64,000 nt of DNA from Escherichia phage vB_EcoM-P3322, in the sequence record PV191315.1; one strand, written 5' to 3'. Below are positions 1 through 64,000 of this stretch, in pieces; positions within the stretch are counted from its first letter, which is position 1; each line of letters starts with the position of its first letter. The translations under genes and the position numbers were made by a program. The notes below the pieces were generated by a model. That model did no database searches. It had not been told where the DNA came from and saw only the letters and a list, made by a program, of their open reading frames with translations.

Positions 1-744
1 ATTAACATGAAAGGAGAGTGTTTATCAAAAGCTGGGGAAGTGTACAACCTGCCACCTCATTGGAAAGGTATTCCAAACTTTATTAGTGAAGTTGTTGGTC
101 ATCCTCTTGATGGTGAAGTGTTTGCTGGGTTAGGTGTCCTTAGTCTACAACAAATTAACAGTGCCTGGAAGAAGCATAATGCAAATACACCTTTGCTGAA
201 CTATTACGTATACGATATTCCAGTTCCAGATCTACCGTTTGAAAAACGTGTTGATGTTCTTACTGCTCTTAAGGCAGTAGTGGAGGATTATGGTCTTGAT
301 GAGCTTATTTGTGTAGTTCATACAGAGTATATTGAAAACCAAGAACAGTTTGATGCTTTCTATGAAAAAGCTTTACTTGAGAAAGCTGAAGGTGTAGTAT
401 ATCGTAATGCTCACGGAGTTTACGAATTTGATAAACGTTCTTATGATGTTATTAAACGTAAGCCTCGTCATACGCTTGAAGTTAAAGTAATAAATTCAAA
501 AAGTGATAAAAATGGCGATGGAGTGTTGACAGGTGAGATGGAAAATGGTAAAGTAGTCGAATTCTTAATGCGTAAAGATGCTCATGAGACTATCAATTAT
601 CGTAAAGCAGAGAATGCTTCGACCTTGATTAATCAGTTCGTTGAAATAGAGTATGAAGAATTTTCAGATGAAGGTATTCCAACAAAACCTGTTGGTGTTC
701 GTATTCGAGAAATGATCCCAGGCACTTGGGAACCAGCAGAATAA
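1..744 (+). CDS. ATP-dependent DNA/RNA ligase, C-terminal part (5' end truncated by window edge)
   Basis: Frame open from nt 1; ligase nucleotidyltransferase motifs DGEV (III), EGVVYR (IV), KRK (V) by recall. Confidence 0.55.
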   Translation: MNMKGECLSKAGEVYNLPPHWKGIPNFISEVVGHPLDGEVFAGLGVLSLQQINSAWKKHNANTPLLNYYVYDIPVPDLPFEKRVDVLTALKAVVEDYGLDELICVVHTEYIENQEQFDAFYEKALLEKAEGVVYRNAHGVYEFDKRSYDVIKRKPRHTLEVKVINSKSDKNGDGVLTGEMENGKVVEFLMRKDAHETINYRKAENASTLINQFVEIEYEEFSDEGIPTKPVGVRIREMIPGTWEPAE

Positions 745-797
745 GGAGGAAAAATGTTCTTAGCTTATCATTGTGCAAAATACCTGGAGGCATTTTT

Positions 798-980
798 ATG
801 ATAATTTTAGCAACAATTCTTATGATGTTGATAGCAATTGCTATTGTAATTCTGGCATCTTTTCCGGCGGATAAATGGTATTTCAATATTCCACGTATGC
901 TTGTTTTCGGTTTCGCAGGAATTTACATGGGTGAGACTGTAGTAAATATTAGCAACTTTCTAGAAAGCTATTTTAAATAA
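798..980 (+). CDS. small hydrophobic membrane protein
   Basis: GGAGG RBS 8 nt upstream of ATG 798; hydrophobic core ILATILMMLIAIAIVILA. Confidence 0.4.
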   Translation: MIILATILMMLIAIAIVILASFPADKWYFNIPRMLVFGFAGIYMGETVVNISNFLESYFK

Positions 981-989
981 GGAGTTATA

Positions 990-1715
990 ATGATCGAGAA
1001 TTTTTTTAAAGATATTAAATTCGATACTGAATTTTTCAAAAATGCAGCAAAGCACGTGATTGATTGGAATGCCAAAGCACGCGGTGGTGAACAACCTGAA
1101 TTCACTCAAGAGCTATTTATGTCCCAAATCGGGTTCGTTCGTGAAGAGCTTAAAGAGTATGAAACAGCCGCGAAAGTAAACGATCATGTAGAACTCTTGG
1201 ATGCAGCAGCGGATATTTTTGTAGTATCCAGTTATCTGACTTACATGTTCTTTGGTGAAGAACATACGATGAATTTCTTGGACTATGCTGTAGGCGATGT
1301 TTTTACTCCAACTGTGTATACTGATTTTGATGCTTTGGAACAAACATTTACAGAGCCAGTTCAAATGGCACTAATGGCTGCTGGTATTATGCGTATGTCT
1401 CGTGACACTCTAATCCGTTCAAAATATCCAGAAAAGAAAGTTATTAAAGAGGTATTGAAAAGTAATGATTCCAAGTATCCAACTAAACAACAGTTGCTGA
1501 AAACTTGGAAAACTTCGGATATCGATTCAGCCATTGCACAAGAATGCGCTGCAATTGAAGAACGAAATGCCAATCGTCCAGAAGGGGCATACACTGGTGT
1601 TCATGCTGTTTATAATGAAAAACAGAAAGTGTATGTGTTCTTTGATGATAAAGGTAAGATCATGAAACCATCGACCTTTGTCAAACCTAATATTGCAGGT
1701 ATTATTAACAAGTAA
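990..1715 (+). CDS. putative MazG-like all-alpha NTP pyrophosphohydrolase
   Basis: RBS AAGGAG; acidic motif REELKEYE...ELLDAAADIFVV resembles MazG/dCTPase EExxE...D signature (recall only). Confidence 0.4.
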   Translation: MIENFFKDIKFDTEFFKNAAKHVIDWNAKARGGEQPEFTQELFMSQIGFVREELKEYETAAKVNDHVELLDAAADIFVVSSYLTYMFFGEEHTMNFLDYAVGDVFTPTVYTDFDALEQTFTEPVQMALMAAGIMRMSRDTLIRSKYPEKKVIKEVLKSNDSKYPTKQQLLKTWKTSDIDSAIAQECAAIEERNANRPEGAYTGVHAVYNEKQKVYVFFDDKGKIMKPSTFVKPNIAGIINK

Positions 1716-1722
1716 TGTTGTA

Positions 1723-1742
1723 AGCCGCCCTTTACGGGCGGT
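1723..1742 (+). terminator. GC stem-loop downstream of 990..1715 (weak T tract)
   Basis: gccgccc-ttta-cgggcgg inverted repeat right after stop. Confidence 0.3.
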
Positions 1743-1771
1743 AATGTGAGATGTATTAAATAGGAGGAAAC

Positions 1772-2650
1772 ATGTTTGTAAAATCTTTTAAATCCGCTCT
1801 GCCTATGGTTGTTGGTGACAATGCTTCTGTAGCATCCCTTAACAGCATTACAGATATTCCTCTGGAATTTGTAACAGCAGAAGGCTCCCAGTCACACACT
1901 ATTGGTCTTGTTCGTTTCGAAGATGACTCTAAATTTGTAAAAGAGTTCTCAGATCTTGAACTGCTTAATGTAGGTCAATCTGTGAAGAAGGTAGATAAAA
2001 AGAAAGTTAAACGTATTCTGAATGAACGTCTAGAAGAAATGCGTCAGGACATGGAGAGCGAAGGTAAAGAGTTTTATGTCGATAAAGAAGTAGTCAAAGC
2101 AATGAAGGAAGATATTGAATTTGCACTATTGCCTGAAACAGAACCTGAAGATTTCTTTAACTATGTTGTCTTGGATAAAACTACGAATCTTCTTTATGTT
2201 CTTAATGGAAGTAAAAAGGTCGCAGAAGAGATTACTTCTTTCCTCCGTTCAGTTCTGGGGACTTTCCCTTCGGTAGGTTTTAGTGTGCATGAAGAAGCTA
2301 TTGTAAAAGGTTTTGGTGAATTGCTGGAGAATCACGAAGCAGATCGTATTACTCTCGGAAATTATATCAAAATGGAGGATAGCGAGGGCGTTGTTGTTTG
2401 GAGTAAAGAATCCCTATACGAGTCTAAAGCTGTCGAACTAAAAGAAGATGGTAAAGATGTTGTTGCAATCGGTCTTGAATATGACGGTGTTGTAGATTTT
2501 GTAGTGGATAAAGAGTTTAAACTTTCTAAACTACGTTTTCCGAAATATTTTGCAGACGAAGAAGGTAGTATTGAAGCTTCAGTCCTTCTGTGCTTCAATG
2601 AGATTCGAGGTCTGATGGAAGATTTAACCAAAGCAACAATCCTTAAATAA
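1772..2650 (+). CDS. rdgC: RdgC-like recombination-associated protein
   Basis: Strong RBS AGGAGG; ~290 aa; several blocks align by eye with E. coli RdgC (LLPE..D.T..L..V, KLS.LRF). Confidence 0.5.
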   Translation: MFVKSFKSALPMVVGDNASVASLNSITDIPLEFVTAEGSQSHTIGLVRFEDDSKFVKEFSDLELLNVGQSVKKVDKKKVKRILNERLEEMRQDMESEGKEFYVDKEVVKAMKEDIEFALLPETEPEDFFNYVVLDKTTNLLYVLNGSKKVAEEITSFLRSVLGTFPSVGFSVHEEAIVKGFGELLENHEADRITLGNYIKMEDSEGVVVWSKESLYESKAVELKEDGKDVVAIGLEYDGVVDFVVDKEFKLSKLRFPKYFADEEGSIEASVLLCFNEIRGLMEDLTKATILK

Positions 2651-2654
2651 GTTC

Positions 2655-2683
2655 TTGACTTGCGGGATTAGTTATGATATCAT
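2655..2683 (+). promoter_or_regulatory. sigma70-like promoter
   Basis: TTGACT-17nt-TATCAT upstream of 2723 gene. Confidence 0.45.
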
Positions 2684-2712
2684 GCCTACCTACTTAATGA
2701 GGTAGGCTTTTT
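2684..2712 (+). terminator. leader hairpin with T-run (terminator for rdgC-like gene or leader structure)
   Basis: gcctacc-tacttaatga-ggtaggc followed by ttttt. Confidence 0.45.
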
Positions 2713-2722
2713 AGGAGGCGTT

Positions 2723-2932
2723 ATGAAAAAGATTCTGACAGTCGTTCTTTTAGCTTTTAGTTTCACAGTAGCAGCAGGTCAAATTACTTTAATCTTGTCT
2801 GATTCTGAAGTTAATGGCAACACAAAATATTGCTACTATTCTAACGCTAACCAAGATGAAGTTATAGCAATCCCGAAAAGTCGTCAATGTCCGTATACTA
2901 AAACATTCTCAACAGAGGATGACGATGAATAA
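2723..2932 (+). CDS. small secreted protein (signal peptide)
   Basis: RBS AGGAGG; N-terminus MKKILTVVLLAFSFTVAAG is signal-peptide-like. Confidence 0.6.
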   Translation: MKKILTVVLLAFSFTVAAGQITLILSDSEVNGNTKYCYYSNANQDEVIAIPKSRQCPYTKTFSTEDDDE

Positions 2933-3373
2933 TTAGGGGGAAATATTAGCGGTTATATTTTAATTAAACCTGAAGATCTTCATTTATATGTCAACGAAGA
3001 AACAATAGCTGCAATTGATTATGATCAGATCGCTTTCCAAGCAGCGTCTGCATTAGAGAAAAGAACAATCATTGCGAAGCACATACCTTCAGGTGCTCAA
3101 AAGGAATTCAAAAATAAGACAGAGTTTTGGGGTAAAAGCAAGACTAAAATTGGAGGTTGGCTAGGAGATACAAATGCAGAAAGAGCCTCCAAAAACAAAC
3201 GTCCCTTCACAAAGGAAGAGTTCGAAATCATTGATAAGCAATACCCGCCAGAAGATATCGGACACACCTTCCAAGCAGCTAAAACAAAAGTCTTAGGTAT
3301 TCTAAAACATCTACGTTTAGAAAAATATTGCGGAGTTATTGGCGTAGGAAAAACTTTCAGACACGCCTTCAAA

Positions 3374-4063
3374 ATGCCTGTAGAATATAAATCTGAACGA
3401 TTAGATATCAAACCACTTCAGCTTTCAGAAACCAAAGATTATCTTGTGGAGTTCCACAATGGTGATGTTGTTACTGTAATAGAGGCTGATGATGAGTTAG
3501 AGAAGTATGGTTTCCAAGGTTATAAAGATTATAAAAGGACGGGTAAATTTTCTTATATTGTAGTGTCTATAGATAAAGATAGTTTACATACTCCTAGTAT
3601 CCTTTTTAATTTCTACAAAGAGGATGGAGTATTTAAAAATCCAGATATAATTCTTATTGACGAGTCTATTGGCGACATATGGATCGTAGATAAAGGTAAA
3701 AAGAAAGAAGTTAAAGGTTGGGGAAGTTATTGGTTAGCCTATCAGATGCTAATGGGAGATAAAACAGATAGTATCCGACCTTATCAAGATTTTGATATTA
3801 AGTTTGGAGATATTACTTGTTTTAATCTTCTTTCAGCTTGTAAAACTCAAGCAGAGCTTTTCCAAACAGTTAAAGATACTTACTACTCGTGGTTCCCAGA
3901 TGGTGTTAATTTTACTTCTTGGGATGGAGAAGAAGTCCATATGACAACAGATGAATGGATAGAAACAATTTTCCAGTTGGTATACATGAAACGCTGGGAT
4001 AACGACGATACAACATTTGAGAGTATGCTTCAGTCATACATCTCACAACAGGAGGCAGAGTGA
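3374..4063 (+). CDS. hypothetical protein (possible nuclease); reading frame is open upstream to 2933 without ATG/GTG/TTG
   Basis: Track ORF from first ATG; same frame is stop-free for 147 codons upstream (see findings). Confidence 0.55.
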   Translation: MPVEYKSERLDIKPLQLSETKDYLVEFHNGDVVTVIEADDELEKYGFQGYKDYKRTGKFSYIVVSIDKDSLHTPSILFNFYKEDGVFKNPDIILIDESIGDIWIVDKGKKKEVKGWGSYWLAYQMLMGDKTDSIRPYQDFDIKFGDITCFNLLSACKTQAELFQTVKDTYYSWFPDGVNFTSWDGEEVHMTTDEWIETIFQLVYMKRWDNDDTTFESMLQSYISQQEAE

Positions 4064-5019
4064 GCAGATTAACAGAAGAGCAGAAAGCAGATATCCTTAG
4101 TATGAGTGCAGAGGGTATGTCTTCTCGCAATATTGCAGCAATTGTTTTAGGTAGTCCAACAAGAAAAAGCACAGTAAATGATTTCCTTGCACGTTTCGGT
4201 GCAAGTAAACAAGAGCCAGTTAAAAAGAAACAACCAGTTATTAAAATTATTGATGTTGAAACTGCACCAGAGATTGCATATACTTTCCGTCGATTCAAAG
4301 CCTTCATTTCTCCAGACCAGGTAATTCGTAGGGGTTATTTGTTATCTTACTCTTCTGCTGATTTGTATACAGGTGAAGTGGAAGGTAAGAACTTGTCTTC
4401 TTATCCTCTTTTTGATATTGATCATACAGATGATTGGGAGCTTTGCCAAGATCTTTGGAACCTTCTGAACGAGGCAGATGTAGTTGTGGCACACAACGGG
4501 TATAAGTTTGACCGTGCATACATTAACCAACGATTTGCATATCACGATATGGCTCCTCCTTCTAATTATGTAGTTGTTGATACATTGAAGGCAGCTAAGA
4601 AACAATTTGCACTTCCTTCCAACTCCCTTAAAGAAATGGGAGCATATTTCGAAACAGAAAGTGAAAAACTGGATAACGAGGGGTTCCCTTTATGGAAAGC
4701 ATGTTGTGAAGGTGATCGTGATGCTTTTGAACGTATGCAGATTTACAATGATGGTGATGTTGTTTCACTCCGTGATTTGTATATGAAAATCCTTCCGTGG
4801 ATTCCGCAGCATCCTAACTTATCCGCTTATTACCCAGATGAGAAGGTCCGTTGTTCTCGTTGTGGAAGTGATCATGTTCACGTTGTTACTGGTAAGCAAT
4901 ACCACACTGCGGTAAGTTCTTTCGATATCATTCGTTGTGAATCTTGTGGAGGTTTGTCACGTAGTAGAGCAAACACCAGATCCAAGGATAAACGAGCAGC
5001 AACTATCATTGGAATCTAA
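4060..5019 (+). CDS. DEDD-type 3'-5' exonuclease with N-terminal HTH-like region and C-terminal Zn-ribbon
   Basis: GTG start overlapping upstream stop; motifs IDVET, HNGYKFD, YNDGD; CSRCGS...CESCGG. Confidence 0.6.
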   Translation: MSRLTEEQKADILSMSAEGMSSRNIAAIVLGSPTRKSTVNDFLARFGASKQEPVKKKQPVIKIIDVETAPEIAYTFRRFKAFISPDQVIRRGYLLSYSSADLYTGEVEGKNLSSYPLFDIDHTDDWELCQDLWNLLNEADVVVAHNGYKFDRAYINQRFAYHDMAPPSNYVVVDTLKAAKKQFALPSNSLKEMGAYFETESEKLDNEGFPLWKACCEGDRDAFERMQIYNDGDVVSLRDLYMKILPWIPQHPNLSAYYPDEKVRCSRCGSDHVHVVTGKQYHTAVSSFDIIRCESCGGLSRSRANTRSKDKRAATIIGI

Positions 5020-5025
5020 TAATCA

Positions 5026-5049
5026 GGGAGCTTATTGCTCCCTTTTTTA
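5026..5049 (+). terminator. rho-independent terminator
   Basis: gggagc-ttatt-gctccc then TTTTTT. Confidence 0.7.
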
Positions 5050-5078
5050 TTGACAAAAATTTTATATTAGTGTATACT
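5050..5078 (+). promoter_or_regulatory. strong sigma70-like promoter
   Basis: TTGACA-17nt-TATACT. Confidence 0.7.
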
Positions 5079-5105
5079 CTGCTAACCACAATAAAAGGAG
5101 GAAAT

Positions 5106-5333
5106 ATGAGCATTACATTAACAGGTAACGAAATTTTCGAACTGTTTGAAATGTTAGGTTTGAACTATACCATCGAGAAAGACCCAGATTTACTTGATGT
5201 TGAAATAACAATTCAAGAAGATACAGCAATCTACAATGATGATGGTGATGTTATCTATCAAGGTAGGGTAGCTTATTATACAGACTACCCAGAAGAAGGC
5301 GCAGTAGGAATTCAGGAGGAAAATTATGTCTAA
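5106..5333 (+). CDS. hypothetical protein
   Basis: RBS AAGGAGG 6 nt before ATG 5106; acidic 75 aa. Confidence 0.6.
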   Translation: MSITLTGNEIFELFEMLGLNYTIEKDPDLLDVEITIQEDTAIYNDDGDVIYQGRVAYYTDYPEEGAVGIQEENYV

Positions 5334-5721
5334 TGCTTTTGATAATCAGGTTGACGGTGATCACTACACAAAAATGGCAATGCAACCTATTGAACTAGCT
5401 TATTTGGTTGGTGGCACACCTTGTTTTTGCAAATTGGCAAAATACGCAACACGTATTAAAGGTGAACGTCAGATTAACCTAGATAAAGCTATTCATTGTA
5501 TTGAACTAGAAAGAACCCTTATGCAAAATAACACGTATATGGTTCGTGAAAATTATCCATCTATGACAAATGCAGCTAAACATGATCAAACTATGCTTCT
5601 GATTGATTTCTTCACAAAAGATCCTTTAGTACGAGTAGCACTGAAACATATGTATAACTCTTCTTATGTAGATGCAATCGAAGCTATTAAACAACTTAAG
5701 GAACGTATTAGTGGCGAGTAA
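5326..5721 (+). CDS. hypothetical protein
   Basis: RBS AGGAGG; start overlaps upstream stop. Confidence 0.6.
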   Translation: MSNAFDNQVDGDHYTKMAMQPIELAYLVGGTPCFCKLAKYATRIKGERQINLDKAIHCIELERTLMQNNTYMVRENYPSMTNAAKHDQTMLLIDFFTKDPLVRVALKHMYNSSYVDAIEAIKQLKERISGE

Positions 5722-5817
5722 TACTAAACAATATGGAGCAGGAGAAGTTTATAAAATATTCAACCGAAAAGGTGATAAACTTTTACTAACTTTGACTATT
5801 CCAGAAACAATGTGCAA

Positions 5818-5846
5818 GGCGGGGTTAGACCGCCTTTTGTTTTTTA
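5818..5846 (+). terminator. rho-independent terminator
   Basis: ggcgg-ggttaga-ccgcc followed by ttttgtttttt. Confidence 0.65.
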
Positions 5847-5915
5847 AACACAATATCCCACCAGGGGAATATACAGCTAAAAAGGTGAGCAATATTGGCA
5901 GGTGAACCAAAAATA

Positions 5916-6470
5916 ATGTGGGGTGAAGGAACACCCTGGAAAACACAAGCTGAATTTTATACTTATCTTAGGGGATGTTTTAGAAAAGCATGGATGAGAC
6001 ACCCTAATAAAATTAAGGTTATCAATGCAAGGCGTTTTAAAGTTGATCGTGTAGATAAAGACGGCAATGTAATGATAGACAAGAAAACTGGAAAACCAAA
6101 ACAAGTTTGGAATTGTGAGTGCGAAATATGTGGACACAGAGGAGGAATGAAAGACTTCCAAGTGGATCATATTCACGCAGCAAAACAACTTCAATGTTTT
6201 GAGGATATTCCCCTTTTTGTTTTCCGTTTGATCTATGTGAAAGAAGAAGATTTGCGAATGGTTTGTAAATTGTGCAACTCTATTCTTGCTTATGCAGACA
6301 AGCAAGGCATATCTTTTGAAGAAGCAAAAGCTGAAAAAGAAGCGATAGCTTTGTGTAGAGCTAAGAAAGATAAAGCGTGGCTGAAGAAGCGTAAAATAGA
6401 ACCTGAAAGCACAGTAGCAAAACGCCGTAAACAAATAGTCAAAATCCTATTGCAGGAAATTGAAAGTTAG
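5916..6470 (+). CDS. HNH-family endonuclease
   Basis: C-x2-C...DHIH...C-x2-CN zinc/HNH pattern; ATG 5916 after AGGTGA (TTG 5895 alternative). Confidence 0.55.
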   Translation: MWGEGTPWKTQAEFYTYLRGCFRKAWMRHPNKIKVINARRFKVDRVDKDGNVMIDKKTGKPKQVWNCECEICGHRGGMKDFQVDHIHAAKQLQCFEDIPLFVFRLIYVKEEDLRMVCKLCNSILAYADKQGISFEEAKAEKEAIALCRAKKDKAWLKKRKIEPESTVAKRRKQIVKILLQEIES

Positions 6471-6506
6471 TATAAGATAACTATACTAAAAGAGAGAGGA
6501 GGTTTT

Positions 6507-7115
6507 ATGCAGATAGTATGTGATTGGGATTTAGTTGTGGCTCCATTAGATGTTGCTTGGTTAGAATGGTTGAATAAGATTAGTGGACTTGGTGTTAAGA
6601 TAGACACATTCACAAAAAATGCAGACTATGATCTTACCAACTACTTTCCTGGTTTCAGGGAGGAGTTCAATATAGATCCTTACGGATTTCTGGATAATCC
6701 TCATCTCTATGATACAATGGGTTTTGTTCCAGGTATGCCAGATTTCTTAAAGTATGTTTCAAGGAAAGGTAGCAATCTTTTGATCGCAAGTGTGACAAAA
6801 GGTGGTCACTTAAGTTCTAAACATAAACATGTTTTAAGAACGTTAGATACGATTGATTTTAGCAAAGGATCTGGTAACGGCTTTTTTGCTACGAAAGAAA
6901 AATACTTATTGCCTTGTGACATAGCAATAGATGACAGGGCTGATAACCTACTATATTTTCCAGATGAAGTGGTTAAAATATATTTTAATACGCCTTATAA
7001 AGATAACCATCTAGAAGAACTAAAGAAAAAACCAAATGTTGTGATCACAGGTTTAGAAGATCAGTGGCTAACATGTTTGGATGTTTTTAACACTTTGAAC
7101 AATTTTAAAAACTAA
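6507..7115 (+). CDS. putative HAD-type 5'(3')-deoxyribonucleotidase
   Basis: RBS GAGGAGG; N-terminal DWD and later IDDRADN motifs resemble NT5C/HAD (recall only). Confidence 0.4.
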   Translation: MQIVCDWDLVVAPLDVAWLEWLNKISGLGVKIDTFTKNADYDLTNYFPGFREEFNIDPYGFLDNPHLYDTMGFVPGMPDFLKYVSRKGSNLLIASVTKGGHLSSKHKHVLRTLDTIDFSKGSGNGFFATKEKYLLPCDIAIDDRADNLLYFPDEVVKIYFNTPYKDNHLEELKKKPNVVITGLEDQWLTCLDVFNTLNNFKN

Positions 7116-7124
7116 GGAGAAAAA

Positions 7125-8123
7125 ATGACAAAACAGATTTCGGCTAGTATTATTGCGCATTCCATCACTGAAGACGGAAAAGAGATTGTAACTTTTGAAC
7201 TAGAATATCCACGTATTATTCATTCAGAATTGATGACTCACCGCCTGTTCAGTCGTAATGCTGCTTCTAGCCGTGCTATACCTGTTAAAACACTGATTGA
7301 AATGGTGCGAAATCAACCTGCTCGTCCTTATCGTTTTGGGGCTAACCAACCTGGTATGCAGGATAAAGGTGTTGATCATGACGCTCTTATTGATGCAGGT
7401 TATACTGCTCAAGAGTGGTGGAATCTTGCCGCGCTTAGTGCAGCACGTTTTGCAGAAGAATTCTCTTTGGCAGGGTACCACAAACAAGTTGCAAACCGTC
7501 TTCTGGAACCTTTCCAACGAATTAAAACAGTTCTGACAGCAACAGAATATGAAAATTTCTGGTGGCTACGTGATGACAAAGAAGCCGATCCTACTATCGA
7601 AGCTTTGGCTAAAGAGATGCACAAAGAGTATGAAGAATCTACACCAGAAGTGCTGAAACCAGGGCAATGGCACACACCTTATGTAGACCATTTCTATGAT
7701 ACTATTGGCACAGAAGGTGACGATCATTTTGTTTTTGGTGGATACTACGTTCAAGATGAATCTGGAGAAGTCGTTGTGCTTACTTTGGAAGAAGCCAAAG
7801 CTATTTCAGCTTCGTGTTGTGCACAGGTTAGCTATCGTCGTTTAAATGCAACTAAAGATAAAGCTTTAGATATCTATGGTCGCTTGCTGACTGGGCGCAA
7901 GGTTCATGCTTCTCCGTTTGAACATCAAGCCACTCCAATGCAAGAAACATACGAACAATATGGAGAGAACTGTTTTGAAGATTTGTTTATCAATGCTCCT
8001 TGGGATTTTAACTCTTGGGAACCAGGTATTACCCATGTAGATCGTAATGGTAAGTTTTGGTCTGGCAATTTCAAAGGCTGGATTCAACATCGTCAACTTT
8101 TAACAAATCATACTAAATGGTGA
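7125..8123 (+). CDS. thyX: ThyX-like flavin-dependent thymidylate synthase (unusually long, 332 aa)
   Basis: RBS AAGGAG; HRLFSRNAASSR resembles ThyX RHR-x7-S motif. Confidence 0.55.
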   Translation: MTKQISASIIAHSITEDGKEIVTFELEYPRIIHSELMTHRLFSRNAASSRAIPVKTLIEMVRNQPARPYRFGANQPGMQDKGVDHDALIDAGYTAQEWWNLAALSAARFAEEFSLAGYHKQVANRLLEPFQRIKTVLTATEYENFWWLRDDKEADPTIEALAKEMHKEYEESTPEVLKPGQWHTPYVDHFYDTIGTEGDDHFVFGGYYVQDESGEVVVLTLEEAKAISASCCAQVSYRRLNATKDKALDIYGRLLTGRKVHASPFEHQATPMQETYEQYGENCFEDLFINAPWDFNSWEPGITHVDRNGKFWSGNFKGWIQHRQLLTNHTKW

Positions 8124-8139
8124 TCTGTTTAAATAGTTA

Positions 8140-8167
8140 TTGACTTTAGTATTAGTTTTAGTATAAT
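8140..8167 (+). promoter_or_regulatory. sigma70-like promoter
   Basis: TTGACT-16nt-TATAAT; leader hairpin gggagga/cctccc follows. Confidence 0.55.
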
Positions 8168-8221
8168 ATAGCACAATACTGGGAGGAGGTGAGTCCTCCC
8201 ATTCAAAATGAAGGAGAAAAT

Positions 8222-8632
8222 ATGTCATTAGTAAATACTACAACTTGGGCTACCGTAAGCATGTCTACTGTAATGTCTACCCCTATCTGGAAACTAGAAT
8301 CAAATAAACACAATGGCAATATCCCACACGAGAAACAAAATGCTGTTATTAGAGCGTCGCTTGTAATGCTGGGTATGGCTGAAGATTCACACTATTCTGT
8401 TGAGCGTAATGTGAATATCCGAAGCAATAACGATAAGCGAGTAGTGTTTGCAAATACAACGCTTTTCACTTTCCCTGTTTCACCTAATTGTGGTTTTAAA
8501 CGAATCTATCAAGAAAATGATATTTTTCATTTTGGTGATGAAGAATTTACAGGTTGGGGTGCGTCACATATTAAGATGGATGATTTCGGTAACTCTTATG
8601 ATCCTGCGAAAGCAGATGATACTAATCAATGA
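8222..8632 (+). CDS. hypothetical protein
   Basis: ATG 8222 after AAGGAG; track start 8189 lies inside the leader hairpin. Confidence 0.6.
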   Translation: MSLVNTTTWATVSMSTVMSTPIWKLESNKHNGNIPHEKQNAVIRASLVMLGMAEDSHYSVERNVNIRSNNDKRVVFANTTLFTFPVSPNCGFKRIYQENDIFHFGDEEFTGWGASHIKMDDFGNSYDPAKADDTNQ

Positions 8633-8640
8633 GAGGGACA

Positions 8641-8883
8641 ATGACTGATAATAAATATGAAGGCTGTGAAATCGAAGTCTATTTTGATGAAACTGTTGGT
8701 TGTAATGTAACTGTAATTCTAGACACTTCAAAACGTTTATCTCCTAAAAGACAAGAAGCAGACCGTCGAGCAAAAGCAAAAGGGTTTGATGACATAACTC
8801 ATTTTGAAGGTTTTCTATATGCTAATGGACTTTTTAATGAAATGAAGTTCGGTTATGATGTAGATGTTTTGAATATGCATTAA
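8641..8883 (+). CDS. hypothetical protein
   Basis: ATG 8641 after GAGAGGGA; 80 aa. Confidence 0.5.
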   Translation: MTDNKYEGCEIEVYFDETVGCNVTVILDTSKRLSPKRQEADRRAKAKGFDDITHFEGFLYANGLFNEMKFGYDVDVLNMH

Positions 8884-8899
8884 TAATAGGGAGGAGAAG

Positions 8900-11140
8900 T
8901 TGATTCGTTTTGTAACTAAATCTAACGGTAAGACAGAGGAGTTTAATCCAGAAAAACTTCGCAAGTGGTCTGAATTTGCAGCAGGTAAACTAAACTGGTC
9001 TGAAATTGAATTAGAAGCTGTGAAGCGGTGTTATGACGGTGTGTCTACACGTGATCTGCATAAAGCAATGATTGCAGCGTGTATTGACAAGAAAACACAA
9101 GCTTACAGTGATATGGCAGGAAGACTTCTTCTTGGTATGATTTACAAACAGGCTCATGGGGGATACCACAGTATCCCTTCACTGAATACCTTTTATCATG
9201 ATATGGTAGAACGTGGACATTGGGCTAAAATGGATTATACTGATGAAGAGATCAAAGAAATCGGTAAGATTGTAAAGCATAATAAAAATCTAACTTATGG
9301 TTATTCTGTTTTACGTCAGATGGTAGATAAATATCTTATTCGAGATGCAGTAAACGATGTGGTGCATGAGTCTCCACAGTTTCTTTTCATTGGTATCGCA
9401 ATGAAGGTTATGGAGATCCAACCAAAAGAACGCCGTATAGAAGATATTAAAAAACTTTATACTTATGTTAGCGATCTTAAGATTAATCTGCCATCGCCGT
9501 ATCTGACAACTCTACGAACTCCAATCAAAGGAAGTGCGTCTTGTTGTTTATTCCGTGCAGACGATACAGCAGAGTCTTTAGCCATTGCTAATTACTTAGC
9601 TCATGAGTATACGTTGAATAACGCAGGTATTGGTGTTAATCTTCAAACTCGTGCCACAGGTCAAGGTGTTAAGAATAATCGTATTATTCATGGTGGTCTT
9701 CTTCCGTATCTGAAATGGATGGAAGATAGTGTTGGAGCTTCGAAGCAAGCAAGCCGTGGAGGTAGTGCTACAGTTACCTTTACCATACTTGAACCAGATT
9801 TCGACGATCTGATTCGACTGAAGAATCCAACAACACCTATAGATAAACGAGTAGACAAACTGGATTATTCTATTGTTGTTAACCGTTCGTTCTTGCGTCG
9901 AGCAGCAAAAAACGAAGATTGGATGTTAGTTAGTTGTGACGATGCTCCTGAACTTTATGAAGCTTTGTATAAAAGTGAAGAAGAGTTTGATGCAGTTTAT
10001 GACAAAGTAAGCCGTCGTCGCATTAAGAAAAAATTTGTTAAGGCTCGTGATCTTCTGACAGAGATTATTGTTCAACGTGCAGAAACAGGACGTATTTACA
10101 TGTTCTTTGCTGACAACGTTAACAACCATACACCTTTCCTGGATACGGTGTATCAATCAAACCTGTGTCAAGAAATCTTCTTACCAACTAAAGCTTTCCA
10201 TAGTATGCCGGATCTCTTTACTGGTGAGAATACAGAAGATCAAGAATTGGCTTTATGCTTCTTATCTTCTATTGTTGCTGGTCGTGTATTACCTGAAGAA
10301 TATGAAGATGTTGCATACTACACTGTATTGACAATTGACAACGTTATTGAAACAATGGATTATCCATTTAAACATAACGAAATAACTGCTAAAGCACGTA
10401 GATCTATTGGTGTAGGTATTACAAACTTAGCGCATTATTTGGCAAGTAATTTTGTAAATTATTCAGATGCTTATGCTAAAAAATTAATGCATGAACTTGC
10501 AGAACGTCATTACTTTTGGTTGGCAAAAGCCTCTCTGCGTCTGGCTAAGGAAAAAGGTAATGCAGAATGGATCGATAAGACCAAATGGCCTCAAGGTTGG
10601 CTACCAATTGACACTTATGCTAAAACAGTAGATAGTATCGGTAATTTTGATCTTAAAATGGACTGGGAAGGCTTACGTGCTGAAATCATTGAACAAGGTG
10701 GTATCCGTAACAGTGTCTTGGCTGCTATTGCACCTAATGAGTCCAGCAGTTTGGTAAGTAATACGACTAACTCTCTGTACCCTGTTCGTGATACTATTAT
10801 GTATAAACAAAGTCAGAAAGGTAGCGTATTATTTATTGTTCCAGATTACGAAAAACTGAAAATGTTCTACCAATCCGCCTGGGATACTCCGGCTAAAGAC
10901 CTTGCAGAAATGTATGGTATCTTTACCAAGTTTACGGACCAAGGAATTTCTTGTGATTCTTGGTTAGATTATTCTAAATTGGTAGGGGGACGTTTATCAG
11001 TTAAAGAAGAGATGAAATTTATTTTGAACTTTGCTAGACTGGGTGGTAAGTCATTGTATTACCTTAATAGTAGAACAAAATCAGCAGATTCTTTAGCACA
11101 AGAAGATTCTGATGGTGGTTGTGAAGCTTGTAAGATGTGA
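8900..11140 (+). CDS. nrdA: ribonucleotide reductase class Ia large subunit
   Basis: 746 aa colinear with E. coli NrdA incl. C-terminal redox cysteines (CEACKM); TTG start after GGAGGAG. Confidence 0.95.
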   Translation: MIRFVTKSNGKTEEFNPEKLRKWSEFAAGKLNWSEIELEAVKRCYDGVSTRDLHKAMIAACIDKKTQAYSDMAGRLLLGMIYKQAHGGYHSIPSLNTFYHDMVERGHWAKMDYTDEEIKEIGKIVKHNKNLTYGYSVLRQMVDKYLIRDAVNDVVHESPQFLFIGIAMKVMEIQPKERRIEDIKKLYTYVSDLKINLPSPYLTTLRTPIKGSASCCLFRADDTAESLAIANYLAHEYTLNNAGIGVNLQTRATGQGVKNNRIIHGGLLPYLKWMEDSVGASKQASRGGSATVTFTILEPDFDDLIRLKNPTTPIDKRVDKLDYSIVVNRSFLRRAAKNEDWMLVSCDDAPELYEALYKSEEEFDAVYDKVSRRRIKKKFVKARDLLTEIIVQRAETGRIYMFFADNVNNHTPFLDTVYQSNLCQEIFLPTKAFHSMPDLFTGENTEDQELALCFLSSIVAGRVLPEEYEDVAYYTVLTIDNVIETMDYPFKHNEITAKARRSIGVGITNLAHYLASNFVNYSDAYAKKLMHELAERHYFWLAKASLRLAKEKGNAEWIDKTKWPQGWLPIDTYAKTVDSIGNFDLKMDWEGLRAEIIEQGGIRNSVLAAIAPNESSSLVSNTTNSLYPVRDTIMYKQSQKGSVLFIVPDYEKLKMFYQSAWDTPAKDLAEMYGIFTKFTDQGISCDSWLDYSKLVGGRLSVKEEMKFILNFARLGGKSLYYLNSRTKSADSLAQEDSDGGCEACKM

Positions 11141-11147
11141 TGAAACT

Positions 11148-11168
11148 AGGGGCTTCGGCCCCTTTTTA
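11148..11168 (+). terminator. rho-independent terminator
   Basis: aggggc-ttcg-gcccct then ttttt. Confidence 0.7.
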
Positions 11169-11184
11169 TTGAGGAGAATTTTAA

Positions 11185-12270
11185 ATGGCAGCAATTAATT
11201 TACACAATGAAGTTTACAAAACAGGAAAATATCCAGTATTTTTAGGGGAACAATTAGGGATTTTTGATTCTGTTAACGTAACTTATCCAGAGATGCACAA
11301 ACTCTACAAACTTCAAAAAGCACAAGATTGGGATGAGAATGAAGTCAATCTGGATCAGACACGTAAAGATTTCGTAGCTTGTTCTAAAAACAACTATGAT
11401 GTTATGATTAAAAACTTATCGTTCCAATGGGAAAATGATTCTCTTGCAAAATCAATCATCACTTTGTTCTCTCCATTCTTGAGTAACAATGAAGCCTGTG
11501 CTATGATGATGAAGCAGAGTGAAATGGAAGTTCTCCATGCGTTAACGTATTCTGAAATAATCCGTCAATGTACTCCAGATCCAATTGAAGTCATCAATCA
11601 GATTATGATTAATGATAAAATTTTCAATCGTATGGGTATCATTGCTGATATCATGGGTCAGTTGGAAGAAGCTGGTCATAAGTATGCTCTAGGATTGATT
11701 GAAGCTAACGATGAACTTCGATTGCTGATTCTTAAAGGGATGGTAGCCCTGATTGGATTAGAAGGTATTCAGTTTATATCTTCCTTCTCTGCTACTTTTG
11801 CTATGGCAGAACAACAACTGTTTGTTGGGGCTTGTAAACTGATCCAGAAAATTATGCTAGATGAAATCTTGCATGTTAAGATGGATTATGCTGTAATTGA
11901 TGCATTGATGCATGACCCAATTTGGCGTAAAATTTACGAAGACAATATTGAAGAGTTGACTTTGATCCTCGACACTGTTGTTGAACAAGAGGAACAGTGG
12001 TGTGACTACCTGTTTAGTGAAGGTCGTTTTATTGTAGGTCTTAACGCCGAATTGTCTAAACAGTGGGTTTATTTCAATGCTGCGCCTATTTATCGTCGAT
12101 TGAAAATGAAAGCCAAGTTTAAAGCACCTAAACATAGTCCTTTAGCTTGGATGGAAAAATGGTTGAATCCTGATTTGATTCAGTCAGCAGCCCAAGAGAT
12201 TCAGTTAACTAATTACAAATTGAATTCAGCTAACAAAGATCTCTCTGATGATGAGGAGCTTGACTTCTAA
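11185..12270 (+). CDS. nrdB: ribonucleotide reductase class Ia small subunit
   Basis: 361 aa; NrdB-like N-terminus (PVFLGEQ) and iron-ligand regions; RBS GAGGAG. Confidence 0.9.
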   Translation: MAAINLHNEVYKTGKYPVFLGEQLGIFDSVNVTYPEMHKLYKLQKAQDWDENEVNLDQTRKDFVACSKNNYDVMIKNLSFQWENDSLAKSIITLFSPFLSNNEACAMMMKQSEMEVLHALTYSEIIRQCTPDPIEVINQIMINDKIFNRMGIIADIMGQLEEAGHKYALGLIEANDELRLLILKGMVALIGLEGIQFISSFSATFAMAEQQLFVGACKLIQKIMLDEILHVKMDYAVIDALMHDPIWRKIYEDNIEELTLILDTVVEQEEQWCDYLFSEGRFIVGLNAELSKQWVYFNAAPIYRRLKMKAKFKAPKHSPLAWMEKWLNPDLIQSAAQEIQLTNYKLNSANKDLSDDEELDF

Positions 12271-12479
12271 TGATTTTGAGATGTGTTGGTATAATCGACA
12301 CATTCAAAGACGTTTTTGATAAAGGGGCTTCTTATGAAGCCTCCGAAATGAAGAATGGTTTTTGTGATGTATTCGGTAAACGCCTGAAGAAAAACGGCGA
12401 TCCTTGGCTAGGAGTTATGTCTTGTGGTCATATTATTGTAAATGGTGTTGCCAAGTTTGAAATAATTAAGGAGGAATAA
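12270..12479 (+). CDS. hypothetical protein
   Basis: ATG overlaps nrdB stop (TAATG). Confidence 0.5.
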   Translation: MILRCVGIIDTFKDVFDKGASYEASEMKNGFCDVFGKRLKKNGDPWLGVMSCGHIIVNGVAKFEIIKEE

Positions 12480-12625
12480 TGGCTGAAAAACTTATTTTTT
12501 GTCCTGTGTGCGGTGGGACTGGACAGATGGAAGTGGAAATTATGGTAACATTTCCTTGCCTGAATTGTCATGGTGAGGGACGAGTAGTAGTCTTTGAAAA
12601 AGAAGAGGTGGAAGATGGAGAATGA
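12479..12625 (+). CDS. small zinc-ribbon protein (DnaJ-type CxxCxGxG)
   Basis: 48-aa ORF below track threshold; RBS AAGGAGG; CPVCGGTG...CLNCHGEG. Confidence 0.45.
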   Translation: MAEKLIFCPVCGGTGQMEVEIMVTFPCLNCHGEGRVVVFEKEEVEDGE

Positions 12626-12779
12626 AAAAGAGTATGTCCGTATTCCACGAGAATTAACAGATCACATTGCAGAAGCAATAGCTTTCGAAGCTAGATGTTG
12701 TGGAGGCATTGCTTACGATATTTATGAAGCAATTATTAAAGCTGCTCAAGAAGAGGAGGAGATGAAAAATGGGTATTGA
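12615..12779 (+). CDS. hypothetical acidic protein
   Basis: ATG 12615 overlaps previous stop; start uncertain (track 12594). Confidence 0.4.
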   Translation: MENEKEYVRIPRELTDHIAEAIAFEARCCGGIAYDIYEAIIKAAQEEEEMKNGY

Positions 12780-13095
12780 TATCGAATGGCGTATGTTACA
12801 GGGTGCACCTTTTAATAAGTGGGAAGAGGCTGTAGGAGAAGATCCTAGAATTGAAGAAGAATTTGATGGAGATTTTAACTGGTTCTTACAAGAAGGTCTG
12901 GACTTAAGCCGCATCTCTCCTTTCTACGATGCGGATGAGTCTTATTGCATATATGGCCTTGATTTAGAAGGCGGAGAGGGAAGCATAGCTGTAGATCTTG
13001 AGCAATTGAATGAGAATGCAAAAGAAGCCTATGCAAAGCTACTTGAAAAATATAACATTAAAACGGAAACTATTATTTCTCAACATGTCTGGTAA
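12769..13095 (+). CDS. hypothetical protein
   Basis: RBS GAGGAG before ATG. Confidence 0.55.
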   Translation: MGIDIEWRMLQGAPFNKWEEAVGEDPRIEEEFDGDFNWFLQEGLDLSRISPFYDADESYCIYGLDLEGGEGSIAVDLEQLNENAKEAYAKLLEKYNIKTETIISQHVW

Positions 13096-13104
13096 GGAGA
13101 ACTG

Positions 13105-14097
13105 ATGCGCTATCTGGTAACAGGTGGTCTTGGTTTTATTGGGAGTGCCGTGGTGCGCTCTCTTTGTCAAGATCCTAATAACGAAGTTTTTGTCGTTGAT
13201 AAGATGGGCTATGCAGCAGATATTGAGAATGTAGGCGATATCACTCACGTTAAACTAAGCATGACAGATTTGGCAAACGAAACCCAGGTCAAAAGTTTAG
13301 TAGTAGAGTGCAATCCTGACTTCATCATTCACTTAGCGGCAGAAAGTCATGTGGATAATTCTATCAAGAATCCACGAGTTTTCATCGACTCCAATATTAT
13401 CGGTACATACAATTTATTGGAAGCTGCAAGGCTCCTCCCAAAAAATAAACTGAAGATGTTCGTACACGTCTCCACAGACGAAGTGTACGGCGATATGGCA
13501 GACTCTGGCGTTCCCTTTACCGAAGAGACAGCTTATGCCCCTTCAAGCCCGTACAGTGCGTCTAAAGCAGCATCTGACCATCTTGTGAAAGCTTGGCACC
13601 GCACCTACGATTTGCCTGTTGTGATAACCAACTGCTCCAATAACTTTGGGCCTTATCAACATCCAGAAAAGCTGATCCCAAAAATCATCACAAGTATCTT
13701 GACGAATAAAGAGATTCCGGTGTATGGTAAAGGCGACCAGGTGCGAGACTGGCTTTTTGTTGAGGATCATGCGCGAGCTATTCTTCAAGTGGCAACAGGT
13801 GGAGAACCAGGTCAAACGTATAATGTTGGAACACGTAATCCCAAAACCAATATGGAGATCATCTATATGGTTTGTGACTATATGGATACTGTACATCCAG
13901 AAGCAGTAACCTACCCTTCTTCCAACTTGATAACTTTTGTTGAAGATCGTAAAGGACATGACTTGCGTTATGAAATCAATCCTTCTAAGATAGAGTCTGA
14001 ACTGGGCTGGAGTGCAAACTCTACATTTGAACAAGATCTCTACTCAACGATTGAATGGTACTTAAACAACCCTCAATGGTGGAGTGAGAAAATTTAA
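13105..14097 (+). CDS. rfbB: dTDP-glucose 4,6-dehydratase
   Basis: [10 protein letters not shown] Rossmann motif, YSASK catalytic motif, RmlB-like length. Confidence 0.9.
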
Positions 14098-14105
14098 GGA
14101 GGGTT

Positions 14106-14984
14106 ATGAAAGGTATTATTTTGGCGGGAGGAAGTGGAACCCGCCTTCATCCGGTAACACGCAGTGTGAGCAAGCAATTGCTCCCTGTGTATGACAAACC
14201 CATGATCTACTACCCTTTATCGGTATTGATGTTGGCTGACATTAAGGATATTTTAATCATCACCACACCAGGTGATCAGGAAGACTTTCAGTATCTTCTC
14301 GGAGATGGGTCTATGTTTGGAATAAAACTCACTTACGCAATCCAATCCGAGCCACGAGGTCTTGCGGAAGCTTTCATCATAGGTAAAGATTTTATCGGAG
14401 AAGACTCTGTTGCTCTTATTTTAGGTGACAACCTATTCTTCGGACAAAGCTTTGGTAAACTACTGATTAACGCCAGTGAGATGGTAGATGTTTGGGGAGG
14501 AGCTTGTATTTTCGGGTATTTGGTGAAAGATCCTGAACGATTCGGTGTGGTTGAATTTGGGAGTAATCGTCAAGCTATTTCTATTGAAGAGAAACCTGAA
14601 AATCCTAAATCAGATTATGCTGTCACAGGTTTGTATTTCTATGATAACTCTGTTATTCAACGTGCATTAGAAGTAACCCCTTCCGCGCGTGGAGAACTGG
14701 AGATCACTGATATCAATCGCAGCTACCTAGAAGACAGGAAGTTACAAGTGGAAGTTCTCGGACGAGGATTTACTTGGCTTGACACAGGAACACACGCCAG
14801 TCTGATGGAAGCTGGTCAATTCGTGCAGACTATTGAGAACTGTCAAGGATTGAAGATTGCGTGCCTGGAAGAAATTGCTTTCAAAAAAGGGTGGATTTCT
14901 TTAGAGACTTTGGTGTATCATGGAAACTCACTGAAGAAAACAGAGTACGGGCAATACCTACTCAAATTAGCGGAGAGAAAATGA
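14106..14984 (+). CDS. rfbA: glucose-1-phosphate thymidylyltransferase
   Basis: [16 protein letters not shown]...[17 protein letters not shown] signature. Confidence 0.92.
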
Positions 14985-15547
14985 AAGTAGAAAAAACAAA
15001 AATTGAAGGTGCGGTAATTATCAAACCAGACGTTTATAAAGATGATCGTGGTTTCTTTCTAGAAACATATAATGAACAAAAATACGAAGATATTATTGGT
15101 AGACAAACTTTCGTTCAAGATAACATGTCTAAATCAAACTTCGGTGTTTTGCGAGGAATGCACTTTCAAACAAATAACCCGCAAGGTAAGCTAGTTCGTT
15201 GTGTAAGTGGGGAAGTATTGGATTTCGCTGTAGATTTACGTAAAGATAGTCCAACTTACGGTGCTTGGGACGGTGTTGTTCTTCGTGCACGACACCATAC
15301 GCAGTTTTGGCTTCCGCCTGGTTTGGCTCATGGTTTTATAGTTTTGAGTATGGATGCTATCTTTGAATACAAATGCACAACTCCATACGACCCTTCTAGT
15401 GAACAAAGTTTACGTTGGGATGATCCTGATATAGGGATCGATTGGGGCTTCGATATGATTTTTGACGAAGGTTTTAAACCTATTCTATCAACAAAAGATG
15501 CAATGGCTAAATCTTTTCAACAGTTACGTAGCGAGGGTGTATGCTAA
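14981..15547 (+). CDS. rfbC: dTDP-4-dehydrorhamnose 3,5-epimerase
   Basis: ATG overlaps rfbA stop (ATGA); RmlC-like DDRGFF and cupin motifs; track start 14861 is an upstream GTG. Confidence 0.88.
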
Positions 15548-16382
15548 CATATCTGGTATTGGGCGGTAATGGACAACTGGGACAAGCTTTACGTAAAGTG
15601 GCTCCTTCAAATGTATCTTTAATTTATCCTAAAGAACGTGTAGATATTACAAATTTTGAAGCTGTGCGAAACGCTATTATTGAAGATTATGTAGATGGTG
15701 TTATTAATTGCGCCGCTTATACGGCTGTAGATAAAGCAGAACATGATTTTGCTACTGCTTTGGCTGTTAATGCGTATGGACCTGCAAATATTGCGGCAGT
15801 GTGCAGCAAACTTAAAATTGATTTTGTGCATATTTCTACAGACTATATTTTTAATTATTCTCATCCTATTTTTGAAGATACTACACCTAACCCAATAAAC
15901 AATTATGGGTATACGAAAGAACTTGGTGAAAAATGGTGCGAGGAGTTAACCCAAATGCATATATTATTCGAACAGCCTCGGTATATAGCGAATTTGGAAA
16001 TAACTTTCTAAAAACCATGTTGTCTCGCTATAATGATGGACAACGTGATTTTATTATTGTTGCTGATCAGTTCTCTTGTCCAACATATGCTCCAGATTTA
16101 GCAGAAGCTATTTTTGAAGTATTAAAAACAGGTTGGTCAAGGTCTATTAAGACTTACCATTTTGCAGGAAGCCATCTTATTTCTTGGGCGGAGTTTGCGG
16201 AAAAGATCTTGACACAGATGCCAGAACCTGTTAAGATATCGGCGGTATCAGCTTCAACCTACAATGCTCCAGCAGCACGTCCGGTGAAGTCACAACTAGT
16301 AACCAGTCACTATCTTACAAAATCAGATTTAAATAAAGGTATTGAACAGTCTTTAGCAGTATTACTTAATAAGGAGAGGTAA
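15541..16382 (+). pseudogene. rfbD: dTDP-4-dehydrorhamnose reductase, interrupted by 1-nt frameshift in A5 run near 15928-15933
   Basis: N-terminal half (15541..16011) and C-terminal half (15933..16382) in different frames; together colinear with RmlD. Confidence 0.75.
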
Positions 16383-16642
16383 TGGAATTTGTAATTTTTG
16401 GTAAACCTAACTGTCAATTTTGTGAAATGTCAAAACAACTATTAACTATGCGCAATAAACAGTTTGAATATTTAAGTCTTGATCAAGACTATGATTTAGA
16501 ATCAATGACTAAAACAGTTGTTGATCTTACCGGAGTTCCTCCACGCACATTTCCACAAATTCTGTCCGAAGTGAACGGGGAGGTAACATACGTAGGCGGT
16601 TTTACCGAACTGCGTGATCTCATGGCTCAAATTGCGGAGTAA
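16382..16642 (+). CDS. nrdC: glutaredoxin (T4 NrdC-like)
   Basis: CQFC active site; C-terminal PQI...GGF..LR resembles T4 NrdC. Confidence 0.75.
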   Translation: MEFVIFGKPNCQFCEMSKQLLTMRNKQFEYLSLDQDYDLESMTKTVVDLTGVPPRTFPQILSEVNGEVTYVGGFTELRDLMAQIAE

Positions 16643-16647
16643 CAATT

Positions 16648-16797
16648 ATGAAAAGTAAACAGAAACGTAAGATCTTTTCTCGTGCTTTGGCAAATGAGCT
16701 GAAGTCCAACATAAAGAAAACGAAACCAAAACGTGAAACTTCTCCAGAACATCTGTTGTTTAACGAGTTGGATCACGGAGTAGGAGACGACGAATAG
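16648..16797 (+). CDS. small basic hypothetical protein
   Basis: 49-aa ORF below track threshold; fills gap between nrdC and lysozyme. Confidence 0.35.
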   Translation: MKSKQKRKIFSRALANELKSNIKKTKPKRETSPEHLLFNELDHGVGDDE

Positions 16798-16804
16798 GAA
16801 GTAA

Positions 16805-17305
16805 ATGGCTAAAGTAGTAGATGAGTTTGATATGCTACGAGTCGATGAAGGACTGAAGCTTACTGTTTATCAAGACCATCTTGGTTATTGGACAGTCGGC
16901 ATAGGACACCTTCTGACTAAAATAAAAGATAAAGCAAAGGCTATTCAAATCTTAGATAATCTTCTTGGTCGTAAGACTAATGGAGTTATCACAGAAAAAG
17001 AAGCCCGTCAAATCTTTGCTGACGATGTTGCAAAAGTGAAGAGAGACATAAAAAACAGTACTATCTTATCACCAATCTATGATAAGGTTAGTGATACTCG
17101 TAAATTGGGAATAATTAACATGGTTTTCCAGTTGGGGTTAAAAGGTGCTGAAGGGTTTCAAAATAGCTTGACTTTAATCAGCAATGCATATTATACTCAA
17201 GCAGGTAAAAACATGCGTAAAAGCCGATGGTATAGCCAGACGCCAAACCGTGCTGAACGAGTAATTAAAGTTCTGACTTCTGGAACTTTAGATGCTTACA
17301 ACTAA
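16805..17305 (+). CDS. e: T4-type lysozyme (endolysin)
   Basis: MLRVDEGLKLTVYQD..GYWTVGIGHLL and SRWYSQTPNRAERVI match T4 lysozyme. Confidence 0.92.
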   Translation: MAKVVDEFDMLRVDEGLKLTVYQDHLGYWTVGIGHLLTKIKDKAKAIQILDNLLGRKTNGVITEKEARQIFADDVAKVKRDIKNSTILSPIYDKVSDTRKLGIINMVFQLGLKGAEGFQNSLTLISNAYYTQAGKNMRKSRWYSQTPNRAERVIKVLTSGTLDAYN

Positions 17306-17309
17306 TAAA

Positions 17310-17330
17310 GGGGCTTCGGCCCCTTCTAAA
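17310..17330 (+). terminator. stem-loop terminator
   Basis: aggggc-ttcg-gcccct. Confidence 0.6.
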
Positions 17331-17342
17331 AGGAGTGCTACT

Positions 17343-18101
17343 ATGGGAAATAAAACCGCAGCTAAAACACAACGGCAGAAACTGGCTAATTCAGCAAAGA
17401 TTGAAAGCCGTTATGCAGCAAAAGCGGTAGGTAATGACGATTACCGTTTAGATGAATTTATGCCTGAAGGGGACCAAAATAAGATTGTTCAAAGCATGAT
17501 TTGGAATGATCTGACTGTTGTAAATGCTCCGGCAGGGACTGGTAAAACCTCTGTTGCTTTATGGAAAGCTTTGCAGATGCTTCGTTCAGGAGACTTCCGT
17601 AAACTACTTTTTATCAAGAACCCTACTGAAGTCGGAGATGACCAGATTGGTTTCTTGTCTGGGGATAAAACAGATAAACTAGCAGCACACTATGAATCTA
17701 CAAAACGTATTTTCCAGCAATTCATGACAGCCAACAAATTGGAAAACGATATTGGATCAGGTAAGATCGAATTGAATATTCCTAACTATTTGTTGGGGGC
17801 CACCCTGGATAATACTATCGTCATTATTGACGAAGCACAACTTATGTCAACAGAAACACTTAAACTTCTTATTGAACGTGCAGGTATTAATACGCATGTT
17901 ATTGTATTAGGCGATGTTCGCCAGACATATGCAATTAAAAAACGTAGTAATGGTCTGCATCAAATTTTGGAACTTTTATATCCAGAGAATGAAGAAGGTG
18001 TTCGTGAGCCAATTGTAGATTTTATTGGATATGTTGAACTGACAACGGACGATAATAAACGTGGACGTTTGTCTAAACTGATTACTGAAGTGTTTATTTA
18101 A
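17343..18101 (+). CDS. phoH: PhoH-like ATPase
   Basis: Walker A GTGKTS; PhoH-like length; ATG 17343 after AAAGGAG. Confidence 0.85.
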   Translation: MGNKTAAKTQRQKLANSAKIESRYAAKAVGNDDYRLDEFMPEGDQNKIVQSMIWNDLTVVNAPAGTGKTSVALWKALQMLRSGDFRKLLFIKNPTEVGDDQIGFLSGDKTDKLAAHYESTKRIFQQFMTANKLENDIGSGKIELNIPNYLLGATLDNTIVIIDEAQLMSTETLKLLIERAGINTHVIVLGDVRQTYAIKKRSNGLHQILELLYPENEEGVREPIVDFIGYVELTTDDNKRGRLSKLITEVFI

Positions 18102-18136
18102 TAATGTGGCAGGGAAGCCATTTATAAGGAGGATTG

Positions 18137-18637
18137 ATGGGTGTAGCAACAATAGCTATCGGAAGAAGCGGTATAGATGAGTGCTATCAAACGGGACTCG
18201 TAAAACCTAACGAATTTCGTCAAATTTGTGTAAACCATATTGAAAAAGAGATTGCTCTTACTTTAGAGAATATGACCCTCCGAGATAAACTGGAAATGTT
18301 TAAATGTTGGTGTCTAGGAGAAGATTGGCTTTTAAACCATTTTCAAGAACTTTCTGATAGTAAAGAAAGCTTGTTTGATTGTATAATAGGAATAGCTGGC
18401 TCCGATCCTAGCCTTCTGCACATAACAGAAGAAGAGGCGAAGTTACTGTTCTTAAGTAATTTGTTTAATAAGAAAGCACTGCTTGTTCGTGATTGCAGTG
18501 ATCTTCTTAATAACCCGCTCGCAACGTCTGATCAAATTTTTGTTGACAAAGAGACACTACGTGCGATAGAATACATCTGCAAATATGTGAATGGCGGGAA
18601 AGCGGTTCTTAAAACATTAACAGAGGAGGAAGAATAG
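18137..18637 (+). CDS. hypothetical protein
   Basis: RBS AAGGAGG. Confidence 0.6.
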   Translation: MGVATIAIGRSGIDECYQTGLVKPNEFRQICVNHIEKEIALTLENMTLRDKLEMFKCWCLGEDWLLNHFQELSDSKESLFDCIIGIAGSDPSLLHITEEEAKLLFLSNLFNKKALLVRDCSDLLNNPLATSDQIFVDKETLRAIEYICKYVNGGKAVLKTLTEEEE

Positions 18638-19329
18638 TGACGACAATTATTGCAACCAAAAATAAGATTTTGAGTGACGGTAAGGTAACTTTTGGTGGAC
18701 GTGTAGATTCTATTAATTTCAAAAAGGTTCGAAAAATTGGAGATTACCTTGTAGGTGGTGCTGGTCGTCTGACCTCCGTGCTTTCTTTCTTTCAATGGTT
18801 TGAACAAAATCTACAGTGCGAAGCAGCACGTGATGCTGTCCCTGGTTTGATGATTCACTCTGATCCAGACAAAGAAGATGAAGAATTTATTGCACTTGTT
18901 GTTCATCCAGATGGACGTATTTTCCTGCACGAAGGTAACAACCCAACACGTGCATATCCGATTGATGAAGAATATTATGCAGTAGGAAGTGGGTCAGACT
19001 TTGCTTTAGCTGCTCTTGACGCAGGGGCAACACCAGAACAAGCTATGGAAGTAGCTAAAAAGCGAGATGCTTTTTCTGGTGGTGAAACATTTATTGAAGA
19101 ACAAGACGAGATTATTGAATTAACAGACGATGATTTAGAAAACTTCTCCAAAGAAGAATTGATCAATCTTTTGAAATTCGGTAATCCCTACGGTGAAGAA
19201 GAACCTCGTAACGTGGCAGGTAACGAGGCGGATACTGAAGAAAAATCTGTTGCAGAAAACAACTTGACTTCTAAATCTGAAAATATTAATCTCGTAAATG
19301 TGGCGGATTTCGAAGGAACCGCTATTTAA
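18637..19329 (+). CDS. HslV/proteasome-beta-like Ntn peptidase with acidic C-terminal extension
   Basis: N-terminal MTTIIATKN (Thr1 nucleophile); GxGxxxS-like segments; GTG start after GAGGAGGA. Confidence 0.5.
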   Translation: MTTIIATKNKILSDGKVTFGGRVDSINFKKVRKIGDYLVGGAGRLTSVLSFFQWFEQNLQCEAARDAVPGLMIHSDPDKEDEEFIALVVHPDGRIFLHEGNNPTRAYPIDEEYYAVGSGSDFALAALDAGATPEQAMEVAKKRDAFSGGETFIEEQDEIIELTDDDLENFSKEELINLLKFGNPYGEEEPRNVAGNEADTEEKSVAENNLTSKSENINLVNVADFEGTAI

Positions 19330-19335
19330 CAAACT

Positions 19336-19355
19336 GCCCCTTCGGGGGCATTTCT
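19336..19355 (+). terminator. stem-loop terminator
   Basis: gcccc-ttcg-ggggc then atttctt. Confidence 0.6.
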
Positions 19356-19374
19356 TAAACATAGGAGATTAATA

Positions 19375-19809
19375 ATGTTACAAGTTCCTGCTAAGTTTGT
19401 TGAAGGCGCTATCCACTCTTACCGTCAAACATGTAAGAGGGCAAGAAACTGTTTAGATGGTCTGGTGGCAAAAACCTATACTGTTGAAAAGAAGAAACGT
19501 TGGTTTGGCAAAGATGTTTACGAAGTTAATATTTTTGGTGAACATAAACTAAACCACGATACTCCTGAAAACATGTTAGAAATATTTCTAAGAGATGACA
19601 AAATATCTCCTATGGATTACCAACTTTTAAAATTTTATGATTCTTCTTTGGCTATTGATAAGTTTGTTGAAGATATTCTATCTAGAAAAACAGATAAAAA
19701 CACTTATCCTCTAGAAGCTGATCAAATAGGATTATTAAACGAGATTTCATCCTTTAAAGAGTTGGATAATATTACAAAAGAGGAGATTTTAGATGGCATT
19801 AGATTATGA
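19375..19809 (+). CDS. hypothetical protein
   Basis: RBS AGGAG. Confidence 0.6.
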   Translation: MLQVPAKFVEGAIHSYRQTCKRARNCLDGLVAKTYTVEKKKRWFGKDVYEVNIFGEHKLNHDTPENMLEIFLRDDKISPMDYQLLKFYDSSLAIDKFVEDILSRKTDKNTYPLEADQIGLLNEISSFKELDNITKEEILDGIRL

Positions 19810-20302
19810 TCGCCCAACGAGCGATTATTATCCGACACCGCAAAAAGCAATCAATAGTTTGTTTAGTGTTATAGATTTCAAAAATCTAAAGGAAGAAGGT
19901 TGGGTTTTTGCAGAACCTTGCAGAGGTGAAGCTGAAGCGATTTATCGCCATTTTCCTGAAGGTTCAGAATATTGCGAACTTGAAGAAGGTAAAGATTATT
20001 TTAGTCATGAATGGGAAAATCGTCCCGACATTATAATCACAAATCCTCCATTTAAGTTAGCAATGGAGTTCTTGGAAAAGAGCTTAAAAGAGGCGGATGT
20101 TTGTATTTATCTTCTTCGGTTGGGCTTCTTGGAGTCAAAGAAACGACGAGAGTTCCATCAAAAGAATCCACCAACAAACCTTATAGTCCTTTCAGAACGG
20201 CCTTCGTTTGTTGCAGGTGGAACAGATAAGACAGCATACGCTTGGTATGTATACGACCCAAAGAATCGTTTGGGCCTCTCTCAACCATTTTATTTTGTTT
20301 AA
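19793..20302 (+). CDS. putative small DNA N6-adenine methyltransferase
   Basis: NPPF catalytic-type motif and upstream YYPTP motif. Confidence 0.45.
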   Translation: MALDYDRPTSDYYPTPQKAINSLFSVIDFKNLKEEGWVFAEPCRGEAEAIYRHFPEGSEYCELEEGKDYFSHEWENRPDIIITNPPFKLAMEFLEKSLKEADVCIYLLRLGFLESKKRREFHQKNPPTNLIVLSERPSFVAGGTDKTAYAWYVYDPKNRLGLSQPFYFV

Positions 20303-20314
20303 GGAGTGTGAACT

Positions 20315-20551
20315 ATGGGTAAACTAATTATGACAGTGGCTATTGATTTTGATGAAGTAGATGAAAGCCTCAACCTTTCACTTTCTACTGACGTAGATGG
20401 CGAAATGGATAATATTGAAGCAGCTACTGCTCTTTTCTTCAAAAAAGCCATTGAAGTTTATGCCGAACATGCTGCAAATCAGGCAGTAGATTACGGTGGT
20501 ATCGTGCGAGCTTTAGTTCACTCTACCGAGGGCAATGACTGGGAAGATTAA
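20315..20551 (+). CDS. hypothetical acidic protein
   Basis: RBS AAGGAG. Confidence 0.5.
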   Translation: MGKLIMTVAIDFDEVDESLNLSLSTDVDGEMDNIEAATALFFKKAIEVYAEHAANQAVDYGGIVRALVHSTEGNDWED

Positions 20552-20754
20552 TGGCTTACAATTATTACTGCATTTATGCACATGAAAAGAAAAAAGGTGA
20601 CACTGGGACTAACGTTTATGCGGAGTCCGAATCTCATGCAAAAGAGATTGGTGCTATCCTTTTATCACGCTGGACTGGAAATAATTACAGTGCAGAAGAT
20701 ATGTTTGCAGAAGTGGATTCTAGAATCCAAGAAGACAACATAACAACTACGTGA
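20551..20754 (+). CDS. hypothetical protein
   Basis: ATG overlaps upstream stop. Confidence 0.5.
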   Translation: MAYNYYCIYAHEKKKGDTGTNVYAESESHAKEIGAILLSRWTGNNYSAEDMFAEVDSRIQEDNITTT

Positions 20755-20763
20755 TATACTTAT

Positions 20764-20790
20764 ACTCCCTTTTCGGAGGGAGTATTTTAA
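20764..20790 (+). terminator. stem-loop terminator
   Basis: actccct-tttcgg-agggagt then attttaa. Confidence 0.6.
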
Positions 20791-20799
20791 GGAGGGATT

Positions 20800-20994
20800 A
20801 TGCAGAGCGGAGAAGAACTTTTAGAGAAACAATTCTCAACGCGTCAACAAGCTTTAAGTTATATGGTTTTTCTAAGCAATCTTGATGTGAATGAGATACT
20901 TTTACGGCGCGAAGGTAATTTCTGGAGCGTTAAATATCATGCAACAAGGTCTGTAATCTACCTGGAAGAGGCGGAATTCTCTTTGGTAGAATGA
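20800..20994 (+). CDS. hypothetical protein
   Basis: RBS AAGGAGGG. Confidence 0.5.
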   Translation: MQSGEELLEKQFSTRQQALSYMVFLSNLDVNEILLRREGNFWSVKYHATRSVIYLEEAEFSLVE

Positions 20995-21008
20995 TCCGAG
21001 GAGTAGTT

Positions 21009-21581
21009 ATGCGTTCAACTTTCACTGGCAAAATAAATGCTGGTTTGATTTTTACAGCAGTAAGCATTCTTAGCAAAAAGTTTAAAGTTGTTAACTTACC
21101 TGTGTGTGTCGATTTCGATCATGTTTTTGATCCTTCGAACCCCACTCGTTGCATAGTAAGGAGTAATGTTGAAAACCCAACAGAAAATCTTTTTTATGTA
21201 ACAAAACCATCTCAAAGCATACTTAACCAGGTTGAGGCGAAATTGATACCTAACGGTAAATATTACTCCTTTTTACCTTGTAAGTCGGTTGAAGTAGAGA
21301 ATAGCAATACTTTCGCTAATAACTTGTCTGTATTCGTTTTCTTTGTTTCACAGGAAGACGAAACAGATGAAATGGTAGCAACAGTGAGATCACTTTATGA
21401 CTCTTTAGGGGTTGTTTATAGTCAACAAGTGTGCGAAAATAATAAAGCCTGTGTAGATTTCATTATCAACGGTATTTGTGTTTGTAGAGTAGAATCTTTT
21501 TGGCTGCACGATACATATGTGACTGTAGCAGAGGTTATATCTGAACCAAGATTTAGTCATGCGGTTTCGTTAATAATTTGA
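21009..21581 (+). CDS. hypothetical protein
   Basis: ATG 21009 after GAGGAG. Confidence 0.55.
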   Translation: MRSTFTGKINAGLIFTAVSILSKKFKVVNLPVCVDFDHVFDPSNPTRCIVRSNVENPTENLFYVTKPSQSILNQVEAKLIPNGKYYSFLPCKSVEVENSNTFANNLSVFVFFVSQEDETDEMVATVRSLYDSLGVVYSQQVCENNKACVDFIINGICVCRVESFWLHDTYVTVAEVISEPRFSHAVSLII

Positions 21582-21591
21582 GGAGGAAGGA

Positions 21592-21921
21592 ATGGAAATT
21601 ACTACAGAACAAGCCCTTATCGACGAGGGTCGTAAAATCTTAGAAAAGTATTTAGGGGAGATTCATAAAACCCCTGGCTATTTGGGTTGGAGAATTGTTG
21701 AAGCTGTAGATTTCCTTCCTCGTAACAGTAAAAACGTCGAAATGCGATCTCTTTTCTTATTAGTAAAGGTGGATGGGGATACGCCTTTTAAAGATGCCGC
21801 AGAACATATTGAAAAAGTTGAAGAGAAAGCTTATGCAGAATTTGCCGATCTTGTTTTAGAACAAGAGATTGAAGGAAAGGTGAATATTTTTATTTTCTTA
21901 GATTTTGAGGAGGATAAGTGA
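21592..21921 (+). CDS. hypothetical protein
   Basis: RBS GAGGAGGAAGG. Confidence 0.55.
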   Translation: MEITTEQALIDEGRKILEKYLGEIHKTPGYLGWRIVEAVDFLPRNSKNVEMRSLFLLVKVDGDTPFKDAAEHIEKVEEKAYAEFADLVLEQEIEGKVNIFIFLDFEEDK

Positions 21922-22661
21922 TCATACACAGAGAAATTACTGTTAAAAGCGATCAAGATCTTTTTATAATTGGAGATCTACACGGTTGTTATAATTTGTA
22001 TGAAAAAGGAAAGGCAAAGTTAGGTATCCGAGATACAGATGTGGTTGTATCTCTAGGAGATCTTACTGACCGTGGAAAGCAAAACTTTCGTTGTGTTTTA
22101 GAATTTACTCGTAAACACAATCGCTACGCTATTCGTGGCAATCATGAAGACATGATGATTAAAGGTATGCTGGAAGGAGATCGTAGCTACTACGAGTGTT
22201 GGTATCAAAATGGAGGATATACGGTCTTTGAAGAATGTGGTGAAGAAGGAGCTACAGCCTTAGCAATGATGACAGAAGATTTACCTGTTGTTCTCATTGT
22301 TAACTACAGAGGCATGAAACTTGCGTTTATTCATGGTGGGTATCCATCTTCTTTGGAATATCTCCCTGTAACAGATATTCCAGAATACATTTCGAAGATG
22401 ACAAAAACACAGGAAAACCGTTTTGCTGAAGCACTTATGTGGGACAGAGATATGGTAGACTGTGCTAAAGAGGGAATGAAACTTCCTGTTGTGATGGGTG
22501 TGGATTATGTGTTTCATGGACACTCTTATGTAAAAACACCTATTATCAATGCGAATCGTGTTTATATGGATACTGGATCTGTGTTCAATAATAACTTAAC
22601 ATTTGCTTATTTCGATATGGACGGTGGTCTTCAATTTTATTCAACTCTTGAGGAGGATTAA
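21918..22661 (+). CDS. Ser/Thr protein phosphatase (calcineurin-like metallophosphoesterase)
   Basis: GDLHG, GDLTDRG, GNHE motifs. Confidence 0.8.
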   Translation: MIIHREITVKSDQDLFIIGDLHGCYNLYEKGKAKLGIRDTDVVVSLGDLTDRGKQNFRCVLEFTRKHNRYAIRGNHEDMMIKGMLEGDRSYYECWYQNGGYTVFEECGEEGATALAMMTEDLPVVLIVNYRGMKLAFIHGGYPSSLEYLPVTDIPEYISKMTKTQENRFAEALMWDRDMVDCAKEGMKLPVVMGVDYVFHGHSYVKTPIINANRVYMDTGSVFNNNLTFAYFDMDGGLQFYSTLEED

Positions 22662-22969
22662 TGTATAAGATTACAATTATTCAAAGTGTAGGTAATATCC
22701 GTAAAGAAGTTATCTTAGAAACAGAAGATGTTAATCTTGTTCGTGAGATTGTTCTTAAGGAAGATAACCTGCAAGCTGTAGAATCAGATGCACCGAATCT
22801 TATGGTGGATCAAGAATATTCTGAACTTCGTCGTATTTTTGAAGAGATTCAGAAGAAAGAAACACAACCTACCATAAAACCTTTTGGTCCTTATGATCCG
22901 AGCAATCCTAGCAGTCCTTGGATCATGAGAAATACGGAACCCTATACACCTTTTGAAATTACTTGTTGA
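22661..22969 (+). CDS. hypothetical protein
   Basis: RBS GAGGAGG; ATG overlaps stop. Confidence 0.55.
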   Translation: MYKITIIQSVGNIRKEVILETEDVNLVREIVLKEDNLQAVESDAPNLMVDQEYSELRRIFEEIQKKETQPTIKPFGPYDPSNPSSPWIMRNTEPYTPFEITC

Positions 22970-22976
22970 GGTGATT

Positions 22977-23558
22977 ATGGCAGAACTGTTCTATACGGGA
23001 GTTGGAAGTAGGGACATATCTGAAGAAGAGTGGGCTTTGATGGTAGGCATAGGGAAATGGCTTTCAAACCTTGGGTTTAAATTACGGTCTGGGAAGGCAG
23101 AGGGTAGTGATTCTGCTTTTGAAACAGGTGTCCAAGAGTCTGAAAATCCTACTAACAAGGAGATTTATGTTCCTTGGGAAAATTTCAAAGGTAATCAGAT
23201 TCCAGGTGATGTTATTGTTCTTGCAAAACCAGATACAATGAACTATGCTATCTCTGTGCAATGGATCAAAGATGTTCACCCAGCTTATGAAAAGCTTAAG
23301 CAGGGTGCTAGAAAATTGCACCAACGTAATGTGCATCAAGTGTTAGGCAGAGATTTGGAGAATCCTGCTCCATCATGTTTCTTGTTGGCTTGTGCTAATA
23401 CTGATAAATATGGAGATGCAAAAGGTGGAACAGCTACGGCTTGGAAGATAGCTAAAGCCAATAATGTTCCTTGTTTAAACATTCGTGGGAAAACAAAACA
23501 AGAGATTTACGATTTTCTACGACCTTTGGTAATGAGGGCGATAACAAGTGATTCCTAG
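22977..23558 (+). CDS. DprA/SLOG-like Rossmann-fold protein
   Basis: GVGSRDIS...G..L..LGFKLRSGKAEGSDSA resembles DprA/LOG core; ATG 22977 after GAGGTGA. Confidence 0.45.
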   Translation: MAELFYTGVGSRDISEEEWALMVGIGKWLSNLGFKLRSGKAEGSDSAFETGVQESENPTNKEIYVPWENFKGNQIPGDVIVLAKPDTMNYAISVQWIKDVHPAYEKLKQGARKLHQRNVHQVLGRDLENPAPSCFLLACANTDKYGDAKGGTATAWKIAKANNVPCLNIRGKTKQEIYDFLRPLVMRAITSDS

Positions 23559-24060
23559 ACGTAAACGTGGTGAACAAAGAACAAACTTGGCAGAAATCTT
23601 AGATTACAACATGGTTAATGATGTGACAAAAGAAATTCTGCCTGTTGTAGAAGATATTCTTCGTAGAGGGTTACGATTCTGCTCGGATCGGGTGCATTTC
23701 ATGTGGACACATAAAAGTGACTCCGCTTTGAATTTCTATCCTTTGGACTATACTCTGAACAATACAGAGATGAAAGATATCAACAAATATTTAATGGGAT
23801 ATAAAGATATAACCGAAACTGTTCTTGGAGAATTGGCAGAAATCTTGGCTAACGATATCCTTAGAAATATTAATAAGGCTCTTGACAGAAGCCCAGCAGG
23901 AGTAGTAATATCTTTTGCTGTGCCAGATATGGTTAAATATGAGTCTACAATACCTAATAAAGCTTATGCCTTTCTTCGGAGAGACGTTCGTGGAAATGTG
24001 TTGGAGATGGAGTCAAACTACAAGATTGAGGAGGTTTTATGGCAGAGTTCGGATCAGTAA
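23548..24060 (+). CDS. hypothetical protein
   Basis: Track ORF; start uncertain (ATG 23608 alternative). Confidence 0.5.
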   Translation: MIPRRKRGEQRTNLAEILDYNMVNDVTKEILPVVEDILRRGLRFCSDRVHFMWTHKSDSALNFYPLDYTLNNTEMKDINKYLMGYKDITETVLGELAEILANDILRNINKALDRSPAGVVISFAVPDMVKYESTIPNKAYAFLRRDVRGNVLEMESNYKIEEVLWQSSDQ

Positions 24061-24329
24061 CAAGTTTTGAAAGTAACTTCGTTACCGCTTGGGAAGCTTG
24101 GGATGAAATGGGTGTTGGGGAACTTTATTTTTACAATGTAACACTACGCCCAGAATATGCTTACCTGGTACCAGAAGGAACAGTTCAAATTGGCATGTAT
24201 TTGTCTTCTCAAGACGGTGTTGTTCAATTTGAGTTTTATTCTAACACAACGGACAACGAATTTACATACCGCGCATTTCATGTCAACATGTCTTTAGGAG
24301 AGGAGAAATTTTATGACGACCAAGTTTAA
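24039..24329 (+). CDS. hypothetical protein
   Basis: RBS GAGGAGG. Confidence 0.5.
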   Translation: MAEFGSVTSFESNFVTAWEAWDEMGVGELYFYNVTLRPEYAYLVPEGTVQIGMYLSSQDGVVQFEFYSNTTDNEFTYRAFHVNMSLGEEKFYDDQV

Positions 24330-24510
24330 AACAGTAGAAGAAGCCGTAAAAGCAGCTTATGAGGCTTTAGCGGAAGCAGAGCAGTTAGCAGACGAGACTG
24401 GTGAAGGTTTCAGTTTCTCCCCTGAATATGGGATGGGTGGTTATTATGATCCAGAAGATGAAAATGAGAATACTGGAACAAATTGGCATCCATCTTCTTT
24501 AAGTTGTTAA
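24313..24510 (+). CDS. small acidic protein, C-terminal W-x-SS-x-C motif family
   Basis: RBS GGAGAGGAG; C-terminus NWHPSSLSC. Confidence 0.5.
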   Translation: MTTKFKTVEEAVKAAYEALAEAEQLADETGEGFSFSPEYGMGGYYDPEDENENTGTNWHPSSLSC

Positions 24511-24521
24511 TAGGAGGTAAA

Positions 24522-24791
24522 GTGGGAATCGAAGATATCAAAGGTTATAAACCGCATACCGATGACAAAATTGGTAAAGTGAATGCTATTAAAGATGCTG
24601 AAGTTCGATTAGGATTAATCTTTGATGCTCTAATGTCTGAATTGTGGGCTGAACTGGATGATTGTGAAGATTTGGAAGAGTCTACCAATATATCCACCCG
24701 CCTTGACCAAATTTCAATAGCAAAGACTAAGTTGAAAGAAGCTTCTATGTGGGCCTGTCGTTCCGTTTTCCAACCAGAGGAGAAATACTAA
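24522..24791 (+). CDS. hypothetical protein
   Basis: GTG 24522 after TAGGAGG; track start 24483 lacks RBS. Confidence 0.45.
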   Translation: MGIEDIKGYKPHTDDKIGKVNAIKDAEVRLGLIFDALMSELWAELDDCEDLEESTNISTRLDQISIAKTKLKEASMWACRSVFQPEEKY

Positions 24792-25009
24792 TGAGTTATC
24801 GTAATGTTGAAGAATTAACTGAAAAAGCCCAAGCTATTATGGCTTTGGTGGACGAACTTACAAAAGAAGCTGAAGATGCTGGTTTTGGTCTTAGTTTAGA
24901 AGATGACGCAATCTGTTTTGAAGATTGGCAATCCTCTTCTTGTTATGGTGAAGGTGATGATGGTTTCGTTGTTAATTCTCAAGGCGTTTGGCACAGTAGT
25001 AGCTGTTAA
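24791..25009 (+). CDS. small acidic protein, C-terminal W-x-SS-x-C motif family
   Basis: RBS AGAGGAG; C-terminus GVWHSSSC. Confidence 0.5.
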   Translation: MSYRNVEELTEKAQAIMALVDELTKEAEDAGFGLSLEDDAICFEDWQSSSCYGEGDDGFVVNSQGVWHSSSC

Positions 25010-25018
25010 GGAGAGATT

Positions 25019-25291
25019 GTGGAGTCTGAAGGCGAACTGCTGATAAAAAAGAAAGTTAAAGAGATGGAACAAGCACAAAGAAAGTTTCGTAAGGAAATTG
25101 AAGAACTTTGTGAACAGTTTCAGGAACAAGCTTGGATAGGTGACTACGGTAACGGAGAAACTTATTACCCTACAGGAACGCCAGCCGCAGATCACTATAT
25201 TGATTTCATTTGTGAAGATTATGGTGTAGAGTTGGATGAAAATGGTTTAACCACAAGAGGTGTTTGGATCTCTTCTTCCTCAATGTGTTAG
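25019..25291 (+). CDS. small acidic protein, C-terminal W-x-SS-x-C motif family
   Basis: RBS AAGGAGAG; C-terminus GVWISSSSMC. Confidence 0.5.
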   Translation: MESEGELLIKKKVKEMEQAQRKFRKEIEELCEQFQEQAWIGDYGNGETYYPTGTPAADHYIDFICEDYGVELDENGLTTRGVWISSSSMC

Positions 25292-25299
25292 TAAATAAT

Positions 25300-25322
25300 A
25301 ACCCGCTTCGGCGGGTTTTTTA
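25300..25322 (+). terminator. rho-independent terminator
   Basis: aacccgc-ttcg-gcgggtt then tttttt. Confidence 0.7.
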
Positions 25323-25351
25323 TTGACAGGAATCTGGAAGCTTGATAAACT
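25323..25351 (+). promoter_or_regulatory. sigma70-like promoter
   Basis: TTGACA-17nt-TAAACT. Confidence 0.6.
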
Positions 25352-25381
25352 TAACCTATCAACCAATAGAGGAGAAATATT

Positions 25382-26323
25382 ATGGTGTTAATTGGTAGCC
25401 GTGCATTACAAATTCATGCTATGGACATGGGAAAAGACTTGTATCGCCCTTGTGTAGATTTAGATTACCTGTGTACAGAACAAGAGTGGGAAGAATTATC
25501 AAAAATGTTCTCTCAAGACGAGTTTGTTGAACTTGTAGAACGTAAAGGGAACAAAGGCCATGTCAAAATGATAGCTGGTGCACATTTGGAATACGATATT
25601 GCTTCTCAAGGAGATAGCACAGAAGCTTTGATTAGTTATTGTGAAGATTCTGATGATGTTCGTCGAACTTACGCTGGACATGTTGTTGCTCCTTTAGATG
25701 TGCTCTACCTTCTTAAAATGAGTCATCGTTTTAAAAAGGATAGTCCTCACTTCTTTAAAACTATGAAAGATATTCATTTCATGCGGTCACTGGGCGCAAA
25801 GATCCCAGAAAATCTTAAGAGTATTTATGAGTTGCGTGAGAAAGAAACATACACTTACTCTCATCCTAACTTAAACGTAAAAAGTAAAGAGTTCTTTAAA
25901 GGTGACGAGGTTCCGTATGTTTATGATCATGATTCTATCCATGAAGCAATCGCGTTAATGGATGCTCCAGCATATAAATCTTATATGAAAGATGGAAGTG
26001 AAGTTATGACCAGCAAAGAAAAGTTTTTTGCTCAACCAAAACATGTGCGCCTGTTAGGTGTTTATGAAGAAGCGTGTGTTTTGGCTTTGGAACGTTCACA
26101 AATTCCTTTCGGTGGAGAGATCGGAGGTCCAACCCCTAAGCAAAGTTTTATAATGGCTTTATCTAAAGTCTGCACATCCATCACTAGTGGTTGGTTTAGG
26201 GAATATGCTTGGGAAAACTTTTATGTTGTTATTAAGCTATATGAAAACATGGGCGAAAACGACTATGTTGAACGTTTTAAAGCTAATCAACATGTAGTAA
26301 AGCCTTTTGAAGGAGGTTATTAA
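25382..26323 (+). CDS. hypothetical protein (possible Pol-beta-type nucleotidyltransferase fold)
   Basis: RBS AGAGGAG; N-terminal IGSRA...DLD pattern, weak. Confidence 0.55.
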   Translation: MVLIGSRALQIHAMDMGKDLYRPCVDLDYLCTEQEWEELSKMFSQDEFVELVERKGNKGHVKMIAGAHLEYDIASQGDSTEALISYCEDSDDVRRTYAGHVVAPLDVLYLLKMSHRFKKDSPHFFKTMKDIHFMRSLGAKIPENLKSIYELREKETYTYSHPNLNVKSKEFFKGDEVPYVYDHDSIHEAIALMDAPAYKSYMKDGSEVMTSKEKFFAQPKHVRLLGVYEEACVLALERSQIPFGGEIGGPTPKQSFIMALSKVCTSITSGWFREYAWENFYVVIKLYENMGENDYVERFKANQHVVKPFEGGY

Positions 26324-26324
26324 T

Positions 26325-26720
26325 ATGTGTGGATATCTTTCAGAAAGTTATTTCAAAGTGACGCATGAGGATTTAGAAAAAGCACGATTGAAACTGACAG
26401 CTATTATTGAATACTCTAATACTGTTGAACACAGATTAAAGACTACTAAAGTATCTGTTCCTTGTTGGTTAGGTTTACGGCATAAAATAATGTCTCAACA
26501 TGACCATGTTGTTCGAGAGATGCATGGTTGGTGTTGGTTTCACGATGTGGCTCTGCATTTTGGTTATATTACAGAAGAAGAGCATAGATTCTGTGAACTA
26601 ACATATCGTATTCCAACCCTTCACGATTTAGATTTGTGGAAGAAAGCAAACGAGATTTTTCTTACAGAAAGTGATTGGCGTAAAGTTATGGCTTGTCTTG
26701 AATGGAGGGGTAATGAGTAA
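26325..26720 (+). CDS. hypothetical protein
   Basis: ATG 26325 after GAAGGAGG. Confidence 0.5.
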   Translation: MCGYLSESYFKVTHEDLEKARLKLTAIIEYSNTVEHRLKTTKVSVPCWLGLRHKIMSQHDHVVREMHGWCWFHDVALHFGYITEEEHRFCELTYRIPTLHDLDLWKKANEIFLTESDWRKVMACLEWRGNE

Positions 26721-27396
26721 AACAGTTTTGTCTATGTTTGACGGATCTGGGATCATGGTGTTACGTTATGCCGAAGCAGGTCACAAGTGTTTTTGTGTAA
26801 ACGCTGATGAAGGGGATCACGGTAAATACGAGGTTAGGATGGAGCACCCAAACATAACCTATGTGAATGCCTGGATAGATTCTACATTCAACCCTGAAGA
26901 TCATGGGATACCTAAACCCGATATTATTTTTGGATTTCCACCTTGCACTATGTTAGCAGGTAGTGGTAGCAAACACGAACGTAGCACAGAGGAATTAGAT
27001 GAAGCTTTAGCTAATATTCGTGTAGTGGAAGCTTTGGGTAACAAATATAATGTTCCTTGGATGATTGAAAACCCAGTAGGTAAACTTTCAACCTTATGGC
27101 GTAAACCCGATTTTTACTTTGATCCTTATGAGTATGGTGGGTATTTGTTTGAAGAGGAAGGAAGCTTTCATCCTAAAATGCCTACCCGTGATGGGTATAC
27201 AAAGAAAACTTGTATTTGGCACGGCAATGGTTTTGTTCAACCAGTGAAGAAACCAGTAGATCATATAGGCTGCTTCTGGGGTTGGAAAAGCTTAGGCGGA
27301 GCTAGTGCAAAAACAAAACAACTTAGATCCCTAACCGCACGTGGTTTTGCTCGTGCCGTGTTTTTGTCTAACAATCTTCTAGATAAGGAGAAATAA
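26713..27396 (+). CDS. C5-methyltransferase-like protein (short, PPCT in place of PCQ)
   Basis: FDGSG (motif I-like), FGFPPCT (motif IV-like), ENPVG (motif VI-like); ATG 26713 after GGAGGGG. Confidence 0.5.
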   Translation: MSKTVLSMFDGSGIMVLRYAEAGHKCFCVNADEGDHGKYEVRMEHPNITYVNAWIDSTFNPEDHGIPKPDIIFGFPPCTMLAGSGSKHERSTEELDEALANIRVVEALGNKYNVPWMIENPVGKLSTLWRKPDFYFDPYEYGGYLFEEEGSFHPKMPTRDGYTKKTCIWHGNGFVQPVKKPVDHIGCFWGWKSLGGASAKTKQLRSLTARGFARAVFLSNNLLDKEK

Positions 27397-28049
27397 TGTC
27401 AAATTCAAAACCAATAGTTGCTTATCAAGTAGATCGTAATGATGGTGAAGGAAGTGTTATTATTTTCAGTACACACGGTCTTGAGGCTCGTCGAAAAGGT
27501 GCATATCGTTTAGAATGTGAGTTTGAAGACTGCACAAGCCACCGTGTCAAACAATTCGATCAATATGCTGATAAAGGCTTCGTCCCTATCAAAGCCTTAC
27601 TGGAAGATGGTTGGTGGGTATATTCTGCTTTTGATTACTCAAGACTGGAGGAGTCAGCCTCGTGCGCCTCCGAGATCGAATATGATGATTACTATGACAC
27701 TCTCTACCTTCCAGAATGGCTTGTCTTTTCTCCTGATGAAAGAAGTGTCTGGAAAACGTGGGAAGAAATGGAGAGACATGCATATAGCATCAATGAAGCT
27801 TTAGATCGTAAAGCTTGGTTTATTGAGGCAGTAAAGGCGGCATACCCCCAATTCTCATTCTGTGATTTCACTGGTGGCCCAGGATACATTACACATACAG
27901 CCTCTTTTGAGTTCCCTGGTTCACGTTATAAGGGTAATGTTTATTGGGACTGGGATGAAAATAAACAACCTTCGGCTCAAGACTTCCGTTGCTATGTTTG
28001 TCAAGGCGATCAAGAAGCCCTTGACAAATACCTACAAAGTCTGGTATAG
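27396..28049 (+). CDS. hypothetical protein
   Basis: RBS AAGGAG; ATG overlaps stop. Confidence 0.55.
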   Translation: MSNSKPIVAYQVDRNDGEGSVIIFSTHGLEARRKGAYRLECEFEDCTSHRVKQFDQYADKGFVPIKALLEDGWWVYSAFDYSRLEESASCASEIEYDDYYDTLYLPEWLVFSPDERSVWKTWEEMERHAYSINEALDRKAWFIEAVKAAYPQFSFCDFTGGPGYITHTASFEFPGSRYKGNVYWDWDENKQPSAQDFRCYVCQGDQEALDKYLQSLV

Positions 28050-28065
28050 TGCCAGCATCTGAACA

Positions 28066-28096
28066 AAGCCTCCTGTTTCAGGGGGCTTTTCTTTTA
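28066..28096 (+). terminator. stem-loop terminator
   Basis: agcctcc-tgtttca-gggggct then ttttctttt. Confidence 0.6.
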
Positions 28097-28107
28097 TAGG
28101 AGGGAAT

Positions 28108-28593
28108 ATGTTTCAAGTAAATGTCAATGTGCATAATAGTTACTCTGATTGTGAAACGTGTGGCTATAATTCATCTAATGTTATTCGTATTAGTGGCGAT
28201 TTAGGAGAAGCTTCTTTTGGAGAAGAAGCAAGTTGCTTTAGTGGTATGGATGCAGAATGGAATGATATTGCACATTGGTTAGTGAGCAAACTAAAAGAAA
28301 AAGAGAAACCATTTCCTACTCTGCTTGATCGTTCTCTTGTGGAAGATGCAGGTAAAGCATATGCAGACTATGCGTATGCAGACGGGAAATATTTGGAAGA
28401 TGATAAGGCTAACCATTTGCTTTATGTTTACTATGAAGCTGAATCTGCCTACGATAATTATTACAGCATGTCTAACATCCTACGTCTGTTTGCAGAGTTT
28501 GATATTTATTTCGAAGTAGAATTTTCAGAAGATGATACTTACGAGTACAATTCTTATGATCCATTTGAGGAGGAAGAATGCCAAGACGAGTGA
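28108..28593 (+). CDS. hypothetical acidic protein
   Basis: RBS AGGAGGG. Confidence 0.55.
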   Translation: MFQVNVNVHNSYSDCETCGYNSSNVIRISGDLGEASFGEEASCFSGMDAEWNDIAHWLVSKLKEKEKPFPTLLDRSLVEDAGKAYADYAYADGKYLEDDKANHLLYVYYEAESAYDNYYSMSNILRLFAEFDIYFEVEFSEDDTYEYNSYDPFEEEECQDE

Positions 28594-29393
28594 TTTTTGT
28601 AAGCGGTGCAGGTTTAAGTGCAGACAGTGGGATTCGAACATTTAGAACAGACACAGATAGTGGTCGTGCTTTATGGGAAGAATATGATTTAGAAGAGGTC
28701 TGCGATATTGGAGCTTTCCAGGCAGGTTATCGTGTTAGAACATCTCCAGATCTTCCAGTGGTCGGTGGTGTAGACGAGAACGGTATGGATTTGTATGCCA
28801 AAACACACGAATTTTATAACAAAAGACGTGTTGAGCTTAAAGATGTACAACCTAATGCTGCACATATTCAAATAGCAAAGTGGTTTAAGGAATATCCTAA
28901 CCAAATAGTAAACTTGACAACAAACGTTGATGATCTACTAGAGCGAGCAGGTGTAGACAGAGATTCTGTTATTCACGTACACGGATATCTTCCTGAAGTA
29001 GTTTACCGTATGCATCCTGGAGATTACAAAACACTGGTAGATATTGGTTACAATAGTATAAACATAGATGATTATAACTGGGTGAAGCCTAATGTTGTAT
29101 TTTTTGGTGAGGCTGCACCTTTGTATGCAGATATGGCTCACTTGTTTGATACTTTGACCATGCAAGATTTGGTTGTTGTAGTGGGATGTTCAAACCAAGT
29201 TATCAATTTTAATTGGGAATTGTTCCCTGCACTTAGTATGGGTACAAAAATGATTGTTGTTAACCCAGGAATTAATTACGAAGAAACTCTTCTTTACGAA
29301 GATAGAGGAGTCTTTGTTTACCGAGAAAAAGCTGCAACAGCCTTCAGTAATGAAGGTTTCATTAAAATGGTCGAAGACCACTTAAACAAATAA
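28578..29393 (+). CDS. Sir2-family (sirtuin-like) NAD-binding protein
   Basis: GAGLSADSGIRTFR and TTNVDDLLERAG...HVHG resemble Sir2 motifs; RBS GAGGAGGAAG. Confidence 0.7.
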   Translation: MPRRVIFVSGAGLSADSGIRTFRTDTDSGRALWEEYDLEEVCDIGAFQAGYRVRTSPDLPVVGGVDENGMDLYAKTHEFYNKRRVELKDVQPNAAHIQIAKWFKEYPNQIVNLTTNVDDLLERAGVDRDSVIHVHGYLPEVVYRMHPGDYKTLVDIGYNSINIDDYNWVKPNVVFFGEAAPLYADMAHLFDTLTMQDLVVVVGCSNQVINFNWELFPALSMGTKMIVVNPGINYEETLLYEDRGVFVYREKAATAFSNEGFIKMVEDHLNK

Positions 29394-29401
29394 ACCACTC
29401 A

Positions 29402-29425
29402 AGGGGCTTCGGCCCCTTTCTTATT
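29402..29425 (+). terminator. rho-independent terminator
   Basis: aggggc-ttcg-gcccct then tttcttatt. Confidence 0.7.
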
Positions 29426-29436
29426 AGGAGAATAAA

Positions 29437-29709
29437 ATGACTGAAGAAATCCGTGATTACTACCTTGCACATTACGTTTACTACTTTGCTAATGCTACAC
29501 AAAAAGGGGAAGGTAATCTTTACTTGGCAACAGGACATGGAACAGGCGTTAGGAAATCAAATATTGATAATGCCTTGGCTCAAGTGGCTGCGGGGCTAGA
29601 AGATAAACTTCAAACACCTGTAGTTGTAGTGATGCAAAATATAAGTTACCTAGCAAGTTGTACTGAAACCGAATTTAACGCGTCTGAGACGCAATCTAAC
29701 GAAGAATAA
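29437..29709 (+). CDS. hypothetical protein
   Basis: RBS TAGGAG. Confidence 0.55.
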   Translation: MTEEIRDYYLAHYVYYFANATQKGEGNLYLATGHGTGVRKSNIDNALAQVAAGLEDKLQTPVVVVMQNISYLASCTETEFNASETQSNEE

Positions 29710-29712
29710 AAC

Positions 29713-29745
29713 AAAGGCACCCAAGTGGGTGCCTTTTCTATTTTA
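29713..29745 (+). terminator. rho-independent terminator at end of + strand block
   Basis: ggcaccc-aagt-gggtgcc then ttttctatttt. Confidence 0.65.
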
Positions 29746-29778
29746 GAGCGTCTCTGTTCGATTTAGGTGGGTTCTAGC

Positions 29779-30009
29779 TTACTTGTGTAGTGCTCTCTCG
29801 TATAACTCAATGATCAATTCATCCTCTACTGTAATACGCGCCATTTGATCCGTCTTAAGTATTGTTGGTTGGTAGTGGTGCATTTCACTATTGATACTGC
29901 AATCCCATTCGTCATAACCTAAATACTCTCCTACATGGACCTTAACCATAAAGGGAAACGGGTTATCTACCAAAAATGCCATACAACCTTCTTCGATTTT
30001 ATTTAACAC
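29779..30009 (-). CDS. hypothetical protein
   Basis: Track ORF; first gene of minus block. Confidence 0.45.
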   Translation of the reverse strand: MLNKIEEGCMAFLVDNPFPFMVKVHVGEYLGYDEWDCSINSEMHHYQPTILKTDQMARITVEDELIIELYERALHK

Positions 30010-30034
30010 ACGACCTCCTATTGCTACAGATATG

Positions 30035-30055
30035 AAAAAACCCGCCGAAGCGGGT
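30035..30055 (-). terminator. rho-independent terminator (minus strand)
   Basis: aaaaaa-cccgc-cgaa-gcggg on + strand = hairpin+T-run on minus. Confidence 0.65.
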
Positions 30056-30100
30056 TCTATTGCTACGATAGGATCACTATCCTATAGTATTGTTTCTGTG

Positions 30101-30382
30101 TCAAGCCTTAGCGTAGAAAAACTTCTCATATTCAGATTTTGTTACGATTGTGGGGCAACCTTTTGTTCCATCCTCGATAACAGGGGCTTCTACCATTCTG
30201 GTGTTGAATAAGCAATAAGTTCCACGCATGTAAATACCCAGTTTTGTTTCTACGATGTGCTCTTTACTTACGCTTGAAAACTTAATCTCACCATCGGAGT
30301 CTCTTATAGCAATAAGCGCATGTTCGGGCCAATCTTTTCCTTTTGCTCCTAAAGCATTATACAATTCTTGAACGAGTTCCAT
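30101..30382 (-). CDS. hypothetical protein
   Basis: RBS AAGGAGG. Confidence 0.6.
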   Translation of the reverse strand: MELVQELYNALGAKGKDWPEHALIAIRDSDGEIKFSSVSKEHIVETKLGIYMRGTYCLFNTRMVEAPVIEDGTKGCPTIVTKSEYEKFFYAKA

Positions 30383-30394
30383 ATGACCTCCTTA

Positions 30395-30568
30395 TTAAAT
30401 AACAAATTTTTCTTCTTCTGGCTTATCGTAATCTGGAGAATAAACATGTGCGGGATTAAAACCTTTAAAATTTCCGCGACCTTTACGTGGACAGTTGAAT
30501 GTGCGAGCTTGATGATCCCCAAAAGATTTCCCACAATGCATACATTTAAAATCAGTGCGTTTAGTCAT
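30395..30568 (-). CDS. small zinc-ribbon protein
   Basis: ATG 30568 after AAGGAG; CMHCGK...CPRKG. Confidence 0.5.
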   Translation of the reverse strand: MTKRTDFKCMHCGKSFGDHQARTFNCPRKGRGNFKGFNPAHVYSPDYDKPEEEKFVI

Positions 30569-30588
30569 GCCATATCTCCTTTTAAAAG

Positions 30589-30611
30589 GCTGCACCTATT
30601 GAAGATGCAGC
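30589..30611 (-). other. intergenic hairpin (terminator/attenuator-like)
   Basis: gctgca-N11-tgcagc inverted repeat. Confidence 0.35.
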
Positions 30612-30620
30612 TTTGATAGA

Positions 30621-30722
30621 TTATTTAGATGAGTCTAAAATGTCTTTTACTTTTGCCGTGATAACGTCTTGATATTTGTTAATAAGATAGCCTACAACTA
30701 CACCTACGATAAATGAAACCAT
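30621..30722 (-). CDS. small hydrophobic peptide (33 aa)
   Basis: Below track threshold; RBS GGAGAAATA; MVSFIVGVVVGYLINK. Confidence 0.3.
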   Translation of the reverse strand: MVSFIVGVVVGYLINKYQDVITAKVKDILDSSK

Positions 30723-30731
30723 TATTTCTCC

Positions 30732-31340
30732 TTATTTAAGTGGTGAGAGAACAATCTCTCGGTTTTTTAAGAACCAAAGCATGTCATCTTGATCATAGTC
30801 TGATCCCTCTGTAGTAGAATTTTTGATAGAATCAAAAAACCAACGAGGTATACCAAAACAACTTCCAGATGACTGTATGTCTTTCTGCGACATTTTAAAT
30901 GTGATTGGAAAATCACAATTATCAATCTCTCGGATATCTGCTGAAGATAAGATTGTAACTTCAACCAGTTCGTCGTTAGATGTAGTATCGTTGTCTTCCT
31001 GAATAATGTCAAATGCTTTTTGCACATCTTTTGCATCTAATGTTAAACCTGTGGCTTTCTGAAAAGCCGAAACAAAAATTAGAGCTTCTTCAGAGCAAGG
31101 GGCTTCCAGCAAATGAGCCATAATAGGTGACAAGCAAATGTTAAGATCTTTGTCATACCAACGAACAATCCACACAGGCGTTGCTCCGTTTTGTTTGTCA
31201 CGAGCCAAAATTGTAACGTGCTGACCTTCTTCTTGTATATGATACAAACCAGAAAAACCAGGACCTGTAGTAGATTTTTTGACACGCGCTACGTGTCCAA
31301 CTTCTAAAGGATCTTTACCATCCCAAATCTTCTCTTCCAT
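30732..31340 (-). CDS. hypothetical protein
   Basis: RBS TAGGAGG. Confidence 0.6.
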   Translation of the reverse strand: MEEKIWDGKDPLEVGHVARVKKSTTGPGFSGLYHIQEEGQHVTILARDKQNGATPVWIVRWYDKDLNICLSPIMAHLLEAPCSEEALIFVSAFQKATGLTLDAKDVQKAFDIIQEDNDTTSNDELVEVTILSSADIREIDNCDFPITFKMSQKDIQSSGSCFGIPRWFFDSIKNSTTEGSDYDQDDMLWFLKNREIVLSPLK

Positions 31341-31348
31341 ATAACCTC

Positions 31349-31612
31349 CTAAATAACATCTTTGAAATAGTGAATCACTTCAATATTATGGTACAAAGTA
31401 CTTCGCTCTTTTGTGTACTCTGTTTTAGTAACAAACACTTTTGCAATACCGTACTTATGCGCTGGTAGGTTTGGATTGGTTTGCATAATTTCTTTCACTA
31501 CACTTATAGTTTCGTGCTCGGATTCCCAATAAGTGAAGTAACCCTCACTATCAACGATTAAAGACTCGTTTTCAAGATCTACAAAACAGAAAAATATTGA
31601 CGGATGGCTCAT
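31349..31612 (-). CDS. hypothetical protein
   Basis: Track ORF; start overlaps upstream stop (ATGA). Confidence 0.55.
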   Translation of the reverse strand: MSHPSIFFCFVDLENESLIVDSEGYFTYWESEHETISVVKEIMQTNPNLPAHKYGIAKVFVTKTEYTKERSTLYHNIEVIHYFKDVI

Positions 31613-31776
31613 TCTTTTTCTTCAACCTTCCTCAAAGCTTTTTGATCGAATATAGCGTGTTGCAACTCCCCGTTTTCATCAAACCAAGTTACTTTACAAG
31701 ATTCACCATAACTTTCTATTACTGTCATTTGTTTGTTTGCACCTTTAAGACAAACCACATCACCTACTTGCATCAT
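31609..31776 (-). CDS. small DUF2158/YodC-like protein
   Basis: 55-aa ORF below track threshold; RBS AAGGAA; GDVVCLKG...MTV...C.WFDENGEL pattern. Confidence 0.5.
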   Translation of the reverse strand: MMQVGDVVCLKGANKQMTVIESYGESCKVTWFDENGELQHAIFDQKALRKVEEKE

Positions 31777-32222
31777 GATTGAGTTCCTTTTTGTTTTTCA
31801 ATAGCTGCACGAATTTCTGCTAAAGGCTCTGCTACCAGATCTTCAACTTCTTGGATTTGTTCATTCATTACGTCACGAACCATTTGAATCCGCTCTTCAA
31901 GGGAAACAGCAAGTTCATCTGCATAAGCCATATTAAGAACGTGGTAGAAATTTTCTTGTGCACTTAAAGCACCAGATAACAAATAATCCTGATCTTCCTC
32001 TGGTAAAAGCATGTGTTGCTCATATTCAGCAAAAGTGTTTTTGTTAATCTCAAGCAAAGCACCCATCATAACATCATACTGATAATCTTTATGACCAGGA
32101 TTGTTTAAAATAACATCTTCAAAGATATTAAGAAGAATCTTAGTAACAAAAGCATTGTTTTCGGCACCTTCCATCTGACGGATTACCGTGATTACTTCTT
32201 TTTCTTTAGTGTTTTGGCTCAT
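31773..32222 (-). CDS. hypothetical acidic protein
   Basis: RBS GAGGAG. Confidence 0.6.
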   Translation of the reverse strand: MSQNTKEKEVITVIRQMEGAENNAFVTKILLNIFEDVILNNPGHKDYQYDVMMGALLEINKNTFAEYEQHMLLPEEDQDYLLSGALSAQENFYHVLNMAYADELAVSLEERIQMVRDVMNEQIQEVEDLVAEPLAEIRAAIEKQKGTQS

Positions 32223-32412
32223 AGTGTTTCTCCTCTGATTCTATTTGGATATAACCTGTGGTTTTGCACGGGTTACACTCGTAAATTTGACCTACATCCG
32301 CCATAACATATCCTGCACCACCACAATAGGGACAAGGCATAGGAGGACAAGGTATGGACGTAGTGATTGTTACGACATTATCAATTTCCAACATTTTCGC
32401 CATTATTACCAT
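32206..32412 (-). CDS. small zinc-ribbon protein (CxxCxGxG)
   Basis: CPYCGGAG...CNPCKTTG. Confidence 0.45.
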   Translation of the reverse strand: MVIMAKMLEIDNVVTITTSIPCPPMPCPYCGGAGYVMADVGQIYECNPCKTTGYIQIESEEKHYEPKH

Positions 32413-32654
32413 TCCGCTATTAACGTCAAACCAAGTGCATCGTTAAAACGCTCAACATTTGAGTATAGGTATGGAGGGGTTATTTGCTCTAAAATTTGTG
32501 CTGCTTCCACTTGGTGTTCTATGTTTTGAGAAGTTCGGGCATAAACTAAGACACCCATTTTATTCAAAATAAAAACAGAATCAGACCCATCCAGCTTATC
32601 AACGGCTGCATACATTTTAGTCATATTTTCTCCTGGATTACCACTCAGCAACAA
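32406..32654 (-). CDS. hypothetical protein
   Basis: Track ORF, overlapping neighbours. Confidence 0.5.
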   Translation of the reverse strand: MLLSGNPGENMTKMYAAVDKLDGSDSVFILNKMGVLVYARTSQNIEHQVEAAQILEQITPPYLYSNVERFNDALGLTLIAEW

Positions 32655-32853
32655 GACTAGGATTCATAGCAAAAGCTTTGAAAGTTGTTATGTCATGACT
32701 AACATTAAAACTAACACCTTTTACTTTCTCTAGTATTTGAACTTTCGTCTCTCCGTCCCACGGCAGGATGATAACACCATCTGCTGTGATCAACCACCAA
32801 TGGTTCTCTCCATCTCGTGAATCTTTTGCTTTGTATAGAAAATTGGAACTCAT
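32638..32853 (-). CDS. hypothetical protein
   Basis: RBS GGAGGAAG. Confidence 0.55.
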   Translation of the reverse strand: MSSNFLYKAKDSRDGENHWWLITADGVIILPWDGETKVQILEKVKGVSFNVSHDITTFKAFAMNPSLVAEW

Positions 32854-32904
32854 TCTTCCTCCTGTTCGGTATTATTCACCTGTGAGACACAATGTAACAC
32901 AAGC

Positions 32905-32940
32905 TTTGTGAGTTTGTCAAGGATCTAATTACATTCTACA
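32905..32940 (-). promoter_or_regulatory. sigma70-like promoter (minus strand)
   Basis: rc: TTGACA-18nt-TACATT. Confidence 0.4.
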
Positions 32941-33213
32941 GAAGAAGAGGGTTAATAACTATAGGAATAGTCTTACTATAGGTGCAATACTAGTTAAGAG
33001 TTAGATTGATAGGTAAGATTTATCTTAAACGGATAATTGATAGGTGAGTCAGCATTGACTTTTTCAAAAAAATATGGTACCCTAAACATATGTTTACGAG
33101 CGATAGCGAGTAGTAGATTTCTATATAATAGTGTTTCATGTTACTCACGATAGTGAGGTATGAAACGTAAGTGAAGGTAGATAAACTATGATCATCTATC
33201 TACCATCTATTAA

Positions 33214-33423
33214 TCAGTATAGATCCAATGTTAGACTAACAGTTATCCAACAAACAATAACAGTCCATATAACAAGTAATGATCTACAAACTACATCCCA
33301 TTCAAATACATTGTATGTTAACCATTCTCCCATCACAACACAAGAACCTAACCAACATCCGACAATAACTATAATCCAATAAAAGAATCCTACAGTAGAG
33401 TATATAGCAAAAGCTTTTAACAT
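33214..33423 (-). CDS. small membrane protein
   Basis: RBS GGAGGA; two hydrophobic segments. Confidence 0.5.
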   Translation of the reverse strand: MLKAFAIYSTVGFFYWIIVIVGCWLGSCVVMGEWLTYNVFEWDVVCRSLLVIWTVIVCWITVSLTLDLY

Positions 33424-33836
33424 CTTTCCTCCAGAAGTTGTTCAACAGTTTGACGAGTATGATTGTCCCAGTAAACCTTAGTGAAGTCAAGAGTTCCTTG
33501 TTCGTTTCTCTTAGTTTCGAAGAAGTATCCGCCTTCTCTTTCTACTCTGTCTCTAATGTGCTCTATGAGGTGCTTTTTACAAGATGCTGATAAACAATAG
33601 TCATACTCCCCACGAAGCAATGCTATAGCTGCAAGTCTGTTATCACCAACTTGAGATATTGTCCAAGAAAGCATACTACCTTTTATACCTAAAGGTGTTT
33701 GTTTAATTGAATATCCACCATACCGACTGATAGAAATTATGGCAAGTGGTTCTCCTGTTAGAGATCTTCCTAATGCACCTTCTGTTGGACTTCCTTCAAC
33801 AATACGTTTGAAAAAAGCTTTGATCTTACCTAACAT
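33417..33836 (-). CDS. hypothetical protein
   Basis: RBS AGGGGGAC. Confidence 0.6.
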   Translation of the reverse strand: MLGKIKAFFKRIVEGSPTEGALGRSLTGEPLAIISISRYGGYSIKQTPLGIKGSMLSWTISQVGDNRLAAIALLRGEYDYCLSASCKKHLIEHIRDRVEREGGYFFETKRNEQGTLDFTKVYWDNHTRQTVEQLLEERC

Positions 33837-33853
33837 AAGTCCCCCTTAAAAAT

Positions 33854-33988
33854 TTACTTGTTTAAAGTATCTCTTACTTGTTCTGCTTGACGTTTAGTAA
33901 TAAAAGTCCCAACCGAAACGTTAAACTCATTGACTACAGAGAACGATCCATCACGGTTCTCACGAATATTAAACAATTTCTTACTCAT
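33854..33988 (-). CDS. small hypothetical protein (44 aa)
   Basis: Below track threshold; strong RBS GAAGGAGG. Confidence 0.4.
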   Translation of the reverse strand: MSKKLFNIRENRDGSFSVVNEFNVSVGTFITKRQAEQVRDTLNK

Positions 33989-34184
33989 TTCTACCTCCTT
34001 CAATGCTTTGTGCCGTACCATCCCAAGCCATTAGAATGTTTTCCAATAGTTCACGAGGCTCTTTAAACCAAACTTCCATTTCATCAAGAATCTCGTCCGT
34101 GTCGTAAGTATAACCTGGAACACCAAGTTCACATTTCTTAAGATAGCTTTCTAACCAGCGGTGATAATTCTTAACCCCATTCAT
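33981..34184 (-). CDS. hypothetical protein
   Basis: Track ORF. Confidence 0.45.
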   Translation of the reverse strand: MNGVKNYHRWLESYLKKCELGVPGYTYDTDEILDEMEVWFKEPRELLENILMAWDGTAQSIEGGRNE

Positions 34185-34557
34185 ACTGTGCTACCTTTTC
34201 TTTTACCCAATCTACACGATCTTTATCATAATGTTGAGTGCCAAGGAAAAGACCATTGTGGAAACTTTCCTCACCGAAAGGATAAATTGGATCTAAACCA
34301 TCTTCTTCAAACAACATTTTTAATCTGTTTGATGTAGATTTCTTAGTTTCTGAATTGTAGTTTGTGGTTATAAGCCAATCTTCCAAACAACGACACAAGC
34401 CTTGACGAGAATCCCAAGGAAAAACACAATCTCCGACAGGAGCTTGTTCCGCCCATTTCAACCAACCTTTAAAAAAGTTATACAATATGTAGTCTTCAGT
34501 GTAATACATTAGCGCCTCCTTTACATATACAATAACACCCCGCAGAACGGGGTGCAA
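34171..34557 (-). CDS. paralog family A member (divergent)
   Basis: Shares W..W......GLC.C....PF.....(V/I).WVKE.(V/I) pattern with 5 other ORFs. Confidence 0.55.
   Translation of the reverse strand: MHPVLRGVIVYVKEALMYYTEDYILYNFFKGWLKWAEQAPVGDCVFPWDSRQGLCRCLEDWLITTNYNSETKKSTSNRLKMLFEEDGLDPIYPFGEESFHNGLFLGTQHYDKDRVDWVKEKVAQYEWG
34536..34554 (-). other. intergenic hairpin
   Basis: caccccg-cagaa-cggggtg. Confidence 0.35.
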
Positions 34558-34560
34558 CTA

Positions 34561-35172
34561 TTATTTAATCTGTTTAAAAATTTCGTTTGGAACGGTACCG
34601 TTTAAAATACCTTCTACGATCTCTTGTGCAGATGTGTAAGAGAGTCCAAAAGAAGCTACGCCTAAAATTGCCTCCTTCAAAGGATCTGGCAGGGGTTCAA
34701 AATTACCTGCAACAAAGCCACCTGCACAAGCAGCGCCTTCATCATCCCAGAAAACAACTGCTACATCGTTACCATGCGAAGTTGTGCGATGTGCAATAAC
34801 TTCAACTTCGGTGCCTTCTTTAGGAATAGAATAAGAACTGTCCCAAGAATATCTTTCCAAATCAGGAACAAAGATAACCTTTACACCTACTGGCGGCAGT
34901 TCACAACGATAATACCAAGAATTTTTTTCGTTCATTGTTTTATTTTCCTCCACGTCTTCAAAAGTAACGATCCAATCGTAGCCGTAAGAAAACGGATATT
35001 TTAGATCTAAAGAATAAGTTTGACCCAGATCGTCCTCAACAAGAACCATCCTATCAAAGTTTGCGATGTTAGGATTATGTTTAATGACAGGATATGTTTC
35101 CCCTACAGTAAATTGTCCCAAATGGTAAAGTTCATCTCTCCAAGTAATTTGGATATGAGTGCATTGAATCAT
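34561..35172 (-). CDS. hypothetical protein
   Basis: Track ORF, 203 aa. Confidence 0.6.
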   Translation of the reverse strand: MIQCTHIQITWRDELYHLGQFTVGETYPVIKHNPNIANFDRMVLVEDDLGQTYSLDLKYPFSYGYDWIVTFEDVEENKTMNEKNSWYYRCELPPVGVKVIFVPDLERYSWDSSYSIPKEGTEVEVIAHRTTSHGNDVAVVFWDDEGAACAGGFVAGNFEPLPDPLKEAILGVASFGLSYTSAQEIVEGILNGTVPNEIFKQIK

Positions 35173-35176
35173 AAAA

Positions 35177-35449
35177 TCACCCCCAAGAAATATTTATATA
35201 TCTTACAATGTTTGCACTGTCTAAAGCCATGTTTGCACCACACCCACGCTCGCGCCAGTAACTAACAATACCTTCACAGATACTCTCTTGTATCTTCTTA
35301 TCACTTGGCATTTCTAGTATAAGACTTGGGTTGTGGATGTTTATGTTATAATATCCTTCCTCTGCGGCTTGAGCTACCAATTTACTTACTTTTTCAAAGT
35401 ACGGGGAATTAGTGGCATCTGCCATTGTTTTTAAGGTTTGTCTATCCAT
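35177..35449 (-). CDS. hypothetical protein
   Basis: Track ORF. Confidence 0.55.
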   Translation of the reverse strand: MDRQTLKTMADATNSPYFEKVSKLVAQAAEEGYYNINIHNPSLILEMPSDKKIQESICEGIVSYWRERGCGANMALDSANIVRYINISWG

Positions 35450-35814
35450 TATTCTGCCTCATCATAGAAGAAATCCAACTCTTGTTCCAGTTGTTTAACT
35501 CGATCCTTAACCCACTGTACACGTTTTTCATTAAACATGCAACGTTTTTCCTTACACTCTTGCTCAAAAGATTTTGCTGTGTTAAATGGGAAAGTTGTAT
35601 CTAAGCCAGCGTTTTCAAAACTGGCTAATTGCATACCATAAACAGAATATGCTAAAGAATGCTCGGCCCGAAATTCATCACTTATATACATACGTAGACC
35701 TCGGCATAAGCCAACATCAGCGTAACCACTTTCTCTTGGAAAGAGCCGGAGGTGTTCTAACCAATTATTATAGAAATCTAAAAGAATCCTCTTACACTTC
35801 AAATCGATTGTCAT
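35449..35814 (-). CDS. paralog family A member
   Basis: ATG 35814 after GAAGGAG; LLDFYNNWLEH...GLCRGL...PFN...RVQWVKDRV. Confidence 0.6.
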   Translation of the reverse strand: MTIDLKCKRILLDFYNNWLEHLRLFPRESGYADVGLCRGLRMYISDEFRAEHSLAYSVYGMQLASFENAGLDTTFPFNTAKSFEQECKEKRCMFNEKRVQWVKDRVKQLEQELDFFYDEAE

Positions 35815-36214
35815 AAAAAGTTTCTCCTTCATCAAACAAGTTGGCAAGATTGTTCACGGCAATCTGGGTGGAAAGAAGACAACTGTTTGCAGACACATAA
35901 GCACGAGCTATTTTGTAAACATAGACTTTCGTATTACAATTATCTAGGATCGGAAGACTTTCGTCGATAGCATCTATAACACTAAACATCACATCTAAAA
36001 CTTTAATGGTGAGTGTTGTATTTGTATCTTCGTAACCTTTTTCAATCCGACCTGAATAGAAAGCATAGTCCTCAACAGTTCGTCGTTTAAACTGGCGCAT
36101 AAAATCGGAACCATCTGTAGCAGAATTGAACAAATTTTCAAAAAATACGTCCCATCCGGCAAAAAGGGCTGACAGCATGATTAAGTGATCTACAGATTCA
36201 TTTTCTTGTTTCAT
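35792..36214 (-). CDS. hypothetical protein
   Basis: RBS AGGAGAGG. Confidence 0.55.
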   Translation of the reverse strand: MKQENESVDHLIMLSALFAGWDVFFENLFNSATDGSDFMRQFKRRTVEDYAFYSGRIEKGYEDTNTTLTIKVLDVMFSVIDAIDESLPILDNCNTKVYVYKIARAYVSANSCLLSTQIAVNNLANLFDEGETFYDNRFEV

Positions 36215-36222
36215 ATCCTCTC

Positions 36223-36894
36223 CTATTTAATGTTCAGTCTGGCACACAAACGAGAAACAGTTTTAGCATCCCATTTACCACCACGTGCTGTTGCTATTTT
36301 CTTACTATTGAATTTTTCAGCAATAGTTTTGTAAGGGGTATTTAAATCTCTAAGGATCTCCAAGCGTTCACGGAATGTCTCTGCAAAAGCGTCTGCTTTA
36401 ACAGAATTGTATTCCATTTTTCCTTTTCTACGTGCAGCGGCAGTTTTAGGATTAGCACTGCCTAATAAAACACCTTTACTTTTTGCTACAGCAAGACCCT
36501 TTTTAATACGATCAGCAATACCTCTAACTTCTTGTTCAGCCAGAACAGACAGAAGCTGTATAACCATTTTATCTGCGTCTGGCATAATGGCTATCTTAAC
36601 ATCGATCATTTCTAGAAGAGTTGCTACGGAGGCGTTGTTACGACCCAAGCGGTCAACTTTAGCTACCAATAAAGTTGCTCCGGTAGCTTTACACATTTCA
36701 ACCGCTTTAACCAGTTCCTTACGTTGCTTCCAATCGCCCTTACCCGAATAGTATTCAGAAAATTGACCAATAACTTCCGCATCAGGCACAGAGTCTAAGA
36801 AGTAACGGATATCATTCTCTTGGCTCTCCATACCATATTGTGCCTCACCTTTTTTCTGTTTAGAAAGACGACTGTAAACAACAAACTTTTTCAT
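36223..36894 (-). CDS. serine recombinase (resolvase/invertase family)
   Basis: YSRLS (catalytic Ser region), VAKVDRLGRN, C-terminal HTH-like TARGGKW..TVSRL; ATG 36894 after AGGAGTGG. Confidence 0.75.
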   Translation of the reverse strand: MKKFVVYSRLSKQKKGEAQYGMESQENDIRYFLDSVPDAEVIGQFSEYYSGKGDWKQRKELVKAVEMCKATGATLLVAKVDRLGRNNASVATLLEMIDVKIAIMPDADKMVIQLLSVLAEQEVRGIADRIKKGLAVAKSKGVLLGSANPKTAAARRKGKMEYNSVKADAFAETFRERLEILRDLNTPYKTIAEKFNSKKIATARGGKWDAKTVSRLCARLNIK

Positions 36895-36914
36895 AACCAC
36901 TCCTAAACTATTGC

Positions 36915-36945
36915 TGTATTCTCACTTTACAAAACGAATAAACAC
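36915..36945 (-). promoter_or_regulatory. sigma70-like promoter for recombinase
   Basis: rc: TTGACA-17nt-TAAAGT. Confidence 0.45.
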
Positions 36946-36964
36946 TTGTCAAGGTATTTATTAT

Positions 36965-37177
36965 TTACAGCCATTCTACTCTTAAGCAGTATTCCTCGAC
37001 ATGTTGTTTACGCTTGTTTTTGTCTATGTAAGTGTATTCAACAAATGTCCCAAGATAGTCCTTGTCTACATTGTGTGGGCTATTGATTGGACATTTAGTA
37101 CGACAAACCCGTTGCCACTGACGAAGAATTACGGCTTTGTTTTTAGGATCAAAGGGATGAGGGTAATGTACCTTCAT
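36965..37177 (-). CDS. hypothetical protein
   Basis: RBS AGGAGG. Confidence 0.55.
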   Translation of the reverse strand: MKVHYPHPFDPKNKAVILRQWQRVCRTKCPINSPHNVDKDYLGTFVEYTYIDKNKRKQHVEEYCLRVEWL

Positions 37178-37501
37178 TCACGCCTCCTGTTTTAGTCGAA
37201 AAATATTTTGAATAACTAGAGATGTATAGTTATCACCTAGTCCCATAAGTTCTACTTCCAAGTTTCGAATATCCTCCACCGTAGGAGGATATGTTGGTAA
37301 AAATGCTTGAGCATTACCAGATCCAACTTCATTGCTGTAAGCAGTTGTAAAATTGTAAGATACAAAACATGAAACACCTTTTTGTCGGTACCCGATTAAT
37401 CGACGAATACACCAGATAAGAGCCAAACCTATGAGAACACCTCCTAAACCAGCTAACAAGAAGGATAAGTTCATAATAGCTTCGTTAACAACTGCTTCCA
37501 T
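37178..37501 (-). CDS. membrane protein
   Basis: RBS AAGGAG; TM segment LSFLLAGLGGVLIGLALIW. Confidence 0.6.
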   Translation of the reverse strand: MEAVVNEAIMNLSFLLAGLGGVLIGLALIWCIRRLIGYRQKGVSCFVSYNFTTAYSNEVGSGNAQAFLPTYPPTVEDIRNLEVELMGLGDNYTSLVIQNIFRLKQEA

Positions 37502-37511
37502 TCTTTTCTCC

Positions 37512-37811
37512 TTAGTTATGTAAACCCAAATGTGCTACAACTTCTCTACGATAAGACAACTGCATAGCGATTTTATAGCCAGGATGAAAACCATTTACAT
37601 CAATGTCATCAAACCAAATCTCAAACGAACCGTGCTTAAGAGTCATTAAGTTGATATACCATTCGATAATATAATGATCGTCAGCAATACCTTCGATGTA
37701 AAATTCTCGGCAACAGTGAGATAGGTCTTCACTCGTTTCACGTTTCCAGTCTTTGATAGCACCCTTCTCTTTGGCTTTATTCAGAATCTGGATCAGGTCT
37801 TCAACTTGCAT
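37512..37811 (-). CDS. hypothetical protein
   Basis: RBS AAGGAGAG. Confidence 0.6.
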   Translation of the reverse strand: MQVEDLIQILNKAKEKGAIKDWKRETSEDLSHCCREFYIEGIADDHYIIEWYINLMTLKHGSFEIWFDDIDVNGFHPGYKIAMQLSYRREVVAHLGLHN

Positions 37812-37864
37812 TTTCTCTCCTTTTGTGGTTAATCTTTATATTTTAAATATTGCACCGTTTTCTG

Positions 37865-38278
37865 TCAAATAGCCTCTTTCTCTAAAACAACTCTTTGGAT
37901 CACAACATCTTCAATGTTTGCCAAACAATGACCCAAAGTCAATCCCGCCTTGAAAGGTGCTTGTAGCTTGGATTCGGCTTCTACGCGAACAGAATGTTCC
38001 GCTCCGCACATGGTGTAATCTACACGGTAAACGTTTAAACCTAAGAACATAGATTCTTCTTCTTCACAACAAGGATTGAGTTCAGCCCAGTCCCAAGCAT
38101 CTCCTTCTAAAGCAAATGGAGTGTTGTAATTGAAGAAAGTGCAGCGCGGATATTCCCCGTTGAAAGAATCTTTCAGCAGAATATATTTCTTACCGTTTGC
38201 ATGGAAGAGTTCTCCTTTGATAACCTTACCTACAAGGATATCACTGTTAGTGGAACGGGTGCAAATAAACTTTTTCAT
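37865..38278 (-). CDS. hypothetical protein
   Basis: RBS AGAGGAG. Confidence 0.6.
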   Translation of the reverse strand: MKKFICTRSTNSDILVGKVIKGELFHANGKKYILLKDSFNGEYPRCTFFNYNTPFALEGDAWDWAELNPCCEEEESMFLGLNVYRVDYTMCGAEHSVRVEAESKLQAPFKAGLTLGHCLANIEDVVIQRVVLEKEAI

Positions 38279-38332
38279 GATTTTCTCCTCTTTGTTTCGA
38301 TGAGATGATTATGACAAAGACAGATCCTTCTG

Positions 38333-38659
38333 TCAACTATTTATTTCTTCTGCTACACGTTCTTTTACCCAGTTCACACGATCCACATTCAAATGACAAC
38401 GGCTTTTTTCCGCTTCTAAGGTGTACTTTCCAAAATTACTGTTGAAAGGCAACACCATAACCAAATCTTTGTGGTAGAACTGCTCATGCATTTCATCCAG
38501 TACGGGTTCGTATCGTTCGCTTTCACCCATATCGTAAAAATCATAGAGGTTCGAGCACAAACCTGTGCAACGGGTGAACGGTTCGCCTTCAGGAGCACCA
38601 GCTTCCAACCATGCCAAATACGTGCGGTAAAATGTTAATAGTTCTTCGCTCATTTCCAC
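38333..38659 (-). CDS. paralog family A member
   Basis: RBS GAAGGAG; FYRTYLAWLEAGAPEG...GLCSNL...PFN...HLNVDRVNWVKERV. Confidence 0.65.
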   Translation of the reverse strand: MEMSEELLTFYRTYLAWLEAGAPEGEPFTRCTGLCSNLYDFYDMGESERYEPVLDEMHEQFYHKDLVMVLPFNSNFGKYTLEAEKSRCHLNVDRVNWVKERVAEEINS

Positions 38660-38868
38660 TCTCCTTCATGATAGTAAACCTCAAAAGAATAGTAAGTGAA
38701 CATGCTCATTGTAACACCTGCCATTTCTGGATCAACGGAAGTGTTGTTATACATGTCAACTACTGCCTGACCCGCTGCTTTGGCATGTGCTGCCGAATCA
38801 CAAGCACAAACATCTTTCTCCCACGGAAACTTGCCATCATACTTAAGACGCACAATCCACATGATCAT
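38650..38868 (-). CDS. hypothetical protein
   Basis: Track ORF, translationally coupled. Confidence 0.5.
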   Translation of the reverse strand: MIMWIVRLKYDGKFPWEKDVCACDSAAHAKAAGQAVVDMYNNTSVDPEMAGVTMSMFTYYSFEVYYHEGEWK

Positions 38869-39092
38869 TCTTCCATCTCAAACCATTCAGGGAACACTTT
38901 GCGGAAGACCCGCGTGTTTTCTAAGAGAAATTCCAACTCTTTTTCCAAATCTGCGTTCCAACCGTTTATTTTAACACGGATTGCCAATGCACTTGCACGG
39001 CGACTCAATTCTTGACAGATTGGATCACGCAGAACTATTGAGTCATAAAACTGACAAACAGCCTCAAGTTCATACCAGTTATAATCCGACAT
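38865..39092 (-). CDS. hypothetical protein
   Basis: Track ORF, ATGA-type overlap. Confidence 0.5.
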   Translation of the reverse strand: MSDYNWYELEAVCQFYDSIVLRDPICQELSRRASALAIRVKINGWNADLEKELEFLLENTRVFRKVFPEWFEMEE

Positions 39093-39418
39093 TATTCATC
39101 CTCCTCTGCAATACGATCTCTTACCCAATTAATCCTGTCCACATTCAGGTGACATACCTCTGCATCTGATTCTAAGACATATGCATCGTAGTTCTCATTG
39201 AAGGGTAATTCTTGACTCAACCCTTTGTGGTAAAACTGTGCGTGCATTTCATCTGCCAAGGTTGTTATAAGGGGATTGTAGCCATCCGCGTGCACATAGT
39301 CGAATAAGTTGGCACACAAACCGCAATCCCGCCGAAAAGGTTTACCATCAGGAGCACCAACATCAATCCATGCTAGATAAATTTTATAAAACTCCATCAA
39401 CCTTGCGCTTGTTTTCAT
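39092..39418 (-). CDS. paralog family A member
   Basis: FYKIYLAWIDVGAPDG...GLCANL...PFN...HLNVDRINWVRDRI. Confidence 0.65.
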   Translation of the reverse strand: MKTSARLMEFYKIYLAWIDVGAPDGKPFRRDCGLCANLFDYVHADGYNPLITTLADEMHAQFYHKGLSQELPFNENYDAYVLESDAEVCHLNVDRINWVRDRIAEEDE

Positions 39419-39656
39419 TTAGCCACCTCGTTAGTTTTTCTTGCTCTTTGTTTGCGCGTTCTAAGCTTCTGAACTTTAAACAGAGGGAACGAGAATCCCT
39501 ACCCATGCACAAGCTTTCATCTAAGCTGTGCTCCCCAACCAACCAAAGAGAGTATGTTTGAACATCTAACCCATAGTTTCTGTCTTTCCATAATCTCACC
39601 CCAAGAACATCAAAAGGCGCTTCCGCGACTAAAGAAAGAAACCGATCTTTATTCAT
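39384..39656 (-). CDS. hypothetical protein
   Basis: RBS AAGGTGG. Confidence 0.45.
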   Translation of the reverse strand: MNKDRFLSLVAEAPFDVLGVRLWKDRNYGLDVQTYSLWLVGEHSLDESLCMGRDSRSLCLKFRSLERANKEQEKLTRWLNENKRKVDGVL

Positions 39657-39714
39657 ATTACACCACCTTGCTCACGTTGATAATGTACACCATACATAAA
39701 ATAAATGTCAAGGC

Positions 39715-39912
39715 TTATCGACACAGATGGTTGTAACGATCTGCTTTATCCTCTGCTTCAGCAAAGTCAGCAATCAAGGAAGTTTTGAGTTCTTCCAACT
39801 CTTTCACCCAAGAGTCGTAATCGTTCTGTGTTTCTCCAATAGTTTGGAGAAAACAATCGTCGTAGCCAATAGACATGGCTAACTCGATAATACGTTCCAG
39901 TTTTTCTTCCAT
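39715..39912 (-). CDS. hypothetical protein
   Basis: ATG 39912 after AAGGAGAG. Confidence 0.5.
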   Translation of the reverse strand: MEEKLERIIELAMSIGYDDCFLQTIGETQNDYDSWVKELEELKTSLIADFAEAEDKADRYNHLCR

Positions 39913-40274
39913 CACTTCTCTCCTTCTACACACTTCTGTTTAACATAGAAGTAAGCACCACGAGCAAGATACAAATCATGTTCAATATCGCTCACAGGAA
40001 AACCATCTGGATTTTTAAAGCCATCTTCTACAGCCAAAATGAGAGATCGTAAACTGATAGCTAACAACTCCATTTGATCTTGTAGTTTTCTATTTTCTGC
40101 GTAAAGGTTTTTGCATTTTTGTTCTGCATTTTTCCATTGTTCTAGTGCATGATCATAGCGGTGCATAAGAATAGCTTTTTCTTGTTCACGCTTAAAAGTT
40201 TCTTCACAAATGAAACCCGTGCCTAAACCAGTTTCTTCATCTTTAACAAATACTTCAACAAAATCTTTAGACAT
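39912..40274 (-). CDS. hypothetical protein (coiled-coil-like)
   Basis: ATG 40274 after AGGAGAT; track start 40394 overlaps next gene. Confidence 0.5.
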   Translation of the reverse strand: MSKDFVEVFVKDEETGLGTGFICEETFKREQEKAILMHRYDHALEQWKNAEQKCKNLYAENRKLQDQMELLAISLRSLILAVEDGFKNPDGFPVSDIEHDLYLARGAYFYVKQKCVEGEK

Positions 40275-40275
40275 A

Positions 40276-40539
40276 TTATCTCCTATTTGCTTTTGGATAC
40301 TCCCAACCCTCTGGGAGATCTTCTTTACACATCCACTCAAAAGGCCAGCGACAATAACTGTGCCACTTTCCATCGAGATACAAGCAATCTTCATCTACTG
40401 GTCCACAAGGGTTGATAACTACAACACACCCTTTCGCTCGCCAATATTGAACTATTTCAGGGTAAAAACAAGAAACGTCGGTCCACTCCCAAATACGCTC
40501 ATCATTCAAACGGTATGCTGCTGGCAATGTTTCTTCCAT
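40276..40539 (-). CDS. hypothetical Cys/Trp-rich protein
   Basis: RBS AGAGG. Confidence 0.5.
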   Translation of the reverse strand: MEETLPAAYRLNDERIWEWTDVSCFYPEIVQYWRAKGCVVVINPCGPVDEDCLYLDGKWHSYCRWPFEWMCKEDLPEGWEYPKANRR

Positions 40540-40543
40540 ATTA

Positions 40544-40990
40544 TTAAACCTCTGTCAAAGAGAAACGCCAATCCTTACTACTACCTACACCAAGGAAGAT
40601 ATAGTTTCCGGTACTAACGGAATATCTCCAAGCGGGAATCCAATCAGGAATCTCTGGCTTATGGCTGTAGCCATAACGCTCGCCACTCGAATCTGTTGCA
40701 ATATAATTAACAAATTCAGGAACCTCTAAAGTTTCACCTTGATACTCTACACGCTTGAAGCCATCTTCCACTTCTTTCTCACCTTCTACCAGACAAGCAA
40801 GAAGTTTGATGTGAGGGCAAGTGAAATCTTGTCCTGGATAACGTGAACGGATATCGGTTAACAATGCGATCACAGCATCCGATAACTCTTTATAATCCTC
40901 ATATCTTACAAATGTGCCTTCTGTCGGATCATCAGGACACAAACGCCAAGCATCGTTGCAGTTTACAGCATAATGTCGCACTTTAGTCAT
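40544..40990 (-). CDS. hypothetical protein
   Basis: RBS AGGGGG. Confidence 0.6.
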   Translation of the reverse strand: MTKVRHYAVNCNDAWRLCPDDPTEGTFVRYEDYKELSDAVIALLTDIRSRYPGQDFTCPHIKLLACLVEGEKEVEDGFKRVEYQGETLEVPEFVNYIATDSSGERYGYSHKPEIPDWIPAWRYSVSTGNYIFLGVGSSKDWRFSLTEV

Positions 40991-41000
40991 AAATACCCCC

Positions 41001-41399
41001 TTATCGTTGCGTACAATCAGCTTCTAGAGTAAGAACATTCGTTATTGTTTTATCATTTTTTAGAAATGCAAACCAAGCTAAAGTGTCTCGATACTCTGTG
41101 CGCATCATCACAACTTCAGTAGTGCCAATAAACTGTTGTGAACCATACATAGCACTACCATCTTTACTTTTTTCTCCTGTGTATTGCAGAATGCCACTCA
41201 TCAAAGCACCACCTGAATTTTTAAGGATAAAGGAGTTATCTTTATTAATGACAACAGAAGCCATTTTCTTAGGACCAGAAATCACTTCACCTTTCAGATT
41301 TTTAACAACCACATCTGACACACACTCATAAACTTGAGACGCATTTGCTGTTCCGAGTGATGCAATGAGTAACAATAAACCTACGATGATCTTTTTCAT
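41001..41399 (-). CDS. secreted/lipoprotein-like protein (signal peptide)
   Basis: RBS AGAGGAGAG; MKKIIVGLLLLIASLGTANA. Confidence 0.6.
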   Translation of the reverse strand: MKKIIVGLLLLIASLGTANASQVYECVSDVVVKNLKGEVISGPKKMASVVINKDNSFILKNSGGALMSGILQYTGEKSKDGSAMYGSQQFIGTTEVVMMRTEYRDTLAWFAFLKNDKTITNVLTLEADCTQR

Positions 41400-41494
41400 A
41401 TAAACTCTCCTCTTTATTTACCCGACGCGCCCCTGTTGGGCGGAAAGGGTTGTACGCAAAATTTTTAGCTCCAATCGTCGGGTGTCCCGACTCC

Positions 41495-41701
41495 TTACGC
41501 TTTTAATGTTTTAACAGAATGACAAGCTTTGCAAACCATAACCGGAACAAGTTCGTCTCCACTGTCCGCATAAATCACTGTTTTCTTCATTCTGCTACCA
41601 CATGAACAATACTCTGTATGATCCGCTGGAATATTAAATATTCCGTAATCACTTTCATACTGTTTCTTACATATGGACACTGCTTTTGTAAAACGAGACA
41701 T
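41495..41701 (-). CDS. small zinc-ribbon protein
   Basis: RBS GGAGTAGG; CSCGS...CKACHS. Confidence 0.5.
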   Translation of the reverse strand: MSRFTKAVSICKKQYESDYGIFNIPADHTEYCSCGSRMKKTVIYADSGDELVPVMVCKACHSVKTLKA

Positions 41702-41703
41702 AC

Positions 41704-41925
41704 CTACTCCGCAAGAACATTCACTTCGTCAGAGAAAAATACGTAATCACAACCTTCCCAAACATCTTCTTCAAACCACTCCCATCCCTCAACTTTGGAC
41801 ATTTCTTCTATCGTAACAAAGAATGTTGTCATATCATCGCTAACAAGATGCGCTTCAACAACAAAAGGAATCTGAACATTCTCAAAACCAACATAACCCA
41901 ATACATCACAAACTCTAATTTTCAT
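41704..41925 (-). CDS. paralog family B member
   Basis: RBS AAAGGAG; shares W.W...........DYVFF motif with 45957..46187. Confidence 0.55.
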   Translation of the reverse strand: MKIRVCDVLGYVGFENVQIPFVVEAHLVSDDMTTFFVTIEEMSKVEGWEWFEEDVWEGCDYVFFSDEVNVLAE

Positions 41926-41926
41926 A

Positions 41927-42115
41927 TTATGCTCCTTTGTAGATTATGTTGGTGCGTTCACACTCTGCCACCAGCAAGCGATTAGCAATGTTGTCCATAG
42001 GAACATCAATCTCTACGCTCCAGGCATTGATATACACTTCTTCAATCTTTGCTCCAAGCATTTGTGCGATCAGAGCAACAGCCCCAGCATATTCAAGTTT
42101 AATCTCAATTACCAT
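41927..42115 (-). CDS. hypothetical protein
   Basis: ATG 42115 after GAGGTG. Confidence 0.5.
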   Translation of the reverse strand: MVIEIKLEYAGAVALIAQMLGAKIEEVYINAWSVEIDVPMDNIANRLLVAECERTNIIYKGA

Positions 42116-42129
42116 TTTGCACCTCAAGG

Positions 42130-42330
42130 TTATTTATCTTGCTTGTATCTTACAAGGCGATCACACTCCAGGTCAAGAAATTTCTCCGCATTTCGTTCGT
42201 GTTTGAGCACAATACATTGTTCTTTCCAGTCTGTAGCTCTTTGCTGCGCTGCTCCTGGGTCAAAATCCCAAAGCCATGCCGCGAAAAGAACAACCATAAC
42301 AATTACTAAGAAACTAAACACTATTGGCAT
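42130..42330 (-). CDS. small membrane protein
   Basis: ATG 42330 after AGGAGGA; TM segment IVFSFLVIVMVVLFAAWLW. Confidence 0.5.
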   Translation of the reverse strand: MPIVFSFLVIVMVVLFAAWLWDFDPGAAQQRATDWKEQCIVLKHERNAEKFLDLECDRLVRYKQDK

Positions 42331-42635
42331 TGCACATCCTCCTGTGTAGCATGGTCTTTTACCCATTTTATACGGGCAGCATTCAAATGCAATAGCCCGT
42401 TTCTTTGTGCAAAATCATATTTAAACCAGTCTCCGTCATCAAACGGGTATTCTTCAGACAATCCTGCCTCACGGAATTGCATTTGCATTTCATAATTTAG
42501 ATCATCATAACCTCCAGTCCAAAGGTAGAGGCAACTACATAATCCTTTATCATGCCAGAAAGGATTATTATCTGGAGCACCAGCTAATAGCCAATTATGA
42601 TATGCCTGATAAAATTCTTTAAGTTCCTCTGACAT
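42321..42635 (-). CDS. paralog family A member
   Basis: RBS AGGAGG; FYQAYHNWLLAGAPDN...GLCSCL...PF...HLNAARIKWVKDH. Confidence 0.65.
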   Translation of the reverse strand: MSEELKEFYQAYHNWLLAGAPDNNPFWHDKGLCSCLYLWTGGYDDLNYEMQMQFREAGLSEEYPFDDGDWFKYDFAQRNGLLHLNAARIKWVKDHATQEDVQCQ

Positions 42636-42812
42636 TTAACCTCCTGTATATAGTGTTGAAAGATACACAGCAAAAGCATTCTCGGCTGTTTTCACCTCCT
42701 CTTCAAGATCTTCACGCTCTGCTGGCGTTAATGCATTCCGCACAGCAGCGTCTGCTTCTCGGATTTTTCTTACTAAACGTGAAACATCTTTCAGTTGTTG
42801 AAAAGTAGCCAT
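42636..42812 (-). CDS. small hypothetical protein (58 aa)
   Basis: Below track threshold; RBS AACAGGAGAAAG. Confidence 0.4.
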   Translation of the reverse strand: MATFQQLKDVSRLVRKIREADAAVRNALTPAEREDLEEEVKTAENAFAVYLSTLYTGG

Positions 42813-42827
42813 AGTCTTTCTCCTGTT

Positions 42828-43187
42828 TTAGTGAGTGTCGCGCCATTCGGCAATCTCTTCGGCTAAACGATCACAAGAATCGAAAGCCACTTTACCTTCG
42901 CCAGGGTAGTTCCAGAAGACACCCCGTGAATCTGTAATGTTTATATGATACTTGTCCCACATCTCTTTTGCAAGTGGTCGATCAACATATCCTTCAAAAT
43001 ATACTTCAGTTTCTGCTGAATATGGAGTGTAATCGCTGGCAGCAAAAGCGTTCTGGAAGATCACCATCACATTACGTGTTGTGCTTGGATGCATCAATTG
43101 GTGAAATTTTAACAATCTTCCGTTGATCCTAACAACATCTCCTTCAAACAAGGAGATATCTTTTACTTTACGAAATTCTCCGCTCAT
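42828..43187 (-). CDS. hypothetical protein
   Basis: RBS AAGGGGG. Confidence 0.6.
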   Translation of the reverse strand: MSGEFRKVKDISLFEGDVVRINGRLLKFHQLMHPSTTRNVMVIFQNAFAASDYTPYSAETEVYFEGYVDRPLAKEMWDKYHINITDSRGVFWNYPGEGKVAFDSCDRLAEEIAEWRDTH

Positions 43188-43196
43188 TTTACCCCC

Positions 43197-43388
43197 TTAA
43201 TACACATCTCCTACAAACCAGATTTCTGGATCGCCATACTGATCCTTCTCGTAAGATTTATAGACACTACAGCAATATTTCAAAACACCATCGACAAGGA
43301 TTGTTGATCTTTCTTCTGGAATCTCTGTGATTTCACCTTTGCGGGTTTCGAAGATGGTATCACCCTTTTCAATCAGTCTGATTTTCAT
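43197..43388 (-). CDS. hypothetical protein
   Basis: Track ORF. Confidence 0.5.
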   Translation of the reverse strand: MKIRLIEKGDTIFETRKGEITEIPEERSTILVDGVLKYCCSVYKSYEKDQYGDPEIWFVGDVY

Positions 43389-43587
43389 ATCGTACTTCCT
43401 TCAATGCGAGTAATGCATTTACCAGATTATCAACACCTTGATCATCCAGTGCGATAACATCGAAGTTAAACCCTGTGTCAGTTGGGACTTTACGTTTTAT
43501 GGTGTAATAGTCCCCTTCATGACGTTCAACATACACGTATGGGTAACTGCTGTTCGGATCATGTTTCACGCGAATAGATGTTTTCAT
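43369..43587 (-). CDS. hypothetical protein
   Basis: RBS AAGAGGAG. Confidence 0.55.
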   Translation of the reverse strand: MKTSIRVKHDPNSSYPYVYVERHEGDYYTIKRKVPTDTGFNFDVIALDDQGVDNLVNALLALKEVRYENQTD

Positions 43588-43602
43588 GTTTTGTTCTCCT
43601 CT

Positions 43603-43839
43603 TTAGTCAAACCAGTTGTATTCAGAAGGGTAACGAGCGTAGTTTGGCTTATACCCCAGCCTTTTCATCTTGACAGACATACGAGTGAAGCCAAAAGTTG
43701 TTTTGCCCTTAGACATAAACTTCTTCCCACTCTTCATTGGCTTCTTAGGGTCTTTGATCGTCTGGTGTAACGCTCGCGCAAGCCACAAAGTGTATGCGCT
43801 CGGCACTTGATTAACTTTCATCTTGTTACCTTTCATCAT
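43603..43839 (-). CDS. small basic protein
   Basis: ATG 43839 after GAGGT; Lys/Arg-rich. Confidence 0.5.
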   Translation of the reverse strand: MMKGNKMKVNQVPSAYTLWLARALHQTIKDPKKPMKSGKKFMSKGKTTFGFTRMSVKMKRLGYKPNYARYPSEYNWFD

Positions 43840-44135
43840 TTTACCTCGGACCAATCAATAGTGATCCACTCGTATGCCCCGTTCAGATCCATTTCTTTAT
43901 AAACAATAAGCCCACGCTCACGAAGAATTGCTACTGCTTCATCCATCCACTTCACCTGATTGTAGATCTGCTCTGGGTGGGTGGGAGAATTATTCAGACC
44001 AAAATCGGATGGCGTGAAATTTCTTGAAGAGTTTCCCGCTCGGGCTTCAGCAAAACATGTCTCGATCACTTCTTCAACAGGGAAATTGAAGGAAGCTTCT
44101 TTTGCAATACGGCGTAACTGTTCGGTCAGATTCAT
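43836..44135 (-). CDS. hypothetical protein
   Basis: RBS AAAGGAG. Confidence 0.6.
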   Translation of the reverse strand: MNLTEQLRRIAKEASFNFPVEEVIETCFAEARAGNSSRNFTPSDFGLNNSPTHPEQIYNQVKWMDEAVAILRERGLIVYKEMDLNGAYEWITIDWSEVK

Positions 44136-44162
44136 CTTATTCTCCTTTCGTTGTGCGAAACA

Positions 44163-44600
44163 TTATAACAGATCTAATGCTTTCAACTCTTCTTTCAATG
44201 ATTCAGGCAGGTCACATTCAATGTCAATCAGAGATAACAAGTGACCAACAATGCCTTCCAGATGTTGATACTCACTATAACTTATAAATTCAGAATTGTA
44301 AACAGAAACATCCTTAGTTTCTTTCACAACTTCCCCCGCAGACACGCACATAAAAAAGTTACGCTCTCCGCGAGCTAACAATATCTCCCAACTCCTGAAC
44401 GGATACTGTCCAGCTTCAATAATATCTCCACTGTCCAGTAAAGTCAATGAGCAAACAGACCCTGATTCACTAACATCTTCGACGCGGAAACAAGACCCTT
44501 CAATCAAAGCTGCCATTTTGAAATTTTCATCAGAGATCATAGAGAAAGCTTCACATGCAGCTTTACTTTTGAAACAATAAACAGCATTAACTTTAAACAT
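44163..44600 (-). CDS. hypothetical protein
   Basis: RBS AAAGGGGAA. Confidence 0.6.
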   Translation of the reverse strand: MFKVNAVYCFKSKAACEAFSMISDENFKMAALIEGSCFRVEDVSESGSVCSLTLLDSGDIIEAGQYPFRSWEILLARGERNFFMCVSAGEVVKETKDVSVYNSEFISYSEYQHLEGIVGHLLSLIDIECDLPESLKEELKALDLL

Positions 44601-44612
44601 AACATTCCCCTT

Positions 44613-45068
44613 TTAAACAAAAGATACGCCGATGGTAGCAACAACCAAACGTTTATAAACTTCAACCTCTTCTGTAGGATTAGCCATTTTATGCTCTGCT
44701 GCTTCTTTCAAAGCTTCTTCATAACTTTCAAATCCAGAAATACAGGTGTCATCAGTCATTACAACATACCACTCTTCTTTTGTTGTATCAACAGGTTCTT
44801 CTTGGGGTTTTCCACGACCACCGCGAATACCACCGTCAACAAAATAATCTATATGAGCAGAATTGATTATGTAACGATCCCCATCACTAGCAGTGATAAT
44901 ACCGTCTCTCCCTATCACAACAATTGACAAGATATTACCATTTGCATCAGTGCTCAACACCTCGAAAAAATTCTCTCCAATGATAGCAGCAATACTGTTA
45001 TCAAAGGTAGAATATAGTCGCATATAATCCTCATCCTGGAAACGGTAGACATGACCTTCTTTAAACAT
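44613..45068 (-). CDS. hypothetical protein
   Basis: ATG 45068 after GAAGGAG. Confidence 0.55.
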   Translation of the reverse strand: MFKEGHVYRFQDEDYMRLYSTFDNSIAAIIGENFFEVLSTDANGNILSIVVIGRDGIITASDGDRYIINSAHIDYFVDGGIRGGRGKPQEEPVDTTKEEWYVVMTDDTCISGFESYEEALKEAAEHKMANPTEEVEVYKRLVVATIGVSFV

Positions 45069-45161
45069 TGTATGCTCCTTCTTGTTCAAGAGTAAAAGGA
45101 ATGATCTCACCATAGCTGTATTGCATGGCATCCACTTCTGCTTCTGCACGTTGTGCTAGTT

Positions 45162-45254
45162 CTAATGTTGCACAGATCTTGTAAGGGACAGTGCTGCATT
45201 GGCTCCAGCCTGGGTATTCTTTGTTACTAAATATACAGTAGTTCCTTTATTCAT
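45162..45254 (-). CDS. small hypothetical peptide (30 aa)
   Basis: Strong RBS AGAGGAGAAAG; below track threshold. Confidence 0.25.
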   Translation of the reverse strand: MNKGTTVYLVTKNTQAGANAALSLTRSVQH

Positions 45255-45708
45255 AACTTTCTCCTCTTAGTTCATCATACCATTTCAAAGCGTCTTTTGG
45301 AAGCATACCAAAATCTTCTTTTAGTTCTTTTTCAATCTCTTCTTGCATTTCCATCAGCGTTTTCAGTTGACGGACTTTTTTGTGCATAGCCACATTCCTT
45401 TCATTAAGGTTTGTCACTACATTATTTGCACGACTTGGTGGAAATGACAAAGGTTTCACGGGAAGATAATCTTCGATATTATCTAGTGCGTTACGAAAAT
45501 TATGATCCAAGAAACGTACATCTACACGATTGTAATCGGCAGCTACAACAGTGAACACTTTAAACGGCACATTGGATAAAGTATGTTGCACATAGACAGT
45601 ACCCATATTGCCTTCAATTTTACTATTAACTTCCAGCAAACCTGTATGAGCACTAACATAATCGTGAACACATTGCACATAAGCTGCCAGTATAGTGAAT
45701 TGTCTCAT
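45247..45708 (-). CDS. hypothetical protein
   Basis: RBS GGGGAGG. Confidence 0.6.
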   Translation of the reverse strand: MRQFTILAAYVQCVHDYVSAHTGLLEVNSKIEGNMGTVYVQHTLSNVPFKVFTVVAADYNRVDVRFLDHNFRNALDNIEDYLPVKPLSFPPSRANNVVTNLNERNVAMHKKVRQLKTLMEMQEEIEKELKEDFGMLPKDALKWYDELRGESYE

Positions 45709-45953
45709 TTTCTACCTCCCCATAATGCTAACATTTTATTGAAAATGGAAACGCGTCGTGCGCGAGATGCCATATCATAATTCATTCTTTCCGTCTCTGC
45801 AAGAAATTGATCTACTGTAATCAACGCTTTTGTCTTCTCTTTCAGAGTTTGCATATTCATCCATTCACATTCAGAATACCAATTATCGAAATACAAACTA
45901 TCAAGAAGATCCATTGCTGCTTCGTTCTGCTGTGGTGTGATCATTGCACACAA
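45705..45953 (-). CDS. hypothetical protein
   Basis: Track ORF; start likely internal ATG. Confidence 0.5.
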   Translation of the reverse strand: MCAMITPQQNEAAMDLLDSLYFDNWYSECEWMNMQTLKEKTKALITVDQFLAETERMNYDMASRARRVSIFNKMLALWGGRK

Positions 45954-45956
45954 CCT

Positions 45957-46187
45957 TTAATAGACAATTTCATATTCGTGAGGAAAGAAAACATAATCTT
46001 CCCCTTCTCGTGCATCTATCTCGTCCCAAAACCATTCCTGCACTTCCATCATCTTCGAGAATCGCACATGAGCAAGCCCACTGTATTCCACCGTAGCTTC
46101 CAGCACAAGTGGAAATTTTGCATGTGCCAATCCTTTATAACCACCATCATTCTCAATACGAATTTTCATGCGTTTCATATTATGCAT
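45957..46187 (-). CDS. paralog family B member
   Basis: Shares W.W........DYVFF motif with 41704..41925. Confidence 0.55.
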   Translation of the reverse strand: MHNMKRMKIRIENDGGYKGLAHAKFPLVLEATVEYSGLAHVRFSKMMEVQEWFWDEIDAREGEDYVFFPHEYEIVY

Positions 46188-46389
46188 CCTTCAGACCCTT
46201 AATGAAATAACGACCAACCGGATTCCCTCGGAAGTATTCGTTAATGAAATCGATAACACACGTTTCACTACCTGTCACAACGGACGGTGCGAAGTTTCGG
46301 AACTGCACGAGTACACGACTTGCGTTAGCAAGGGTGTGCACACGATCAGTGTTAGCTAAATACAAGGATACAGTTTTCAAATTCTTCAT
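46180..46389 (-). CDS. hypothetical protein
   Basis: RBS GAGGAG. Confidence 0.55.
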   Translation of the reverse strand: MKNLKTVSLYLANTDRVHTLANASRVLVQFRNFAPSVVTGSETCVIDFINEYFRGNPVGRYFIKGLKDA

Positions 46390-46438
46390 TTCATCTCCTC
46401 ATTGGCTATCTGTTATGTCATCCATTATACAAACATCT

Positions 46439-46813
46439 TTATTCAAAGCAAACATTATTTGCATCTTCAATTCTGTCTTTCACCCATTGAAGACGTAACG
46501 TGTTGGTATGACACGCCAAGTTTATACACTCTGAAAGGTAATCCATGCAATCTGCATTGAACGGAAGATTGTAGTCCAGCCCTGCACATGTAAACTGTTT
46601 CCTCATTTCGTATTTCAAACTATCCAACAAACGATCACGCCATCTTTTATCTTCTTCTCTGGTTGTCTCACCAACAAAATCATCTACATAATCTACCAGA
46701 CAACCACATAAGCCACTCGTTGTGCGATTCATTGCAGGATAGTTGGCAATCCATGCTTTATAGAAGCGAAGCAATGTTGCACTACTCAACGGAATATTTT
46801 TACTCTCTTGCAT
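46439..46813 (-). CDS. paralog family A member (N-terminally extended)
   Basis: RBS GAGAGGAG; FYKAWIANYPA...GLCGCL...PFN...RLQWVKDRI. Confidence 0.6.
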   Translation of the reverse strand: MQESKNIPLSSATLLRFYKAWIANYPAMNRTTSGLCGCLVDYVDDFVGETTREEDKRWRDRLLDSLKYEMRKQFTCAGLDYNLPFNADCMDYLSECINLACHTNTLRLQWVKDRIEDANNVCFE

Positions 46814-48434
46814 GACAATCTCCTCTCATCGTTAGCCATCTTTCATGGCAATCATCAATCACCAACATCATACGATCAATCTCAGGGAATTACAATCGAA
46901 TTATCATAGGGGATTCCTATCAATTATCCCATATATACCGATTATTTTTGACACCCCACTCTTGTATAAAAAGTAACCCAAAATATCTACGGGGAGAGAT
47001 TATTTCGGGACACCCTGTTTCATGGCAATCATGGCAAGAATATCTAATAGAATCAATATCATATGGCAAAAATCATGACGCATACGTAAGAAGTGCTTAA
47101 CGCGAATTTTCGGGCCGTCAGGTCCACGCAGCGACAATTCCCAAATATCATGAGAATGAGAATAATTATCATTCGTATTCAATGACTTATGCAAGGCTCA
47201 TGCCAACATAGCGACAAGGTGGGCCACTTGATTATAAATCACACAAACACTTATTTATCAATAGGTTGGCAACTTCATCATATGACGGAACATTGTCAAC
47301 TGATCCCGCTCATGACAAGCAGACTATTATTTATATGAGAATGATTATTATTTAAACGTTTATTAACATAAAAATTAAAATAAATCAAGAATTTTCTGAT
47401 TTTATTTACGTTTAAGAGAAGATGCTCAACATCCTACCGGATCGCCGTTGGCAATCCTCGGATATTTACGCCCCCATGATTAAGGTTTATCTCTTTTCTT
47501 AGTGCTCAACATTCCCGCCCGTGGCGGTAACATTTCGCCCCCAAAATTATTGCTTTTTATTCTATTATGTGCATAGTGTGCAATGTATCGGAATGATGAT
47601 AATCATCCTCCCATTGCCCCCATAATTATTGCCATGCTAATGATTTCATCTTGTAATTACCACAATGATTATTGTTATTGCGCTAATGTTATGATCTTGG
47701 TAATTACATATAATGCTAATAATAAGCCAGCGCAATAAGTGTAAGCGTCATTACGCTTGCAATTATTGCAAGCTACGCAGTAACAAGAAATAACCATCAC
47801 CGATGGTTATGATTGTTGGGGTGTAGTTGGCTTATTATTAGCTCGCTATGTGTCCGGCATAGCGTGCTAATGATGATCCTGGGAATGATTCGTTTTGTAA
47901 TGATTTCATTCAGTCACTATTATGGCAATAGTTATTATTTTAATGGTTTCGTTTGTTATTGTTCGTTAGTTGGTTGTTTTGTCGTGTTATCGTTATCTTG
48001 CTTAGTATTCATCATGGTTTGATTGTTTGTCGTTATCAATCATCTTGCTATTATTCCTTTGATTATGATTAGTTTGCTTATTGTTTTAGGTTGTTGGTTA
48101 GTTAGTTGTTGCGAACTATTATCAACATTATAGTTATGCACTTATATTGCATAGATAAACATGGATAGATGATAATGGTTATCATTGAACTAGAAAAGAG
48201 GTAAAAGGGTGTTTTTGATGGTTTGTTGTTGGTTGTTGATCGATTTTAACCGCTATAAATGGCTCTCTAACAGCCTGTTACCCTGGGAGGTATGGTTATT
48301 CGTTTAATGGTTGATTAGCTCGATACCGCGATTTATTCAATTTTGTTCTGTGTCGGTTTTTCATAGGCGAAAGCTATCAACATTGTTCGGGCAAAAAGAA
48401 AGGGCGCTTGGTGCGCCCCTTGTTTTGTTGTCGC
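46814..48434. other. 1.6-kb ORF-poor region with iterons, palindromes and a GT-skewed tract; candidate origin/packaging/regulatory region
   Basis: No convincing ORF; direct repeats gctaatg..atcttg.taattac; perfect palindrome gcttgcaattattgcaagc; GT-rich low-complexity 47930-48130. Confidence 0.5.
48398..48429 (-). terminator. bidirectional hairpin terminator (copy 1 of AAGGGCGC-N5-GCGCCCTT)
   Basis: aaagggcgc-ttggt-gcgcccctt flanked by T/A runs. Confidence 0.6.
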
Positions 48435-48854
48435 TTATAACGCTTCATAGATTGAGTAGATCCGGTTTGCCAGATCATTACGAAAGCGGAATTTTTCATC
48501 ACGTTTGATCATCAGATCCTTAAAACCGCATTCTTTCAGTGCTTCATTAACTTTATGGCGGCAAACGTTCATATTATCCTGCGCGTCACCAATAAACTTA
48601 TTGCTGTGATGCATTGCTTTGATCTCTTCCTCTAATACCAGGGCAACTACACGGATCGGATCAAGCTGATATGCGGTAACATCCATGCGGCATTGTAGAC
48701 GGCTTTTAACATCGTTTACCGGATATACTGCAACCTCTTCCCCGTCAACGTTCACAATAACCAATTTACCATCGATTTCGAAGCCTTTGGCGGCGCTACC
48801 GTGACAAAAAGCGTTATCGAAGGAGTAAGCTGGATTATTTGATTTAATGTTCAT
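48435..48854 (-). CDS. hypothetical protein
   Basis: ATG 48854 after AAAGGATAA; track start 48938 lacks RBS. Confidence 0.55.
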   Translation of the reverse strand: MNIKSNNPAYSFDNAFCHGSAAKGFEIDGKLVIVNVDGEEVAVYPVNDVKSRLQCRMDVTAYQLDPIRVVALVLEEEIKAMHHSNKFIGDAQDNMNVCRHKVNEALKECGFKDLMIKRDEKFRFRNDLANRIYSIYEAL

Positions 48855-48894
48855 AGTGTTATCCTTTGTTTCGTTGTTTGCTGCCAGTGAATTA

Positions 48895-48923
48895 AATATA
48901 ATATAACGCCGATCCCCTGTCAA
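48895..48923 (-). promoter_or_regulatory. sigma70-like promoter embedded in palindrome
   Basis: rc: TTGACA-17nt-TATATT; -35 flanked by atcccct/aggggat inverted repeat. Confidence 0.5.
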
Positions 48924-48959
48924 TAGGGGATAGCGCATTATTTACATTTCTTTACGTTA

Positions 48960-48980
48960 AAGGGCGCTTAGTGCGCCCTT
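48960..48980 (-). terminator. hairpin terminator (copy 2 of AAGGGCGC-N5-GCGCCCTT)
   Basis: aagggcgc-ttagt-gcgccctt. Confidence 0.55.
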
Positions 48981-48988
48981 GTATAATC

Positions 48989-49357
48989 TTACTTTGTGCT
49001 GTTGTAAACGTTATCGCGTTCAACCATCACGGCAAGGCGGATCAGTTGATCAGTTGTATCGCGTAAATTGTCGGGCCATGTTTTACTGTTCCAGCTATCC
49101 AGGTTTGATTGTATATAGGTTTCAATGGCTTGATCCATATTATCAAACAAGTTTTCCTCCAGGCTCTCGGCTGTTTCACACTGGAAAGCATTAGCGACAC
49201 TATTAATCAATAAGCAAGCCAGTAAATCAGCATTACGCCAATTTTTACGGATAGTTTCATCTGTCAAATAACCAACGAGATTAACCTTTGCGCCAGTGGT
49301 TGACGTTGCGATCACTTCTTGTGCTTTTTCAAGTGCTTTAATTGCTGATTTGCTCAT
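48989..49357 (-). CDS. hypothetical protein
   Basis: RBS AAAGAGGAAAAG. Confidence 0.6.
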   Translation of the reverse strand: MSKSAIKALEKAQEVIATSTTGAKVNLVGYLTDETIRKNWRNADLLACLLINSVANAFQCETAESLEENLFDNMDQAIETYIQSNLDSWNSKTWPDNLRDTTDQLIRLAVMVERDNVYNSTK

Positions 49358-49369
49358 CTTCTTTTCCTC

Positions 49370-49425
49370 TTTGTGGGCTTGCTGTATTGCTCGCCCTACG
49401 CAATAACTATAAGTTAACAGGAGAA
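49370..49425 (-). promoter_or_regulatory. PeSL-like unit (degenerate)
   Basis: gcccTACGcaataa core; weak stem gggc/gccc. Confidence 0.35.
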
Positions 49426-49435
49426 ATAAAGCAAG

Positions 49436-49669
49436 CTATTTTTTATAAAATTTTTCTGCTGTGATATTCTTCCCAGTAGGCTTAACCACTTGCAAGATCT
49501 TATCATGTGCCGAACGTCCAAAAGAGTAAGATCCGTACACGGTAAACCAATAATCCCCGTTCGGTTGAACGGTTACGGCGGCGTACGGTGTACCTCTTTC
49601 ATTATCCCCGATGAAGTGAGAAACATTACCGTTAACATTTGGTTTAGTGCTTTTAATTTGTTCGATCAT
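49436..49669 (-). CDS. hypothetical protein
   Basis: Track ORF preceded by PeSL-like unit. Confidence 0.6.
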   Translation of the reverse strand: MIEQIKSTKPNVNGNVSHFIGDNERGTPYAAVTVQPNGDYWFTVYGSYSFGRSAHDKILQVVKPTGKNITAEKFYKK

Positions 49670-49685
49670 GATATGACTCCTAAAT

Positions 49686-49748
49686 CAGGCGGGAAACATT
49701 CCCGCCCTACGTGATAAATGATAATGTAAGCGTGATCCGGTGTCAATA
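49686..49748 (-). promoter_or_regulatory. PeSL-like unit
   Basis: hairpin ggcgggaaacattcccgcc; rc TTGACA-17-TATCAT. Confidence 0.65.
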
Positions 49749-49887
49749 GGTAGGATTGTAAAGATTTGATAGTTTATCTCTTTGATGTTTTGTTGTTTGA
49801 TAGATGTTAGCTATCAATATATAGCGGGGTCGTCCGGTGATTATCTTCCCCTGCTCCCAGGTGCCGCCCGTTCAATAAGTATAACAA

Positions 49888-49913
49888 AAAACAGGACAAA
49901 AACAAGCCCTGTT
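49888..49913 (-). terminator. hairpin terminator (minus strand)
   Basis: aaacagg-acaaaaacaagc-cctgttt with T-run on minus. Confidence 0.45.
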
Positions 49914-49921
49914 TATTTATC

Positions 49922-50056
49922 TTAAAACCAGTTGCCAACCGTTTCCAATAGGTCACTGACTACCAGGACAACATTAATCAGCACATATTCAACCAGGAAG
50001 GGAATAAGCGCCAGCGTTGCTACTACGATCCCCATTGTGATGATTACCTTTCTCAT
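49922..50056 (-). CDS. small membrane peptide (44 aa)
   Basis: Below track threshold; ATG 2 nt after upstream stop; hydrophobic. Confidence 0.35.
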   Translation of the reverse strand: MRKVIITMGIVVATLALIPFLVEYVLINVVLVVSDLLETVGNWF

Positions 50057-50058
50057 GG

Positions 50059-50343
50059 TTAGCGGCTTACGTAAGCTTTACCGTTTACGGTCATCGGTAT
50101 GGCCTCAAGGTCTGGATCTTCCTTAAGGTCGCGTGCAAGCTCACCGCAGCGGATACCCTCGAATCCGTGGTATTCTGTCGCGCCGTCCTGGAAAGTTTTA
50201 GCGGCAAGGCATAGGCGATAATTAACACCGATCCGGTTTACCGCGTTGATATCGGTTAACGTGATGGATTCAGGCAAATCATTAGCCATTACAGGCGCGT
50301 TAATACCAACAACCAGGGCAACTACTGCGATCATCTTTTTCAT
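50059..50343 (-). CDS. small secreted protein (signal peptide)
   Basis: MKKMIAVVALVVGINAPVMA; PeSL-like hairpin upstream. Confidence 0.6.
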   Translation of the reverse strand: MKKMIAVVALVVGINAPVMANDLPESITLTDINAVNRIGVNYRLCLAAKTFQDGATEYHGFEGIRCGELARDLKEDPDLEAIPMTVNGKAYVSR

Positions 50344-50369
50344 GTGTCTATCCTCTTCCTATTGCGTTT

Positions 50370-50392
50370 AATGGGGGCGTTACCGCCCTGCT
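50370..50392 (-). promoter_or_regulatory. PeSL-like hairpin
   Basis: gggggcg-ttac-cgccc. Confidence 0.5.
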
Positions 50393-50398
50393 TATGGT

Positions 50399-50635
50399 TT
50401 ATTGATTGATGTTATAATGAAAATTATTTTCTTCAATAGCTTTTAAAATAAAAGCCGTGATCGCTTTCGTGTCTACTTGTTCGAACGTATCAGAATAGCA
50501 CCAATAATAATCATCCCCTACTTTCGGCGGGTAAACCTGGACAAGGAGATCGCCACCTGGTTGATCTATAAGCTCAACATGCAAGCCGGATGATTCAGCG
50601 GTTTTAACGGCGGTTAATACTGTTGCAATACTCAT
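50399..50635 (-). CDS. hypothetical protein
   Basis: Track ORF; hairpin upstream. Confidence 0.6.
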   Translation of the reverse strand: MSIATVLTAVKTAESSGLHVELIDQPGGDLLVQVYPPKVGDDYYWCYSDTFEQVDTKAITAFILKAIEENNFHYNINQ

Positions 50636-50652
50636 AATCTTTTCCTTTCTGA

Positions 50653-50672
50653 TGTGGGGCGTTGCCGCCCCT
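50653..50672 (-). promoter_or_regulatory. PeSL-like hairpin
   Basis: ggggcg-ttgc-cgcccc. Confidence 0.5.
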
Positions 50673-50679
50673 TTGTTGA

Positions 50680-50979
50680 TTAGATCGCTGTTTCCAGTAG
50701 TTCGGCTAACGTCTTACCGCCTGATAGTTGGTCTAACGTTTGCTCTTCTGGCAAGAAATTAGCTGATATTAATCCGACTTGATTTCCTTTGTGCCAATTA
50801 GCTTGACGGATGATTCCATCCTTTAAAGATTTTACCGCCATTGTGCAACCGTCGCCAAATGATTCATTTTTATGATCCATCACTTCATAAGCGCCCAGCT
50901 TGCTACTGTTAGGCACCATTAACGCGAATACATCACCAACAACCAGTTTTTCTACGGTAATAATAGCGATAGTTTCCAT
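50680..50979 (-). CDS. hypothetical protein
   Basis: RBS AGGAAAG; PeSL upstream. Confidence 0.6.
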   Translation of the reverse strand: METIAIITVEKLVVGDVFALMVPNSSKLGAYEVMDHKNESFGDGCTMAVKSLKDGIIRQANWHKGNQVGLISANFLPEEQTLDQLSGGKTLAELLETAI

Positions 50980-50985
50980 TTTACT

Positions 50986-51046
50986 TTCCTCATTATCGGC
51001 GGCACCATTGCCGCCCTACGTGGTAAATATTAGCACACTGGCGATC
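50986..51046 (-). promoter_or_regulatory. PeSL-like unit
   Basis: hairpin ggcggcaccattgccgcc; rc TTGACA at 51039-51044. Confidence 0.65.
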
Positions 51047-51060
51047 TGTGTCAATACTTT

Positions 51061-51447
51061 TTATTCAATATAAATCAAATTATCTTCACCAATGTAAGCC
51101 GACACGTTCGGCATAAACTTAGCTGCATTGGTTAGGCGGTTGGCTGTGTTAGTGGTGTATATTTCAGGGCGATCCCAAAAGCCTACGCCGTGACCGTTAC
51201 GGGTAAAATGTAAATCATTCCCGATCTGGTTGGCTGTTGCGCCGTCGCTCATTGCCTCAGAGATAGCGGCAAGATTAGCATTAATAAAGGCTGTTACATC
51301 CTGGGCGATCCGTTGATCTGCGCTAGGAGAAAAATCATAATCGTCTAAGTTATCAATAAAATTACCTTCATGATCCCTTGCTGATTCAGCAAAAATAAAG
51401 GCTTCTTTATAGCCGTTGATGATTTCAATAATGATTTCTGTTTTCAT
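51061..51447 (-). CDS. hypothetical protein (conserved HFTRNGHGVGFWDR motif)
   Basis: Track ORF, 128 aa. Confidence 0.6.
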   Translation of the reverse strand: MKTEIIIEIINGYKEAFIFAESARDHEGNFIDNLDDYDFSPSADQRIAQDVTAFINANLAAISEAMSDGATANQIGNDLHFTRNGHGVGFWDRPEIYTTNTANRLTNAAKFMPNVSAYIGEDNLIYIE

Positions 51448-51668
51448 GCTGTACGCTCGACAATAATAATAGTTTGCGGGATCTCGTTTTCTACTACTAA
51501 CAAGGCTTTTTTCTGTGTGATAGATATTTTAACACGTTGTAAAGTAGCGGTAAAATCTTTCATTTCATTATGCGCGGATTTAGTACAATGCCAGATCTCA
51601 GGCTTACCAACTTGTAAGCCGCGTAAAAATTCCGTTTTGCCTGTTTTGTTCGTGATCATTTGTTTCAC
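51444..51668 (-). CDS. hypothetical protein
   Basis: Track ORF, overlaps neighbours. Confidence 0.55.
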   Translation of the reverse strand: MKQMITNKTGKTEFLRGLQVGKPEIWHCTKSAHNEMKDFTATLQRVKISITQKKALLVVENEIPQTIIIVERTA

Positions 51669-51669
51669 C

Positions 51670-51774
51670 TTAACCGATACCGTGGGAAGATAGGATCATA
51701 TTAGCCATAGTTGCAACTACTCCAACCGATAACGCCAGGCCAACCACTGCAACCGTGAAAATTTTCTCTAACAT
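51670..51774 (-). CDS. small single-TM peptide (34 aa)
   Basis: ATG 51774 after GAGGGTAG, downstream of PeSL; track start 51873 reads through the hairpin. Confidence 0.45.
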   Translation of the reverse strand: MLEKIFTVAVVGLALSVGVVATMANMILSSHGIG

Positions 51775-51790
51775 GATTCTACCCTCATTA

Positions 51791-51856
51791 ATGGGCGTTG
51801 CACCATTGCCCCGCCCTACGTAATACACTTTACTAGATAACAAATTATTGTCAAGC
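51791..51856 (-). promoter_or_regulatory. PeSL-like unit
   Basis: hairpin gggcgttgcaccattgccccgccc; rc TTGACA at 51849-51854. Confidence 0.6.
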
Positions 51857-51857
51857 T

Positions 51858-51995
51858 TTATTTTACTTCCCAAACGGAAAATTCGCTGCCTGTTGGGATC
51901 ATTTTTTTAATCTTGTTTGCTGCCGCTACCAGGTCAACGGCTTGTACTGTAATAATATAACCAATTGTCGAGGCTGTTGCGTTGAAAGTTTTCAT
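51858..51995 (-). CDS. small hypothetical protein (45 aa)
   Basis: Below track threshold; RBS AAAGGG; perfect palindrome upstream. Confidence 0.35.
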   Translation of the reverse strand: MKTFNATASTIGYIITVQAVDLVAAANKIKKMIPTGSEFSVWEVK

Positions 51996-52012
51996 TATAT
52001 TGCCCTTTAATA

Positions 52013-52034
52013 CAGGCGGGATTAATCCCGCCTT
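52013..52034 (-). promoter_or_regulatory. perfect palindromic hairpin
   Basis: ggcgggattaatcccgcc. Confidence 0.5.
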
Positions 52035-52039
52035 TTTGA

Positions 52040-52210
52040 TTACTCTTCATTATCGCCGTTATAGTATTCAATGCCGTTTTCATCGGTTACGGTGATGTTA
52101 ACGCCACCGATAGCAACACGATCACGGGCAAACGTCATAGCTTCATTTAAATCTTCAGACCAAAAAATATTGTGACCTTTGCGCGATACATAAAACATAG
52201 TCGGGATCAT
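52040..52210 (-). CDS. hypothetical protein
   Basis: ATG 52210 after AGAAGAGAAA; track N-terminus reads through PeSL. Confidence 0.5.
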   Translation of the reverse strand: MIPTMFYVSRKGHNIFWSEDLNEAMTFARDRVAIGGVNITVTDENGIEYYNGDNEE

Positions 52211-52230
52211 GATTTGTTTCTCTTCTGTTA

Positions 52231-52296
52231 TGAGCGGTGGACCATTCCGCCGCCCTATGTGGTAAACTTTACTACGTTGTTTGCCTGCTGTCAAAC
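52231..52296 (-). promoter_or_regulatory. PeSL-like unit
   Basis: hairpin agcggtggaccattccgccgccc; rc TTGACA at 52289-52294. Confidence 0.6.
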
Positions 52297-52580
52297 TATT
52301 TTTTAATGTTTTGCCCTACAAAATCGATCACTTCCTTAAGCTGTCTCTCTGTCATGATCGTACCTGGTAACTCTTCTTTAATTTCTTCCGGTAAATAGAT
52401 ATTACCGCGCCAGGTTAACAAACAACCGTTTTGATCTTCGCAGATAGAATAAGAAAACATCCACTCGCAATCATTTTCAAGCTCCCAAAAACACAAAAAG
52501 TCTTCTTTCCCTAAGTTTTCAACGGTTAAACATAATCCGCGACGTGCTGCATAATTAGTTAGGCTTTTTGTGATTTTCAT
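52296..52580 (-). CDS. hypothetical protein
   Basis: ATG 52580 after AGAAGAGAGAAA. Confidence 0.55.
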   Translation of the reverse strand: MKITKSLTNYAARRGLCLTVENLGKEDFLCFWELENDCEWMFSYSICEDQNGCLLTWRGNIYLPEEIKEELPGTIMTERQLKEVIDFVGQNIKK

Positions 52581-52598
52581 GATTTTTCTCTCTTCTTG

Positions 52599-52659
52599 TG
52601 AGCGGCACCATTGCCGCCCTACAAGATACATATTACCAGATTAAGCGGACTTGTCAAAC
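52599..52659 (-). promoter_or_regulatory. PeSL-like unit
   Basis: hairpin agcggcaccattgccgccc; rc TTGACA-17-TAATAT. Confidence 0.65.
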
Positions 52660-52769
52660 TATTTTTTCTTTTTCTTTGCTTTCAATCGTCTAAGGTTACG
52701 GCTGGACTTATTGCGCAAGGCGCTTAGATCGTCGTACCCTTTCCATGCTTGCATATCTTTCGGATTCAT
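52659..52769 (-). CDS. small basic peptide (36 aa)
   Basis: Below track threshold; RBS AAGGGGATAAC; Lys-rich C-terminus. Confidence 0.35.
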   Translation of the reverse strand: MNPKDMQAWKGYDDLSALRNKSSRNLRRLKAKKKKK

Positions 52770-52778
52770 GTTATCCCC

Positions 52779-52940
52779 TTACTTGTTAGCCGGATCATAT
52801 ACCAGGACCGCGCCGCTTGCTTTCACGCTTTCCGCTTCATAGTTGCGCAGATCGTTTTCTGTAAGATTGAGCGCGATCACTTCCTCGATCTCAACGCCAG
52901 CGGCAAGGGCGATCTCTTTGATAATATCTGTTGTTTTCAT
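52779..52940 (-). CDS. hypothetical protein
   Basis: ATG 52940 after AAGGTG. Confidence 0.5.
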   Translation of the reverse strand: MKTTDIIKEIALAAGVEIEEVIALNLTENDLRNYEAESVKASGAVLVYDPANK

Positions 52941-52950
52941 GGTGTGCACC

Positions 52951-53070
52951 TTATAAGATGATTGATAAGATAGTGACAACGAAAGCGATTATACTGATGG
53001 CAAATGTCATCTTTTTACCTTCGGATACTGCCGGATTTTCTACCGTGTATTCTACTGTGTACTTGCTCAT
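52951..53070 (-). CDS. small single-TM peptide (39 aa)
   Basis: Below track threshold; RBS GAGAGGATTA; FAISIIAFVVTILSIIL. Confidence 0.4.
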   Translation of the reverse strand: MSKYTVEYTVENPAVSEGKKMTFAISIIAFVVTILSIIL

Positions 53071-53091
53071 CGTGTAATCCTCTCGTTTGCT

Positions 53092-53152
53092 TTGGGAACT
53101 ATTCCCGCCGCCCTATGAATTAAATATACACTATCTCAAAATGATTGCAAGC
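53092..53152 (-). promoter_or_regulatory. PeSL-like unit
   Basis: hairpin gggaactattcccgccgccc; rc TTGCAA -35. Confidence 0.55.
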
Positions 53153-53168
53153 CTTTTTCTAAATTATT

Positions 53169-53453
53169 TTATTCAGTAAACAAACCATCATTTACAACGG
53201 CGGCGATGATCTCCCGTGCCATTGATTCAGGGAAAGGGGCGCTATAGTCCTGGCTTGTCTCATCGGTATCGGTGATCCAATGATAAGCTAACGAGTAAAA
53301 GCCTTTACTAACTGTTTTCAGTGAGATGATGATCACTCGGTCAAGCTTATTGGTGAATGTTGCCGTTAATGTGTTACCCTCCTGCGTCATGTTGGACAAG
53401 TAAGCGAGATCATTAATCAGGGAAAACATTAGCACGGTGTTAGCTTTACTCAT
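53169..53453 (-). CDS. hypothetical protein
   Basis: ATG 53453 after GAGGATG. Confidence 0.55.
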   Translation of the reverse strand: MSKANTVLMFSLINDLAYLSNMTQEGNTLTATFTNKLDRVIIISLKTVSKGFYSLAYHWITDTDETSQDYSAPFPESMAREIIAAVVNDGLFTE

Positions 53454-53468
53454 GATTGCATCCTCAAA

Positions 53469-53529
53469 GGGGCGCGGCACCATTGCCGCCCTACACGATA
53501 ACTATAACACAATGTAAAACAGGGTCAAC
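53469..53529 (-). promoter_or_regulatory. PeSL-like unit
   Basis: hairpin gcgcggcaccattgccgccc; rc TTGACC -35. Confidence 0.6.
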
Positions 53530-53731
53530 CTTTATTTTTCCACGGTGTCAGCTTGTTAATCATTGGTGATAAATAGCGTTTACCAACGTAAAACAGTACG
53601 CCAACTGATGCAACGGCGGCGACCTCATGCATAGCCGACGGGAAACGGGTATCATAATAAGATCCAATAATAGCAATAGCGGCAACGGCTGCAACGTCGA
53701 TAATGATTTTCTCTTGTTTTGCGGTGATCAT
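53525..53731 (-). CDS. small two-TM membrane protein
   Basis: RBS AAAAAGG; hydrophobic segments. Confidence 0.55.
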   Translation of the reverse strand: MITAKQEKIIIDVAAVAAIAIIGSYYDTRFPSAMHEVAAVASVGVLFYVGKRYLSPMINKLTPWKNKG

Positions 53732-53750
53732 AGTATTTACCTTTTTGTAT

Positions 53751-53811
53751 GGTGGGGAACTATTCCCCGCCTGATGTAATACAGTTTAACAGGTCCGGTT
53801 ATGGTGTCAAC
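53751..53811 (-). promoter_or_regulatory. PeSL-like unit
   Basis: hairpin ggggaactattccccgcc; rc TTGACA at 53804-53809. Confidence 0.6.
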
Positions 53812-53816
53812 CACTT

Positions 53817-54002
53817 TTAAAGATATTTTATGCTAATGACGTTTTCAGGTTTTACCTTGTTATAATGTGCATCAACATAGATCAAACCATCGTCAGAAAA
53901 GCCCAGGATCACGCCCTGCGCGATAAAACCGTACTCGTCACGGTAACGCACGGCTATTTTTAATGTTGCGTTGTAGGCTGTTTTAAGCTCGTTTAAAGTC
54001 AT
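53817..54002 (-). CDS. hypothetical protein
   Basis: RBS AGAGGATAA. Confidence 0.55.
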   Translation of the reverse strand: MTLNELKTAYNATLKIAVRYRDEYGFIAQGVILGFSDDGLIYVDAHYNKVKPENVISIKYL

Positions 54003-54029
54003 TTTTGTTTATCCTCTACATGTAAAAAG

Positions 54030-54051
54030 AAAGGGCGCTTGATGCGCCCTT
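54030..54051 (-). terminator. hairpin terminator (copy 3 of AAGGGCGC-N5-GCGCCCTT)
   Basis: aaagggcgc-ttgat-gcgccctt. Confidence 0.55.
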
Positions 54052-54057
54052 GTTATG

Positions 54058-54204
54058 TTAATCCTCTAAATCCATCCAATTATATTTGTCACTCTTCCCG
54101 CGCTTTGTTTTATTACGCTTGTCACCTTTGCGGATCACTTCCTCGTTCCAGGCCTTGCGGATCTTGGAAGATTGAATTTTTTCTGCGCGATTAGATGTAT
54201 TCAT
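54058..54204 (-). CDS. small basic protein (48 aa)
   Basis: Below track threshold; RBS AAGAGGAAAC. Confidence 0.4.
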   Translation of the reverse strand: MNTSNRAEKIQSSKIRKAWNEEVIRKGDKRNKTKRGKSDKYNWMDLED

Positions 54205-54220
54205 TTTGTTTCCTCTTTAT

Positions 54221-54279
54221 ATGAGCGGCACCATTGCCGCTATATTGTTAATTTAAACTGTTTTGTAAAATTGTCAAGG
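54221..54279 (-). promoter_or_regulatory. PeSL-like unit
   Basis: hairpin gagcggcaccattgccgct; rc TTGACA at 54272-54277. Confidence 0.6.
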
Positions 54280-54283
54280 TTTA

Positions 54284-54637
54284 TCATTCATAAGAGCAAG
54301 CAAGGATCACGCCTGCAATATAAAGCCAATAATTTTCCCTTTCTCGTTGGATTTTATCATCGCTGCTATTCTCTTTAATGTATCCCCAGGATGTTAACAA
54401 GCGATCAATTTCCCAATATTCGAAAGCTATATTAATATCTGATGGCAAACCTTGTAACCATGATGCAAGTGCTTTAACAATACTATAATTAAAACGTGAT
54501 TGATTATCAGGGTACCAGTACTCGGAATTAAAACGGCGCATCAATTCCGCGATCTTCTCTTTTTCGGTTGTAATACCGTAATCATTAAAATCGATAGCGG
54601 CAAGGATGTACTCTTTAATTGCATTTTGTGCTTTCAT
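54284..54637 (-). CDS. hypothetical protein
   Basis: RBS AAGAGAGAAAG. Confidence 0.6.
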   Translation of the reverse strand: MKAQNAIKEYILAAIDFNDYGITTEKEKIAELMRRFNSEYWYPDNQSRFNYSIVKALASWLQGLPSDINIAFEYWEIDRLLTSWGYIKENSSDDKIQRERENYWLYIAGVILACSYE

Positions 54638-54652
54638 GGTCTTTCTCTCTTT

Positions 54653-54714
54653 TTAGCGGGAACTATTCCCGCCCTACGTGTAACAGTTTACTGAAAATTA
54701 AATCCGTGTCAAGC
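54653..54714 (-). promoter_or_regulatory. PeSL-like unit
   Basis: hairpin agcgggaactattcccgcc; rc TTGACA at 54707-54712. Confidence 0.65.
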
Positions 54715-54715
54715 T

Positions 54716-54937
54716 TTATTTTGTTACTACCATTTGGTACCCTGTTTCAATGTTAGTAAATACTGTTATCCCGTCCTGGCGTTCACTCATTAGCATACAA
54801 GGCGCTAACATCCTTTCTACTGCCTTGCACTCATTGTAAACGGCGGTTATGTCTCCTGCGGCCTTGTCTTCTGTGGTGAATGTATCGTTTATGTAAACTT
54901 GACTAGCGACAACGGCGACAATAGCGAAAGTGATCAT
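54716..54937 (-). CDS. small secreted protein (signal-peptide-like)
   Basis: RBS AAAGAGAAA; MITFAIVAVVASQVY. Confidence 0.55.
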   Translation of the reverse strand: MITFAIVAVVASQVYINDTFTTEDKAAGDITAVYNECKAVERMLAPCMLMSERQDGITVFTNIETGYQMVVTK

Positions 54938-55010
54938 GATATTTTTCTCTTTATGTGTTTCTATTAGTTGATATTACAGCAATTCGCAGATTATTTTTTA
55001 GCAATTCGTG

Positions 55011-55229
55011 CTATTTACTCATAACAGTATCGAAAACAAATTTTTCTTTGTTGTCAAAGCTCACGTATCCGATTCTACCACGCAAGCCGCAAGTAGTGCC
55101 GTATTCGTAACCGTCAAGACCTTTAACCTTCCAATCCACGCCCATTAAAACCGCATTATATTTCTGACCAACTACAAACGCGCCACCAGTTGATTCAATG
55201 CAAACAACTTTAATTTTACGGATTGCCAT
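55011..55229 (-). CDS. hypothetical protein
   Basis: RBS AGAAAGAGAGAAAG. Confidence 0.55.
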   Translation of the reverse strand: MAIRKIKVVCIESTGGAFVVGQKYNAVLMGVDWKVKGLDGYEYGTTCGLRGRIGYVSFDNKEKFVFDTVMSK

Positions 55230-55267
55230 TTTCTTTCTCTCTTTCTGGTGATTGGTTTCTCTTCTCT

Positions 55268-55310
55268 ATAGCGCCCATTGTAAGGCGCTATAACGAAAAG
55301 TCAACGATTA
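55268..55310 (-). promoter_or_regulatory. variant promoter/hairpin unit
   Basis: hairpin tatagcgcc-cattgtaa-ggcgctata; rc TTGACT -35. Confidence 0.45.
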
Positions 55311-55475
55311 TTTTTTAAGGCTTAAAGTACCTAACTTGTCAGCATGACGCAGACCAGGGAATATCCATTTGCCTGACTCATCTTTCACCGGGGCTTTAAG
55401 CGTAGCGCCCAGGTTGGCGGCGTTAACTTTACGTGCAACGTTGCGAGCGGCTTCACGGGTAGCGAAAGTGATCAT
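55308..55475 (-). CDS. small hypothetical protein (55 aa)
   Basis: Below track threshold; RBS GAGGAAAACACC. Confidence 0.4.
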   Translation of the reverse strand: MITFATREAARNVARKVNAANLGATLKAPVKDESGKWIFPGLRHADKLGTLSLKK

Positions 55476-55497
55476 GGTGTTTTCCTCTTCTCTTTGT

Positions 55498-55563
55498 TAG
55501 GCGGTGGACCATTCCGCCGCCTTGATGTAATACAGTTTACTTTATTTTATTAAGATTGCAAGC
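55498..55563 (-). promoter_or_regulatory. PeSL-like unit
   Basis: hairpin ggcggtggaccattccgccgcc; rc TTGCAA -35. Confidence 0.6.
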
Positions 55564-55567
55564 GGTT

Positions 55568-55783
55568 TTATGAAATAATTGTCAAAGTAAAATCATAAGA
55601 CTGATTTAATTTATATTGTACTTTATTGCCGTAGTAGTCACCTTTACGTAAAGATCCGCGAATACCTATCACATCCTTTACATCTTTAAGATTTTTTACG
55701 CCTGTAATGTCTTTATTGAAATACTCGTCATCTGAAAATAAAACTTGACTTGCATTTTTTAACAGTGTACGGATATTAGCCAT
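55568..55783 (-). CDS. hypothetical protein
   Basis: RBS AGAAGAGAGATTA. Confidence 0.55.
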   Translation of the reverse strand: MANIRTLLKNASQVLFSDDEYFNKDITGVKNLKDVKDVIGIRGSLRKGDYYGNKVQYKLNQSYDFTLTIIS

Positions 55784-55805
55784 CGTGATAATCTCTCTTC
55801 TGTTG

Positions 55806-55866
55806 TGAGCGGCACTATTGCCGCCCTACGTAATACAGTTTACTCTTTTTCTTTCCGGTGTCAACA
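55806..55866 (-). promoter_or_regulatory. PeSL-like unit
   Basis: hairpin gagcggcactattgccgccc; rc TTGACA-16-TAAACT. Confidence 0.65.
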
Positions 55867-55873
55867 ATCTTTT

Positions 55874-56101
55874 TCAGATTAATTCATCCAGGCATAACAG
55901 GCGATCAACGTTGAGATCGGTTAGGCTGATGGTTGGCACCTGGTAGGATTCGATGTACTCGACGCTTGCATATTCCCCAAAATTAGCAACAGCCCACTTA
56001 TTCAAGATCTCACATACATCATTAATCTTTTTGTTTGTTACAACTGCAATGACCTGGGAAGTGCCAACGGTGCCGGATACGCGAACAATATTGATAGCCA
56101 T
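55874..56101 (-). CDS. hypothetical protein
   Basis: RBS AGAGAGATTAAAG. Confidence 0.55.
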   Translation of the reverse strand: MAINIVRVSGTVGTSQVIAVVTNKKINDVCEILNKWAVANFGEYASVEYIESYQVPTISLTDLNVDRLLCLDELI

Positions 56102-56120
56102 AATCTTTAATCTCTCTGTT

Positions 56121-56184
56121 TTGGCGGGAAACCACTTCCCGCCCTATGTGATACATCTTACACTAATTTTAAACGTTGTCAACT
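56121..56184 (-). promoter_or_regulatory. PeSL-like unit
   Basis: hairpin ggcgggaaaccacttcccgccc; rc TTGACA at 56177-56182. Confidence 0.65.
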
Positions 56185-56191
56185 GTTTTTA

Positions 56192-56431
56192 TTACATTCC
56201 AACCATCGCGGCACGGATCGCAGTAGTGCTATATTTGAAACCGTCTGGCGTTTTATCTTGTCCAGTTTGTTCCAGAAAAAGCATCATATCCCGCGCCGCA
56301 TCATTACGATTAGCATTAGCGTTAATAAAATCTTGGGCCAACCGGTATAACGATTCATCGTTATTAATCCAAAGGCTTACATTCCAATGAGTTTTGTTTT
56401 TGTGACCGTTGTACATTTTAGATTTAGCCAT
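56192..56431 (-). CDS. hypothetical protein
   Basis: RBS AAAGAGAGAAAA. Confidence 0.55.
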   Translation of the reverse strand: MAKSKMYNGHKNKTHWNVSLWINNDESLYRLAQDFINANANRNDAARDMMLFLEQTGQDKTPDGFKYSTTAIRAAMVGM

Positions 56432-56452
56432 GATTTTTCTCTCTTTTTCAGT

Positions 56453-56516
56453 GAGGCGGGAAGTGTTCCCGCTCTCTATGTAATACAGTTTACTCTTTTT
56501 ATTCGTGCTGTCAATG
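56453..56516 (-). promoter_or_regulatory. PeSL-like unit
   Basis: hairpin gaggcgggaagtgttcccgctctc; rc TTGACA at 56509-56514. Confidence 0.6.
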
Positions 56517-56520
56517 CTTT

Positions 56521-56886
56521 TTATAAATCTTTTTTACGTTTTACATCGCTCGCATGACTGTATACAGTGATCCCATTGTCACGGCAAAAACGGGAAAGAT
56601 ACGCGCCGCGTGAAAACTCTTTACCTTCCATATTAATAACCTTGCTAAATTCTTCTAGGGCAACGGTATCAAAATGATCCCCATAGCCATATTGAAACGG
56701 AACGTTAACTACTTCGATCAGTTTACCGCCGATCTCAACATCAACCATCAAAGAGAAATAAGTATTACCATAAGACTTTTGAAACCAGCGACGGGCGCTA
56801 ATATGTACCGCTTCAATGCTGGATAGTTCAATTTTAGCAGTGTTAGCCAGGGTAGCATAAGCAGAAACATTGATATTTTTAGCCAT
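56521..56886 (-). CDS. hypothetical protein
   Basis: RBS AAGAGATTAAAG. Confidence 0.6.
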   Translation of the reverse strand: MAKNINVSAYATLANTAKIELSSIEAVHISARRWFQKSYGNTYFSLMVDVEIGGKLIEVVNVPFQYGYGDHFDTVALEEFSKVINMEGKEFSRGAYLSRFCRDNGITVYSHASDVKRKKDL

Positions 56887-56909
56887 AGTCTTTAATCTCT
56901 TTTGATTAG

Positions 56910-56964
56910 TTAGGAGTATTCCCGATAAAAGTTATTATGCTTATACTATCACTCATTGTCAATA
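56910..56964 (-). promoter_or_regulatory. PeSL-like unit (degenerate hairpin)
   Basis: rc TTGACA at 56957-56962; truncated ggagtattcccg. Confidence 0.4.
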
Positions 56965-56981
56965 GTATAAGACTAAAACTT

Positions 56982-57161
56982 TTAACGATAATCGTTATAG
57001 GCTTTATTGACCTGGCGAATGTAACATTCGAAAGCAAGATCAATGTATTCGTATTCACGCACATAATCACCATAGGTCACTACATACATTTTTAAAGTTT
57101 CCTCATAAGCCAGGAGGATCGAATCTAAACCTATAATCTCAGTTTTTGCAATGATAGCCAT
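56982..57161 (-). CDS. small hypothetical protein (59 aa)
   Basis: Below track threshold; RBS AAAGG. Confidence 0.4.
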   Translation of the reverse strand: MAIIAKTEIIGLDSILLAYEETLKMYVVTYGDYVREYEYIDLAFECYIRQVNKAYNDYR

Positions 57162-57179
57162 GATGTTAACCTTTTATTG

Positions 57180-57240
57180 TTGGCGGCACCATTGCCGCCC
57201 TACGTGATAAACTATACCAGAATTTTAAACAGTGTCAACC
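57180..57240 (-). promoter_or_regulatory. PeSL-like unit
   Basis: hairpin ggcggcaccattgccgcc; rc TTGACA at 57233-57238. Confidence 0.65.
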
Positions 57241-57244
57241 GTTT

Positions 57245-57607
57245 TTATTCGTAAATTTTACCGCTTTCGGCCCATACCATAACGCGGCGCATACTATCCC
57301 AAGTGTTTTGATCCAAGTTTAAGCCGTGCAACTCTTCGGTACTTCCCAGACCAGGTACCGCTTTGTTGTAAGTTGCATATAAGCGCCCTTGATACTCATA
57401 CGCCAGAGTAAGATCCGTTTGAATCATCTTTTTAAGCATAGCATTAAGCATCATATTAGCGGCATGTTGATCACGTTTTAGCGGTAACATATCAATAAGG
57501 GCGCGATAAGCTGAAACATGAATATCAACCGTTTCACGTGGTAAATTTTTCATATCATCACGGAAAGATACCAGATTAAACATGATAGTATTGATTTGCT
57601 TGCTCAT
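57245..57607 (-). CDS. hypothetical protein
   Basis: RBS AAAGGGTAA. Confidence 0.6.
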   Translation of the reverse strand: MSKQINTIMFNLVSFRDDMKNLPRETVDIHVSAYRALIDMLPLKRDQHAANMMLNAMLKKMIQTDLTLAYEYQGRLYATYNKAVPGLGSTEELHGLNLDQNTWDSMRRVMVWAESGKIYE

Positions 57608-57626
57608 TGTGTTACCCTTTTTTGTT

Positions 57627-57691
57627 TTGGCGGGGAAGTATTCCGCCGCCCTATGTGATACATCTTACCAGATTAAAAAACGTTGTCAAGA
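57627..57691 (-). promoter_or_regulatory. PeSL-like unit
   Basis: hairpin ggcggggaagtattccgccgccc; rc TTGACA at 57684-57689. Confidence 0.65.
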
Positions 57692-57698
57692 ATATTTT

Positions 57699-57794
57699 TT
57701 AGAAAATAATAACCGCTACTACAACCCAAAATGGAACGGCTAGAATGATAGCGTTAATCGTTCCAACCGTCAAGCTATTTTCTTTATTAATCAT
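57699..57794 (-). CDS. small single-TM peptide (31 aa)
   Basis: Below track threshold; RBS AAGAGGCTTACA; AIILAVPFWVVVAVIIF. Confidence 0.4.
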   Translation of the reverse strand: MINKENSLTVGTINAIILAVPFWVVVAVIIF

Positions 57795-57820
57795 TGTAAG
57801 CCTCTTGCATAATTTCACTA

Positions 57821-57883
57821 TTAGCGGCACCATTGCCGCCCTACGTGGTAAATATTATGCCAGTGGCGGCGATATGTCAAAGA
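57821..57883 (-). promoter_or_regulatory. PeSL-like unit
   Basis: hairpin agcggcaccattgccgcc; rc TTGACA at 57876-57881. Confidence 0.65.
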
Positions 57884-58434
57884 CTATTTTCAAAGTTTTC
57901 TAGTGCGATCCTTTTTTCTTCCTCTGTTGGCTGATAATCAGGAAAAGCATCAACACACAACAACGGCGGGATCTCTTCGTACTCTTCCTCTTCCGTTGTC
58001 TCCTCGTCTTCCTCCTGGGCTATGGCTGCAATTTTGGCTAATTTTCTTTCAGCTTGAATCAATTTACCATCAAGTACGTTTTTTGCCATGTTGTAAGCGG
58101 TCCAGGTGATGCGCTTACTTTCCAATGCTTCATCAAGCGCCGCTATCTTGCTGGGGTATTCATCCAGGACACGAAAAGCCGGATCAATTTTGTACAAAGG
58201 ATTATCTTTCGCGCCGTCGCTCGCATCTTCCGCACTGGATAAATCAGCGTTACCATTTGCCAGCCAGCCAGGGCGCACATAACGCGCTTTTACGTTGCCG
58301 TTACTACGTGCTAATCTGTTACCTATTTGCTCACCGCTATATCCCGTGGATTCATCGATAAGATGATCGGGAATGATGCGCGGATCATCTGCTTCATGTT
58401 TTACCCAAGACTGGATCACATATTCGCGGCCCAT
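57877..58434 (-). CDS. hypothetical protein with acidic C-terminal tail
   Basis: ATG 58434 after AAGGTGG. Confidence 0.6.
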   Translation of the reverse strand: MGREYVIQSWVKHEADDPRIIPDHLIDESTGYSGEQIGNRLARSNGNVKARYVRPGWLANGNADLSSAEDASDGAKDNPLYKIDPAFRVLDEYPSKIAALDEALESKRITWTAYNMAKNVLDGKLIQAERKLAKIAAIAQEEDEETTEEEEYEEIPPLLCVDAFPDYQPTEEEKRIALENFENSL

Positions 58435-58435
58435 A

Positions 58436-58693
58436 TTAACCACCTTTTTTCAACAATTGGCATACTTTAAAAAGACTTGCTGAATCCTTGCAAGGGTAGA
58501 AAGATGTACGATAATCACGTACGCCAACCTTGCGGATCTCGATGTTTTCGCATGTTGTTTGATCAAAGATATTTATTTCATCACGCCCCCTTATATAAAC
58601 ATAGTGGGGATGTATTAACGCATATTTTGCTAATCTGTAAAAAGCGTTATCTTTGAACGCGATCACGTGACCTTTTAATTTGATGTAAAACAT
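58436..58693 (-). CDS. hypothetical protein
   Basis: RBS AAGGTGG. Confidence 0.55.
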   Translation of the reverse strand: MFYIKLKGHVIAFKDNAFYRLAKYALIHPHYVYIRGRDEINIFDQTTCENIEIRKVGVRDYRTSFYPCKDSASLFKVCQLLKKGG

Positions 58694-58707
58694 TCTACCA
58701 CCTTACA

Positions 58708-58767
58708 AATAGCGGGAACTATTCCCGCTTTATGTAACATATTAACAAATTATTCGTTAATGTCAAG
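58708..58767 (-). promoter_or_regulatory. PeSL-like unit
   Basis: hairpin agcgggaactattcccgct; rc TTGACA at 58760-58765. Confidence 0.65.
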
Positions 58768-58769
58768 CC

Positions 58770-59042
58770 TTAAAGCAAAAACGCTACATCTTGCGCTTTT
58801 AGTGTAGTATCAACCATTTTCGGGCTTTTATAATCAACAAAGCGCGCGGTTTTTTCAATAGCGAAACCGAGATAATCTTGCTTGTTGAAATTACATTCTT
58901 TCTTAAATGTTTCCCGTGCAATGGCAATCGCTGCGTCCAGGGATAAACGCCCGTCAATATTGATATTAGCGAAAGATCCGCCACCGCTCATAGGTTTACC
59001 AGTGGTGCCAGCTACGATCATTGTTGCGCTATATGATGCCAT
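58770..59042 (-). CDS. hypothetical protein
   Basis: RBS AGAAGAGAGATTA. Confidence 0.6.
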   Translation of the reverse strand: MASYSATMIVAGTTGKPMSGGGSFANINIDGRLSLDAAIAIARETFKKECNFNKQDYLGFAIEKTARFVDYKSPKMVDTTLKAQDVAFLL

Positions 59043-59064
59043 GATGATAATCTCTCTTCTGTTA

Positions 59065-59128
59065 CGAGCGGGAAACCACTTCCCGCCCTATGTGATACAT
59101 CTTATCAGGTTGTTGTTTGTTGTCAATA
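59065..59128 (-). promoter_or_regulatory. PeSL-like unit
   Basis: hairpin agcgggaaaccacttcccgccc; rc TTGACA at 59121-59126. Confidence 0.65.
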
Positions 59129-59132
59129 CTTT

Positions 59133-59330
59133 TTATTCTATCCCTGCAATTTGATTAACGCGCTTGCATTTTGTAGCGTGCTGGTCTTCTGTAATGACTC
59201 CCATTTCTAACAGGGAATCAATGAAAGATAAAACCGTTTCATGATCATCCTGGGGATGACTGAACTCAGTAAAACCGTTTACTATTACGTTGATTTGTCC
59301 AGCTTTCGCCACAATATGCAATGTTGCCAT
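59133..59330 (-). CDS. hypothetical protein
   Basis: RBS TGGAG; long GC-rich leader upstream. Confidence 0.55.
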   Translation of the reverse strand: MATLHIVAKAGQINVIVNGFTEFSHPQDDHETVLSFIDSLLEMGVITEDQHATKCKRVNQIAGIE

Positions 59331-59603
59331 GATCTTAACTCCAGGTGATGAATGATGTTTTTTGTTGGTGGACGGTGGATTATGGAGATCCTCACCTTTG
59401 CCCGTCCTGCATTGCGCCCTCCTGTTGTTTATTGTCGTTGTGCCGCGCCCCCCTCGACAAGATGAATACTACGCTACCAGGCGAGGAACGTCAACCACTT
59501 TTTCAATCTTTTTTATTTTCTTTTTGCTTGCTATATATAAAGGAAAGGGCTATCATCTTTCTACCGCGCCAACCAGGGCGCACAACAAAGAAAGGGCGAC
59601 ACC

Positions 59604-59870
59604 ATGACAAATACTACATTACACCTTATGCACTCATTGGGCTGGCAAGGCGGCACGGTGCACCAGGTAGCAAGCGCAACGGGCTTAAAGGTTGAAACAG
59701 TTCTCAACCTGGGCGATCATAAGGTGGAAGAGATAGACCATTTTGATCCGTTCGCTGATGGTTATTTATGGGCTTGCAGTGGCGGCGGGGAAAGCAAGAT
59801 CCCACCAGGGGCGCGGGGCGATATGCATTTTTGGTTAGGTGTCCTTTCCTGGCAAGAAAACAAAAAATAA
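59604..59870 (+). CDS. hypothetical protein (isolated + strand ORF in GC-rich island)
   Basis: Track ORF with non-repetitive sequence; weak RBS. Confidence 0.3.
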   Translation: MTNTTLHLMHSLGWQGGTVHQVASATGLKVETVLNLGDHKVEEIDHFDPFADGYLWACSGGGESKIPPGARGDMHFWLGVLSWQENKK

Positions 59871-59872
59871 TC

Positions 59873-59901
59873 TTGACAAGCCCAGGGATCGGGCTTATAC
59901 T
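59873..59901 (+). promoter_or_regulatory. strong sigma70-like promoter with palindromic spacer, no downstream ORF
   Basis: TTGACA-17nt-TATACT; spacer agccc-agggatc-gggct. Confidence 0.55.
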
Positions 59902-59907
59902 GTTTTA

Positions 59908-60010
59908 CATACAGAAGAGGAAGCGCCACCCCACGGCGTAAAGGCGGGGCTAACATACCAGGGCGCTGGTTGGAAGGTTGATCGCCGGTAGGCTGGGCGC
60001 TATATATTTG
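59908..60010 (+). ncRNA. candidate small structured RNA
   Basis: GC-rich transcript from consensus promoter; no credible ORF; boundaries approximate. Confidence 0.25.
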
Positions 60011-60119
60011 TAAAGAAATGTAAAGATAAAATAATCGCTTGCTTTCCTGGCTGGATCTGTTATTCTTATTACATGGCGAGGGGACACGGGAGCGCGAGAC
60101 AAACACCGCCCCTGCGCGT

Positions 60120-60500
60120 CATTCTCTAAATGAGAATGATTATCATTTACCTTATCAAATAAGAATCAATCTCATTTATAAACCTAAATGCGAATCATTA
60201 TCATTTGCATTTCCATATGAGAACTCTTCTCATTCCCATCTGCATAAATTTTTGTAAACTTTAAATTTTGCTTTTGTACTTTCATTTTTGTAAAAGCAAA
60301 AAAACTTTAAATACTGTGGGCGCGCAAAATTTTTAAAATTTTCCTTGACTTTTGAGTTTTGTTTTGTATCTAACATTTTAAGATAATTTTCCTAAACTTT
60401 AAATTTTGGTTTTCAACTTTCACTTTTGTAAATTCTTAAAAAGTTTAAATAATTTGAGGAATTTTTGAGATAACAAGTAGGGGTAATTTGAGATAACCTT
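60120..60500. repeat. AT-rich iteron cluster
   Basis: Direct repeats aaactttaaattttgNttttNNactttcaNttttgtaaa x2; aatgattatcattt x2; tttgagataac x2. Confidence 0.5.
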
Positions 60501-60593
60501 TAATCTTATTGGCAGACCTTCAGGAACCCACCTAGATCGAATCCTAATGATGCAAACTGAAAAAGATAAGTGTTTGTATAGGACAAAATAATA

Positions 60594-60626
60594 GGCTCTC
60601 TACAGTGTTGTAGGAGCCTTATTTCT
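60594..60626 (-). terminator. bidirectional hairpin terminator downstream of NADAR gene
   Basis: ggctc-t-ctaca-gtgt-tgtag-gagcc flanked by T-rich runs on both strands. Confidence 0.55.
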
Positions 60627-60674
60627 GTGCTACAAAGTGACACCTTTGTTCTAAAAATGAAAAAAGTTAAAATA

Positions 60675-61217
60675 TCACAAATATCGTCTTTGCGGTATTT
60701 TGTCTGGGAAAAGTATTTCGATCAGTTTGTTATGATATTTGCCTAAAAGATTCTGCCCTTTCCAGGTGGCAGGGTTTAGCACCCCTGGTTCATACATCCC
60801 CATTCCAATTCCGTAAACCTTATCGTAGGGGCTTGCTTCAACAAACGTTTTGTATTGGTAAAGGTGTAAGTCTGCATACAAATCTGGATTCTGTACATAT
60901 TTCAAGCATAAACCTCGCATAACAATACGCTCACGGTTCTCTTCCCATACGTTGTTATCAAAATCCGACACTGCCCTACCCATACGTTTGTAATAAGCTT
61001 GGATCTTCTCATCTTTCCGTATCAAACTATGAGTCAGAATAGCCTGTGCAGTGTTGTGGTCATTAAAAAGCAAAGCTTTACGCCACATCATGTATTGTTC
61101 GACACAATTAAATGTCTGATTGTAACCTGGTTCGGTTTCTGTAAAGGGTGCAATATACCAATTACTAAAAACATCTTTATGTGAAAAGAAGAATACATAT
61201 TCGTCAGTTATTCTCAT
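60675..61217 (-). CDS. NADAR-domain (YbiA-like) protein
   Basis: 180 aa; N-terminal FFFSH..FSNWY and central NCVEQYMMWRKALLF resemble the NADAR/DUF1768 signature (recall only). Confidence 0.6.
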   Translation of the reverse strand: MRITDEYVFFFSHKDVFSNWYIAPFTETEPGYNQTFNCVEQYMMWRKALLFNDHNTAQAILTHSLIRKDEKIQAYYKRMGRAVSDFDNNVWEENRERIVMRGLCLKYVQNPDLYADLHLYQYKTFVEASPYDKVYGIGMGMYEPGVLNPATWKGQNLLGKYHNKLIEILFPDKIPQRRYL

Positions 61218-61393
61218 TTTTTCATACCTTCTAAGACTTTAGCTTGCCCGTCTTGAAAAGCTTTCATCAGAACTATCTTAAGATTGACTTCCAAGCGTTC
61301 TTCATCCTCTTTATAACAATCCAACACTGCTTTAAGTTCATCATAGTGGTTCAGAATAGGTTTAAAGATTTCATGATCTGCTAAACGTGCCAT
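61214..61393 (-). CDS. hypothetical protein
   Basis: ATG 61393 after AAAGGAGAAAC; track start 61429 overlaps next gene. Confidence 0.5.
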   Translation of the reverse strand: MARLADHEIFKPILNHYDELKAVLDCYKEDEERLEVNLKIVLMKAFQDGQAKVLEGMKK

Positions 61394-61406
61394 AGTTTCT
61401 CCTTTG

Positions 61407-61772
61407 TTAATCCATCCACCAGTAGCCATAAACTGCGTCTGCGTCGATTAGTTTGTGTTTGTTGTTCCGCATGTAGTCTAAGATAAGTAGGCGTTTATTG
61501 TATCTGGAGAGATTATGACCCTCTTTTCCGCCATAGTCAAAATATTTTGCAAGATCTTTGCACTCAAACAAAATTAGTTCGGGAGTTTCTTCACACTGGT
61601 CTGTCTGGTACACTTGACGAATGATCATGTATACATCGTCGTCTTCCGCTAAATGCTCTACTGGTCCACATCCAGCAGGAACAAATTCATAGTCCCATCT
61701 GATCAGATGTTTCTCTACTGCTTCAAAGAAGTCCATTCTTTCGTTGCGCATAATTTGAACGTCAACTAACAT
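61407..61772 (-). CDS. hypothetical protein
   Basis: RBS CAGGAGGAAAC. Confidence 0.6.
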   Translation of the reverse strand: MLVDVQIMRNERMDFFEAVEKHLIRWDYEFVPAGCGPVEHLAEDDDVYMIIRQVYQTDQCEETPELILFECKDLAKYFDYGGKEGHNLSRYNKRLLILDYMRNNKHKLIDADAVYGYWWMD

Positions 61773-62755
61773 GTTTCCTCCTGTAATGTTCCACCATAAA
61801 GTTTATAAATGTTTTGTATTGAGGCCATGCAAGATAACTCTACTGTTTCTGTGTAGCCATCTGGCATAGAATATTTGCTCACTGCTTCCGTGTGAAGGAC
61901 ACGCTTACAACGCTTTTCTGCATCTTTGCATTGCTTCACAGTAGGGAAGTGCCACACTTGGCTCTGTTTCATAGTAAACACATTATGACTATTTTGTTCT
62001 TTGATACGGCGATCACTACTATTGGCAATACCAAACTTCAAAGCACAGAGAAGATTTTGTTCATCGTAGATATAGTTGATGTATGCCTGTTGTTGTGTAT
62101 GCCCTTTACACTTCGGACAACCACGCCCCTTATGTAATAAGTGGTCAGCATTCCCTATTTGCTCCCCGTGATCCTTACATCCATATTTAAACTCTCCTGT
62201 TGAGGAAGGTTTACTAATCCACTCTATCCAGATATATCCTTTACTTTCTAAACCTTTTCTCACCTTGTAAGTGATCTGATCTTTTGTATAACGGTAAACT
62301 CTAGTACAACGACAAGGGATAATCCCTTTTTTAAGATCGTTCCCTGCAATGTAAAATTTACCATCACACACTCCTGCTTGTACGTATTCATCATGAGAAC
62401 AAACAGGACATTCAACCATCCAGAGAATATGACTCCCTTTACGTTTGCCTGTATTGGTGAAAATGGTACCAGGTTTAAACTTTCCTGTGTTAATGAAATC
62501 TTTTATGTGCTGATCGTCTGTCTTACCTCCTTTCCCAAATCCTTTCCCAATTGCACAGACAGGACAACCAGCACGACCAGTTTTAAAGTTTTTAAATGTT
62601 GTAGTGTTCCATTCATGAGCATACTGACAACGATTGATCATTTTCGTGTGTTGTCCTGTAAACGGCTCAACAATTCCAATAATCTCAATCCCTTTAGCAG
62701 CAGCAATAGGTTGACACTCTTCAATATATTGTTCAATACTCTTCTTTACTGGCAT
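61766..62755 (-). CDS. multi-zinc-ribbon protein with C-terminal T5orf172/GIY-YIG-like domain (possible homing-endonuclease-like)
   Basis: Repeated CPVC/CPKC motifs; C-terminal YINYIYDEQNLLCALKFGIANSSDRRIKEQ; ATG 62755 after AGGGAGA. Confidence 0.5.
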   Translation of the reverse strand: MPVKKSIEQYIEECQPIAAAKGIEIIGIVEPFTGQHTKMINRCQYAHEWNTTTFKNFKTGRAGCPVCAIGKGFGKGGKTDDQHIKDFINTGKFKPGTIFTNTGKRKGSHILWMVECPVCSHDEYVQAGVCDGKFYIAGNDLKKGIIPCRCTRVYRYTKDQITYKVRKGLESKGYIWIEWISKPSSTGEFKYGCKDHGEQIGNADHLLHKGRGCPKCKGHTQQQAYINYIYDEQNLLCALKFGIANSSDRRIKEQNSHNVFTMKQSQVWHFPTVKQCKDAEKRCKRVLHTEAVSKYSMPDGYTETVELSCMASIQNIYKLYGGTLQEETC

Positions 62756-62796
62756 ATCTAACAATTATCTCCCTGTTAAACTGAAATCAATATAAC

Positions 62797-62815
62797 AAAA
62801 CCCGCCGAAGCGGGT
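62797..62815 (-). terminator. rho-independent terminator (minus strand)
   Basis: aaaa-cccgc-cgaa-gcggg on + strand. Confidence 0.65.
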
Positions 62816-62833
62816 TTAGCTATTTGTGCTGTA

Positions 62834-63973
62834 TCAGAATACGCTACCCAGGGTAGTGGAACGTTGTGTTACAGGCTCCAGCACCACTCGCAGAGTGTTT
62901 CCTGGTGTAGTGCTCATAACCAGAATCTTACCACCTTCAATCAGATCACAAGTTAGACCATCAGCCGTTGCACATAGATCAATATGTGGATCACCATCTT
63001 CATCCAGGATAACATAACTGTTGGTTTCCATTGCTTCCACTTCATCATCTTTCAAACTTTGTAGATAGATGTTCAGGGAACAAGCACCCGACAAAAACTT
63101 AGTAGGGGTGAAGTCGTGCCAGTTATTGATCCAATTCACCTTCAGCGTTTTGCCATTAGCTACGATAGAAGCCACATTCCATTTAGCATCGTTGCCTAAA
63201 GAAATACCCATCATTTCAAGACATTCTTTAAAAGTCATTTTTGGATAGAAATTCAATTCTTCTACAATACCTTGAATAACATCGAAAGACAACTCTGTGC
63301 TAACATCCCATAAACGTTGGAAGTTATCTACGTGTTTTTTATTTACCAAGTTCTTATCCAAGTAATCTAACATAGTTTCACTAGACAGTTTATCGTAATT
63401 GAAACTGTAATAGATACGACTAGGACGGTTTACAAAATATTCCGAGATATAACCACTATTTTTAGTTAGGATGTAAAGTTTATTCCCACTTCCTGTTCCA
63501 TCCAACAAGGTCAACAGTGCTTCCTGATCTTCTTTCTTAGCGTACACTTTATCAAATTCGTCAAATAAAACAACAGCACGATCTGTAATTTTACTCATAA
63601 ATTCTAAGAAGCCAGCATCTGTGTAAGGCTGTGTAACCAAAATGGTTGGAATACCTAAACCTTCTGTGGACATTAGGGACATGCTAATTAGTTTAGCTAA
63701 CATCGTCTTACCACTGCCTTTTGTGCCTGTCAGTAACACCCCAGTATTTTTACCTTCTTTACTACGACGAGCAAATGTTTTAATAACATGTGCGGCGCGG
63801 TCTTTAGTTTCCCCATAAAGAGTGTTCGGAAGAGAGAAACTTTCGCCACGCACTAAAGAGTAGTTACCGTGCGGATCGCAGTTGACAACCCAAACTCCAG
63901 CAGGAAGTTTATTAGCTTCAACACCATATTCCTTATTTACAACAGCCACATCTCCAAAAATAGTGTATTTCAT
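62834..63973 (-). CDS. AAA+/P-loop ATPase (possibly clamp-loader/RFC-like)
   Basis: Walker A GTKGSGKT, Walker B VVLFDEFD; motif order resembles T4 gp44 (recall only); RBS AAAGGAGAAAC. Confidence 0.6.
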   Translation of the reverse strand: MKYTIFGDVAVVNKEYGVEANKLPAGVWVVNCDPHGNYSLVRGESFSLPNTLYGETKDRAAHVIKTFARRSKEGKNTGVLLTGTKGSGKTMLAKLISMSLMSTEGLGIPTILVTQPYTDAGFLEFMSKITDRAVVLFDEFDKVYAKKEDQEALLTLLDGTGSGNKLYILTKNSGYISEYFVNRPSRIYYSFNYDKLSSETMLDYLDKNLVNKKHVDNFQRLWDVSTELSFDVIQGIVEELNFYPKMTFKECLEMMGISLGNDAKWNVASIVANGKTLKVNWINNWHDFTPTKFLSGACSLNIYLQSLKDDEVEAMETNSYVILDEDGDPHIDLCATADGLTCDLIEGGKILVMSTTPGNTLRVVLEPVTQRSTTLGSVF

Positions 63974-64000
63974 TAGAACGTTTCTCCTTTTAAAATAATT

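Follow-up and report, generated by a model that had tools for sequence, protein, structure and literature searches.

The gene at positions 26713..27396 (+ strand) of the 64,000-nucleotide stretch analysed here (the window), from Escherichia phage vB_EcoM-P3322 (PV191315.1), very probably encodes an active AdoMet-dependent DNA cytosine-C5 methyltransferase of a compact phage 'Dcm-like' family (phrog_757), as judged from sequence comparison. The window belongs to a Phapecoctavirus, a phAPEC8-like E. coli myovirus, and the gene lies within a tightly packed block of genes on the same strand. The family is widespread, with the methyltransferase found in 1,487 phage records, and identical or near-identical proteins are already deposited under the names 'Dcm', 'DNA methyltransferase' and 'putative site-specific DNA methylase'. 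The finding is real but ordinary, and identifying the gene changes little, because the family is common among phages and already annotated, and one relative has been tested by experiment.

The coding sequence comprises 227 codons and a TAA stop, the stop being included in the coordinates; an earlier reading made from the sequence alone (the sequence-only reading) had placed the frame correctly but gave a length of 226 aa. A Shine-Dalgarno-like GGAGGGG (26704..26710, +) lies two bases 5' of the ATG at 26713, within the 3' end of an upstream ORF (26307..26720) that overlaps the methyltransferase start by 8 nt, and the homologues of the product begin at the same methionine. Aligned family members are 202 to 258 aa long with a median of 228 aa (n=74). 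The shortness of the protein and its lack of a normal target-recognition domain (TRD), both pointed out from the sequence, are traits common to the family, and a truncated gene was rejected because of the uniform length across the family.

The protein is of the C5-methyltransferase type, as had been proposed, and its FDGSG, FGFPPCT and ENPVG follow one another in the order then described. Conservation figures refer to an alignment of 74 diverse homologues. Motif I, FDGSG (aa 9-13, 26737..26751, +), forms the AdoMet-binding loop and aligns with FSGAG of M.HaeIII and FDGMSGG of gp168 of the Justusliebigvirus alia; G13 occurs in 60 of 74 members, and the first glycine of FxGxG (G11) lacks conservation across the family, Y, R, K and F being the predominant residues there. 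Motif IV, FGFPPCT (aa 73-79, 26929..26949, +), holds the catalytic Cys78 (26944-26946) and aligns with the PC of M.HaeIII, Dnmt2 and the alia enzyme. C78 is present in 74/74 and T79 in 66/74 sequences, and F75 and P76 are at least 90% conserved, while the residue preceding the catalytic Cys varies among close relatives (P, D, S or Q). Motif VI, ENPVG (aa 119-123, 27067..27081, +), contains Glu119, and its counterpart in the alia enzyme is ENV; no member departs from E119 or P121, and 71/74 have N120. With three residues (C78, E119 and P121) identical in all 74 homologues and three more (F75, P76 and N120) at 90% or above, the matches to motifs I, IV and VI are not due to chance.

A motif VIII-like strand, YTKKTCIW (aa 162-169, 27196..27219, +), has invariant Y162 and W169, K164 and T166 in 73/74 each, and K or R at position 165 in 46/74. 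A pattern alignment with QKRERIYM of M.HhaI and QNRQRLYW of the alia enzyme would make K164 the counterpart of the first Arg of QxRxR and T166 that of the second. It is followed by a short variable segment of 34 aa in place of the TRD (aa 170-203, 27220..27321, +); across the family, the stretch separating motif VIII from the C-terminal block measures 28-48 aa, with a median of 36 aa. The conserved C-terminal block LRSLTARGFARAVF (aa 204-217, 27322..27363, +) is motif IX/X-like, and family conservation and a model helix together mark it as the last helix, which the AF2 model places at residues 210-219. R205, S206, T208, P209, G211, F212 and A215 are each at least 90% conserved. The block, RSLTxRGFARAV, resembles motif IX in sequence (RKLHPRECARV in M.HhaI) and occupies the position that motif X has in canonical enzymes, its median distance to the C-terminus being 23 aa. 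The canonical features altered in the window protein are motif II, with Asn30 (Asp in 70/74 relatives), motif VIII, with the second Arg apparently Thr166, and the C-terminal region, with one conserved IX/X-like block only.

The phrog_757 'DNA methyltransferase' profile matches residues 1-225 of the 227 at E 1.8e-84. The match to Pfam PF00145 reaches 11.6 bits (E 0.18) against a gathering cut-off of 22 and covers motifs I-IV alone; only 2 of the 74 family members reach E<0.01 with PF00145, and a search of NCBIfam with the window protein gave no match. Family profiles A1 and A2 produced no significant match to PDB sequences (one search gave nothing at E≤1), the best being M.HaeIII (E 0.11) and Dnmt2 (E 0.32), not significant and over motifs I-IV only. 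Alignments of A2 with hhalign to M.HhaI alone or to a 17-sequence M.HhaI-family profile were spurious matches of 28-42 columns and were discarded; that profile is too narrow, its 17 sequences being 71-78% identical. The catalytic domain of the predicted model adopts the C5-cytosine DNA methyltransferase fold of the class I AdoMet type.

Canonical PF00145 enzymes (M.HhaI, M.HaeIII, E. coli Dcm and alia gp168) have the same fold and the same order of motifs I, IV and VI, but are 324-329 aa or longer, place 103-156 aa between motif VIII and IX/X (M.HhaI 103, alia enzyme 125) compared with 34 here, and carry PCQ, QxRxR and GN motifs. In the sister genus Justusliebigvirus such a canonical enzyme (PF00145, E 3.4e-43; gp168 in alia) occupies the same syntenic slot as the window gene.

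The closest relative with experimental data is the Dcm of phage K42, whose Bas06 counterpart is the 711-bp dcm of KarlJaspers (phage genomes 95.4% identical). The KarlJaspers protein (bas06_0055) is 50% identical to the window protein over its full length (E 1e-71). It is likewise compact (236 aa compared with 227 aa) and has the same motif variants, namely FDGSG, Asn in motif II, FPPCT, ENPVG, KK and RSLTxRGFARAVF, although it belongs to a Drexlerviridae siphovirus and the window copy to a Stephanstirmvirinae myovirus, and the gene neighbours differ. K42 Dcm is active when expressed by itself and triggers retron Ec86; it yields high 5-methylcytosine (5mC) on the retron msDNA, detected by LC-MS against a standard, and this signal is gone in the C82A/E128A/K175A/K176A mutant (Wang et al., Cell Rep 43:114857, 2024; bioRxiv 10.1101/2023.08.16.553469). 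By alignment, these four residues correspond to C78, E119, K164 and K165 of the window protein. In the same study, mutation of either C of the msDNA CCTGG abolished retron defence, and empty-vector msDNA in MG1655 had low 5mC and Ec86 was not auto-activated (Wang et al., Cell Rep 43:114857, 2024).

A Thr does stand where PCQ has its Gln, but it is no sign that the chemistry has been lost or changed: it is the family norm, and it occurs as FPPCT in the active K42/KarlJaspers Dcm. The catalytic domains of DNMT3A and DNMT3B (6u8p, 6f57) also have no Gln after the Cys (PCNDLS, where the family consensus reads PCTDLA), and because DNMT3A has Asn at this position, Thr is no obstacle. The DNMT3 enzymes share with the window family an unusually small target-recognition region but are eukaryotic, with 17-19% identity and a domain of about 285 aa. 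DNMT3A retains RxR as well as motifs IX and X, has CpG as its recognition site and acts as a DNMT3L-assisted oligomer.

In the canonical C5-methyltransferase pathway, Cys78 would attack C6 of the flipped-out cytosine while Glu119 protonates or holds its N3/N4, AdoMet held by the FDGSG loop would give its methyl group to C5, and beta-elimination would then free 5-methylcytosine. The protein would amount to little more than the catalytic Rossmann-type domain, with a loop region of about 34 aa (aa 170-203) where others have a TRD of at least 100 aa. Replicating phage DNA is the most likely substrate and CCWGG-type sites the probable target. Methylation would probably serve to blunt restriction that is sensitive to methylated cytosine, with triggering of retron Ec86-type defences as a possible side effect. 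A survey of the Phapecoctavirus literature found no experimental data on activity or site of the methyltransferase in P3322 or the genus, and the BASEL paper, a Danish wastewater preprint and the Proxi-RIMS-seq2 survey hold none on the window gene.

CCWGG specificity is suggested, by analogy, by the msDNA mutants. Circumstantial support comes from gp74 of the Webervirus KP36, 59% identical to the window protein (E 1e-97): KP36 DNA is fully EcoRII-resistant at 155 CCWGG sites, a result confounded by the host's Dcm. The BASEL study reports no simple link between such methyltransferase genes and restriction resistance in Drexlerviridae. The window itself contains 99 CCWGG sites against 61.7 ± 8.3 expected, which shows no avoidance and is not diagnostic of methylation or specificity.

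The strongest competing explanation, possible but on balance doubtful, accepts an active DNA m5C methyltransferase and gives it a specificity or substrate preference unlike that of host Dcm. It might, for instance, read a site that is shorter or degenerate, modify the outer C of CCWGG, or prefer hairpin or single-stranded DNA. Such a difference would follow from the absence of a real TRD, whose place is taken by so short a segment. In that case a C5-methyltransferase reduced to a minimum and virtually without a TRD would recognise its site in an unconventional way, and the catalytic loop, the loop region of about 36 aa or DNMT3-like dimerisation may be the route. MG1655, which another published account credits with a CCWGG Dcm of its own, still did not auto-activate Ec86, while the phage enzyme methylated msDNA. 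The loss of defence on mutation of either C of CCTGG also fits this explanation, and the literature yielded no genome-wide motif mapping for the family. CCWGG nevertheless accords with the same CCTGG mutants and with the full resistance of KP36 DNA to EcoRII, and host Dcm is perhaps too scarce or too slow for msDNA. If true, unconventional site reading would explain why the phage enzyme and not MG1655 Dcm fires Ec86, and a family in about 1,500 phage genomes would be systematically missed by PF00145-based m5C surveys.

It is highly improbable that the C5-methyltransferase fold serves here for another group or cofactor, such as carboxymethyl from Cx-SAM, or acts on RNA or free nucleotides. CmoX of Synechococcus phage S-B43 (8yf3, chain of 333 residues) is a C5-carboxymethyltransferase that binds the carboxylate of Cx-SAM via Arg350, in place of Asn304 of M.HhaI. 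The variable first glycine of motif I would suit such a role, as would the invariant Arg205 in the block at the motif X position, and E. coli, the host, makes Cx-SAM. Arg205, however, by pattern adjoins the motif X Asn position and is not at it. CmoX candidates are defined by SPPC together with that Arg (the window protein has FPPC) and typically lie beside cmoA and an amide ligase gene; no CmoA or ligase family match was found among the six neighbouring ORFs scanned, and the tested K42 homologue made 5mC. RNA m5C methyltransferases score lower and align over the Rossmann core only (about 135 residues). Nothing points to the dNMP-level substrate also raised in the sequence-only reading, which was rejected on the DNA C5-methyltransferase fold and on the methylation of DNA by the tested homologue. 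The dCMP-modifying enzymes known so far are of the thymidylate-synthase fold.

Equally little probability attaches to a complex with one or both of the downstream products that would supply target recognition or regulation, the functional link proposed from the sequence. Both are acidic, as noted there: neighbour 1 (27396..28049, +; 217 aa, phrog_8514) has a pI of 4.6 and a net charge of -16, and neighbour 2 (28108..28593, +; 161 aa, phrog_9509) a pI of 4.05 and a net charge of -27; neither has an assigned function. The ATG of neighbour 1 overlaps the methyltransferase stop (TAATG), neighbour 2 overlaps the start of a Sir2-like gene, and Phapecoctavirus and Justusliebigvirus share the gene order methyltransferase, neighbour 1, neighbour 2, Sir2. 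In Justusliebigvirus, however, the neighbours follow the different, canonical methyltransferase with its own TRD, and KarlJaspers and KP36 lack them beside dcm. Phage records number 148 for neighbour 1 and 128 for neighbour 2, compared with 1,487 for the methyltransferase, and around the distant homologues of neighbour 1 no methyltransferase is annotated within 3 kb to either side. An intrinsic-terminator-like hairpin with a T-run (28065..28089, +; 11-pair stem with 6 GC pairs) probably ends the unit holding the methyltransferase and neighbour 1, and just before it lies a promoter-like site (28021-28050, 11/12 positions matched); together they set neighbour 2 apart in the next transcription unit. 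K42 Dcm, moreover, is active alone. The acidic neighbours are a case of lineage-specific synteny and not partners.

That the protein is a catalytically inactive homologue, for example a pseudo-enzyme that binds DNA or has a regulatory role as DNMT3L does, was an option left open from the sequence but is extremely improbable, for although the protein is very short, scores below the Pfam threshold and has altered motifs II, VIII and IX/X, its FDGSG loop is intact, the catalytic Cys and Glu are invariant in the 74 diverse members, and the 50%-identical homologue, which shares its motif variants, is active and dependent on those residues.

A 227-aa enzyme that would achieve sequence specificity without a recognition domain may offer a minimal methyltransferase scaffold. 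Phages carrying the gene may be sensed by retron Ec86-type defences, a point relevant to the choice of therapeutic Phapecoctavirus. Since neither Pfam nor NCBIfam recognises the family, PF00145-based methylome surveys can overlook it, and the published analysis of phage KP36 did overlook its family member.

The ORF at 26713..27396 (+) translates into 227 residues followed by a TAA stop, one residue more than counted in the sequence-only reading (226 aa), and carries its motifs in the order described there: FDGSG (aa 9-13), FGFPPCT (aa 73-79) and ENPVG (aa 119-123). A Shine-Dalgarno-like GGAGGGG (26704-26710) lies 5' of the ATG at 26713, and the start methionine is that of the homologues. The upstream ORF (26307..26720) runs 8 nt into the methyltransferase start, and the methyltransferase stop codon shares bases with the start codon of the ORF that follows (TAATG); these overlaps are ordinary tight phage gene packing. 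The surrounding 4.2-kb stretch shares 98.9% identity with Phapecoctavirus genomes (phAPEC8-like E. coli myoviruses; ESCO13, anhysbys, Schickermooser). GenBank already contains proteins 100% identical to the product, labelled 'Dcm', 'DNA methyltransferase', 'putative site-specific DNA methylase' or 'hypothetical protein'. The finding is therefore an ordinary one: the gene has been annotated before, and it belongs to a large phage family in which a relative has been tested experimentally.

The phrog_757 profile ('DNA methyltransferase') matches the whole protein (E 1.8e-84). AlphaFold2, given 34 homologues, yields a confident model (pLDDT 87.3, pTM 0.87). Its top Foldseek matches in the PDB are exclusively DNMT3A/3B catalytic domains (E ~3e-8, probability 1.00), followed by generic Rossmann methyltransferases and RNA m5C enzymes aligned over only ~115-140 residues, and the closest viral models are proteins of equal length already named DNA-cytosine methylase; these matches do not place the protein in an unrelated Rossmann family. 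Profile, fold and the conserved Cys and Glu bear out the proposed relationship to C5-methyltransferases. In BFVD, two long proteins of uncultured Caudovirales, A0A6J5SE15 and A0A6J5NPY6 (1,397 and 1,126 aa), also match the compact fold at 25-27% identity; the larger carries the name 'Helicase/UvrB, N-terminal', the other is uncharacterised.

The tested relative is the Dcm of Drexlerviridae phage K42, which triggers retron Ec86 (bioRxiv 10.1101/2023.08.16.553469; published as Wang et al., Cell Rep 43:114857, 2024). In that study all K42 escape mutants fall in the 711-bp dcm gene, and K42 Dcm expressed alone activates the retron. LC-MS of msDNA gave high 5mC with K42 Dcm and low 5mC with a C82A/E128A/K175A/K176A mutant or empty vector, and defence was lost when CCTGG in the msDNA stem-loop was altered. 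The mutated residues were chosen from an AlphaFold model superposed on DNMT3A, the best structural match here too, reached independently of those authors. The K42 genome is 95.4% identical to that of KarlJaspers (Bas06) (10.1101/2023.08.16.553469), whose bas06_0055 is exactly 711 bp long and encodes 236 aa with FDGSG, FPPCT with Cys 82, ENP with Glu 128 and KK at 175-176. Along its full length it matches the window protein at 50% identity (E 1e-71), and C82, E128, K175 and K176 of K42 Dcm align with C78, E119, K164 and K165. PPCT, absence of a target-recognition domain (TRD) and short length thus occur in an enzyme that makes 5mC.

The window protein most likely would follow the standard C5-methyltransferase pathway on DNA, with Cys78 as nucleophile and AdoMet as donor. 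A cofactor of the type used by CmoX, a carboxymethyltransferase working with Cx-SAM, is unlikely, as the homologue yielded 5mC, the window protein departs from the SPPC/Arg signature (it has FPPC, and by pattern its Arg205 falls beside the motif X Asn position) and the six neighbouring ORFs scanned gave no CmoA or ligase family match; there is no sign of unusual chemistry. CCWGG is the best guess for the target site, from the msDNA mutants and the EcoRII resistance of Klebsiella Webervirus KP36 (NC_029099). KP36 gp74 (locus L006 17553-18245 (-), record 47552-48244) and the window protein share 59% identity (E 1e-97). A 2013 study (PMC3620542) reported KP36 DNA to be wholly EcoRII-resistant despite 155 CCWGG sites, described the phage as without a cytosine methyltransferase and credited host Dcm. 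That study evidently missed the short family, and the phage enzyme could account for the resistance as well as host Dcm or better, with host Dcm as a confounder. A separate publication credits MG1655 with a CCWGG Dcm of its own, yet with empty vector msDNA 5mC was low and the retron silent in this strain (10.1101/2023.08.16.553469), so the phage enzyme may have a site, strand or substrate preference different from that of host Dcm, or there may simply be more of it. The window contains 99 CCWGG sites where dinucleotide-preserving shuffles predict 61.7 +/- 8.3, an excess without avoidance that has no diagnostic value. Conventionally, the role would be protection from restriction. The BASEL study, however, found no simple relation of these genes to restriction sensitivity in Drexlerviridae.

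Among 74 diverse members aligned for conservation (31-58% identity to the query), C78, G85, E119, P121, P138, Y162, W169 and P177 are invariant, and positions conserved in at least 90% include F75, P76, N120, K164, T166, R205, S206, T208, P209, G211, F212 and A215. The invariance of C78 and E119 points to strict constraint on the motif IV nucleophile and the motif VI Glu, which argues against a pseudo-enzyme; with a relative of the same features making 5mC, no sign of the lost catalysis considered in the sequence-only reading is seen. The Thr in place of Gln is real but does not mark an altered enzyme: Thr follows the catalytic Cys in 66 of the 74 members and in the 5mC-making relative (PPCT), and DNMT3A sequences in the PDB have Asn there, so that the missing Gln is no meaningful anomaly. 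DNMT3A SPCNDLS resembles the family consensus FPPCTDLA. The genuine differences from canonical enzymes lie elsewhere. By pattern alignment of YTKKTCIW with QKRERIYM (M.HhaI; sequence verified) and QNRQRLYW (phage alia enzyme), Lys164 would occupy the first and Thr166 the second Arg position of motif VIII. The single C-terminal block of the family, RSLTxRGFARAV, similarly reads as motif IX-like sequence at the position of motif X, ~23 aa from the end. Motif VIII and this block are 34 aa apart in the window protein (family median 36, range 28-48), whereas M.HhaI and the alia enzyme have 103-156 aa between motif VIII and their C-terminal motifs; a normal TRD is absent, as had been suspected. The first Gly of FxGxG is present in the clade of the window protein, not family-wide, and motif II has Asn30 in this clade against Asp in 70 of 74 relatives. 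This enterobacterial-phage clade includes the active K42 enzyme; most of the distant relatives have Asp at motif II and a bulky Y/R/K/F at the first Gly position, and subfamilies may differ in their AdoMet pocket.

In phage alia of the sister genus Justusliebigvirus (NC_052655, locus L003 2394-3383) the slot between homologues of the 137-aa upstream ORF and of the acidic ORF 27396..28049 (phrog_8514) lacks the short methyltransferase and is occupied by a 329-aa canonical PF00145 enzyme (E 3.4e-43) with SPCQGFS, ENV, QNRQR and GN. Compared with window 26713-27396 this is a non-orthologous swap, with both acidic neighbours and the Sir2 gene retained downstream. Two non-orthologous C5-methyltransferases in one conserved slot suggest that its function is cytosine-C5 methylation.

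The two downstream neighbours, 27396..28049 and 28108..28593 (phrog_9509), are acidic as described (pI 4.6 and 4.05), but the functional link proposed for them finds no support. They occur in 148 and 128 phage records, nearly all Phapecoctavirus or Justusliebigvirus, against 1,487 for the methyltransferase; unrelated small genes lie beside dcm in KarlJaspers and KP36, and the acidic pair of alia comes after a different methyltransferase with its own TRD. No annotated methyltransferase lies within 3 kb either side of distant phrog_8514 homologues in Vibrio phage MAR and Xanthomonas phage phiXaf18. Between the two neighbours lies a strong terminator-like hairpin (28065-28089), preceded by a promoter-like site (28021-28050, 11/12 positions matching), and the second neighbour overlaps a Sir2-like gene. 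Record counts, hairpin and K42 Dcm working alone oppose a dependence of the methyltransferase on these proteins; the association is lineage synteny. The Sir2-family gene (28578-29393 (+); PF02146, E 1.9e-22; phrog_2162) has its start 16 nt ahead of the second neighbour's stop, and terminator-like hairpins at 28065-28089 and 29401-29418 appear to delimit their unit.

The 1,487 records with relatives found by tblastn comprise siphoviruses and myoviruses alike, with hosts including Escherichia, Klebsiella, Salmonella, Shigella and Vibrio, and an exhaustive HMMER search gave 965 clusters at 50% identity. In the alignment, the 74 full-length sequences measure 202-258 aa (median 228), so small size is a family property and a truncated gene is ruled out. 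Pfam PF00145 scores 11.6 bits on the window protein (E 0.18, cut-off 22), covering motifs I-IV only, and just 2 of the 74 members score below E 0.01; an NCBIfam search found no model for the family, and a search of PDB sequences with the family profiles gave nothing significant. The family is invisible to Pfam-based m5C surveys such as the Proxi-RIMS-seq2 survey, and its members may be some of the smallest active DNA C5-methyltransferases. What remains of interest concerns the whole family: its compactness, recognition mechanism, exact site and this invisibility.

Upstream, a terminator-like hairpin (25300-25317) and a promoter-like site (25323-25351) precede a gene for a 313-aa protein (25382-26323 (+); DUF7277, E 7.6e-14, and DUF7275, E 1e-75; phrog_2141), which, being first after these signals, probably heads the transcription unit containing the methyltransferase. 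Further upstream, three small acidic ORFs are clustered at 24313-24510, 24749-25009 and 25019-25291 (+) (65, 86 and 90 aa; pI 4.0-4.4). They match the C-terminal part of phrog_899 (function unknown; E 1e-13, 3e-6 and 5e-14), and their C-termini have similar W-x-(P)SS(L/S)(S/M)C tails, suggesting a local paralogous family.

Follow-up and report, generated by a model that had tools for sequence, protein, structure and literature searches.

Escherichia phage vB_EcoM-P3322 carries a gene that an earlier note, made from the DNA letters alone, had read as a Sir2-like protein that could modify host proteins or counteract NAD-based defence. We asked whether this gene encodes a working sirtuin and, if so, on what kind of substrate the enzyme would act. 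The window, by which we mean the whole stretch of 64,000 nt that was analysed (record PV191315.1), is Phapecoctavirus DNA. Over 4 kb it shares 99.0% identity with Phapecoctavirus genomes, and it is 99% identical to phage Schickermooser, which confirms that the gene is phage-encoded. The open reading frame 28578-29393 is listed exactly as had been claimed, and it is a real, intact gene for a predicted NAD-dependent sirtuin.

The assignment to the sirtuin family was supported by several profile and sequence searches. The protein matched Pfam SIR2 (PF02146) with 80.5 bits (gathering cut-off 24; E 1.9e-22) and, over its full length (residues 2-271), the PHROG family annotated as 'Sir2 (NAD-dependent deacetylase)' (E 2e-104). 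E. coli CobB (1s5p) was matched with an E value of 8e-19, and in the ranking of PDB sequences CobB came first, followed by Sir2Af and SIRT5. All of these matches are far beyond chance, and the elements GAGLSADSGIRTFR, TTNVDDLLERAG and HVHG, which had been taken as the NAD-binding and catalytic region of a sirtuin, are indeed present. The scores against the CobB-type NCBIfam models lie far under the curated cut-offs (106 vs 243, 86.1 vs 320 and 84.6 vs 318 bits). The structure prediction that the earlier note had proposed as a check agreed with the profiles. The AF2 model reached a pLDDT of 90.3 and could be superposed on solved sirtuins, with a Rossmann-fold large domain and a small domain. 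The best Foldseek matches were CobB (E 6e-17, TM 0.85 on target), Sir2Af1/2 and SIRT5. In the structure comparison the protein was nearer to deacylases than to SirTM or SIRT6, and NADase sirtuins were also less similar. The window sirtuin is a zinc-free, phage-restricted offshoot of the class III (CobB/SIRT5-like) sirtuins.

Table. Features of the sirtuin locus, in window coordinates
Feature	Position	Strand	Remarks
Promoter-like site	28021-28050		Precedes the hairpin at 28065..28089
Terminator-like hairpin	28065..28089	+	5' of the two-gene unit (161-aa ORF and sirtuin)
Upstream ORF, 161 aa, PHROG 9509	28108..28593	+	pI 4.05, very acidic, Tyr-rich; 16-nt overlap with sirtuin start
Shine-Dalgarno GGAGG	28569..28573	+	4 nt 5' of the ATG at 28578; read from the sequence
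Exchanged cassette	28576..29441	+	92.6% nt identity to Justusliebigvirus Paula, the only aligned stretch at that level
Sirtuin CDS, PHROG 2162	28578..29393	+	271 aa, ~30.8 kDa, pI 4.83; zinc-less, class III-like; ATG start
NAD-binding motif GAGLSADSGIRTFR	28605..28646	+	Residues 10-23
Extra ~22 residues in helical small domain	28716..28802	+	Residues about 47-75; from phmmer alignment and length table
Y80-N-K-R83, class III Y-x-x-R motif	28815..28826	+	Aligned with CobB YNAR
T114-T115-N116-V117-D118	28917..28931	+	Nicotinamide-pocket Asn and Asp retained; Thr for Gln of TQN(I/V)D
Catalytic His135-Gly136	28980..28985	+	Aligned with catalytic HG of CobB
Cysteine-free segment in place of zinc ribbon	28986..29090	+	Residues 137-171, 35 residues
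F176-G177-E178, substrate-clamping FGE loop	29103..29111	+
G203-C204-S205	29184..29192	+	Counterpart of canonical GTS motif, NAD ribose/phosphate binding
N229, adenine-ribose binding Asn	29262..29264	+	Invariant
Intrinsic terminator-like hairpin	29401..29418	+	Directly 3' of the sirtuin stop codon

The residues expected of a sirtuin are present and invariant in the phage clade, namely GAGxS (G10-S14), F22, R23, N116, D118, H135, G203/S205 and N229. Within GAGLSADSGIRTFR, G10, A11, G12, S17, G18, F22 and R23 do not vary, and F22, R23, Y80, N116, D118, H135, F176, E178, S205 and N229 are the same in all 64 clade members, at identities down to 35%. A loss of the catalytic His or Asn, which would have spoken against a sirtuin, was not seen on alignment: His135-Gly136 (the last two residues of HVHG, 133-136) is invariant in 144/144 representatives and 64/64 clade members, and N116, which is part of TTNVDDLLERAG (residues 114-125), is likewise found in 144/144, with D118 in 139. 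The Gln of TQN is replaced by Thr in 34 of the 55 zinc-less representatives, compared with 9 of the 89 that contain the zinc site. All 64 sequences of the clade have the Tyr of the Y-x-x-R pair, and R83 does not vary in A1 and is Leu in the BF-like members; the pair as a whole is retained in 44/55 zinc-less representatives. The acidic acyl group of SIRT5 substrates is bound by the Tyr and Arg of this motif.

The Cys4 zinc site is missing, in line with the earlier note. Residues 137-171 contain no cysteine, and the whole protein has only C42 and C204. The model gives this region beta strands at 136-144, 152-155 and 168-173, and the outgroup phage sirtuins L067 and L068 keep CxxC...CxxC. In canonical deacylase sirtuins, the zinc module is needed for stability and activity. 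The loss of this module and the replacement of the Gln of TQN could thus have altered the activity. Positions 34-78 comprise 45 residues in the window sirtuin and 23 in CobB and most relatives; the resulting insert differs between alleles, yet it is confidently modelled.

Compared with E. coli CobB (PDB 1S5P and 6RXJ), an NAD+-dependent lysine deacetylase/desuccinylase and the best sequence and Foldseek match (27% identity), the window sirtuin shares the GAGxS, xSGIxTFR, Y-x-x-R, PNxxH, xNxD, HG, FGE, GxS and N motifs. It differs from CobB in having no zinc cysteines, in the Thr for Gln of TQN, in the ~22 extra small-domain residues and in lacking the N-terminal extension; moreover, it is phage-restricted and scores well under the cut-off of the nearest NCBIfam model. 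Human and zebrafish SIRT5 (desuccinylase/demalonylase/deglutarylase) share the fold (Foldseek E about 5e-15) and the Tyr-x-x-Arg pair, but are only ~19% identical and possess a Cys4 zinc site.

As a sequence feature the sirtuin is ordinary, and the family is already catalogued and correctly annotated in near-identical genomes as well as in about a thousand phage genomes. Annotated Phapecoctavirus Sir2-like proteins are up to 99.6% identical to the window sirtuin. Homologues were found in 983 phage records, mostly of Escherichia, Salmonella, Klebsiella and Vibrio phages, and the clade is restricted to phages of Proteobacteria. The name 'Sir2-like protein' is used in GenBank for phAPEC8, phi92 (gp038), rV5, T5-like and KVP40-like phages, the family also appears as pVOG VOG1363, and the phi92 and Paula records call the product 'Sir2-like transferase'. 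When 185,579 species genomes were scanned with two specific peptide patterns, no cellular relatives with the clade motifs were found; as the scan rested on these two patterns, distant cellular relatives may exist. Members of this clade have been discussed before. Iyer, Burroughs, Anantharaman and Aravind described it in 2022 (section 3.7.3), together with a Tpt1-like RNA-repair prediction (PMC9503650), and the window sirtuin is a direct member, with 52% identity to SP15, 47% to the rV5 group, 37% to Serratia BF and the same zinc-less TTNVD architecture. The Sir2/CobB proteins of Vibrio phages KVP40, phiSt2, phiGrn1 and nt-1 are homologues as well (36-38% identity). For Vibrio phage Sir2/CobB, Skliros et al. 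(2016) noted that the zinc ligand site is missing and the catalytic His retained, and proposed that host acetyl-CoA synthetase is deacetylated and activated, with a link to phage NAD salvage through NadV/NatV-type genes (PMC5107563). In the window's phage, neither NAMPT nor NMNAT was detected.

The sirtuin gene has a strong RBS and its own terminator, and a terminator is annotated at the matching place in Schickermooser, ASO2A and Paula. The upstream ORF contains, near its 3' end, the Shine-Dalgarno sequence of the sirtuin, so that translation of the two genes may be coupled. This acidic ORF is confined to Phapecocta-like phages and does not accompany the sirtuin throughout the clade. A conserved upstream partner was also rejected for the clade in general: the small ORFs at the sirtuin start are unrelated across five lineages, with the exception of cREC in rV5 and BF. 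The sirtuin is the last but one gene of an extended run of + strand genes for nucleotide metabolism and replication, which stops at a bidirectional terminator (29713-29736). That the gene belongs to an early block, as the earlier note had it, is plausible.

Comparison with related phages revealed that the sirtuin gene behaves as a cassette of its own, exchanged between phage genera by recombination and kept under strong purifying selection, which had not been noted before. The flanks of the cassette are 70% or less identical to Paula, or unalignable. When the genome is compared with Phapecoctavirus ASO2A, only the first ~700 nt of the cassette diverge. In Justusliebigvirus the pattern is reciprocal, which shows recombinational exchange of sirtuin alleles. 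Differences between the alleles cluster in the small domain (residues 45-71, 87-113 and 123-168), and the last 39 residues are identical. Between alleles, dN/dS was 0.07 and dS 3.06 (saturated), which indicates that the protein is constrained and not decaying. On these values and on the reciprocal pattern, positive selection was rejected as the origin of the 71% allele.

The genes surrounding the sirtuin differ strongly between lineages. The rV5-like and Mydo-like loci have RNA ligase, cREC, the sirtuin and a MazG-like gene as consecutive genes, accompanied by a divergent PNK and a phosphoesterase. Rnl, PNK, cREC and phosphoesterase genes were found at most 4 kb from the sirtuin in about 14 loci. 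In T5-like phages (about 30 loci), HAD_SAK_2 is located ~1 kb downstream, and in phage BF the sirtuin is linked to 2H and Nudix-cREC. Pfam confirmed cREC_REC (PF20274) and HAD_SAK_2 (PF18143) near clade sirtuins. The Phapecoctavirus genome also contains the whole RNA-repair module and 10 tRNA genes. However, the sirtuin of the window's lineage is the sole module member that stands apart from the others: in the 99%-identical relative, the Rnl/PNK/PE/cREC cluster lies ~27-30 kb away. Within 6 kb on either side of the window sirtuin there is no RNA-end-processing gene, the nearest being a Metallophos gene at -6.7 kb, and tRNA genes and RNA ligase are not found inside the window (in the relative they lie just past its left edge). 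Instead, the window sirtuin adjoins phage-only ORFs from PHROGs with no annotated function and a Dcm-type methyltransferase. Linkage to RNA repair is thus true of rV5-like, T5-like and BF-like phages and false for the window's lineage, a distinction that is new. In Vibrio phage nt-1, the RNA-repair query proteins had no match within 5 kb on either side of the sirtuin; its record lists a MazG-like pyrophosphatase and a metallo-phosphoesterase ~4 kb to either side. In about 11 loci, including Serratia BF, NAMPT and/or NMNAT genes are located 2-9 kb from the sirtuin. A DUF7275/DUF7277 protein (25382-26323 in the window), for which the PDB holds no sequence relative, recurs near the sirtuin, even in nt-1.

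Our best guess, which might well go either way, is that the window sirtuin is a protein lysine deacylase. From its residues, it is predicted to be catalytically competent and to consume NAD+. Following canonical sirtuin chemistry, NAD+ would be bound across GAGxS, R23, S205 and N229, with the nicotinamide held by N116 and D118. Attack of a substrate oxygen on C1' would expel the nicotinamide, and a ribose hydroxyl activated by His135 would then allow the intermediate to be resolved into an O-linked ADP-ribose product. The most likely substrate would be acyl-lysine on proteins, which would make the enzyme a deacetylase/deacylase, and the Y80/R83 pair suggests a possible preference for acidic acyl groups such as succinyl. 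As a product of the nucleotide-metabolism/replication block, it would have proteins of the host or the phage as its targets. Its substrate range is probably unlike that of host CobB, given that the small domain, which faces the substrate, has been remodelled and is where the alleles vary. A deacylase is further favoured by the lack of RNA-repair neighbours, within the distances given above, in the window's lineage and at the nt-1 locus. All clade members tested have an acidic pI (4.6-5.7), which fits lysine-rich protein surfaces better than a grip on RNA, a weak argument since whole-protein pI is a weak proxy for surface charge. On the other hand, a plain protein deacylase does not explain the tight linkage to RNA-end processing in three other lineages. 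Moreover, host CobB restricts T4 and lambda (PMC4271551), so the gain of a CobB-like activity by a phage is not obviously adaptive. In the literature, where our coverage of subscription journals was thin, we found no biochemistry or experiments on any clade member.

The main rival, unlikely on balance but to be taken seriously, is an enzyme that transfers ADP-ribose to a 2'-phosphate on RNA. According to the prediction of Iyer et al., which was made for this very clade and takes rV5, SP15 and Serratia BF as the prototypes (PMC9503650), ADP-ribose from NAD+ would be placed on the 2'-phosphate left on RNA (tRNA) cut by metal-independent nucleases. The phosphate would leave as ADP-ribose 1'',2''-cyclic phosphate, and the sirtuin would work with phage RNA ligase, kinase, cREC, HAD or phosphoesterase enzymes. 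It would thereby be a functional analogue of Tpt1/KptA, an analogy confined to the proposed NAD+-dependent 2'-phosphate removal via an ADP-ribosylated intermediate, as the fold of Tpt1/KptA is unrelated (ART-like) and there is no homology to the window sirtuin. Our independent reproduction of the gene linkage in rV5-like and Mydo-like loci supports this prediction, as does the presence of the complete module with its tRNA genes in the Phapecoctavirus genome. By analogy, the chemistry is plausible, since in both reactions an oxygen nucleophile would hit C1' and a 2'-OH would then hit an electrophilic centre. In addition, the missing zinc ribbon and the changes in the small domain could give the substrate cleft a different shape, and Y80/R83 might in principle bind phosphate. 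In the window's lineage, however, the gene is far from the RNA-repair genes on which the prediction was based, the nt-1 locus yielded no matches, the clade proteins are acidic, and the conserved active-site residues cannot be distinguished from those of lysine deacylases. The T4-type Pnkp/Rnl1 pathway produces a junction without a 2'-phosphate, which makes the need for a Tpt1-like enzyme doubtful. We know of no RNA-acting sirtuin, and the NAMPT linkage is compatible with any NAD-consuming activity. The Tpt1-analogue reading is compatible with the catalytic machinery by chemical analogy and has strong linkage in three lineages, but no positive support at the window locus. It is a little more doubtful still that the zinc-less phage sirtuins are the first nucleic-acid-acting sirtuins, removing 2'-phosphate from nuclease-damaged tRNA in an NAD+-dependent manner, with the Stephanstirmvirinae alleles as specificity variants matched to anticodon-nuclease or RNA-targeting defences of the host.

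Readings that place the enzyme outside deacylation and RNA repair are less probable. A mono-ADP-ribosyltransferase, modelled on SirTM, the side activities of SIRT4/6 or T4 Alt/Mod, would modify a protein of host or phage, or else nucleic acid, and thereby serve host takeover or inactivate a defence protein. We consider this improbable: its GenBank name in phi92 and Paula, the exchange of the cassette between genera together with small-domain variation, which resembles host-interaction genes, and a NADAR ADP-ribose-processing gene in the same genome (60675-61217) speak for it, whereas in structure the protein resembles deacylases more than SirTM or SIRT6, the deacylase-specific Y-x-x-R, FGE loop and catalytic His are retained, and dN/dS gives no sign of positive selection. 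Unlike in SirTM, there is no operonic macrodomain (none among the ten nearest + strand ORFs, 20991-29709) or adjacent eraser gene, and the NADAR gene lies 32 kb away on the opposite strand. It is even less probable that the sirtuin acts on NAD+ or NMN as a small-molecule enzyme, either as an NAD glycohydrolase that shapes the pool or makes or destroys an ADP-ribose-derived signal, or as a CobT-like phosphoribosyltransferase, the activity originally ascribed to CobB. The neighbouring NAMPT and NMNAT genes would fit such a role, as would the Acb1-like 2H phosphodiesterase and Nudix genes that adjoin the Serratia BF sirtuin. Defence sirtuins are NADases, which also counts in its favour, and ThsA, DSR1/2, SIR2-HerA/Nezha, SPARSA, Avs5 and KomC resemble the window sirtuin in their Sir2 Rossmann core, in using NAD+ as a substrate and in having no canonical zinc ribbon. 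The KVP40 copy was first described with a role in NAD hydrolysis, according to Skliros et al. (PMC5107563). Nevertheless, the only PADLOC match to defence-system SIR2 profiles was PDC-S65 (E 0.017, 12.4 bits, 37 residues), similarity to NADase structures is lower, the protein-substrate features FGE and Y-x-x-R are conserved, and a constitutive NADase would hurt phages without NAD salvage, such as that of the window. No sensor or partner (SLOG, HerA, pAgo/APAZ, STAND or KomB) is fused or adjacent to this single-domain protein. The interpretation given in the earlier note is supported in part. The sirtuin identity stands; assignment to a defence-type Sir2 or anti-Thoeris family was rejected on the negative PADLOC result, the absence of a partner domain and the lower structural similarity. 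Finally, a decaying, functionless relic of a captured bacterial cobB, as the lost zinc site and the low NCBIfam equivalog scores might suggest, is hardly credible. The ORF is intact across hundreds of genomes of several phage families, the catalytic residues remain invariant, dN/dS is low at saturated dS, the AF2 model is confident, and the gene is equipped with an RBS and a terminator of its own; the conservation data effectively refute decay.

About a thousand virulent genomes, among them T5-like, rV5-like, phAPEC8/phi92-like, KVP40-like and some jumbo phages, keep the sirtuin under strong purifying selection. Since host CobB restricts phages and NAD+ is central to phage defence, its role bears on the takeover of host acylation, on tRNA repair or on the NAD economy. 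The two published ideas, activation of a host enzyme by deacetylation and Tpt1-like RNA repair, differ in testable predictions, and the natural swaps of sirtuin alleles on an otherwise isogenic backbone offer a practical handle for direct comparison.

The open reading frame (ORF) delineated in the earlier note was borne out (see table), and the peptides quoted there were located at residues 10-23 (GAGLSADSGIRTFR), 114-125 (TTNVDDLLERAG) and 133-136 (HVHG) of its product. The Sir2 domain had also been called correctly: the protein matched Pfam SIR2 with 80.5 bits (cut-off 24), PHROG 2162, 'Sir2 (NAD-dependent deacetylase)', over its full length (E 2e-104) and E. coli CobB by sequence (E 8e-19), a similarity to sirtuins far in excess of chance. 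All scores of the NCBIfam CobB-type models were far under the curated cut-offs. An AlphaFold2 model with 39 homologues as input was confident (mean pLDDT 90.3, pTM 0.87). When this model was compared with the PDB using Foldseek, CobB ranked top (E 6e-17, TM 0.85 on target), followed by Sir2Af1/Af2 and SIRT5. In the structure comparison, the ADP-ribosylating SirTM gave 14.7 and SIRT6 14.3, while the defence NADases PsSIR2, SIR2-HerA, KomC, ThsA and Avs5 gave 9.3-13.5; a PADLOC search with the protein yielded no significant match. The Foldseek order, these figures and the PADLOC result together identify a class III-like sirtuin, and a defence-type Sir2 identity was rejected. The firm grouping with class III deacylases and not with defence NADases is a placement added here.

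Features of the window at and away from the sirtuin gene
Feature	Position	Strand	Remark
MazG/PRA-PH-like pyrophosphohydrolase gene	990-1715	+	
dTDP-rhamnose biosynthesis set (RmlA/B/C/D-like)	13105-16011	+	
DUF7277+DUF7275 protein	25382-26323	+	E 1e-75
217-aa ORF	27396-28049	+	
Second mosaic patch	27758-27998		inside 217-aa ORF
Terminator-like hairpin	28065-28089		
161-aa ORF, PHROG 9509 (unknown function)	28108-28593	+	16-nt overlap with sirtuin start
Shine-Dalgarno GGAGG	4 nt 5' of sirtuin ATG	+	inside 3' end of upstream 161-aa ORF
Sirtuin ORF	28578-29393	+	ATG start, 271 aa
Terminator-like hairpin 3' of sirtuin stop codon	29401-29418		same terminator annotated in 3 related genomes
Perfect bidirectional terminator hairpin	29713-29736		
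Resolvase-domain protein	36223-36900	-	225 aa
NADAR-domain protein	60675-61217	-	180 aa
CapR-domain protein	61766-62764	-	332 aa
AAA ATPase gene	62834-63973		

In an alignment of 64 sequences with 35-100% identity, the canonical residues for NAD binding and catalysis, G10, A11, G12, S17, G18, F22, R23, P92, N93, H96, N116, D118, H135, G136, F176, E178, G203, S205 and N229, were invariant, so that the catalytic His (H135) and Asn (N116) are kept throughout, in line with the catalytic region recognised in the earlier note. Of the class III Y-x-x-R motif, Y80 was invariant in all 64 sequences and R83 in the closer 39. The protein departs from canonical sirtuins elsewhere. The zinc ribbon segment (residues 137-171) holds no cysteine, C42 and C204 being the only ones in the protein, and despite this it is modelled as a small beta-sheet. 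Canonical sirtuins carry TQN(I/V)D, whereas the window protein has Thr in place of Gln, and GTS is replaced by G(C/S/A)S in the phage clade. Among 144 diverse representatives drawn from an exhaustive search, the Thr was present in 34/55 zinc-less versus 9/89 zinc-containing proteins. In addition, the helical small domain has ~22 extra residues. The two remotest viral matches, from jumbo-phage contigs (L067 and L068), are ordinary TQN sirtuins with CxxC...CxxC, and the zinc-less clade is bracketed by them.

Iyer, Burroughs, Anantharaman and Aravind (2022, PMC9503650) described most viral sirtuins as a distinct clade that is widespread among phages of Proteobacteria; the prototypes that they name are from Serratia phage BF, Escherichia phage V5/Proteus phage Mydo and Escherichia phage SP15. 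All three prototypes are homologous to the window protein. The 4 kb around the sirtuin showed 99.0% identity to Phapecoctavirus genomes, e.g. vB_EcoM_Schickermooser (NC_048196), and in these records the gene is labelled 'Sir2-like protein', 'NAD-dependent protein deacetylase of SIR2 family' or 'Sir2-like transferase'. Phapecoctavirus comprises phAPEC8-like E. coli myoviruses of the subfamily Stephanstirmvirinae. The gene is real, but it was already annotated and comes from an already-described phage sirtuin clade, and is not new as a feature. Using tblastn, we found homologues in 983 phage records, the majority from T5-like Demerecviridae and others from Phapecoctavirus, Justusliebigvirus, rV5-like Vequintavirinae, Klebsiella/Proteus Mydo-like myoviruses, KVP40-like Vibrio phages and some jumbo phages. 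Scanning 185,579 species-representative genomes for two specific peptide patterns revealed no cellular clade member, and only 26 clusters (50% identity) among 1.84 billion representatives reached E 1e-30. Among the matches to positions 27000-31000 and to the protein, the records labelled Campylobacter phage (A150, A13b) and Acinetobacter phage vB_AbaM_ABPW7 share ~99% identity with genomes of E. coli Phapecoctavirus or rV5-like phages, and their host labels look doubtful.

To survey the neighbourhoods, partner genes were sought within 10 kb on either side of each sirtuin in 59 viral-contig loci and annotated representatives, and their domains were confirmed with Pfam. In rV5/Mydo-like myoviruses (~14 loci), the sirtuin has genes for PNK, cREC (PF20274), a T4-type RNA ligase, a calcineurin-like phosphoesterase and a MazG-like protein no more than 4 kb away; NAMPT is often ~6 kb off, and tRNA clusters are close by. 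The T5-like phages (~35 loci) carry NrdD and PhoH upstream of the sirtuin and, in ~30 of them, a HAD_SAK_2 'Swiss-army-knife RNA repair' phosphatase (PF18143) ~1 kb downstream, followed by two DUF7415 genes. Serratia phage BF and a few others have NMNAT-like and NAMPT genes, an Acb1-like 2H phosphodiesterase (PF23474), the sirtuin and a Nudt16-like Nudix-cREC fusion. The RNA-repair linkage of PMC9503650 is thus real in three lineages. Since, to our knowledge, nicotinamide is released by every sirtuin reaction, the linkage to NAMPT is uninformative. For the gene next to the BF sirtuin that is annotated as 'RNA ligase' (L007 4281-4727), the anti-CBASS Acb1 family (PF23474, E 3.6e-15) was a better match than the generic family of 2'-5' RNA ligases, and the BF island (NMNAT, NAMPT, Acb1-like, sirtuin, Nudix-cREC) could therefore serve anti-defence/NAD functions instead of RNA repair.

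In the window lineage (~9 loci), the neighbours are a Dcm-type methyltransferase, the DUF7275/DUF7277 protein and ORFs of 217, 161 and 90 aa with unknown function, and no RNA-repair gene was found within 6 kb of the sirtuin. Neither tRNA genes nor homologues of the ligase, kinase and phosphoesterase of rV5 were found in the window itself, and NAMPT, NMNAT, HAD_SAK, 2H and Nudix partners were not detectable in this phage. In the 99% identical Schickermooser, the rV5-type module is complete and forms a single cluster, with identities of 54% for cREC, 48% for the ligase, 43% for the kinase and 35% for the phosphoesterase; ten tRNA genes and the MazG-like gene are nearby. This cluster starts just past the left edge of the window, 27-30 kb from the sirtuin, which places the sirtuin outside the module. 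It is the single member that departed; genomic co-occurrence is kept and operonic coupling lost. The lineage-by-lineage census and the absence of RNA-repair linkage at the window locus are added here. The MazG/PRA-PH-like gene, close to the RNA-repair cluster and a DNA ligase and 27 kb from the sirtuin, is 31% identical to the gene directly 3' of the rV5-like sirtuin. The DUF7277+DUF7275 protein, ~3 kb 5' of the sirtuin in Phapecocta-like loci, recurs 2.8 kb 5' of it in the distant Vibrio phage nt-1 (L008 1843-2604); it has no sequence relative in the PDB, and its N-terminus (LIGSRA...VDLDY) looks like a nucleotidyltransferase G-S...DxD motif.

When the window was compared with another Phapecoctavirus, ASO2A, neighbouring proteins were mostly 97.5-100% identical (the 217-aa ORF 89%) and the sirtuin 70.7%. 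The divergent patch begins at the start codon and ends near codon 232, and both of its flanks are 98-100% identical in nucleotide sequence. Inside it, dS was saturated (3.06) and dN/dS was 0.07, against dS of 0-0.04 in the flanking genes except the 217-aa ORF (0.40), which holds the second mosaic patch. The sirtuins of IMG/VR contigs L010 and L011 and of the phi92-like Justusliebigvirus Paula (Phi92_gp038) are 97% identical to that of the window. Flanking proteins of L010/L011 are only 25-75% identical, and positions 28576-29441 (sirtuin and terminator) are the sole stretch that Paula shares at high nucleotide identity (92.6%). These patterns show old functional alleles being swapped as a discrete cassette between Stephanstirmvirinae genera; the demonstration of an exchangeable cassette under purifying selection is added here. 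Exchange of such alleles, with dS saturated and dN/dS at 0.07, rules out that the gene is a decaying relic or that the divergence arose by rapid positive selection. An inactive relic is effectively excluded. Allele differences cluster at residues 45-71, 87-113 and 123-168, in the small, substrate-facing domain, and the C-terminal 39 residues are identical. This would be compatible with differing substrate choice, without proving it. The second, smaller patch has 60-86% nucleotide identity to ASO2A versus 96-100% around it. The 217-aa ORF (dN 0.067) remains a neighbour of the sirtuin even where sirtuin identity falls to 46-53%, and its fold search gave generic cystatin/NTF2-like matches only.

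The active site is intact, the fold is confidently that of a sirtuin and the gene is under purifying selection. The phage enzyme would bind NAD+, C1' would be attacked by a substrate oxygen with expulsion of nicotinamide, and attack by a ribose hydroxyl, promoted by His135, would resolve the intermediate. As substrate we rank protein acyl-lysine first, with the balance about even, because every deacylase-distinguishing feature (FGE loop, Y-x-x-R, catalytic His) is retained, all of the nearest structures are those of deacylases, proteins of the clade are acidic (pI 4.6-5.7), and in at least two lineages the gene functions apart from RNA-repair genes. For a modelled Vibrio phage copy, in which the zinc site is missing and the catalytic His conserved, deacetylation of host acetyl-CoA synthetase was proposed (Skliros et al. 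2016, PMC5107563), and T4 and lambda-vir were shown to be restricted by the CobB of the host (Koyuncu et al. 2014, PMC4271551). No experiments characterising a phage member were found in the literature covered, which takes in a minority of subscription journals.

A KptA/Tpt1-like removal of RNA 2'-phosphates was predicted from gene neighbourhoods in PMC9503650. We place this role second, as a tentative reading, because of the tight linkage to RNA-end-processing enzymes in three independent lineages and the remodelled small domain. ADP-ribosylation of protein or nucleic acid is unlikely, and a NADase or small-molecule role still more so. The suggestion of the earlier note that the protein counteracts NAD-based defence is unsupported, as an NAD consumer cannot restore NAD and no link to Thoeris-type systems was seen. 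Should a nucleic-acid-directed activity be demonstrated, the interest of this sirtuin would rise sharply.

NADAR is an ADP-ribose-processing domain, and the NADAR-domain protein of the window (PF08719, E 7.7e-36, 124 bits versus a cut-off of 35) means that the phage encodes a potential eraser of ADP-ribose as well as the NAD-consuming sirtuin; the two genes are on opposite strands, at a distance of 32 kb. The adjoining gene, next to that of the AAA ATPase, encodes a CapR homology domain (PF21817, E 4.6e-22) with a weak treble-clef zinc-finger match. The 161-aa ORF, carried only by Phapecocta-like phages, encodes a tyrosine-rich, very acidic protein (pI 4.05; 37 D+E versus 10 K+R) and shares with the sirtuin a segment bounded by two terminator-like hairpins. 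Among the small early-type ORFs of this virulent myovirus is the one for the protein with a serine-recombinase Resolvase N-terminal domain (PF00239, E 5e-18), and the dTDP-rhamnose set was taken from the annotation of a 99% identical relative (L001/L002 comparison). At the bidirectional terminator, the + strand block (1-29709) meets the - strand block (29779-64000), and GC skew changes sign at the same point, around 30000, from +0.13 to -0.14.

Follow-up and report, generated by a model that had tools for sequence, protein, structure and literature searches.

What use might a phage have for six diverged copies of one small gene? The question is raised by a 64,000-nucleotide stretch of DNA (hereafter the window; record PV191315.1, Escherichia phage vB_EcoM-P3322) from a Phapecoctavirus-like E. 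coli myophage that shares 97-99% identity with Mt1B1_P17 and TSP7_1. An earlier note on its sequence had proposed a family of six paralogues without a recognisable domain, shaped by repeated duplication and diversifying selection, and had read this as the mark of host interaction or counter-defence.

Six paralogues in the minus-strand block

All six open reading frames are found on the minus strand where the earlier note had placed them (Table 1), and their multiple alignment is colinear, with invariant G-L-C, P-F and R..W-V columns. BLASTP connects the copies at strengths ranging from 6e-04 and 23% identity (A/F, the weakest pair) to 2e-42 and 50% (C/D, the strongest). HMMs built from any five copies recovered the omitted one at E-values of 1e-14 to 4e-34 among the 667 six-frame ORFs of the window, where the next-best ORF scored E>=0.05, and phrog_2510, a model from an independent library, matches all six over their full length (E 3e-25 to 6e-32). 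The leave-one-out HMMs, BLASTP and phrog_2510 all bear out the proposed family, and its members are true paralogues produced by duplication, as had been claimed. The window holds exactly six of them; an antisense ORF at 1116-1370 with a weak match was rejected as a seventh, as it has neither the PF nor the R..WV motif and is contained in a 241-aa ORF on the plus strand. In an all-against-all BLASTP of the 95 minus-strand ORFs, the family is by far the largest paralogous set of the block, the only other detectable paralogues being one unrelated pair.

Two details require revision. The shared motif had been given with GAP, PFN and HLN elements; G-L-C, P-F and R..W-V are indeed common to all six, but only C, D and E show GAP and HLN literally, the equivalents in the other copies being QAP/HYD in A, LFP/MFN in B and NYP/HTN in F, while PFN reads PFG in A and PFD in E. 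Likewise, the six loci are real, but the ends proposed for A and C are corrected to 34509 and 38653. For copy A, the ATG at 34509 is the most likely start codon and the TTG at 34557 an over-extended reading: SF1-1, Mt1B1_P17 and ESCO13 have this gene annotated at 339 nt, cluster P0006 is 112 aa long, and a terminator-like hairpin occupies the intervening sequence, where the Schickermooser annotation likewise records a terminator. The most likely start codon of copy C is the ATG at 38653, which its orthologues use. The six proteins are 104-124 aa long with a pI of 4.5-5.3 and a net charge of -4 to -11, and neither a transmembrane segment nor a signal peptide is evident in their sequences.

Table 1. 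Family members and associated features in the window (dN/dS: pooled over orthologues in six related phages).
Feature	Position	Strand	Length (aa)	pI	phrog_2510 E	Leave-one-out E	dN/dS	Remarks
Copy A	34171..34509	-	112	4.7	8e-27	1e-14	0.06
Terminator-like hairpin	34535..34555	-						Just upstream of copy A, within the ORF as first extended; GCACCCCGTTCTGCGGGGTGT, then T-rich tail
Copy B	35449..35814	-	121	5.3	2e-26	1e-16	0.04
Copy C	38333..38653	-	106	4.6	2e-31	5e-31	0.17
Copy D	39092..39418	-	108	4.7	6e-32		0.18	Used for structure model
Copy E	42321..42635	-	104	4.5	8e-29	2e-22	0.01
Copy F	46439..46813	-	124	5.0	3e-25	2e-19	0.25	Highest dN/dS of the six
Unequal-crossover junction	46781..46796	-						Inside copy F; upstream, extra tandem copy of Mt1B1_P17; downstream, F orthologue

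Distribution and early position

Since 1590 cluster representatives match at E<=1e-3 (at least 1590 clusters at 50% identity), the family is not peculiar to the window phage. In the searches made here it is almost solely found in phages, and a scan of bacterial genomes with window-derived patterns returned a single 717-bp contig. The phages concerned are many and unrelated but infect Proteobacteria; they include N4-like, T7-like, rV5/phi92/phAPEC8-like and jumbo Burkholderia phages. Phrog_2510 is categorised as of unknown function, and its 219-position profile describes a tandem two-domain form of these relatives; the record is a sequence cluster only, with no name, structure, multi-copy organisation, selection regime or invariant Cys/Arg attached. 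Three weaker matches, phrog_6418, phrog_27059 and phrog_2176, fall in the same category. About 20 of the 150 best representatives (~13%) hold two or three domains in tandem, and these fusions are the sole hint that the working unit may be a dimer; in a model of the two-domain P0046 (Citrobacter phage Tr1; pTM 0.61), the second domain lacks alignment depth (pLDDT about 50-60) and its packing against the first is poorly defined. In one lineage, P0152/P0190 (phage Av-05 and E. coli contigs), the domain is fused to DUF551 (PF04448), itself uncharacterised, which occurs in rV5-like phages and E. coli contigs and is absent from the six window copies. All fusion partners, DUF551 and other PHROGs alike, are families of unknown function.

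The family HMM matches an N4 gp3 orthologue at E 1e-18 and ORF5 of the T7-like phage RSB1 at 3e-16. N4 gp3 and its orthologues in N4-like Schitoviridae carry the same domain as one small early-region gene, with about 31% identity to copy D, and are present in one copy per genome as against six in the window. The gp3 orthologue lies between the gp2 and RNAPII genes, ORF5 lies upstream of a gp0.7-like kinase gene, and in N4-like and other short-tailed phages most of the matches listed are no more than about 7 kb from a genome end. Family genes typically sit near the end that enters the cell first. In N4, only the left end, which is injected first, carries early promoters, and the early products include gp1, gp2, gp15 and gp16 (PMC4496689). 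A scan of the window block found consensus-grade sigma-70-like promoters on the gene strand (77 sites against 55.7 +/- 7.4 expected); Rfam detected no RNA family in the window. Position and promoter-like motifs suggest that the six genes belong to a leftward early/accessory block, which host-type promoters probably drive soon after infection.

The setting of the genes also bears on one alternative, in which the proteins are immunity- or antitoxin-like partners of phage toxic proteins, so that two-gene modules would recur along the block. Polymorphic-toxin loci are known to contain arrays of small, diverged, helical immunity genes, and the copies are indeed scattered among many small genes of unknown function. 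However, the all-against-all BLASTP shows no common partner family adjoining them, and N4-like and T7-like phages carry a single gene, so we give this explanation very little credence.

Divergence, selection and copy-number change

Paralogue identities are 21-40%, or 23-41% for most pairs in BLASTP, with D and its nearest paralogue C at about 50-54%. Copy D is 40-42% identical to homologues in unrelated phages, 37-41% to E and F, and 28-29% to A and B. As D is thus as close to proteins of unrelated phages as to E and F, and closer than to A and B, the divergence is old and not the result of a recent burst. The suggestion that it reflects diversifying selection is not supported: gene-wide dN/dS among orthologues in six closely related genomes is 0.01-0.25, resembling the 0.04-0.36 of 34 neighbouring genes, gene-wide positive selection is rejected, and every copy is under purifying selection. 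The most constrained, copy E, differs over four relatives by 1 nonsynonymous change versus 38 synonymous. Copy B has orthologues with >=95% identity in 64 phage records and copy D has orthologues in 65, at 60-99%; the copy F subfamily is highly varied, with many variants at 45-93% identity that share the C-terminal tail RIEDANNxC(I/F)E. That each copy is held at such low dN/dS despite the low identity between most paralogues suggests that the copies keep distinct functions.

The repertoire itself changes. Relatives carry 6, 6, 7, 7 and 8 copies; copy C is missing from Schickermooser and ESCO13, and phiWec190 lacks orthologues of A, B, E and F. BLASTN of L007 against the window aligns 14000-14685 with 46121-46796 and 14998-15643 with 46781-47426, with 312 bp missing, and a three-way DNA alignment places the switch point within ATTCCGTTGAG(T/C)AGT. 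Copy-number variation, absent copies and the crossover junction show the accessory character of these genes. The family expands and contracts through tandem duplication and cassette replacement as well as unequal crossing-over, with tandem copies occasionally fusing into two- or three-domain proteins.

Our preferred reading, held tentatively and as somewhat short of probable, is that the six are separately maintained, non-redundant early effectors of the phrog_2510/N4 gp3 domain family, each with a different host or defence target. A role in host takeover or counter-defence, as in the original interpretation, is plausible from the early/accessory position. Against it, strong purifying selection and the spread over many Proteobacteria phages point to a conserved target rather than to one engaged in an arms race. 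T4 offers a parallel: Alt, ModA and ModB are three paralogous ADP-ribosyltransferases with different host targets. They, like further early accessory families that large phages carry in several copies, resemble the window family in logic only - diverged, conserved, early paralogues with presumably different targets - whereas the window family consists of a 100-aa all-helical domain without an ADP-ribosyltransferase motif or fold.

Fold, conserved site and possible functions

An AF2 model of copy D, the sole copy modelled, predicts five helices with high confidence (pLDDT 94.3, pTM 0.86). It has relatives in BFVD at TM 0.7-0.87, 17 of them at E<=1e-3, from phages of Rhizobium, Burkholderia, Achromobacter, Delftia, Pectobacterium, Klebsiella and Erwinia, and the model and these relatives share the five-helix fold as a family trait. 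The core residues F10, Y11, W17, G33-L34-C35, F62, P72-F73, R95 and W98-V99 (copy D numbering throughout) are conserved, and 123 diverse members show no variation at Cys35, Pro72, Phe73 and Arg95; over 238 domains, Gln61 is conserved in 85%, Asn92 in 91% and His90 in 72%. Cys35 lies at the start of predicted helix 2, and indels cluster in the loop between helices 2 and 3.

The earlier note had assigned no known domain, and indeed no characterised domain matches, nor does any housekeeping-domain HMM. Pfam, NCBIfam and PADLOC (a library of defence, not anti-defence, proteins) gave nothing meaningful for the six copies, with nothing near a curated cut-off; the 123 diverse members drew matches to 41 Pfam families, each from one member at E>=0.014 and none recurrent. 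PDB sequence-profile searches with 6 and with 123 sequences found no match, nor did a PDB fold search with the copy D model, by which solved anti-defence proteins would be covered. These profile and fold searches tie the family by homology to no target, no defence system and no activity, and we found no functional study in the literature searched on N4 gp3, phrog_2510, phi92 gp006, the phAPEC8 paralogues or Phapecoctavirus anti-defence.

Under the preferred reading, the proteins would be small, acidic and cytoplasmic, and made early after infection. A rigid conserved scaffold would carry the invariant site formed by Cys35 and Arg95, accompanied by Gln61, Asn92 and in most cases His90. The variable surfaces, namely the tails, the loop between helices 2 and 3 and the region of helix 4, would let each paralogue bind its own target among host or anti-phage defence proteins and neutralise or redirect it. 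The invariant Cys with Arg, Gln and His could equally belong to the active site of an enzyme, or to a pocket for a ligand, instead of to a scaffold.

The first of these possibilities, a small cysteine-dependent enzyme whose paralogues modify different host macromolecules early, as T4 Alt, ModA and ModB do, is one that we regard as unlikely. Cys35 is invariant in the 123 diverse single-domain members, as is Arg95, with Gln61, Asn92 and His90 conserved to the extent given above, and purifying selection on all copies fits. Where Cys is replaced, as in the DUF551-fused lineage, Lys takes its place rather than Ala, Ser or Val, which makes it probable that the position is exposed to solvent. A papain-like or other Cys-His hydrolase was rejected, as the model is all-alpha, no peptidase fold matches and His90 is only 72% conserved; papain-like folds aside, cysteine catalysis on a different fold may still apply, the Cys being invariant.

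A ligand pocket would suit sponges. Tad1/Tad2 and Acb2 sequester small immune-signalling molecules, and the family could likewise bind these or other nucleotides at its conserved polar site, an explanation consistent with small size, early position, conserved polar residues and tandem fusions suggestive of oligomers. We nevertheless consider it distinctly improbable: there is no sequence or fold likeness to any solved PDB protein, six separately constrained diverged paralogues would require six ligands, and acidic proteins with one invariant basic residue only are unfavourable for anionic nucleotides.

We think it less probable still that the family consists of phage regulators, built on a degenerate winged-helix-like core, that bind DNA or RNA polymerase to time phage gene expression. 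A MarR-like winged helix-turn-helix was rejected, the combination of a tri-helical HTH with beta-wing, a significant fold match and a basic DNA-binding surface not being found. Another small all-helical protein of the same phage group does have an anti-defence role: Atd1, a MazG-like anti-TIR pyrophosphatase reported from Phapecoctavirus and Justusliebigvirus (PMC11724313; bioRxiv 10.1101/2022.06.09.495361). It represents a different family, since no Pfam match, MazG included, is recurrent here and no MazG structure is among the fold matches listed; the MazG combination of profile, four-helix fold and twin EXXE/EXXD motifs was not found.

A bolder version of the effector reading, which we also think unlikely, would make the family a new fold-level class of early effectors with a reactive, invariant Cys-Arg site, acting either as a trap (covalent or for a ligand) or as a new type of cysteine-dependent enzyme that modifies the host. 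Large myophages would deploy six to eight such specialised paralogues, perhaps as homo- or heterodimers, with a different defence or takeover target for each to disarm.

The six copies are a well-defined gene family, not a demonstrated new mechanism. They belong to a large family that probably occupies the region expressed first in many unrelated phages of Proteobacteria and has neither a Pfam entry nor a solved structure. With six diverged, individually conserved copies, and close relatives that differ in content, the window is a compact natural experiment and a good starting point for the function of N4 gp3-type proteins. If a role in counter-defence or takeover is true, thousands of 'hypothetical' early genes would be annotated, and the family would help to explain host-range differences among therapeutic Phapecoctavirus phages.

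Six copies of one phage domain

All six open reading frames singled out in the earlier note are present in the minus-strand block, and an alignment of their products is colinear, as had been claimed, with invariant columns at G-L-C, P-F and R..W-V. BLASTP comparisons between paralogues range from 23% identity (A/F, E 6e-04) to 50% (C/D, E 2e-42), and leave-one-out profiles built from five copies recover the omitted one with E-values of 1e-14 to 4e-34, the best unrelated ORF among 667 reaching only E>=0.05. Scanned in all six frames with an HMM, the window contains exactly six members. The antisense ORF 1116-1370, a recurring weak match, was rejected because it lacks the C-terminal motifs and is nested in a longer plus-strand ORF. 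The original coordinates stand for copies B, D, E and F, but the starts of A and C have been corrected, that of A on the grounds of a terminator-like hairpin occupying 34535-34555 and of the 339 nt annotated in relatives.

Family members and adjacent or fused genes, with Nei-Gojobori dN/dS pooled over six relatives (SF1-1, phiWec190, Mt1B1_P17, UP17, Schickermooser and ESCO13) compared with the window
Feature	Genome	Coordinates	Strand	Product	Pooled dN/dS
Copy A (corrected)	window	34171-34509	minus	112 aa	0.06
Copy B	window	35449-35814	minus		0.04
Copy C (corrected)	window	38333-38653	minus	106 aa	0.17
Copy D	window	39092-39418	minus		0.18
Copy E	window	42321-42635	minus		0.01
Copy F	window	46439-46813	minus		0.25
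Adjacent member pair	phiWec190 (record L004)	2848-3312/3284-3676
Adjacent member pair	Citrobacter phage Tr1 (record L012)	698-1060/1048-1392
Adjacent member pair	Mt1B1_P17 (record L007)	14331-14726/14689-15042
Fused two-domain gene	Citrobacter phage Tr1	6001-6696

The earlier note could assign no known domain, and indeed none of the six copies matches Pfam, NCBIfam, PADLOC or PDB sequences; all six match the PHROG cluster phrog_2510, whose category is 'unknown function', with E-values from 3e-25 to 6e-32. When 1.84 billion representatives were searched with a 35-member profile, 1590 cluster representatives scored E<=1e-3 and 642 of them <=1e-10. No Pfam family recurs across 123 diverse members, each scanned singly, and a profile of 123 sequences matches no PDB chain. 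AlphaFold2 models copy D very confidently as a five-helix domain (pLDDT 94.3, pTM 0.86), and in BFVD this fold matches (TM 0.7-0.87) only 'uncharacterized proteins' of phages, the hosts being Rhizobium, Burkholderia, Achromobacter, Delftia, Pectobacterium, Klebsiella, Erwinia, Shigella and Pseudomonas. Two or three domains stand in tandem in about 20 of the 150 best representatives, and in one lineage the domain is joined to DUF551. That the six copies are ligand sponges we consider improbable. Atd1, a known anti-defence gene of the same phage group, was rejected as a member: it encodes a MazG-like enzyme, unlike and unrelated to copies A-F.

The domain is found here almost only in phages, plus a few bacterial contigs that are possibly prophages. 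With copy D as query, tblastn finds 638 places in 260 phage records. Members include the N4 gp3 orthologue (HMM E 1e-18), sited between the gp2 and RNAPII genes, ORF5 of the T7-like Ralstonia phage RSB1 (E 3e-16), upstream of a gp0.7-like kinase, gp006 and gp010 of phi92, and proteins of the rV5-like Av-05, of 47-kb siphophages and of the jumbo phages BcepSaruman and BcepSauron. In the literature searched, neither the function of N4 gp3 nor the six-copy paralogy is the subject of any paper.

Selection and turnover of copies

Six diverged copies had been taken to imply repeated duplication and diversifying selection, of the kind seen in host-interaction or counter-defence families. Diversifying selection finds no support in its gene-wide form: pooled dN/dS is 0.01-0.25 for the copies versus 0.04-0.36 for 34 neighbouring genes, and thus each copy is under ordinary to strong purifying selection. 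The paralogues are old: homologues of copy D in unrelated phages share 40-42% identity with it, roughly as much as its paralogues E and F do and more than A and B do, and each copy has a separate subfamily among database sequences. Variation is greatest in the F-type subfamily, with many variants at 45-93% identity that have in common an N-terminal PLSS..L..FYKAW and a C-terminal RIEDANNxC(I/F)E around a variable middle.

Each copy is conserved, and the number of copies turns over through recombination. The window and SF1-1 have six copies each; Schickermooser also has six, without C and with the extra tandem copy also seen in Mt1B1_P17; there are seven in Mt1B1_P17 and in ESCO13, and eight in phiWec190, which has no orthologues of A, B, E or F. 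Window 1-34 kb and the initial 100 kb of the Mt1B1_P17 record (genes for replication, nucleotide metabolism and structural proteins) contain no copies; between them they cover the rest of the genome. Copy F shows the mechanism: its upstream region and first ~11 codons correspond to the additional tandem copy in Mt1B1_P17, the remainder to the F orthologue, with 312 bp missing and the switch point inside a common ATTCCGTTGAG(T/C)AGT. The junction is an unequal crossover between tandem paralogues. Family members tend to form adjacent pairs in phiWec190, Tr1 and Mt1B1_P17, and the pairs together with the Tr1 fusion suggest repeated tandem duplication followed by fusion.

Setting in the probable early block

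Window 30-48 kb is a minus-strand block with negative GC skew, in which ~60 short genes lie close together. Over the 13-kb stretch, identity to Phapecoctavirus Escherichia phages (Mt1B1_P17, TSP7_1, phAPEC8, ESCO5/13 and others), which are 150-kb myophages, is 97-99%, and all genes under this match are annotated 'hypothetical protein' except one serine recombinase. Records named 'Campylobacter phage' B15, A145 and A150 and 'Acinetobacter phage' vB_AbaM_ABPW7 are also ~97% identical to E. coli Phapecoctavirus here; their host labels may be mistaken or due to contamination.

The serine recombinase/DNA invertase gene lies at 36223-36894 (minus), with PF00239 in the Tr1 locus; Mt1B1_P17 and TSP7_1 label it 'methionine ABC transporter ATP-binding protein', apparently a mis-annotation. 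In ESCO13 the genes between the recombinase and copy C are replaced, and a different family member is present there. The sole other paralogous pair in the block, 41704-41925 and 45957-46187 (minus; 37% identity, E 3e-11), ends in ..DYVFF.., one member being labelled 'protein ea8.5' in Shigella phage SF1-1. Among otherwise cytoplasmic-looking early genes, that at 41001-41399 (minus) encodes a product of 132 aa whose N-terminus resembles a signal peptide (MKKIIVGLLLLIASLGTANA); its 'RNA ligase' label in SF1-1 seems doubtful.

Upstream of copy F, the ORF-poor ~1.6 kb at 46814-48400, with a strong hairpin resembling a bidirectional terminator at its boundary (48399-48421), is possibly a genome terminus or regulatory region. 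GenBank records of relatives start and stop within its equivalent, and the two ends of the Mt1B1_P17 record share a 334-bp overlap that corresponds to window 47099-47432. Within the minus-strand block at 49690-59138, at least 10 copies of a conserved intergenic cassette each precede an individual small gene, in the gene-strand order TTGACA-type promoter-like element, GC-rich hairpin GCGGCAATGGTGCCGC and purine-rich RBS AGAGAGAAA..ATG. The family region (34-47 kb) lacks this cassette, and its genes overlap in an operon-like manner.

Among the matches listed, the gene in N4-like and other short-tailed phages lies mostly within ~7 kb of a genome end. The gp3-bearing end of N4 enters first and is where the early promoters lie; early products of N4 include gp1, gp2, gp15 and gp16 (PMC4496689). 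Taken with the consensus-grade sigma-70-like promoters that the block has on its gene strand (77 sites versus 55.7 +/- 7.4 expected), these positions allow early expression of the six copies to be reasonably inferred. That the six copies are regulators strikes us as quite improbable.

Conserved residues and possible role

Over 238 domains (copy D numbering), L7, F10, Y11, W17, G33, L34, F62, P72, Y80, E83, W98 and V99 are conserved, as are C35 (93%), E57 (83%), Q61 (85%), F73 (100%), H90 (72%), N92 (91%) and R95 (99%); a set of 123 diverse single-domain members shows no variation at C35, P72, F73 or R95. Cys35 is replaced only by Lys, in the DUF551-fused lineage, which argues that it is probably accessible and functional. 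All other conserved residues are kept where Cys has become Lys, suggesting that they do more than support Cys35. A cysteine-dependent enzyme family is unlikely in our judgement.

The six copies are acidic (pI 4.5-5.3, net charge -4 to -11), as are most products of the block, and their sequences show neither an evident signal peptide nor an evident membrane segment. No partner gene is common to their six flanks, and we hold it very improbable that they are immunity-like partners of phage toxins. We tentatively favour early cytoplasmic effectors, in which a conserved scaffold would present variable surfaces, and these would bind different host or defence proteins.

What is established is that an abundant, all-helical and uncharacterised domain is present as a set of six copies, and that it is positioned in early and accessory regions. 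The observation itself is real and descriptive, demonstrating no new mechanism, and the set is an entry point to a large family of 'unknown function'.
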